Below, one piece after another: positions 1-17,615 of a stretch of 17,615 bases of DNA. The stretch is taken from IMG/VR virus record IMGVR_UViG_3300045988_126837. One strand, 5' to 3'. Position 1 is the stretch's first letter; every line of letters begins with the position of its first letter. The notes beneath the pieces were generated by a model, which was not told the DNA's origin, made no database searches, and saw nothing but the letters and a program-made list of their open reading frames with translations. The position numbers were made by a program, and so were the translations under genes. The DNA is from a virus.

Positions 1-25
1 GAGTGGTATTTCATTTCAACTTCGA
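1..25. repeat. Left inverted terminal repeat (25 bp perfect: GAGTGGTATTTCATTTCAACTTCGA)
   Basis: The reverse complement of 17591-17615 is identical to 1-25. Similarity continues imperfectly to about position 39 (9 of the next 14 positions match). Confidence 0.95.
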
Positions 26-153
26 CTGTCATTTTCCCCAAAAAGCTAGTGCTAGTTATGCATATTTCTGTGCAAAATGACAAGAATGATATGTTGTCAT
101 ATTGTACAGGCATAGGTACAAATCACATACTATTTTTTGTACAAAATTACGTC

Positions 154-181
154 TTGTATTTTTCGCGTCATGTGATATAAT
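154..181 (+). promoter_or_regulatory. Early sigma-A-type promoter P1: -35 TTGTAT, 16-bp spacer, extended -10 TGaTATAAT
   Basis: TTGTAT lies at 154-159, TG at 173-174 and TATAAT at 176-181. An SD (GAGAGG, 192-198) and ATG 206 follow directly. Confidence 0.6.
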
Positions 182-205
182 ATAATCAGAAAGAGAGGTA
201 ATAAG

Positions 206-340
206 ATGTACAAGAAAGTTATAGTGGACGAGTTGGGTTACACAATGTATGAGTGTTGTTATTTAACACAAATGCAGATTGAAGCAATATTAATGCATCA
301 TCCAGAATGGTCAATTAAATGTGTTCAAACGTATGCATAA
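206..340 (+). CDS. Hypothetical early protein, 44 aa (MYKKVIVDELGYTMYECCYL...), below the ORF-track cutoff
   Basis: The ATG is preceded by GAGAGG at about 7 nt spacing. It is the first ORF after P1 and is open to the TAA at 338-340. Confidence 0.5.
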   Translation: MYKKVIVDELGYTMYECCYLTQMQIEAILMHHPEWSIKCVQTYA

Positions 341-362
341 GAAAGTGTGGGAGGGGGATAAA

Positions 363-560
363 ATGAGTGATTTTCTGTATACCACTAAAGGATATGCAAT
401 TGAAGTGTGTTGTATTAGACAGACAGTAATGGGAGATGTCGCTTGTTGTGTTTTTTATGATAAAAGTAAATGGTTAAAAATTAGAAAAAACGATAAAGGG
501 GATTATATTGAAGTAAGACATCAAGGCAAATATTATGGTAGATGTTATTTATTTAATTAG
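363..560 (+). CDS. Hypothetical early protein, 65 aa (track ORF 321..560 trimmed to ATG 363)
   Basis: GGAGGGGG SD lies 4-6 nt upstream of ATG 363. The track start at 321 is a GTG inside the previous ORF. No recognisable motif. Confidence 0.6.
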   Translation: MSDFLYTTKGYAIEVCCIRQTVMGDVACCVFYDKSKWLKIRKNDKGDYIEVRHQGKYYGRCYLFN

Positions 561-573
561 TCACAAGGTGTAT

Positions 574-592
574 CGCATGTTCGAATCATGCG
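574..592 (+). other. GC-rich hairpin mimicking a tRNA T-arm (CGCATG-TTCGAAT-CATGCG)
   Basis: A 6-bp stem carries the 7-nt loop TTCGAAT, closed by a G:C pair, in an 84-nt intergenic spacer. A second hairpin, CGGTC/GGCCG, lies at 602-617. Function unknown. Confidence 0.4.
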
Positions 593-644
593 GGTTGCAC
601 TCGGTCTATAAGGGCCGTTATAAGAAAAAAGGGAGGAATAAATT

Positions 645-965
645 ATGACAAGAAAAGAGATTCAGAAACAGGAAAATATGTTGGTAGAGAAAGCGTGGAA
701 ACTAGCAAAGCCAGTTTGGTTCAGTCAATCAATAGAAGTAGATGAATCAGAACGTTTAAACAGATGTCAAGCTTTCTGGTATAAAACAGGTGGGTATGTC
801 TTTCTGGTAAGCTATAATACATGCGTTGCTTTTATAGACAACAAGGGCAACATGTATGATATTCTTAGACTAGTTTACGGATATACAGCAACATCCGCAA
901 AACACATAGCAAAATTCAGAAACAAGTTTAGCCATGTGTCAGAGCACACATGGAGAGAGGTATGA
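645..965 (+). CDS. Hypothetical early protein, 106 aa
   Basis: GGGAGG SD lies 8 nt upstream of the ATG. The coding-like composition is clean and the stop overlaps the next start (ATGA). No family recognised. Confidence 0.75.
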   Translation: MTRKEIQKQENMLVEKAWKLAKPVWFSQSIEVDESERLNRCQAFWYKTGGYVFLVSYNTCVAFIDNKGNMYDILRLVYGYTATSAKHIAKFRNKFSHVSEHTWREV

Positions 966-1060
966 TTTTTGCAGGCCTGTCAATAGCAGGCCTTGCAATA
1001 ATAATATTATTAGTAGCTGAGATAATAGCTCAGTTGCTATTTCGAGAGGATGAAGAATGA
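962..1060 (+). CDS. Small single-pass membrane peptide, 32 aa (MIFAGLSIAGLAIIILLVAEIIAQLLFREDEE)
   Basis: ATGA overlaps occur at both ends (962-965 with the upstream stop, 1057-1060 with the downstream start), so the ORF exactly bridges two genes. It has a hydrophobic core and an acidic tail. Not in the ORF track. Confidence 0.4.
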   Translation: MIFAGLSIAGLAIIILLVAEIIAQLLFREDEE

Positions 1061-1269
1061 TGTATGTATCAAAAGCTATGTTGGGTGATTTAGAGATGCC
1101 ATTTCAGCACCCACTAGAAATAGTAGGGTGTGACGAATTTAATTTGTATCTGGCCGACCCTATGAAAAGGATTGGTGAACTCCCTTATATTATAGCTTTA
1201 TCAAAAGATTGGAGATTTGTTGAAGCATCGACAGGGAGGAATGTTCTATTTGAATATAGAATAGACTAG
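1057..1269 (+). CDS. Hypothetical early protein, 70 aa
   Basis: GAGAGGA SD lies upstream and the gene is translationally coupled to the preceding ORF. No family recognised. Confidence 0.7.
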   Translation: MMYVSKAMLGDLEMPFQHPLEIVGCDEFNLYLADPMKRIGELPYIIALSKDWRFVEASTGRNVLFEYRID

Positions 1270-1353
1270 AACATTCGTTTGCTGGACGAATATGTGCGAG
1301 GTTAGTTATATCTAACCATCGTGCAAAATGAATAAAATTTTTTCTAAAAGCTG

Positions 1354-1382
1354 TTGACATTTCAGTACAACAGTGATATAAT
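1354..1382 (+). promoter_or_regulatory. Strong early promoter P2: -35 TTGACA, 17-bp spacer, extended -10 TGaTATAAT
   Basis: Both hexamers are perfect consensus (1354-1359 and 1377-1382) and TG lies at 1374-1375. Confidence 0.75.
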
Positions 1383-1387
1383 AAATA

Positions 1388-1530
1388 ATGTAAAGAGAAA
1401 CCGACAAGCTCTTTACATCTCTCCTCCTTTCTTACACATAGAAAGGTTGACAGACAGGTTGCGGAAACACTTCCGACGGGTTCGACTCCCGTCCTGTCAA
1501 TTCGTCGACGGACGTTAAACGAATAAAAAG
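1388..1530 (+). ncRNA. Structured leader / candidate small RNA with a miniature tRNA-like three-way junction (core 1448-1500)
   Basis: There is no + strand ORF between 1270 and 1554. Successive helices are 1388-1418, 1426-1446, the junction 1453-1498 (which includes T-arm ACGGG-TTCGACT-CCCGT at 1476-1492 stacked on an acceptor-like stem) and 1500-1524. The RNA boundaries are approximate. Confidence 0.45.
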
Positions 1531-1554
1531 CAAACAAACAAGGAGGCCTAAACA

Positions 1555-1839
1555 ATGGCAAGAAAGAGAATGGTTACTCGTACCATTACGAGTACAAAAG
1601 CGAAAGCGACAGTTTACAACATTGAGAAAGACGAGATTCAGACACTTGAATACAAGCTGTCAGGAGAACTTTCAGCAGATGATGCGCTGAAAGCAATCAC
1701 AAAAGAGCATACAGAGGTACGTCCTATGAAAGTAACTGAAGTAACAGTACATGAAGAGCTGTATGGCATGACAGAAGAAAAGTTTTTGGAATTAGCCGAA
1801 ATTCTCCCATCGCGAGCAAAAGCTCAGTCGGAAGAATAA
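1555..1839 (+). CDS. Early protein, 94 aa. Possible dsDNA-binding protein, the positional analogue of phi29 p6 (synteny only)
   Basis: AAGGAGG SD lies 8 nt upstream. The N-terminus is basic (MARKRMVTRT). It is the first gene of the order small protein - small protein - TP - DNAP, as in phi29 genes 6-5-(4)-3-2. Confidence 0.3.
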   Translation: MARKRMVTRTITSTKAKATVYNIEKDEIQTLEYKLSGELSADDALKAITKEHTEVRPMKVTEVTVHEELYGMTEEKFLELAEILPSRAKAQSEE

Positions 1840-1909
1840 TGTAACCAGTTAATAGATTTGTTTTATGTTTACACGATACAACACACAAAAAAGAAAGGAA
1901 AATTAGAAT

Positions 1910-2272
1910 ATGATTAAAGTAATGGGACAGACAAGAGAATTTACACCTGTAGAAAGATATCTTTTAACAGTTGCACCTACAATTAGAACTGTGAAATCAC
2001 TTAATGATGGCGATGTTATCGATGTTGCAGGTTACCTTGAATTTATTGACGAAAAAGAGGATGGTACAACAACCGAACTTATGTCAATCATCACGACAGA
2101 CCATGCTGTATTCAGTACTCAGTCAGTAACCTTTAAGCGAAGCATTAAAGACATTGAAACTGCTATGCAGGGTTGTTTCCCATTCCCTGTCAAGAAAATC
2201 ACTGGCCAGTCAAAAGCAGGTCGTGACTACGTGGATTGCGTACTTGACATTGACAGCTTAAAAGTAGAATGA
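1910..2272 (+). CDS. Early protein, 120 aa. Possible ssDNA-binding protein, the positional and size analogue of phi29 p5 (124 aa)
   Basis: AAAGGAAAA SD-like sequence lies upstream, and the gene sits just upstream of the TP/DNAP pair. The assignment rests on synteny and size only. A terminator hairpin follows. Confidence 0.3.
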   Translation: MIKVMGQTREFTPVERYLLTVAPTIRTVKSLNDGDVIDVAGYLEFIDEKEDGTTTELMSIITTDHAVFSTQSVTFKRSIKDIETAMQGCFPFPVKKITGQSKAGRDYVDCVLDIDSLKVE

Positions 2273-2313
2273 AATTGCATTTTTAAGTAACAAAAGCAAA
2301 TTAAATAAGCATA

Positions 2314-2350
2314 GGCGCTCACGATATACAGTGGGCGTCATTCTTACTTA
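2314..2350 (+). terminator. Intrinsic terminator candidate
   Basis: GGCGCTCAC (2314-2322) pairs with GTGGGCGTC (2331-2339), giving 9 bp including 2 G:U. The loop is 8 nt and a T-rich tail ATTCTTACTTATTT follows. Confidence 0.55.
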
Positions 2351-2354
2351 TTTA

Positions 2355-2372
2355 ATGTTTCACGTGAAACAT
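2355..2372. repeat. 18-bp perfect palindrome ATGTTTCACGTGAAACAT, copy 1 (operator-like)
   Basis: It is self-complementary over all 18 bp and identical to 6914-6931. It lies 16 nt upstream of the TP candidate's start codon. Confidence 0.9.
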
Positions 2373-2388
2373 AAGGCAGGTGTTCAAA

Positions 2389-3096
2389 ATGGCTAAAAAA
2401 TTAACCGCTTATGAGCGAGAGCGAAACAGAATAAAACGTCTTGAGCGCAAGCTTAAAAAGCAAGGCGTTCAATATGTTCCAACAAATATACCAACGCTCA
2501 AACAGATTAAAGCAAAAGGTTTTAAAGGAAAAGCTTTAAGAGCTTATGTTAATAAGTTAAAAAAGATTGACATTGAAGCTATTAAAGCAGAAGCATATAT
2601 TCCTCATGAAGAAGATATAGCATTTAGTAACTTTAATGATGAATTTCTTGCAAAGTATGGTTCATTCACACCAGAAGAGGAGGACTTATTTTACGGATAT
2701 AATGGTGCTACAGCTGAAGAAATTGAGCGGGAGCGCAAAAGAAAAGAAGCAGAATATCAAAAAGCGGCTACAGATTTCACATCTTCATTAGACAAATCTG
2801 TTGATTTGAACAGAAGCAGGAGAAAAGAAGCAATTTCATATTCAAGAAGTATGCAGTCTTTCCTGCTGAATATGATTAATGACATCGGTACGTCAGAGGT
2901 CGGAAGAAGGCTAGTTGAAGCGTCCAGAACTATGAATGATATAGACGTTATAGTTTCAGCCGTGTTGTGGGGTTCATCAGTTGCAGTCATAAACCAAGCA
3001 ACGGATGAACTGTTATCAATAATCAACGGAGCACCATTATCATTTGAAGAAAAAGTGCATGCTGAAATGATGAACGAATCAGAAAACGGGTGGTGA
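2389..3096 (+). CDS. Candidate terminal protein (replication primer), 235 aa
   Basis: It lies immediately upstream of the protein-primed DNA polymerase and is coupled to it. Its size is in the TP range (phi29 TP is 266 aa). The N-terminus is very basic (KKLTAYERERNRIKRLERKLKKQG). AAGGCAGG SD precedes ATG 2389; the track start at 2380 is a GTG. No sequence homology was verified. Confidence 0.55.
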   Translation: MAKKLTAYERERNRIKRLERKLKKQGVQYVPTNIPTLKQIKAKGFKGKALRAYVNKLKKIDIEAIKAEAYIPHEEDIAFSNFNDEFLAKYGSFTPEEEDLFYGYNGATAEEIERERKRKEAEYQKAATDFTSSLDKSVDLNRSRRKEAISYSRSMQSFLLNMINDIGTSEVGRRLVEASRTMNDIDVIVSAVLWGSSVAVINQATDELLSIINGAPLSFEEKVHAEMMNESENGW

Positions 3097-3100
3097 TAGT

Positions 3101-5071
3101 ATGGCAAGGCCTAAAAAAGTAAAGTATCTGGTCGGGGACTTTGAAACGACAGTCTATGAGGGTCAGAAAAATACAGAGGTTTGGGCATCTGCCATTGTAG
3201 AAATGTTTACAGAAGATGTTTCTATATTACAGTCAATCGACGAAACATGGGAATATTTAAGCAGTTTAAAATCTAATCTGATAGTTTATTTTCACAATCT
3301 AAAATTTGACGGTAATTTTTGGATATCGTTTTTTCTGAATAAATTACGCCTAAAACAAGCATATACAGGGGATGGTGTTAATTCTTGTGAATGGTATCAC
3401 GATAAAGATATGTACAATAATACATTCAAGTACACGATATCAGAAATGGGACAATGGTACACCATCAAAGTCAAAGTAAACAATAAGGTTATAGAATTTA
3501 GGGATTCATTGAAGCTTCTGCCATTCTCTGTTGAAGAGATAGGAAAAGCCTTTAAAACAAAACATCAGAAACTTGACATGGAATATACTGGTTTTCGTTA
3601 TGCAGGTTGTAAGATTAAACCAAAGGAAAAAAAGTACATAGCTAACGATGTTCTTGTTGTTAAAGAAGCATTAGAGATTGTTTTTCGAGAAGGGCATAAT
3701 AGACTAACAATAGGCAGTTGTTGTCTTGCTGAATATAAGCAAATAGTTGGAAAAGATGAATGGAAAAGAAGATTTCCAGACGTTACACAAATAGAACTAG
3801 ATTCTGATACATACGGTAAGTCAAACGTTGACGCCTACATAAGAAAGTCATATAGAGGGGGTTGGTGTTATCTAGTAAAAGGTAAAGAAAATCAGATATA
3901 TACTAACGGAACTACTGCGGATGTAAATTCTCTGTATCCGTCTATGATGCACTCTATGTCGGGCAATAGATACCCTGTTGGAAAGCCGATGTTCTGGTCT
4001 GGTAACTTTATTCCAGACAGAGCCTTACAAAACAACATGTATTTCTTTATTAGGATAAAAACAAAATTTTACTTGAGAAGTGGAAAATTGCCTTTTATCC
4101 AGATAAAGGGGAACATGCTATATAAAGGCACAGAGTCGTTACAAACATCTGATGTGTTTGACAAAGCTACAGGTAAGTATTACGACAAATACATTGATAT
4201 TGATGGTAAAGAATGTGATACAAGAGTAGAACTTACACTTACCATGACAGATTATTTTCTTATACTTGAACATTATGAACTTGTTGACTTTGAGATTCTG
4301 GATGGGTGTTACTTTTATTCAGAAATAGGGATATTTGACGAATATATTGATAAATATGCAAAAATAAAAATGACTAGCAAAGGTGCTAGACGCACGCTTG
4401 CAAAATTATTTTTAAATAATTTGTATGGTAAAATGGCTTCATCGACAGATTCTTCATTCAAATTAGCATATGTTAAAGATGATAACTCAATAGGGTTTAT
4501 CAATATTACCGCGAAAGACAAAGAGGCTGGTTATATTCCAGTGGGTTCTGCTATTACTAGCTATGCCAGAAACTTTACAATAAGAGCCGCACAAGCAAAC
4601 TATTATGGAGTTGAAGAACACGGTTTTATTTATGCTGATACAGATAGCATTCACTGTGACTTACCACCAGAACAGATTACAGGCATTAAAGTCCATGAAA
4701 CTGATTTTTGTGCATGGAAACTAGAATCCTGCTGGGATAGAGCTATTTTTGCAAGGCAGAAAACATACATCGAACATGTAACGCATGAAGATTTGCAGAA
4801 GATTGAAGAACCGTACAACAACATTAAGTGTGCAGGAATGCCTCAGAGATGCAAAGACTTGTTTGAATTGTCGATGTCTGGAAAAGCTGTGTATGCTGAT
4901 TACAAAGAAAATACAGCAGTTAACAGATTTCTTTTCAATCAAGTTACACATGAACCTATCGTTAGAACATTTGACGATTTTAAAATAGGTTTAAATGTAC
5001 CATGTAAATTAATTCCAAAAAGAATAGACGGGGGTGTTTTACTTGTTGAATCAACGTACCAAATGCGGTAA
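3101..5071 (+). CDS. Protein-primed family-B DNA polymerase (phi29 gp2-like)
   Basis: Motifs seen: ExoI DFETT, ExoII HNLKFDGNF, ExoIII YIANDV, motif A DVNSLYPS, motif B KLFLNNLYGK, motif C YADTDS and KxY (QKTYI). The 656-aa length is consistent with TPR insertions. Confidence 0.97.
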   Translation: MARPKKVKYLVGDFETTVYEGQKNTEVWASAIVEMFTEDVSILQSIDETWEYLSSLKSNLIVYFHNLKFDGNFWISFFLNKLRLKQAYTGDGVNSCEWYHDKDMYNNTFKYTISEMGQWYTIKVKVNNKVIEFRDSLKLLPFSVEEIGKAFKTKHQKLDMEYTGFRYAGCKIKPKEKKYIANDVLVVKEALEIVFREGHNRLTIGSCCLAEYKQIVGKDEWKRRFPDVTQIELDSDTYGKSNVDAYIRKSYRGGWCYLVKGKENQIYTNGTTADVNSLYPSMMHSMSGNRYPVGKPMFWSGNFIPDRALQNNMYFFIRIKTKFYLRSGKLPFIQIKGNMLYKGTESLQTSDVFDKATGKYYDKYIDIDGKECDTRVELTLTMTDYFLILEHYELVDFEILDGCYFYSEIGIFDEYIDKYAKIKMTSKGARRTLAKLFLNNLYGKMASSTDSSFKLAYVKDDNSIGFINITAKDKEAGYIPVGSAITSYARNFTIRAAQANYYGVEEHGFIYADTDSIHCDLPPEQITGIKVHETDFCAWKLESCWDRAIFARQKTYIEHVTHEDLQKIEEPYNNIKCAGMPQRCKDLFELSMSGKAVYADYKENTAVNRFLFNQVTHEPIVRTFDDFKIGLNVPCKLIPKRIDGGVLLVESTYQMR

Positions 5072-5105
5072 ATCAGATAGCCAAATAAGAAAAGATATTT
5101 ACACT

Positions 5106-5318
5106 ATGCTAGATGAAGATTACAACGAATACATTAGAGTATATGATGCAAAGCAGGCGTTACTTGCAATTAAGCGCGCAATAAGGATGAACAAGTTGGA
5201 AAATGCTTTAAAAATATTGATGAATTCATACGCGTATTATGAAGCAGATTTATTTTATAAAGCGTTTGTAGAAAAATATATTAATGTATTAAGGAGTGAA
5301 TTGTATGAAAAAAATTAA
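5106..5318 (+). CDS. Hypothetical helical protein, 70 aa (track ORF 5034..5318 trimmed to the first ATG)
   Basis: The track start at 5034 is a GTG inside the polymerase gene. ATG 5106 lies after the polymerase stop, but its SD is weak, so the start is uncertain. Confidence 0.5.
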   Translation: MLDEDYNEYIRVYDAKQALLAIKRAIRMNKLENALKILMNSYAYYEADLFYKAFVEKYINVLRSELYEKN

Positions 5319-5745
5319 AGTGTTGGCAAAGAATCATGGATATTTTAATTCAGTTCTTCCAGAAAAATATGCGTTGGGTGATTGGATTGATTTAAAAGCA
5401 GGTAAAACAATGCATATTAGAAAAGGTGAATACGTTAATATACCGTTGGGTGTAGCTATGAAACTACCAAGAGGATATGAAGCACACATATTGCCAAGAT
5501 CGTCCACTTTTAGAAAACATCATATATTAATGGCTAATAGCATGGGAATTATTGACAATTCATATTCTGGTAGAAATGACGAATGGTGCTTTCCTGCATA
5601 TGCTGTTGAAGATACAGTAATAACAAGAGGCGATAGGATTGCACAGTTTAGGGTTGTAAGAAATCAGCCAGAAATTGAACTGGTTGAAGTGGAAGATTTA
5701 ACAGATAGTGACAGAAATGGTTTTGGTTCAAGTGGGGTGAGATAA
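5305..5745 (+). CDS. dut: Trimeric dUTP pyrophosphatase (dUTPase)
   Basis: All five motifs are recognisable, including PRSS, GIIDNSYSG, DRIAQ and the C-terminal RNGFGSSG. AAGGAG SD (5291-5296) lies 8 nt before ATG 5305. Confidence 0.92.
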   Translation: MKKIKVLAKNHGYFNSVLPEKYALGDWIDLKAGKTMHIRKGEYVNIPLGVAMKLPRGYEAHILPRSSTFRKHHILMANSMGIIDNSYSGRNDEWCFPAYAVEDTVITRGDRIAQFRVVRNQPEIELVEVEDLTDSDRNGFGSSGVR

Positions 5746-5900
5746 TGCGACAAATAGTTTTTGGTATGAGTGACTACGAAACAAAAAAATTCACACTCGA
5801 TTGGTACACAGCTTGCAGGAATATACGAAAAGCTAAAAAAGTTCCTTATTTTAAAAATAGAAAAAGTTCACAGGGTGTTAATTATTCGTATAAATGGTAG
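5745..5900 (+). CDS. Hypothetical basic protein, 51 aa (MRQIVFGMSDYETKKFTLDWY...)
   Basis: A TAATG overlap joins it to the dut stop, and GGGGTGA SD lies upstream. Not in the ORF track. Confidence 0.5.
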   Translation: MRQIVFGMSDYETKKFTLDWYTACRNIRKAKKVPYFKNRKSSQGVNYSYKW

Positions 5901-5910
5901 GTGAAAAAAA

Positions 5911-6081
5911 TTGCTTAAAAAATTTGTGTTTATTAGCGTTTTAGTTTTAATATTACTGTTTCTTGTCTTTCTGTTATATTTACTTACTTTAAGACCAGAT
6001 ATGATATTGATTATTGGCATATCTGGTGTAATAGTGATATGGTGGACTATTGTGCTCATAATGTTATATTTAAGGATGTGA
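5911..6081 (+). CDS. Small membrane protein with two predicted TM helices, 56 aa, TTG start
   Basis: AGGTGA SD (5899-5904) lies 6 nt before TTG 5911. Two hydrophobic stretches (FVFISVLVLILLFLVFLLYLL and MILIIGISGVIVIWWTIVLIMLYL) are separated by TLRPD. Confidence 0.45.
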   Translation: MLKKFVFISVLVLILLFLVFLLYLLTLRPDMILIIGISGVIVIWWTIVLIMLYLRM

Positions 6082-6085
6082 TAAT

Positions 6086-6262
6086 ATGAAAGCACCCTGT
6101 AAAGATTGTGACAAAAGATGTTTAAATTGTCATTCAGCTTGTGAAGAATACTTTCAATACAGGCGTGAAATAATGAAAGTGTCTGTCGCTGAGTACAATG
6201 ATTCAAACCATAAGGCATACGTTAGTGAAGCACGCCAGAGAATGAAGAAAAGAAAGAGGTAA
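6086..6262 (+). CDS. Cysteine-rich small protein, 58 aa, putative zinc-binding (CxxCx3CxxCHx2C) with a basic C-terminus
   Basis: AAGGATG SD lies 7 nt upstream. The sequence is MKAPCKDCDKRCLNCHSACEEYFQYRRE...RQRMKKRKR. Not in the ORF track. Confidence 0.55.
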   Translation: MKAPCKDCDKRCLNCHSACEEYFQYRREIMKVSVAEYNDSNHKAYVSEARQRMKKRKR

Positions 6263-6265
6263 AAT

Positions 6266-6370
6266 ATGACACTATATGATTTAACTAAGGTTTTTAAATT
6301 CAAGCACAAAAGTAATGATTTATGTAAGAAAACAGATTGGCAATATAGTTGTTGTCTTACATACAAATGA
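6266..6370 (+). CDS. Possible 34-aa ORF (MTLYDLTKVFKFKHKSNDLCKK...)
   Basis: It has a good SD (AAGAGG, 6 nt spacing), but it overlaps the 6315..6515 ORF by 56 nt in another frame, so only one of the two may be real. Confidence 0.3.
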   Translation: MTLYDLTKVFKFKHKSNDLCKKTDWQYSCCLTYK

Positions 6371-6515
6371 TATTAGCAAAGACGAATTATTTGGCTTGTG
6401 TGTTGCAAGCAACAAATTAAATGACGCAGAAATTCTTATGCTAATGGCTAAAGACGATTGTGTTCACGTCGGAATAGGTGAAATAGTTGTAAACAGTAAT
6501 ACAAGAATTATATAA
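6315..6515 (+). CDS. Hypothetical protein, 66 aa
   Basis: The ORF has a protein-like sequence pattern but no convincing SD before ATG 6315. Confidence 0.45.
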   Translation: MIYVRKQIGNIVVVLHTNDISKDELFGLCVASNKLNDAEILMLMAKDDCVHVGIGEIVVNSNTRII

Positions 6516-6533
6516 AAGTTAGGAGAAATAAAC

Positions 6534-6752
6534 ATGGATATTGAAAATAACAATAAGAGTAACAAGATTCTGGTAGACTTTTTAGCAATTAAAGTAAATA
6601 ATATAGACAATAGGCCTTACTATACTATAATATATCATCCTGTTAATAGTGAAAACTCTTATGAGGGGTATGGCAGTTATAGCCTATACCTTGTCAATGA
6701 ATGGATGGGAGAACATTTTATTAAAAAAGAGTTCGGTGATATAAATGACTAA
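6534..6752 (+). CDS. Hypothetical protein, 72 aa
   Basis: AGGAG SD lies 8 nt upstream of the ATG. No family recognised. Confidence 0.7.
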   Translation: MDIENNNKSNKILVDFLAIKVNNIDNRPYYTIIYHPVNSENSYEGYGSYSLYLVNEWMGEHFIKKEFGDIND

Positions 6753-6879
6753 TATACTCAATTTGTTTTTTGTACTTGTTATGATATCAGCCATAAGTGC
6801 CAGACTGTTCAATGAATTAACGTTATTTTTTATAATGTGCGTTTATTCGCTACTTTTGTGCATGACATTAGCAAATTAA
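6745..6879 (+). CDS. Small hydrophobic (about two TM) peptide, 44 aa (MTNILNLFFVLVMISAISARLF...)
   Basis: An ATGACTAA overlap joins it to the upstream stop, and GGTGA SD lies 5 nt upstream. It is the last + strand ORF before the terminator. Not in the ORF track. Confidence 0.4.
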   Translation: MTNILNLFFVLVMISAISARLFNELTLFFIMCVYSLLLCMTLAN

Positions 6880-6883
6880 AAAT

Positions 6884-6909
6884 AAGGGAGCTAATAAAAA
6901 AGCTCCCTT
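6884..6909. terminator. Bidirectional intrinsic terminator between the convergent early (+) and late (-) transcription units
   Basis: AAGGGAGC (6884-6891) pairs with GCTCCCTT (6902-6909) as an 8-bp GC-rich stem. TTTGTT follows on the + strand, and TTTTTAATTT follows on the - strand. Confidence 0.7.
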
Positions 6910-6913
6910 TGTT

Positions 6914-6931
6914 ATGTTTCACGTGAAACAT
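6914..6931. repeat. 18-bp perfect palindrome ATGTTTCACGTGAAACAT, copy 2
   Basis: It is identical to 2355-2372. It lies 4 nt from the terminator stem and overlaps the last base of the appendage gene's stop codon. Confidence 0.9.
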
Positions 6932-8613
6932 TAATTTATAAAATCGCCGTAATTTAAAATAGTTTTAACAATATTTGTACTAGCTGTCTTTGTGAATTCT
7001 TTGCCAGAGGCCGCACACATAAACAATCTTAAATTAGTTGTGTCAAAAACAGTCTGATTAAAAACGCCCTGTAAATAAGAATATCTAATAAGTACGTCGT
7101 TTGAATATGACTTTATCATATTAGGTGAACTCCCGTCCTCATTAACAATTTCACAAAATTGTACTACAATGCCGTCACACTCATTTGCAATGTAAAGCGT
7201 GTGACTATCACAAATAATATGATTATCTGTAACATACGCATTAGGACTTTTTTTAATATAAAGGCCGTACAAATCGGTATTTGTAGTTTTACCAAGGCCC
7301 CCACATCTTATGTCATTACTATTTAATTTACATTCTTTTACATTATCGATTTTTACAGCAATATAATTACTTTCAATCATGTTGTTATTAATATTGCATT
7401 TTGTAATTGTTCTTCCCCCTGAATTACCAACAAAAATACCAATGCTTGATGAAATAGTATAACGGTCTGTGTTAGTCATTGACTTTTTTAATGTGTTTTG
7501 AGATATAACAATCCCACTAATATCACGATTAATGAAATTAGTGTCGATTGCTATGTAGTTATCCTCACAATCCTCAATAATGTTACCAACAATACTTATT
7601 GCGTCACCAATGACAAAGATTGCGTCTCTATTACTGTTTCTTATTTTGCAATTTGACACTGTTACATTGTCGCAATCATTTAGCTGAATTGACATAGCTG
7701 TTGCGTTTTCAAAAATACAGTTTTCTATTAAAATGTTATTGTACTTATTTCCAGAAATTGTGTCAATAATTGGTCTGCCATTTGATGACGGTCTATCATA
7801 TGTGTGTTTATTTACTTTTTGTCCTGCATTATTCATACCACCATCAAATTTGACATTATTAAATACACAGTTATCACCAGAAACTTTAATTAACCCATCG
7901 TTAGGGTCGCTTGAAACGTCTATAATGAGCGAATGTAAGCACGAAAAGTTACCATTTATGATTGTGTCACCCATAACAGTAAGTGGTGAGCTGAAACCGT
8001 ATTTTTTGTTTGGCGTGAATGAAACGCATTTACACGTATTCAACAGGTTTTTTAAACCTGTAGTATCATCACTATCATTACCTTTACATCCAAACTGCTC
8101 TGGTCTACCAGAATCACCAACAAAATAAGCAAAAAGGCCATTTAATAATGGTATATTGTAACCTGAATTAACATCTAATATAAGATAAGTAGCGTTACCA
8201 TTGTCGTTTACAGTATAATAGCCAGAAGTAATTACAATGTCATTTAAAGAAATATCCATATCGTTAACCATTTCTAACACTGTAACACACTTTACTGCCC
8301 TTTTATTTACACTTTTGTTTAACTTAGAAAAAATAACGTTGTTAATCAAATCAGCTAAAGTTCCATCTTGTGCCATTTCATCAAGCTTTTTATCAATCAT
8401 TTTTTGAATGTCTAAACTATCAAAATAGTGATTAACATATTCAATAAGTTCATTAATTGTGTCGCCAAGCTCATTGCTTTTTTCAATGACTTTATTCAAC
8501 AGCTCATAATAACTTAATTCATCCCCGTACACCTGCGGTAAAACAGGAATCGTGTGGTTGCACCATTCTCTAAAATTTCTAGGCTTAAAACTCATATATT
8601 GAATCACTCCCAT
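6931..8613 (-). CDS. Tail appendage / receptor-binding protein with a right-handed parallel beta-helix (phi29 gp12 position; possible glycan depolymerase)
   Basis: It is the last gene of the late operon, after the lower collar. Repetitive beta-helix rungs are visible (NCIFENATAMSIQLNDCDNVTVSNCKIRNSNRDAIFV, IVGNIIEDCEDNYIAID, NINNNMIESNYIAVKIDN). The N-terminal ~100 aa form a helical anchor. An alternative start exists at 8595. Confidence 0.7.
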   Translation of the reverse strand: MGVIQYMSFKPRNFREWCNHTIPVLPQVYGDELSYYELLNKVIEKSNELGDTINELIEYVNHYFDSLDIQKMIDKKLDEMAQDGTLADLINNVIFSKLNKSVNKRAVKCVTVLEMVNDMDISLNDIVITSGYYTVNDNGNATYLILDVNSGYNIPLLNGLFAYFVGDSGRPEQFGCKGNDSDDTTGLKNLLNTCKCVSFTPNKKYGFSSPLTVMGDTIINGNFSCLHSLIIDVSSDPNDGLIKVSGDNCVFNNVKFDGGMNNAGQKVNKHTYDRPSSNGRPIIDTISGNKYNNILIENCIFENATAMSIQLNDCDNVTVSNCKIRNSNRDAIFVIGDAISIVGNIIEDCEDNYIAIDTNFINRDISGIVISQNTLKKSMTNTDRYTISSSIGIFVGNSGGRTITKCNINNNMIESNYIAVKIDNVKECKLNSNDIRCGGLGKTTNTDLYGLYIKKSPNAYVTDNHIICDSHTLYIANECDGIVVQFCEIVNEDGSSPNMIKSYSNDVLIRYSYLQGVFNQTVFDTTNLRLFMCAASGKEFTKTASTNIVKTILNYGDFIN

Positions 8614-9344
8614 ATATCCCAGATTTGCATAAATAAATCTTCAAGTTCACAAATTAACATATCGTCAATGTTTTTCATCTTTTCGATGTATTCATTTACC
8701 ATGCTAATATAAGTTATCGTACCCTCTTTTCCCCATCTATGTTCTGCATACTCTTCTGTACTCTTTGCATTTGTGTCACTGTTGCTCTTACTGTTGCTAC
8801 TGCTATTCGTGTTGCTGTTTACAGCTTGTGTTGTATCACTAAGTGTTGCATCACTCATATATTCGTTAGCTTCAAGGTCCTCTAAACTGCCTTGAGGTGT
8901 ATCACTGTGTCTAATCTTTGCACTAGCTGTTGTGTTTGTTGTTGTGCTAGAATTCGCTGTGATATCTGTGTTGTCATTAACTTTTGTGTCAGCATTTCTA
9001 CCTATATTATGTTCGACATTCATATCAACGTTATAAATAACAGGGATATCAATGTTAATCGCTTTATAAAGCTTGTTGTAATACGGCATAATCACTGATA
9101 GTTTAGCGTCAAGTCTTAACTGCCACAACCCAAACGTTTCGCACCCAATTTCTCTGGTATAAAAATGTTTAAGTATCTTTGTCTCAAGTACAGACCTATA
9201 ACTTTCGTCAAATAATTCAAAAGGCGGAAAGATTCTGTTTCTTGACTTTTCAATGACTTCATTAACATTTGAATAGCCAACCGATTTGTTAAGGCCTGCA
9301 AGTGATTCACAGATATATCTTACTTCTGTTGTGTATCTACTCAT
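8604..9344 (-). CDS. Lower collar protein (phi29 gp11 position), 246 aa, with an internal N/S/T-rich low-complexity segment
   Basis: It lies between the connector and the appendage. AGAGAGGTGA SD lies upstream. The low-complexity run NSNTNSSSNSKSNSDTNAKS is encoded by GTTGCT-type repeats at about 8770-8825. Confidence 0.55.
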   Translation of the reverse strand: MSRYTTEVRYICESLAGLNKSVGYSNVNEVIEKSRNRIFPPFELFDESYRSVLETKILKHFYTREIGCETFGLWQLRLDAKLSVIMPYYNKLYKAINIDIPVIYNVDMNVEHNIGRNADTKVNDNTDITANSSTTTNTTASAKIRHSDTPQGSLEDLEANEYMSDATLSDTTQAVNSNTNSSSNSKSNSDTNAKSTEEYAEHRWGKEGTITYISMVNEYIEKMKNIDDMLICELEDLFMQIWDIWE

Positions 9345-9348
9345 GTTA

Positions 9349-10266
9349 TCACCTCTCTATAACAGAAGTGCCTAAACTAGCTACTTTCATACCACTAATA
9401 AATTCTTCTCGATTTCCCTCATCTGTTTCCTTGTCAGGCTCGTCACCCTCATCAAAAACCCATGTTACATCAAGGCCAAACCTTTCTTTAATCTGTTCAC
9501 TTGCGTAATCTCTGGCCATCGTTCTTGAGCGTCTGTTAGCAAGAGCATCAGCATTAGCTGTGTCTACTTCGGATTTCACCATTCTTTCTTTTTTCTGTAC
9601 AATAACAGATGTGATGCCAAGCAGTGCGTTTCCTCTGTTGTAAAGCGTCTGCTGTACTTCCATCAACTGAGGTGCTACCAGTGGAGCGCCAAGCTTTAAT
9701 GCTTTAATATCTTTTAAGGACAAATTATCGCCAACTGCTAAGTATGGATTGTCAGCGTCAACACCTGCCAGAAGATTTTTAAAAGACAATCGCTCATTTT
9801 CCGAACATTGTACAATAACAGGTGTTTTCTGCGCTACACAGTTTGTGTCTATTGTTCCGTCAATTCTCCACAATCTATACGCCAATTCAATGTAAGAATT
9901 GTACATATTTGTTCTAAGCATGTTATCCCAAATGATAACAAATTCGCCCTTGTTTAGCTCCCTCTGATATCCTGTCCAAGGATTCCAAACACGTATTTTT
10001 GTCGGATTTCCATAACAGTCATATGTACCAAGACACGAGTACTGCATGCAGGCATATTCGTCTGCATCCGAATCATAAAAGAAAGCAATAGAACCAAGCT
10101 CAAAAAGCTTTAACGCTAACCATCGTGAGTCTATTTCTTTTGGCAATCCCTCTACACGATAAGAGGCTACAGCATTGCTTGCAAACTTAATCAACCAATG
10201 ATTATATTGAATACCAGAAGAGTACACCCTTTTGAAAAATCTTCGTTTACTTCTACTTCTCCCCAT
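9349..10266 (-). CDS. Head-tail connector / upper collar (portal), phi29 gp10-like
   Basis: The segments AQKTPVIVQCSENERLSFKNLL and VQKKERMVKSEVD resemble phi29 gp10 [21 protein letters not shown] and KKERMVTDEV (recalled from memory). The N-terminus is basic (MGRSRSKRRFFKR), like the gp10 RKR pRNA-binding end. AAGGTGGTGG SD precedes ATG 10266; the track start at 10278 is a GTG. Confidence 0.85.
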   Translation of the reverse strand: MGRSRSKRRFFKRVYSSGIQYNHWLIKFASNAVASYRVEGLPKEIDSRWLALKLFELGSIAFFYDSDADEYACMQYSCLGTYDCYGNPTKIRVWNPWTGYQRELNKGEFVIIWDNMLRTNMYNSYIELAYRLWRIDGTIDTNCVAQKTPVIVQCSENERLSFKNLLAGVDADNPYLAVGDNLSLKDIKALKLGAPLVAPQLMEVQQTLYNRGNALLGITSVIVQKKERMVKSEVDTANADALANRRSRTMARDYASEQIKERFGLDVTWVFDEGDEPDKETDEGNREEFISGMKVASLGTSVIER

Positions 10267-10279
10267 TTTTACCACCACC

Positions 10280-11866
10280 TTATTTATTATTAGCTGTGTA
10301 GTTACCGAAGCTTGTTTTCCAGAATGTTACACCTTTTTTGAGGACACTCATAATTAGTTCTTCCGCATCAGCAGGAATTGCACCTGTTATAGCAACAGTA
10401 GAACACTTTACAAAATTCCATGAGGGTCTAGTGGAAATGTTTGGCACTTTCAATCTGCATACCTTATATCCAAACATACTAAAATAGTTATCGGCTATTC
10501 TAGCATACTCTTCTCTTACTTGACGTACCTGTACAAATGTGTCAAGTATCTGCTGTGACCAAAGAACAGAGCCACCAGAAGCACCACTTAATTTCGATGT
10601 GTCGTGCGTTTCTTTGAAATAGTCTGACGCTGTACTAACAGCACTACTTACAGCACTAACGCCTGCAAGACCTGCCGCCAATAAAGGCATTCCAGCTCCT
10701 GTTTCTATAGCCGCACCTAACCCGACACCTGATCCAACTGTTCTACTGCCTGTCCCCAAAATTCTAGGTAACCAATGAGCAATAGTCCCGCCAAGTTCTC
10801 CTATTCCATAGGATGCTATTTCAGCTTGATATGCGTCGTACATGAAAGAACCTTTTATTCCGTAATTAAGGGTATACCCCTCAGTCTTATTTGTTCCACC
10901 TGTAATTTTATAATTGGTAGGAATACACATTATCTGAGGTGTTACACTTTGATTGCCAGAAAAAGTTAATATTCTGTGTTCATAATCGCTAAACAATTCT
11001 GGATGTAAAATCATCTTGTCACCTGTCGGTGCGTAAACAACATAGTCTACAAAAGGTGAAGAATATAATCTGTTATTTATAGGGGTATAATTGCCAAATT
11101 TTGTTGGTAAAGCAGGCAGTTCCCTTGTTGTCTGTACTCTGGAATCCGTGCCAGATGGTGCAAATATTTTAGGTATTGTGAAAACCTGTATAATGGTTGA
11201 CTGATAGCCCGCTGAAATGACATTGTTCAGAAACGTTAATAAGTCATCGCTGTTATCTGTTGTACCGATTTTAGAACCCTGAAAAATACCGCTCAAAACA
11301 GGCTTGTCAAACCATGTCGGCTGATTAGCGATGCCACTTAACTGCGTATCACTGATACAGATTTCTACACCGTAAGTGTACTGTTTTGAAAACTCTGTCA
11401 ACTGTTCTTCGATTGCTGTAATCATTTCGCCTGTAGGTACATCCTCATTTAGAGTGTGTGCCCCAATACTATCATCAGTAACGTGTTCACGTTCTACAAA
11501 GCATTGTCCTACTGTACAATCCAGAAACCATGTCTGGAATAAATCGACGGTAAACCTTACTTCACATGTGTTATTAGAAACATACTCAATGCTATTAATA
11601 AAAGCATAAAACCACTTGTTTCCAAAAGCTGTATTCTGAAACATTAAATAATTGCATTGATAAACGTCATCTGCTTTACAGAAGAGTCGGAACGTGCCTT
11701 TATTGACACGTCCGTAACTCTGGTTAGTAAATGACTTAACGATTTTACTAGTCATATAAGTATGCTGTGAATTTTTAGATGCAAAATATTTGACATTGTC
11801 GTAACTTTTATCACATTCAACATTAGCAAGCAAATATATGTCGGTATCTGGCGCAATATAGCTCAT
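10280..11866 (-). CDS. Tail knob protein, phi29 gp9-like
   Basis: YLMFQNTAFGNKWFYAFI, VDLFQTWFLD and EREHV closely resemble phi29 gp9 YIMFQNADYGNKWFYAFV, IDVLQTWMFD and REHV (recalled from memory). The gene lies between capsid and connector. Confidence 0.85.
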   Translation of the reverse strand: MSYIAPDTDIYLLANVECDKSYDNVKYFASKNSQHTYMTSKIVKSFTNQSYGRVNKGTFRLFCKADDVYQCNYLMFQNTAFGNKWFYAFINSIEYVSNNTCEVRFTVDLFQTWFLDCTVGQCFVEREHVTDDSIGAHTLNEDVPTGEMITAIEEQLTEFSKQYTYGVEICISDTQLSGIANQPTWFDKPVLSGIFQGSKIGTTDNSDDLLTFLNNVISAGYQSTIIQVFTIPKIFAPSGTDSRVQTTRELPALPTKFGNYTPINNRLYSSPFVDYVVYAPTGDKMILHPELFSDYEHRILTFSGNQSVTPQIMCIPTNYKITGGTNKTEGYTLNYGIKGSFMYDAYQAEIASYGIGELGGTIAHWLPRILGTGSRTVGSGVGLGAAIETGAGMPLLAAGLAGVSAVSSAVSTASDYFKETHDTSKLSGASGGSVLWSQQILDTFVQVRQVREEYARIADNYFSMFGYKVCRLKVPNISTRPSWNFVKCSTVAITGAIPADAEELIMSVLKKGVTFWKTSFGNYTANNK

Positions 11867-11882
11867 TAAGTCACTCTCCTAT

Positions 11883-13268
11883 TTAAGAAACTGTAATAGT
11901 TACCTCATCAGATTCAATAGTACCAATACTTGCTTTTGCTTTCAATGTACCTGTTGTTTCTGCTTTCCAAACGCCGTTTGAAGCAACAGTGCCAGTTGCT
12001 GTCCCATCTGTTTTAGTCCACTTGACTGTCTCTGTACCACCAGTGACTGTTGAAACTGTTGCAGTGAGAATACCAGTCGCTGTGCCATCTTTACCAAGCT
12101 TACCAGTGATCGCAACTGCTGATGGCGTAATTTTTGTGTTATCAGTTGTCTGTGCAGGCACAGATTCAGCAGGAATACAACAAACTACATTTGCAAAAGG
12201 TGACACGGCGTACGTCTGCCACATGTGCAAGAAGTAGTTGTGGTCAAGTGAAACAGGATTCGGCATATCCCGCATTTCAAAAACATTGTCATAAATCTGA
12301 ACAAAATCTTCATCTAAGATAACACCCGCAATGTTATCAAGAAAAGCCATATCATCAGCGGATGGTTCTTTATATGTAGGGTCATTTGCAAAAATCTTGT
12401 TGAGTCTCTCGACGTCCAGTGTACCTAGTGAATCAATAAGAATTCTTCTGTTCAGATAATCTGCATAAGGAAGATTGAATGCACCGGCGAGAACATTTGT
12501 GTCAATGTTTGCGTCATAATTGGTGTTGATAAGAATAACTTTTCTGTCATTCTCCGTAAATGTTTTAACTCCTGCAATAGAGAGCTTGTCTGTCATAAAT
12601 GACATATCATTTGAAGCTTTTCTAAGCTGTGTAGCCGCTTCAAGATAACGCCCACCTGTGAATGTGTAGTAAGTAAGTTTTCCTTTGAGGATGTGCTGAC
12701 CAATCATATATTTTGTAATGTTGAATTCGTCGTAAGCCGCCGCACTGTAAACGGACTGAATGATGCCAGAAACAAGTTCATTCATTCCAGCCCAAGAATT
12801 GAAAGCATTTTTGAGCATCGCGCGATTAACTGTCACAGGGTAAGTTAACTGTGAATTCATCACATAGAAAGCAACTCGTACGTCGTTGTCAAATCGCTTA
12901 AACGTGTTACCTGCACCATTGTCACTGCCTCTTACTTCTTCATACTGATATACATTCGCAATATTTACAAAAATATCTTCAATGGTTTCGCCTGTGTCAA
13001 TGACACCTTTTTTCAGCGTTCTGAGCGGGTTGGTGTACATTCTGCTGGCAATTCTTGCAAAGGCAATCCTGTTGACAAGCGTGTTGATAAATTCGTTCAT
13101 TAAAGCGGGGTTATTCATTAAAATAGCACCAATACCACGAAGCGAATCTGCGTCCGGTGTTGCGTAAGGTACATTCTCACGATAGTTATTTGACGCGCTG
13201 TTTTTAATTGCGTTTACAACGTCAGCTGAAATGTTGGTGTTTGTCGTAATTCTAGGTTTAGTAGGCAT
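11883..13268 (-). CDS. Major capsid protein (phi29 gp8 position) with a C-terminal Ig-like (BIG2-type) domain
   Basis: At 461 aa it is close to the 448 aa of gp8, and it follows the scaffold gene. The C-terminal ~85 aa are T/G/V-rich beta-strand repeats (ITPSAVAITGKLGKDGTATGILTATVSTVTGG...VTITVS), typical of Ig-like decoration domains. Confidence 0.8.
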   Translation of the reverse strand: MPTKPRITTNTNISADVVNAIKNSASNNYRENVPYATPDADSLRGIGAILMNNPALMNEFINTLVNRIAFARIASRMYTNPLRTLKKGVIDTGETIEDIFVNIANVYQYEEVRGSDNGAGNTFKRFDNDVRVAFYVMNSQLTYPVTVNRAMLKNAFNSWAGMNELVSGIIQSVYSAAAYDEFNITKYMIGQHILKGKLTYYTFTGGRYLEAATQLRKASNDMSFMTDKLSIAGVKTFTENDRKVILINTNYDANIDTNVLAGAFNLPYADYLNRRILIDSLGTLDVERLNKIFANDPTYKEPSADDMAFLDNIAGVILDEDFVQIYDNVFEMRDMPNPVSLDHNYFLHMWQTYAVSPFANVVCCIPAESVPAQTTDNTKITPSAVAITGKLGKDGTATGILTATVSTVTGGTETVKWTKTDGTATGTVASNGVWKAETTGTLKAKASIGTIESDEVTITVS

Positions 13269-13283
13269 ATAAAAATCACTCCT

Positions 13284-13568
13284 TTATTTATTCTCACCGT
13301 ATAACACGGTATCAATAGTTAACTTTTTCATTTCATCCTCTGGGTCTGGATCTAGCTCTGGTGGCATTGGTGGCTGAGGTGGACCGCCCTCTTTGAATCT
13401 TGCTGTATATCTTTCTCGCCATTCCTTGTCATTGTCAACGTACTTCTGATGCCAATCCTCACCGTCATCAATACCATCATCGTTGATTGTTTCTAAAATG
13501 CTGATAGCATCATCATCTGTTCTGTCACCAACAAATGCTAATAATGCATCTTTTGTTGCCTGTTTCAT
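13284..13568 (-). CDS. Scaffolding protein candidate (phi29 gp7 position), 94 aa, very acidic
   Basis: It lies immediately upstream of the capsid gene, its size matches gp7 (98 aa), and it is D/E-rich with a proline-rich linker. AGAGGTGGT SD lies upstream. Confidence 0.55.
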   Translation of the reverse strand: MKQATKDALLAFVGDRTDDDAISILETINDDGIDDGEDWHQKYVDNDKEWRERYTARFKEGGPPQPPMPPELDPDPEDEMKKLTIDTVLYGENK

Positions 13569-13569
13569 G

Positions 13570-14670
13570 TTACCACCTCTTTCTTAATTTTGGGTACATC
13601 CATATAGGCATTCTGCGCTTAATTCCTTTACCTGTTGGCAAAGATGGATTAAAGCCCTGTAACAAATTAAAGTAGTATCTCGCATACTCTGCTCTCTTTT
13701 CGATTGTCACTGACGGGTCAGCAGGTCTTTCATAGCAGTACAAAAAGCATTTTGCCATATGCCCAACATCATCTGTTGCAGTGCAAAAAGCTTCCATTGT
13801 CTGATAAGTTCTGTACTCTGTCGGCACTGATGGAAAGTTTGGATACCACTCCTGCGGATTGTTGTGTCGTTCATCATCCAATCTCTGACATTGACCGTAC
13901 CCGTTTGTATCCAGATTTGTTTGCCAGTCTGGAAAGTTCTGGTTTAAATATGGAATAATAGTTTCAACAGCAGGTGTCCACTGAACTAAACCATAGCCCC
14001 TTTCATCTACTGCAACGCCTTTTTCATACAAGTCTGCACTGATAAAAGACTCCATTGTAGCATTACCAAGTAATGCACAAACACCATTTAATGACCAGCC
14101 TTTTGTAAGTAAATAGCTTGCAACGCAATAAGCGTTGTTTGTTGATTTCTCTGATGTGTAGCTATCTAGCCAATCTGGAATAGATTGCCAATGCAATTGT
14201 GCTGGGTCTGGCACTGTTCCAGTATCAACATCTGCATATATGAATCCCTGTAAGTAACCATTCATCCACTCTGGACAATAGCCGTTACTCTTTTTTGCTT
14301 TTTCAGTCCAAAAATACTTTCCAGACGACCAACCACTGTTTGACGTTACGATACCGTCAGATGTAATTTGTTCAACGACTGCAACATGACCTGCACCGCC
14401 ACCATTGTAGCCGTAACAAGCAATAGCACCAAGTTTCGGCTCTTTGCCTTTTGAAAAGCCTGTTGTACGTGAGTACCAATTGGTTGCATTTGATGTTGAT
14501 AACCCATGTGGGTAACGTCCGATAATTTCGTAAAATCTACCCCATGCATACCATGTGCAATTGCCACCTGTTTGCTGTGGGCCAAGATTTGCTTGATAAA
14601 ATGGGTTATCGCTGTACCAGTATTTAGAGCCTTGCATGCCTGCTGATGTAAGTCTAGGTGTAAAAGGCAT
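13570..14670 (-). CDS. Bifunctional peptidoglycan hydrolase: N-terminal CHAP domain plus C-terminal lysozyme-like (phage tail lysozyme-type) domain
   Basis: The CHAP catalytic signature is present (GGNCTWYAWGR Cys, then GHVAVVE His). The C-terminal half carries LLGNATMESF...GYGLVQWT, a pattern typical of lysozyme-like phage tail lysins. ATG 14670 overlaps the upstream stop (TAATG); the track start at 14676 is a TTG. Confidence 0.8.
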   Translation of the reverse strand: MPFTPRLTSAGMQGSKYWYSDNPFYQANLGPQQTGGNCTWYAWGRFYEIIGRYPHGLSTSNATNWYSRTTGFSKGKEPKLGAIACYGYNGGGAGHVAVVEQITSDGIVTSNSGWSSGKYFWTEKAKKSNGYCPEWMNGYLQGFIYADVDTGTVPDPAQLHWQSIPDWLDSYTSEKSTNNAYCVASYLLTKGWSLNGVCALLGNATMESFISADLYEKGVAVDERGYGLVQWTPAVETIIPYLNQNFPDWQTNLDTNGYGQCQRLDDERHNNPQEWYPNFPSVPTEYRTYQTMEAFCTATDDVGHMAKCFLYCYERPADPSVTIEKRAEYARYYFNLLQGFNPSLPTGKGIKRRMPIWMYPKLRKRW

Positions 14671-14924
14671 TAACAATCACCACCTAACAATGACTCCCAC
14701 ATTTTTGGACCACAGGAAGAATCATTGTGGCCATTTGTACCACATTCAATTCTATAAGCTCGCATCATGCTCTGATATGAATTGATTGCAAAGATTGTGT
14801 TGTTACCTGCATTACCATCGATTGACAAAGGTTTTCCGTTTTGTCCGATGAAGCCCTGTGAACGTAAGATAGCTTGAAGTGCGACTACATGAGTACCTTT
14901 TGAGTTGAGAATTACTGTTTTCAT
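14670..14924 (-). CDS. Stand-alone peptidoglycan-binding (PG_binding_1-like) protein, 84 aa
   Basis: The pattern KGTHVVALQAILRSQGF...SIDGNAGNNTIFAINSYQ...GPKMWESLL fits the G..V..LQ..L...G...DG.fG..T..Av..fQ...G..tw..L consensus. It is translationally coupled on both sides. Confidence 0.6.
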   Translation of the reverse strand: MKTVILNSKGTHVVALQAILRSQGFIGQNGKPLSIDGNAGNNTIFAINSYQSMMRAYRIECGTNGHNDSSCGPKMWESLLGGDC

Positions 14925-15529
14925 GATAACACCTTCTCTACAAAAGTGATTTCCTGTGTATGGACTTTGAAATTAGCAAAAACAATTTTGTATTGTGGTG
15001 TTTCAGTTGATGAATCTAAAATGATACCACTTGAAAAACGATATATGATAGAATCTGCTGTTCTGCTGTAATAGTTAGCATAAAAAATAACATTCGGATA
15101 TTTGTCTGATTTCAAAATAAGATTTTGCGGTTCTGTATATGGTGGTGTAACATATTCTAGGTCTGAATAAATTTCAGAGCCACTTTCGTTAACTTTTACC
15201 ACTCTAAGTTCCCTAAGTCTCGTTGCGGTAATACCGTTTGATTCCGATAGAGCAGTTACACTTAAATTCTCTGGATATACGCTTACATATGCCCAATGCT
15301 CTGAGTTTTTATTGCATAACACAAATAGCTTATTTGTTGTTTCGTCATACAAAAAATCGTAAAAATTTTCTTTAATATCGTTTATCTCTTCTTGAGATAG
15401 GGCGTCTAAAGCTTTAAAACTCTTAACACTTGCAAACTTACTAGTATCAACCTTGTTTTCATCAACGGCATTCTTTATTTGATTTTGAAGAATAGCTAGT
15501 AAAACTAAATCGTCAATCTGTTTTCTCAT
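14921..15529 (-). CDS. Hypothetical late protein, 202 aa
   Basis: A strong G-rich SD (AGAGGGGGGGG) lies upstream, and an ATGA overlap couples it to the PG-binding gene. No family recognised. Confidence 0.75.
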   Translation of the reverse strand: MRKQIDDLVLLAILQNQIKNAVDENKVDTSKFASVKSFKALDALSQEEINDIKENFYDFLYDETTNKLFVLCNKNSEHWAYVSVYPENLSVTALSESNGITATRLRELRVVKVNESGSEIYSDLEYVTPPYTEPQNLILKSDKYPNVIFYANYYSRTADSIIYRFSSGIILDSSTETPQYKIVFANFKVHTQEITFVEKVLS

Positions 15530-15547
15530 TGTTAATCCCCCCCCTCT

Positions 15548-15859
15548 TTAATCTGGACTAATAATCAATGGAGCATTAGCTGTTATCTGATGCCAAAATA
15601 GGTTATTTTCAGACGCAACGTTCTCTTGACTAGCCTGAGAAGAATTACAACATACATAAACAGTTGTTTTAATGCTACTATTTACTTCTACATTTGCTAT
15701 AAAAAAACTGCCGACAGCTATTTCACGACTAAATAAGCACGGTAAACGCAAAGAACCTAAACCAGCTAGTTTAGTGTACAAAAAAACAAATTTACCATCA
15801 TATTCGTTAATACACTGGATATTATTTTCGAGCAAAGCATTTTTTAACTCGTGTGTCAT
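15548..15859 (-). CDS. Hypothetical late protein, 103 aa
   Basis: An ATGA overlap joins it to the upstream holin-like gene. No family recognised. Confidence 0.7.
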   Translation of the reverse strand: MTHELKNALLENNIQCINEYDGKFVFLYTKLAGLGSLRLPCLFSREIAVGSFFIANVEVNSSIKTTVYVCCNSSQASQENVASENNLFWHQITANAPLIISPD

Positions 15860-16086
15860 TTATTCACCTCATTCCCGATAATGTCTGAAAGTTTCTGAAG
15901 TGCTAGTGTGTTGTTGTTTAATGCTGTTGTTACTTCTTTCATTTCCTGCTGATGCTGTTCATTAAGTTTCTCAATATCTTCTCTGTTTCGGTCTGTCATA
16001 TACTTGACATACCAAGCCATAGCTACTGCACATACGATTGGAAAACCAAGCGTACCTACTGCCTGTAAAATTTCATTTACACCCAT
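15856..16086 (-). CDS. Holin candidate, BhlA/UviB-like (N-terminal TM helix plus charged coiled-coil tail), 76 aa
   Basis: It has one TM helix (ILQAVGTLGFPIVCAVAMAWYV) followed by KYMTDRNREDIEKLNEQHQQEMKE..., the architecture of BhlA/UviB holin-like proteins. It is the first gene after the late promoter. Homology was not verified. Confidence 0.45.
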   Translation of the reverse strand: MGVNEILQAVGTLGFPIVCAVAMAWYVKYMTDRNREDIEKLNEQHQQEMKEVTTALNNNTLALQKLSDIIGNEVNK

Positions 16087-16115
16087 TCTTTTTTCACCGC
16101 CTTTTCATCTAAAAT

Positions 16116-16144
16116 ATTATATACTATATATTGATTTTTGTCAA
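16116..16144 (-). promoter_or_regulatory. Late-operon promoter, perfect consensus: -35 TTGACA (16144..16139), 17-bp spacer, -10 TATAAT (16121..16116)
   Basis: The reverse complement reads TTGACAaaaatcaatatatagtaTATAAT. AAAGGCGGTGA SD and ATG 16086 follow. Confidence 0.75.
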
Positions 16145-16159
16145 GATGTATGATACAAT
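16131..16159 (+). promoter_or_regulatory. Promoter of the packaging ATPase gene: -35 TTGATT, 17-bp spacer, extended -10 TGaTACAAT
   Basis: TTGATT lies at 16131-16136, TG at 16151-16152 and TACAAT at 16154-16159. Its -35 lies back to back with the late promoter's -35, 2 bp apart. Confidence 0.6.
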
Positions 16160-16186
16160 ATATAGAGAAAGTAGGTGACATACACA

Positions 16187-17221
16187 ATGAATAAATACTA
16201 TGATGGAACAAAACTTTTGAGCATGCTTGACATTAATGGCAACAAGCCAGAAATTTATATGGTCACAACAAATAGAACAGGCGGAAAGACCACATATTTT
16301 AGCAGACTACTAGTCAACAGATTTCTAAAAAAAGGTGAAAAATTCGCACTCGTTTACAGATATAATTATGAACTTGACGAAATAGCAGACAAATTCTTTA
16401 AGGACATTGGCTCACTTTTCTTTAGAGCGTATGAAATGACAAGCAAAAGGCGTGCATCTGGTATCTTCCATGAACTCTACTTGAACGAAGAACCGTGTGG
16501 TTACGCATTCTCGCTTAATAATGCAGACGCTTTAAAGCGATACAGTCACCTTTTTTCAGACGTTCAGCAAATGATGTTTGATGAATTCCAGAGTGAAACT
16601 AATCACTACTGTACAGATGAAATCAAAAAGTTTTTAAGTGTACACACAAGCGTTGCAAGAGGACAAGGAAAACAAATTAGATATGTGCCTGTTTTTATGT
16701 GTGGTAACACTGTATCTATTATTAACCCATATTATACAGCTATGGGTATTTCTGCTAGATTAAAAGAAGACACAAATTTCCTAAGGGGTAATGGTTTCGT
16801 ACTAGAACAGGGCTTCATTGACACGGCATCCATTGCGCAAAAACAAAGTGGTTTCAACAAAGCTTTTTCTAGTGACAAATACGTTGCATATTCTAGCCAA
16901 GGCGTATACCTTAATGACAGCAAGGCTTTTATAGATAAACCGTCTGGTAGAGGGAGATACGTTTTCACACTTAAATACAAAGAACGTATGTACGGTATTA
17001 AAGAGTATGCTGACTCTGGTATTATATTCTGTGATGACAAACCAGATAACTCCTGCCCATTAAAAATAACAGTTACTACTGATGACCACAATATCAACTA
17101 TGTTATGCTAAAAAAGAATGACTTAATTCTGACTAACCTAAGATTTTATTTTGAAAGAGGTTGTCTAAGATTTAAAGACATGATGTGTAAAGAAGCTGTG
17201 CTTGCTTCACTTTCATATTAA
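16187..17221 (+). CDS. DNA encapsidation (packaging) ATPase, phi29 gp16-like
   Basis: Walker A is NRTGGKTT and Walker B is MMFDEFQ. The ~344-aa size is close to the 332 aa of gp16. AGGTG SD lies 8 nt before ATG 16187; the track start at 16175 is a GTG. Confidence 0.85.
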   Translation: MNKYYDGTKLLSMLDINGNKPEIYMVTTNRTGGKTTYFSRLLVNRFLKKGEKFALVYRYNYELDEIADKFFKDIGSLFFRAYEMTSKRRASGIFHELYLNEEPCGYAFSLNNADALKRYSHLFSDVQQMMFDEFQSETNHYCTDEIKKFLSVHTSVARGQGKQIRYVPVFMCGNTVSIINPYYTAMGISARLKEDTNFLRGNGFVLEQGFIDTASIAQKQSGFNKAFSSDKYVAYSSQGVYLNDSKAFIDKPSGRGRYVFTLKYKERMYGIKEYADSGIIFCDDKPDNSCPLKITVTTDDHNINYVMLKKNDLILTNLRFYFERGCLRFKDMMCKEAVLASLSY

Positions 17222-17339
17222 GGTATCACCAAGTGCTAACATTAATGTATACAGTTAGAAAAGCAACGTTGAAAGATACGCTAACTAGTATGTTGGTAAA
17301 TTGCAAACCGCTTTAATGTACCACTTGTAAATGATATAT

Positions 17340-17387
17340 TGCCACTCTAGTTACAGAACTAATGTTCGTAACGTGGGTGGCATTTTT
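17340..17387 (+). terminator. Intrinsic terminator after the ATPase gene
   Basis: A long imperfect hairpin is formed by TGCCAC/GTGGCA (17340-17345/17377-17382), GTTAC/GTAAC (17350-17354/17368-17372) and GAAC/GTTC (17356-17359/17364-17367). TTTTT follows at 17383-17387. There is no T-run on the opposite strand. Confidence 0.6.
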
Positions 17388-17590
17388 ATTGGACAGCTCT
17401 AAACGAACAAATGTTCTAACAAATGACAATAGAACACTGGTACATCAGTTAACCCTCACATGTACACTAACACAAGTCCAAAGGTGCATAGCTTCACAGA
17501 ACCGAGCTAACATAACCTCGCAGAGCCGAGCGAGCGACAGTGAGCGAGGCCAAGTGACACGTATGTCCCTGTCCAAGGTGCAACTGACTA

Positions 17591-17615
17591 TCGAAGTTGA
17601 AATGAAATACCACTC
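17591..17615. repeat. Right inverted terminal repeat (25 bp)
   Basis: TCGAAGTTGAAATGAAATACCACTC is the exact reverse complement of 1-25. Confidence 0.95.

What the first reader, a model, noticed from the sequence alone, without database searches (positions are those of the whole stretch)
1383..1554. Consensus promoter drives an ORF-free, highly structured RNA containing a miniature tRNA-like three-way junction
Seen in sequence: TTGACA-17-TGaTATAAT (1354-1382) is one of only two perfect-consensus promoters in the genome, yet the next + strand start codon is at 1555 and 1270-1554 has no + strand ORF. By eye, the ~165 nt fold into consecutive helices. H1 is 1388-1397/1409-1418 (10 bp). H2 is CCTTTCT/AGAAAGG at 1426-1432/1440-1446. 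A closed three-way junction follows. Its closing helix is GACAGG/CCTGTC at 1453-1458/1493-1498, with an alternative register TGACAG at 1448-1453/1494-1499. One arm is the hairpin CGGAA-ACAC-TTCCG (1462-1475). The other arm is ACGGG-TTCGACT-CCCGT (1476-1492), a textbook tRNA T-arm: 5-bp stem, 7-nt TTCGAnn loop, G:C closing pair as in G53:C61. It abuts the acceptor-like strand directly, followed by an unpaired A. H4 is ATTCGT/ACGAAT at 1500-1505/1519-1524. The junction is far more GC-rich than its surroundings. Inference: this is an acceptor/T-arm minihelix mimic with no D-arm and no anticodon loop. It could be a substrate or decoy for RNase P, RNase Z, the CCA-adding enzyme or T-loop enzymes. 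It could be a decoy for tRNA-targeting host defence nucleases, or a processing signal that releases a 5' small RNA from the downstream mRNA. It could also be the (so far unidentified) packaging RNA of this phage, whose phi29 counterpart is also built on a three-way junction. I am not aware of such an element being described in phi29-like phages.
Basis: partly seen in the sequence, partly recalled or inferred. Interest (0 to 1): 0.75.

Follow-up and report, generated by a model that had tools for sequence, protein, structure and literature searches.

The report
tRNA-like module in phage mRNA leader
The untranslated leader of this gut phi29-like phage's early replication operon carries a conserved miniature copy of the "top half" of a tRNA, most likely a cutting signal for the host's tRNA-trimming enzymes rather than the phage's packaging RNA.

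Summary
A 12/12 consensus promoter (1354-1382) drives a roughly 165-nt non-coding leader that folds better than all 200 shuffles (z = -3.9). It contains a three-way junction with a textbook T-arm (1476-1492).

Comparison with about 75 related phage contigs, and with the cultured Clostridium phage CS229P2, shows what is under selection. It is a tRNA top half: an acceptor-like stem abutting a T-arm, 11-13 bp in all. It carries the GGTTCRANYCC T-loop motif, and the stems covary.

The element is never followed by CCA. It is almost always followed by A, then a U within 2 nt, then a hairpin 2-4 nt further on. The D/anticodon side is freely variable, and no copy is a decoding tRNA. A second copy lies at 560-617.

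Best reading (inferred, about 0.5): a processing cassette like the plant-mitochondrial t-elements. Host RNase P and RNase Z would cut it, leaving the p6-like/SSB/TP/polymerase mRNA with a hairpin close to its 5' end.

Two details of the finding are corrected. The conserved acceptor register is 1448-1454/1493-1499. The conserved H4 is CGUC/GACG (1503-1506/1511-1514).

The packaging-RNA idea is not supported. A far better candidate, with 17 covarying pairs, lies directly after the packaging ATPase gene (17222-17338).

The parts
1354..1382 (+). Sigma-70-type consensus promoter: TTGACA, 17-nt spacer, TG-extended TATAAT. The transcription start is probably near 1388-1390.
   Evidence: 12/12 match. 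Conserved in 26 clade-1 relatives and in clade 2. The start position is inferred from spacing only.
1388..1418 (+). P1: a hairpin at or very near the 5' end of the transcript. The conserved 8 bp are GUAAAGAG/CUCUUUAC at 1390-1397/1409-1416; the window has 10 bp.
   Evidence: Present in the MFE. 97% of cells are paired in 27 sequences, with little variation. A homologous hairpin exists in clade 2.
1426..1446 (+). P2: hairpin CCUUUCU/AGAAAGG. Its 5' arm is part of a pyrimidine tract, UCUCUCCUCCUUUCU (1418-1432), that resembles an anti-Shine-Dalgarno sequence.
   Evidence: Present in the MFE. 85.6% of cells are paired. Five relatives have a different sequence that still folds into a hairpin.
1448..1454 (+). 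Acceptor-like stem, 5' strand (UGACAGA; UGACAGG in most relatives). The putative RNase P site is between 1447 and 1448.
   Evidence: Pairs with 1493-1499. 96.3% of cells are paired. The seventh pair is GC in 14 sequences and GU in 11, which points to an RNA on this strand.
1455..1461 (+). Junction linker with invariant G1457 and G1458, a candidate mimic of D-loop G18/G19.
   Evidence: The GG is invariant in 27 sequences while its neighbours vary. Related elements carry GGUGUA in the same place. The tertiary contact with the T-loop is inferred.
1462..1475 (+). Variable arm: hairpin CGGAA-ACAC-UUCCG. Relatives have a 3-nt loop shifted by one base. The sequence is not conserved across clades.
   Evidence: L018 replaces it with a different small hairpin. 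Other clades have anything from no arm to three arms here.
1476..1492 (+). T-arm mimic: 5-bp stem ACGGG/CCCGU with the 7-nt loop UUCGACU. It contains the GGTTCRANYCC motif.
   Evidence: 100% of cells are paired. C-G changes to U-A in 2 loci and A-U to G-C in 1. Other clades use AAAGG, ACAGG, GUGGG, AGGGG and AUAGG stems, all paired. Chance expectation is 0.0025 per genome.
1493..1499 (+). Acceptor-like stem, 3' strand (CCUGUCA). It abuts the T-arm directly, giving a 12-bp stack.
1500..1502 (+). Discriminator-like A1500 followed by U1501 and U1502. No CCA is encoded. The putative RNase Z site is after 1500.
   Evidence: A followed by UU (or CU) occurs after the acceptor strand in nearly all copies in all clades. 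Its relevance rests on PMC10100781.
1503..1514 (+). P4: hairpin CGUC-GACG-GACG, starting 2 nt after the putative RNase Z cut.
   Evidence: 99% of cells are paired. U-A changes to C-G in 7 loci. An equivalent covarying hairpin lies 2-4 nt after A-UU in most other copies; CS229P2 differs.
1540..1557 (+). Shine-Dalgarno AAGGAGG (1540-1546) and the start codon (1555-1557) of the p6-like dsDNA-binding protein gene (1555-1839). This is the first gene of the replication operon.
   Evidence: phrog_6370, E = 1.3e-11. DNA polymerase at 3101-5071 matches phrog_1907, E = 5e-131.
560..617 (+). Second copy of the same kind of module (E1), between ORF 321-560 and ORF 645-965. It consists of a closing helix GUCAC/GUUGC (560-564/594-598, one mismatch in the window), a linker AAGGUGUA, a 7-bp T-arm with loop UUCGAAU (573-593), A599, C600 and U601, then a hairpin at 602-617.
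   Evidence: Relatives have GCCAC/GUGGC closing helices and T-stems CCGCAGG, CCGUAGG and CCGAAGG, all paired.

Best explanation
**What it is.** The element is a mimic of the tRNA 'top half': an acceptor stem stacked on a T-arm, with a D-loop-like GG to form the elbow. It is embedded in the 5' leader of the early replication operon (p6-like protein, SSB-like ORF, terminal protein, DNA polymerase).

**Proposed mechanism.** It works as a processing cassette, like the t-elements of plant mitochondria.
1. The host's tRNA maturases recognise the elbow and the acceptor-T stack of about 12 bp.
2. RNase P cuts before U1448. This removes the 5' leader piece containing P1 and P2.
3. RNase Z cuts after the discriminator-like A1500. 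The UU at 1501-1502 would stimulate this cut, and the absence of CCA would permit it.
4. A mini-tRNA of about 53 nt is released (1448-1500).
5. The mRNA is left with a 2-nt overhang followed by hairpin P4. That should protect it from 5'-end-dependent decay.
6. The second copy at 560-617 would punctuate the upstream early transcript in the same way.

**Shown:** the structure, its conservation and covariation, and the flanking syntax.

**Inferred:** the cleavages, the enzymes responsible, and the stabilising effect.
For: **Structure.**
- The fold beats all 200 shuffles.
- The strict T-arm motif is expected 0.0025 times per genome.
- In 27 clade-1 sequences, 94.3% of cells are paired; the T-arm is 100% paired with 2 covarying pairs, and 12 cells show double changes against 3.8 in shuffles.

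**The same module sits upstream of the p6-like gene in other phages.**
- Clade 2: 41 of 41 loci, where p6 is about 42% identical.
- Clade 3: 2 of 14 loci.
- The cultured Clostridium phage CS229P2.
- MT835814, where one copy precedes each of two p6 paralogues.

**Pattern of conservation.**
- T-stems differ but are always paired: ACGGG, AUGGG, GCGGG, AAAGG, ACAGG, GUGGG, AGGGG, AUAGG.
- Closing helices are unrelated in sequence: UGACAGG, CAGAUA/AAGAUA, GAAUAGG, UCCCGGA, GGACGGU.
- Only the top half is conserved, with a stack of 11-13 bp. The D/anticodon side ranges from nothing to three hairpins.
- This is what recognition by RNase P, RNase Z or the CCA enzyme would predict. All three measure the acceptor-T stack from the elbow (PMC4919913).

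**tRNA likeness.** L141 passes the Rfam tRNA threshold (44.5 bits against 29), with a 58-nt insert in place of the anticodon loop.

**3' syntax.**
- No copy encodes CCA.
- Nearly every copy has A, then U within 2 nt, then a covarying hairpin 2-4 nt later.
- In B. subtilis, a U no more than 2 nt after the discriminator stimulates RNase Z about 200-fold on CCA-less precursors (PMC10100781).

**RNA on this strand.** G.U pairs are frequent: GC in 14 and GU in 11 sequences at 1454:1493.

**Precedent.** t-elements carrying GGTTCRANYCC define mRNA 5' and 3' ends through RNase P and RNase Z (PMC1920247).
Against: - There are no transcript-end data; every cleavage is inferred.
- The stack length varies (11, 12 or 13 bp), whereas RNase P and RNase Z measure a fixed distance.
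- P4 in the window's clade is only 4 bp, a weak protector.
- A 5'-monophosphate end made by RNase Z would normally favour RNase J1 attack.
- Most clade-3 genomes lack the module at this position (12 of 14). It is therefore dispensable there, although L144 carries copies before other early genes.
- CS229P2 has only one U after the A, and a longer downstream structure.
- The host enzymes were not examined. The probable host is Lachnospiraceae, judged from the closest cultured relatives, the CS229P phages of Clostridium symbiosum (DNA polymerase 63% identical).
- Within clade 1 the covariation is modest because the sequences are close.
Confidence: 0.5

Rival explanations
1. The excised or embedded mini-tRNA is itself the functional product. 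It would be an abundant early small RNA that mimics the tRNA top half. It could titrate or mislead host factors that bind the acceptor/T-arm/CCA end, for example defence toxins that modify tRNA 3' ends, tRNA-modifying enzymes, or the CCA-adding enzyme.
For: - It is driven by one of only two consensus promoters, in the early region.
- Only the top half is conserved.
- Several copies occur per genome.
- Plant t-element RNAs and their like can accumulate as stable species with non-encoded C residues added (PMC1920247).
Against: - No identity elements are conserved in the acceptor stem; the sequences differ completely between clades.
- There is no anticodon loop, so anticodon nucleases are not addressed.
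- The module always sits just upstream of a cistron and is followed by a hairpin. That syntax is explained by mRNA-end formation and is not needed for a decoy.
- It is absent from most clade-3 genomes at this site.
Confidence: 0.15
2. The tRNA-like fold acts in cis and is not cut out. It would be a compact 5' structure that blocks 5'-to-3' decay, or a platform that binds a phage or host protein to regulate translation of the p6-like gene. RNase P might cut, but RNase Z would not.
For: - The leader is highly structured.
- A pyrimidine tract at 1418-1432 can pair with the Shine-Dalgarno sequence in the MFE.
- 5' structures are known stabilisers in Bacillota (review PMC3997798).
Against: - The anti-SD/SD helix shows no covariation and is no better than shuffles.
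- A generic stabiliser would not need an invariant T-loop motif, a stack of about 12 bp, or the A-U(U) context without CCA.
- The same module also occurs between cistrons.
Confidence: 0.2
3. It is the phage's packaging RNA (pRNA), built on a three-way junction as in phi29.
For: - It has three-way-junction topology, lies behind a strong promoter, and the leader is about 170 nt long.
- The connector has a basic N-terminus, MGRSRSKRRFFKR, as expected for an RNA-binding portal.
Against: - No Rfam pRNA match even at E <= 10.
- The conserved core is a tRNA top half, whose closing helix is only 6-8 bp.
- The element is duplicated before unrelated early genes and is missing at this position in 12 of 14 clade-3 genomes.
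- A 115-135-nt RNA directly after the packaging ATPase stop codon is present in every genome examined across all clades. It has a long terminal helix, and 17 of its 26 predicted pairs covary. It is the better pRNA candidate.
Confidence: 0.03
4. It is a decaying remnant of a tRNA gene with no present function.
For: - L141 and L143 look like a tRNA with an insert.
- The elements differ in how far they are reduced.
- They are present in some clade-3 genomes and absent from others.
Against: - The T-loop is invariant, and compensatory changes keep the T and acceptor helices paired across clades whose p6 proteins are only 36-45% identical.
- The conserved 3' syntax (A, U, hairpin) lies outside the tRNA-like part.
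Confidence: 0.07

Closest known systems
t-elements of plant mitochondria: tRNA-like structures that direct RNase P and RNase Z cleavage to form mRNA ends (Forner et al. 2007, PMC1920247)
   Same: - Non-decoding, non-canonical tRNA-like folds that contain the GGTTCRANYCC T-arm motif.
- They lie just upstream or downstream of protein-coding genes.
- An acceptor-like stem marks the boundaries.
- In some cases simple acceptor-like stem-loops suffice; compare MT835814 copy 1, which is a plain minihelix.
   Different: - This is a bacteriophage of Bacillota, not an organelle.
- The copies here are reduced further (a 53-nt three-way junction).
- They are coupled to a conserved downstream hairpin and to an A-U(U) context.
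- Cleavage is not demonstrated here.
tRNA-like 3'-end or precursor processing modules: MALAT1/mascRNA, and the MHV68 tRNA-like/pre-miRNA (TMER) transcripts. Recalled from memory, not checked here.
   Same: - A tRNA-like fold embedded in a longer transcript recruits RNase P and/or RNase Z to separate functional RNAs.
- In the TMERs, the tRNA-like part is followed directly by hairpins that RNase Z releases.
   Different: - Those are eukaryotic nuclear systems.
- Their products are lncRNA 3' ends or miRNAs, not a bacterial-type polycistronic mRNA.
Canonical tRNA (Rfam RF00005)
   Same: - 7-bp acceptor stem, 5-bp T-stem with a G-C pair closing a UUCGAnU loop, and a discriminator A.
- The relative L141 passes the family threshold.
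   Different: - The window's element has no D-stem and no anticodon arm.
- ARAGORN finds nothing.
- Its best Rfam score is 19.4 bits, on tRNA-Sec, below threshold.
- The acceptor sequences are not conserved between clades.
phi29 prohead/packaging RNA (Rfam RF00044)
   Same: A three-way junction in a non-coding RNA of about 170 nt from a strong promoter in a phi29-like genome.
   Different: - No covariance-model match.
- The core is tRNA-like.
- It is not linked to packaging genes.
- A separate ATPase-linked structured RNA exists.
tRNA-like domain of tmRNA, and other bacterial RNase P substrates with partial tRNA shape, such as the C4 RNA precursor of phages P1/P7. Recalled from memory.
   Same: An acceptor/T-arm module with a reduced D region is recognised by tRNA enzymes.
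   Different: - No tag reading frame and no G3:U70.
- ARAGORN finds no tmRNA.
- The element lies inside an mRNA leader.

Membership tests
tRNA (RF00005) | Full cloverleaf with a D-arm and an anticodon arm bearing a 7-nt anticodon loop | tested here: not met
   ARAGORN finds 0 genes in the window and 0 in 49 related loci. The window's junction has one small hairpin with a 3-4-nt loop instead.
tRNA (RF00005) | Covariance-model score at or above the Rfam gathering threshold (29 bits) | tested here: not met
   For the window, nothing reaches gathering; the best score is tRNA-Sec at 19.4 bits, E = 1.4. The syntenic element in the relative L141 does pass (44.5 bits, E = 3e-6), with a 58-nt insert in the anticodon position.
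tRNA top-half / minihelix mimic | T-arm: 5-bp stem closed by G-C, and a 7-nt UUCRANY loop (GGTTCRANYCC) | tested here: met
   1476-1492. Invariant loop, 100% paired, covarying stems. Chance expectation is 0.0025 per genome.
tRNA top-half / minihelix mimic | Acceptor-like helix abutting the 3' strand of the T-stem, giving a coaxial stack of about 12 bp | tested here: met
   1448-1454/1493-1499 (7 + 5 = 12 bp). Other copies give 11-13 bp. The coaxial stacking itself is inferred.
tRNA top-half / minihelix mimic | Elbow: tertiary contact between the T-loop and D-loop-like G residues | not testable with these tools
   G1457 and G1458 are invariant in the linker, and a GGUGUA motif occurs in other copies. 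These observations are compatible with an elbow but do not demonstrate it.
t-element-like processing signal (RNase P / RNase Z) | tRNA-like fold with GGTTCRANYCC placed next to an mRNA boundary | tested here: met
   The element lies 55 nt upstream of the p6-like start codon. A second copy lies between cistrons. The motif definition comes from PMC1920247.
t-element-like processing signal (RNase P / RNase Z) | 3' context suited to RNase Z: no encoded CCA, and a U within 2 nt of the discriminator | tested here: met
   A1500, U1501 and U1502 in the window. The same holds in nearly all copies. The criterion comes from PMC10100781 and PMC4919913.
t-element-like processing signal (RNase P / RNase Z) | Transcript ends coincide with the boundaries of the element, and RNase P and RNase Z cleave it | not testable with these tools
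   No transcript data are available. This needs RACE or RNA-seq, or in-vitro cleavage assays.
phi29-type pRNA (RF00044) | Match to the pRNA covariance model | tested here: not met
   No RF00044 hit at gathering threshold or at E <= 10 anywhere in the window.
phi29-type pRNA (RF00044) | Long 5'/3' terminal helix (ATPase-binding A-helix) closing a three-way junction, present in every member phage | tested here: not met
   The closing helix is only 6-8 bp. The element is absent at this site in 12 of 14 clade-3 genomes. An RNA with a long terminal helix lies at 17222-17338 instead.
phi29-type pRNA (RF00044) | Binding to the prohead connector and a requirement for DNA packaging | not testable with these tools
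   Needs biochemistry.
tmRNA | tRNA-like domain plus a tag-peptide reading frame | tested here: not met
   ARAGORN reports no tmRNA. There is no Rfam hit.

The most novel reading that the evidence does not exclude
The ~53-nt mini-tRNA released from the leader, and its sibling from 560-617, would be a functional early phage RNA in its own right. It would be a CCA-tailed mimic of the tRNA top half, made in large amounts from a consensus promoter. It would soak up host factors or defence toxins that act on the tRNA acceptor end or elbow. That would make it a new class of phage-encoded RNA anti-defence decoy, travelling as a mobile cassette between early genes.
Probability: 0.12. Interest if true: 0.85.

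Novelty: new variant of a known kind. Interest (0 to 1): 0.55.

Why it matters
**If the processing model is right.** These small gut phages would use the host's tRNA-maturation machinery to punctuate and stabilise their early mRNAs. That strategy is established for organelles (tRNA punctuation, t-elements). As far as my literature searches show, it has not been described for phi29-like phages or for their Bacillota hosts.

**What it offers.**
- A compact, portable module of about 70 nt (tRNA top half, A-UU, hairpin). It could be tested as a defined mRNA-end-forming part in Bacillota.
- A natural series of minimal substrates, from a bare minihelix to a near-complete cloverleaf. These could be used to probe what RNase P and RNase Z of Clostridia require.

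**Annotation.** It may explain why tRNA finders occasionally report 'tRNAs' in these phages.

**By-product.** The candidate packaging RNA outside the Bacillus phages may matter as much to the packaging-motor field.

Tried and rejected
- **DNA similarity search.** blastn of 1200-1900 against GenBank phages found nothing. Relatives had to be reached through proteins.
- **Known RNA families.** Rfam at gathering threshold and at E <= 10 gave no family for the window's element: not tRNA, tmRNA, pRNA or T-box. The ctRNA and ncS16 hits are weak and on the wrong strand.
- **My own covariance model.** Model R1 gave hits at E of about 1e-3 next to the ATPase gene in clade 3. On inspection these were its P1 helix matching a bidirectional terminator, on the strand opposite the pRNA candidate, so I rejected them. 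Its weaker hits upstream of p6-like genes were real and led to the clade-2 and clade-3 elements.
- **Origin from a host tRNA.** An exact search of 185,579 bacterial and archaeal genomes for GGGTTCGACTCCCGTCCTGTCA found nothing.
- **Coding explanations.** The ORFs on both strands are not conserved.
- **Anti-SD/SD sequestration helix (1420-1425/1541-1546).** No covariation, and no better than shuffles. Not adopted.
- **Loose T-arm pattern as evidence.** About 3 per genome by chance, so it is uninformative. Only the strict motif is significant.
- **More distant relatives.** MT835904 and MT836152 (polymerase 42-44% identical) have no such motif.
- **Loop-loop complementarity in the ATPase-linked RNA.** This is a pRNA hallmark. 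It was looked for by eye only, and none was obvious.
Full report
**What the window is.** The 17,615-bp window is a complete linear genome. About 25 nt at the two ends form an inverted terminal repeat (read directly). The genome belongs to a phi29-like podophage.

- Early genes lie on the + strand from 206 to 6879. They include a p6-like dsDNA-binding protein (1555-1839), an SSB-sized ORF (1910-2272), a terminal-protein-sized ORF (2380-3096), a protein-primed DNA polymerase (3101-5071) and a dUTPase.
- Late genes lie on the minus strand from 6931 to 16086: tail, collar, connector, capsid and holin.
- The packaging ATPase lies on the + strand at 16175-17221.
- The closest cultured relatives are the Clostridium symbiosum phages CS229P1-3, whose polymerase is 63% identical. 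Other relatives come from human faecal metagenomes.

**Checking the observation.** The core observation is confirmed.

- The promoter at 1354-1382 is a 12/12 consensus with a TG extension. It is one of only two such sites in the genome.
- The leader 1383-1554 folds to -48.5 kcal/mol against -32.9 +/- 4.1 for shuffles (z = -3.86, 0 of 200).
- The mechanical ORFs over the leader are not conserved. The + strand ORF starts at the TTG inside the -35 box, and a 123-aa ORF lies on the minus strand.
- The junction is 57.7% G+C in a 36.1% genome.
- ARAGORN finds no tRNA or tmRNA. Rfam finds no family; the best score is 19.4 bits on tRNA-Sec over 1447-1500.
- A loose T-arm pattern occurs about 3 times per genome by chance. 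The strict motif, GGTTCRANYCC inside a 5-bp stem, is expected 0.0025 times per genome, and 0.001 times with an abutting 6-bp helix.

**Close relatives (clade 1).** Twenty-six IMG/VR contigs have polymerases 92-98% identical to the window's, but their leaders are only 80-95% identical at the DNA level.

- In the 27-sequence alignment, GGGTTCGACTCCC and TGTCAAT are invariant.
- The T-stem is paired in 100% of cells. C-G changes to U-A in two loci and A-U to G-C in one.
- Overall, 94.3% of cells are paired, against 38-52% when the partners are slid. Twelve cells show double changes, against 3.8 +/- 1.6 in shuffles.
- Two details of the finding need correcting.
  - The conserved acceptor-like helix is the 7-bp TGACAGG/CCTGTCA (1448-1454/1493-1499). 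The window carries an A.C mismatch at its inner end. The register 1453-1458/1493-1498 fails in four relatives.
  - The conserved 3' hairpin is CGUC/GACG (1503-1506/1511-1514), where U-A changes to C-G in seven loci. It is not ATTCGT/ACGAAT, which is broken in several relatives.
- G1457 and G1458 in the junction linker are invariant while their neighbours vary.
- The pair 1454:1493 is G-C in 14 sequences and G.U in 11. That is meaningful only for an RNA on the + strand.

**Distant relatives.** Searches with the packaging ATPase brought in two further clades with different gene orders. Their ATPase is about 68-71% identical and their p6-like protein 36-45% identical.

- *Clade 2.* All 41 loci carry a T-arm about 100 nt upstream of the p6-like start codon, behind a homologous consensus promoter.
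  - The T-arm is AAAGG-TTCGATT-CCTTT, or ACAGG/CCTGT in two loci.
  - The 6-bp closing helix is CAGATA/TATCTG, or AAGATA/TATCTT in one locus.
  - After a UU comes a D-arm-like CCGA...TCGG element.
- *Clade 3.* Two of 14 loci have GTGGG-TTCGATT-CCCRC closed by GAATAGG/CCTATTC. One of them, L141, scores 44.5 bits on the Rfam tRNA model (threshold 29). It has a D-arm, and a 58-nt insert in place of the anticodon loop.
- *CS229P2 (cultured).* It has UCCCGGA...AGGGG-UUCGACU-CCCCU...UCCGGGA in the 173-nt gap before its p6-like gene.
- *MT835814.* It has two p6-like paralogues, each preceded by such an element. One is a four-way junction. The other is essentially a bare minihelix of about 11 bp.
- *Further copies before other early genes.* In the window this is 560-617, between ORF 321-560 and ORF 645-965. 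It has a 5-bp closing helix, a linker AAGGUGUA and a 7-bp T-arm. In relatives its stems covary: CCGCAGG, CCGUAGG, CCGAAGG. L144 has two such copies.
- ARAGORN calls no tRNA in any of these genomes.
- Two more distant faecal phages, with polymerase 42-44% identical, have no such motif.

**What is and is not conserved.**

- Conserved across all copies:
  - the T-loop motif and the G-C pairs next to the loop;
  - a helix abutting the 3' strand of the T-stem, so that the stack is 11-13 bp;
  - a purine-rich linker containing GG;
  - no CCA;
  - in nearly all copies, an A followed by UU (CU in the 560-617 type);
  - in most copies, a covarying hairpin starting 2-4 nt after that A.
- Not conserved:
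  - the sequences of the helices;
  - everything on the D/anticodon side, which ranges from nothing to three hairpins.

This is the signature of selection for recognition by factors that read the tRNA top half and elbow. It is not the signature of decoding, aminoacylation identity, or anticodon-directed nucleases.

**Mechanism (inferred).** The following rests on published enzymology.

- RNase P binds the T-stem-loop/acceptor stack and measures a fixed distance from the elbow.
- RNase Z clamps the elbow, processes CCA-less precursors, and is blocked by CCA. The CCA enzyme measures the same stack (PMC4919913).
- In B. subtilis, a U no more than 2 nt downstream of the discriminator stimulates RNase Z about 200-fold (PMC10100781, citing Pellegrini 2012).
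- In plant mitochondria, t-elements are non-canonical tRNA-like folds carrying GGTTCRANYCC. They define mRNA 5' and 3' ends through RNase P and RNase Z, and even simple acceptor-like stem-loops are proposed to work (PMC1920247).

From this I propose the following.

- The module at 1448-1502 is a phage version of a t-element.
- RNase P would cut at 1447/1448 and RNase Z at 1500/1501.
- This would release a mini-tRNA of about 53 nt and leave the replication-operon mRNA beginning UU-hairpin (P4).
- A hairpin so close to the 5' end is a known type of stabiliser (literature reviewed in PMC3997798). The figure of a tolerated overhang of about 4 nt or less is from my memory.
- None of the cleavages is shown here, so I put this model at about 0.5.

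**Rivals.**

- *Functional mini-tRNA or decoy, about 0.15.* It fits the strong early promoter and the multiple copies. It does not explain the constant position before a cistron or the downstream hairpin.
- *Uncleaved cis-acting stabiliser or regulator, about 0.2.* It does not need a T-loop motif or the A-U(U) context. The tempting anti-SD/SD helix has no covariation.
- *Inert tRNA remnant, about 0.07.* It is contradicted by compensatory changes across clades.
- *Packaging RNA, about 0.03.* The evidence against it is given in the next paragraph.

**Why it is not the pRNA.** Directly after the ATPase stop codon, every genome examined in every clade, including CS229P2, has a 115-135-nt RNA followed by an intrinsic terminator.

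- Its outer helix, GGUAUC/GAUAU, is invariant.
- The next helix segment is fully compensatory between groups: CAAGUG/CACUUG, CUAUCG/CGAUAG, CUACUG/CAGUAG, UUUUGU/ACAAAAG, CUCAUGU/ACAUGAG.
- RNAalifold predicts 26 pairs, 17 of them with double changes.
- It moves with the ATPase gene when the genome order changes.
- In the window it is 17222-17338 (z = -3.1 including the terminator).
- It does not match Rfam pRNA, and I saw no obvious loop-loop complementarity. It is therefore a candidate, not a demonstrated pRNA.
- The connector's basic N-terminus, MGRSRSKRRFFKR, is compatible with an RNA-binding portal.
- A 2024 review states that pRNA is so far known only in Bacillus phi29-like phages (PMC11476376).

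**Novelty.** Literature searches found no description of tRNA-like leader or intercistronic modules in phi29-like phages. The review notes only that some metagenomic relatives, in clusters that include the CS229P1 cluster, are 'predicted to encode tRNAs'. That could reflect elements like the one in L141. I class the finding as a new variant of a known kind: tRNA-like processing or punctuation elements. Interest is moderate (0.55). It would be higher if the mini-tRNA turns out to have a function of its own.

Noticed in passing
window 17222-17338 (+), terminator 17340-17383: A strongly covarying structured RNA starts 1 nt after the packaging-ATPase stop codon. It is present in every genome examined across all clades and in the cultured Clostridium phage CS229P2, and it moves with the ATPase gene when gene order changes. 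17 of its 26 predicted pairs have compensatory changes. This is a candidate packaging RNA outside the Bacillus phages. It has no Rfam pRNA match, and loop-loop complementarity is not evident.
   Followed up: partly
window 560-617 (+): A second tRNA top-half module lies between ORF 321-560 and ORF 645-965. It has a 5-bp closing helix (one mismatch in the window), a linker AAGGUGUA, a 7-bp T-arm with loop UUCGAAU, then A-CU and a hairpin at 602-617. Its stems covary in relatives.
   Followed up: partly
window 1-25 and 17591-17615: The two ends share an inverted terminal repeat of about 25 nt (GAGTGGTATTTCATTTCAACTTCGA). The window is therefore a complete linear genome, presumably capped by terminal protein.
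   Followed up: no
window 2355-2372; also L172 just after the ATPase stop, L144 about 14520-14540 (-), and clade-2 terminator loops: The palindrome (A)TGTTTCACGTGAAACA(T) recurs in intergenic regions of several clades, sometimes inside terminator hairpins. It may be a shared operator or terminator motif.
   Followed up: no
window 1388-1393: AUG followed directly by UAA lies at or next to the predicted transcription start. AATAATGTAA is conserved in clades 1 and 2. It could be a leaderless start-stop, or simply part of the 5' arm of P1.
   Followed up: no
window 1418-1432 and 1440-1446: The pyrimidine tract UCUCUCCUCCUUUCU resembles the 3' end of 16S rRNA (an anti-SD sequence). It pairs either with the SD-like AGAAAGG in P2 or, in the MFE, with the real SD at 1541-1546. 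The long-range helix shows no covariation.
   Followed up: yes
window 9349-10278 (-): The connector protein has a very basic N-terminus (MGRSRSKRRFFKR). This resembles the RNA-binding N-terminus of the phi29 connector as I recall it, and suggests that this phage uses a prohead RNA.
   Followed up: no
L173 (MT835814) about 1035-1075 and 2145-2245: This faecal phage has two p6-like paralogues (MARKRMVTRTV..., MARVPMVTRTI...). Each is preceded by its own tRNA-like element: one a bare minihelix, the other a four-way junction.
   Followed up: partly
L143/L141 versus L144 and 11 other clade-3 loci, in the leader upstream of the p6-like gene: The tRNA-like module is present in some genomes and absent from others. 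The flanks are shared, but the 118-nt module is replaced by about 85 nt of unrelated hairpins in most clade-3 genomes. L144 carries similar modules before other early genes (15537 and 16109, minus strand). The modules behave like exchangeable cassettes.
   Followed up: partly
window 2314-2339 (+): A terminator-like hairpin follows the SSB-sized ORF and precedes the terminal-protein and polymerase genes. It could attenuate readthrough, so that the p6-like and SSB genes are expressed at higher levels than the replication enzymes.
   Followed up: no
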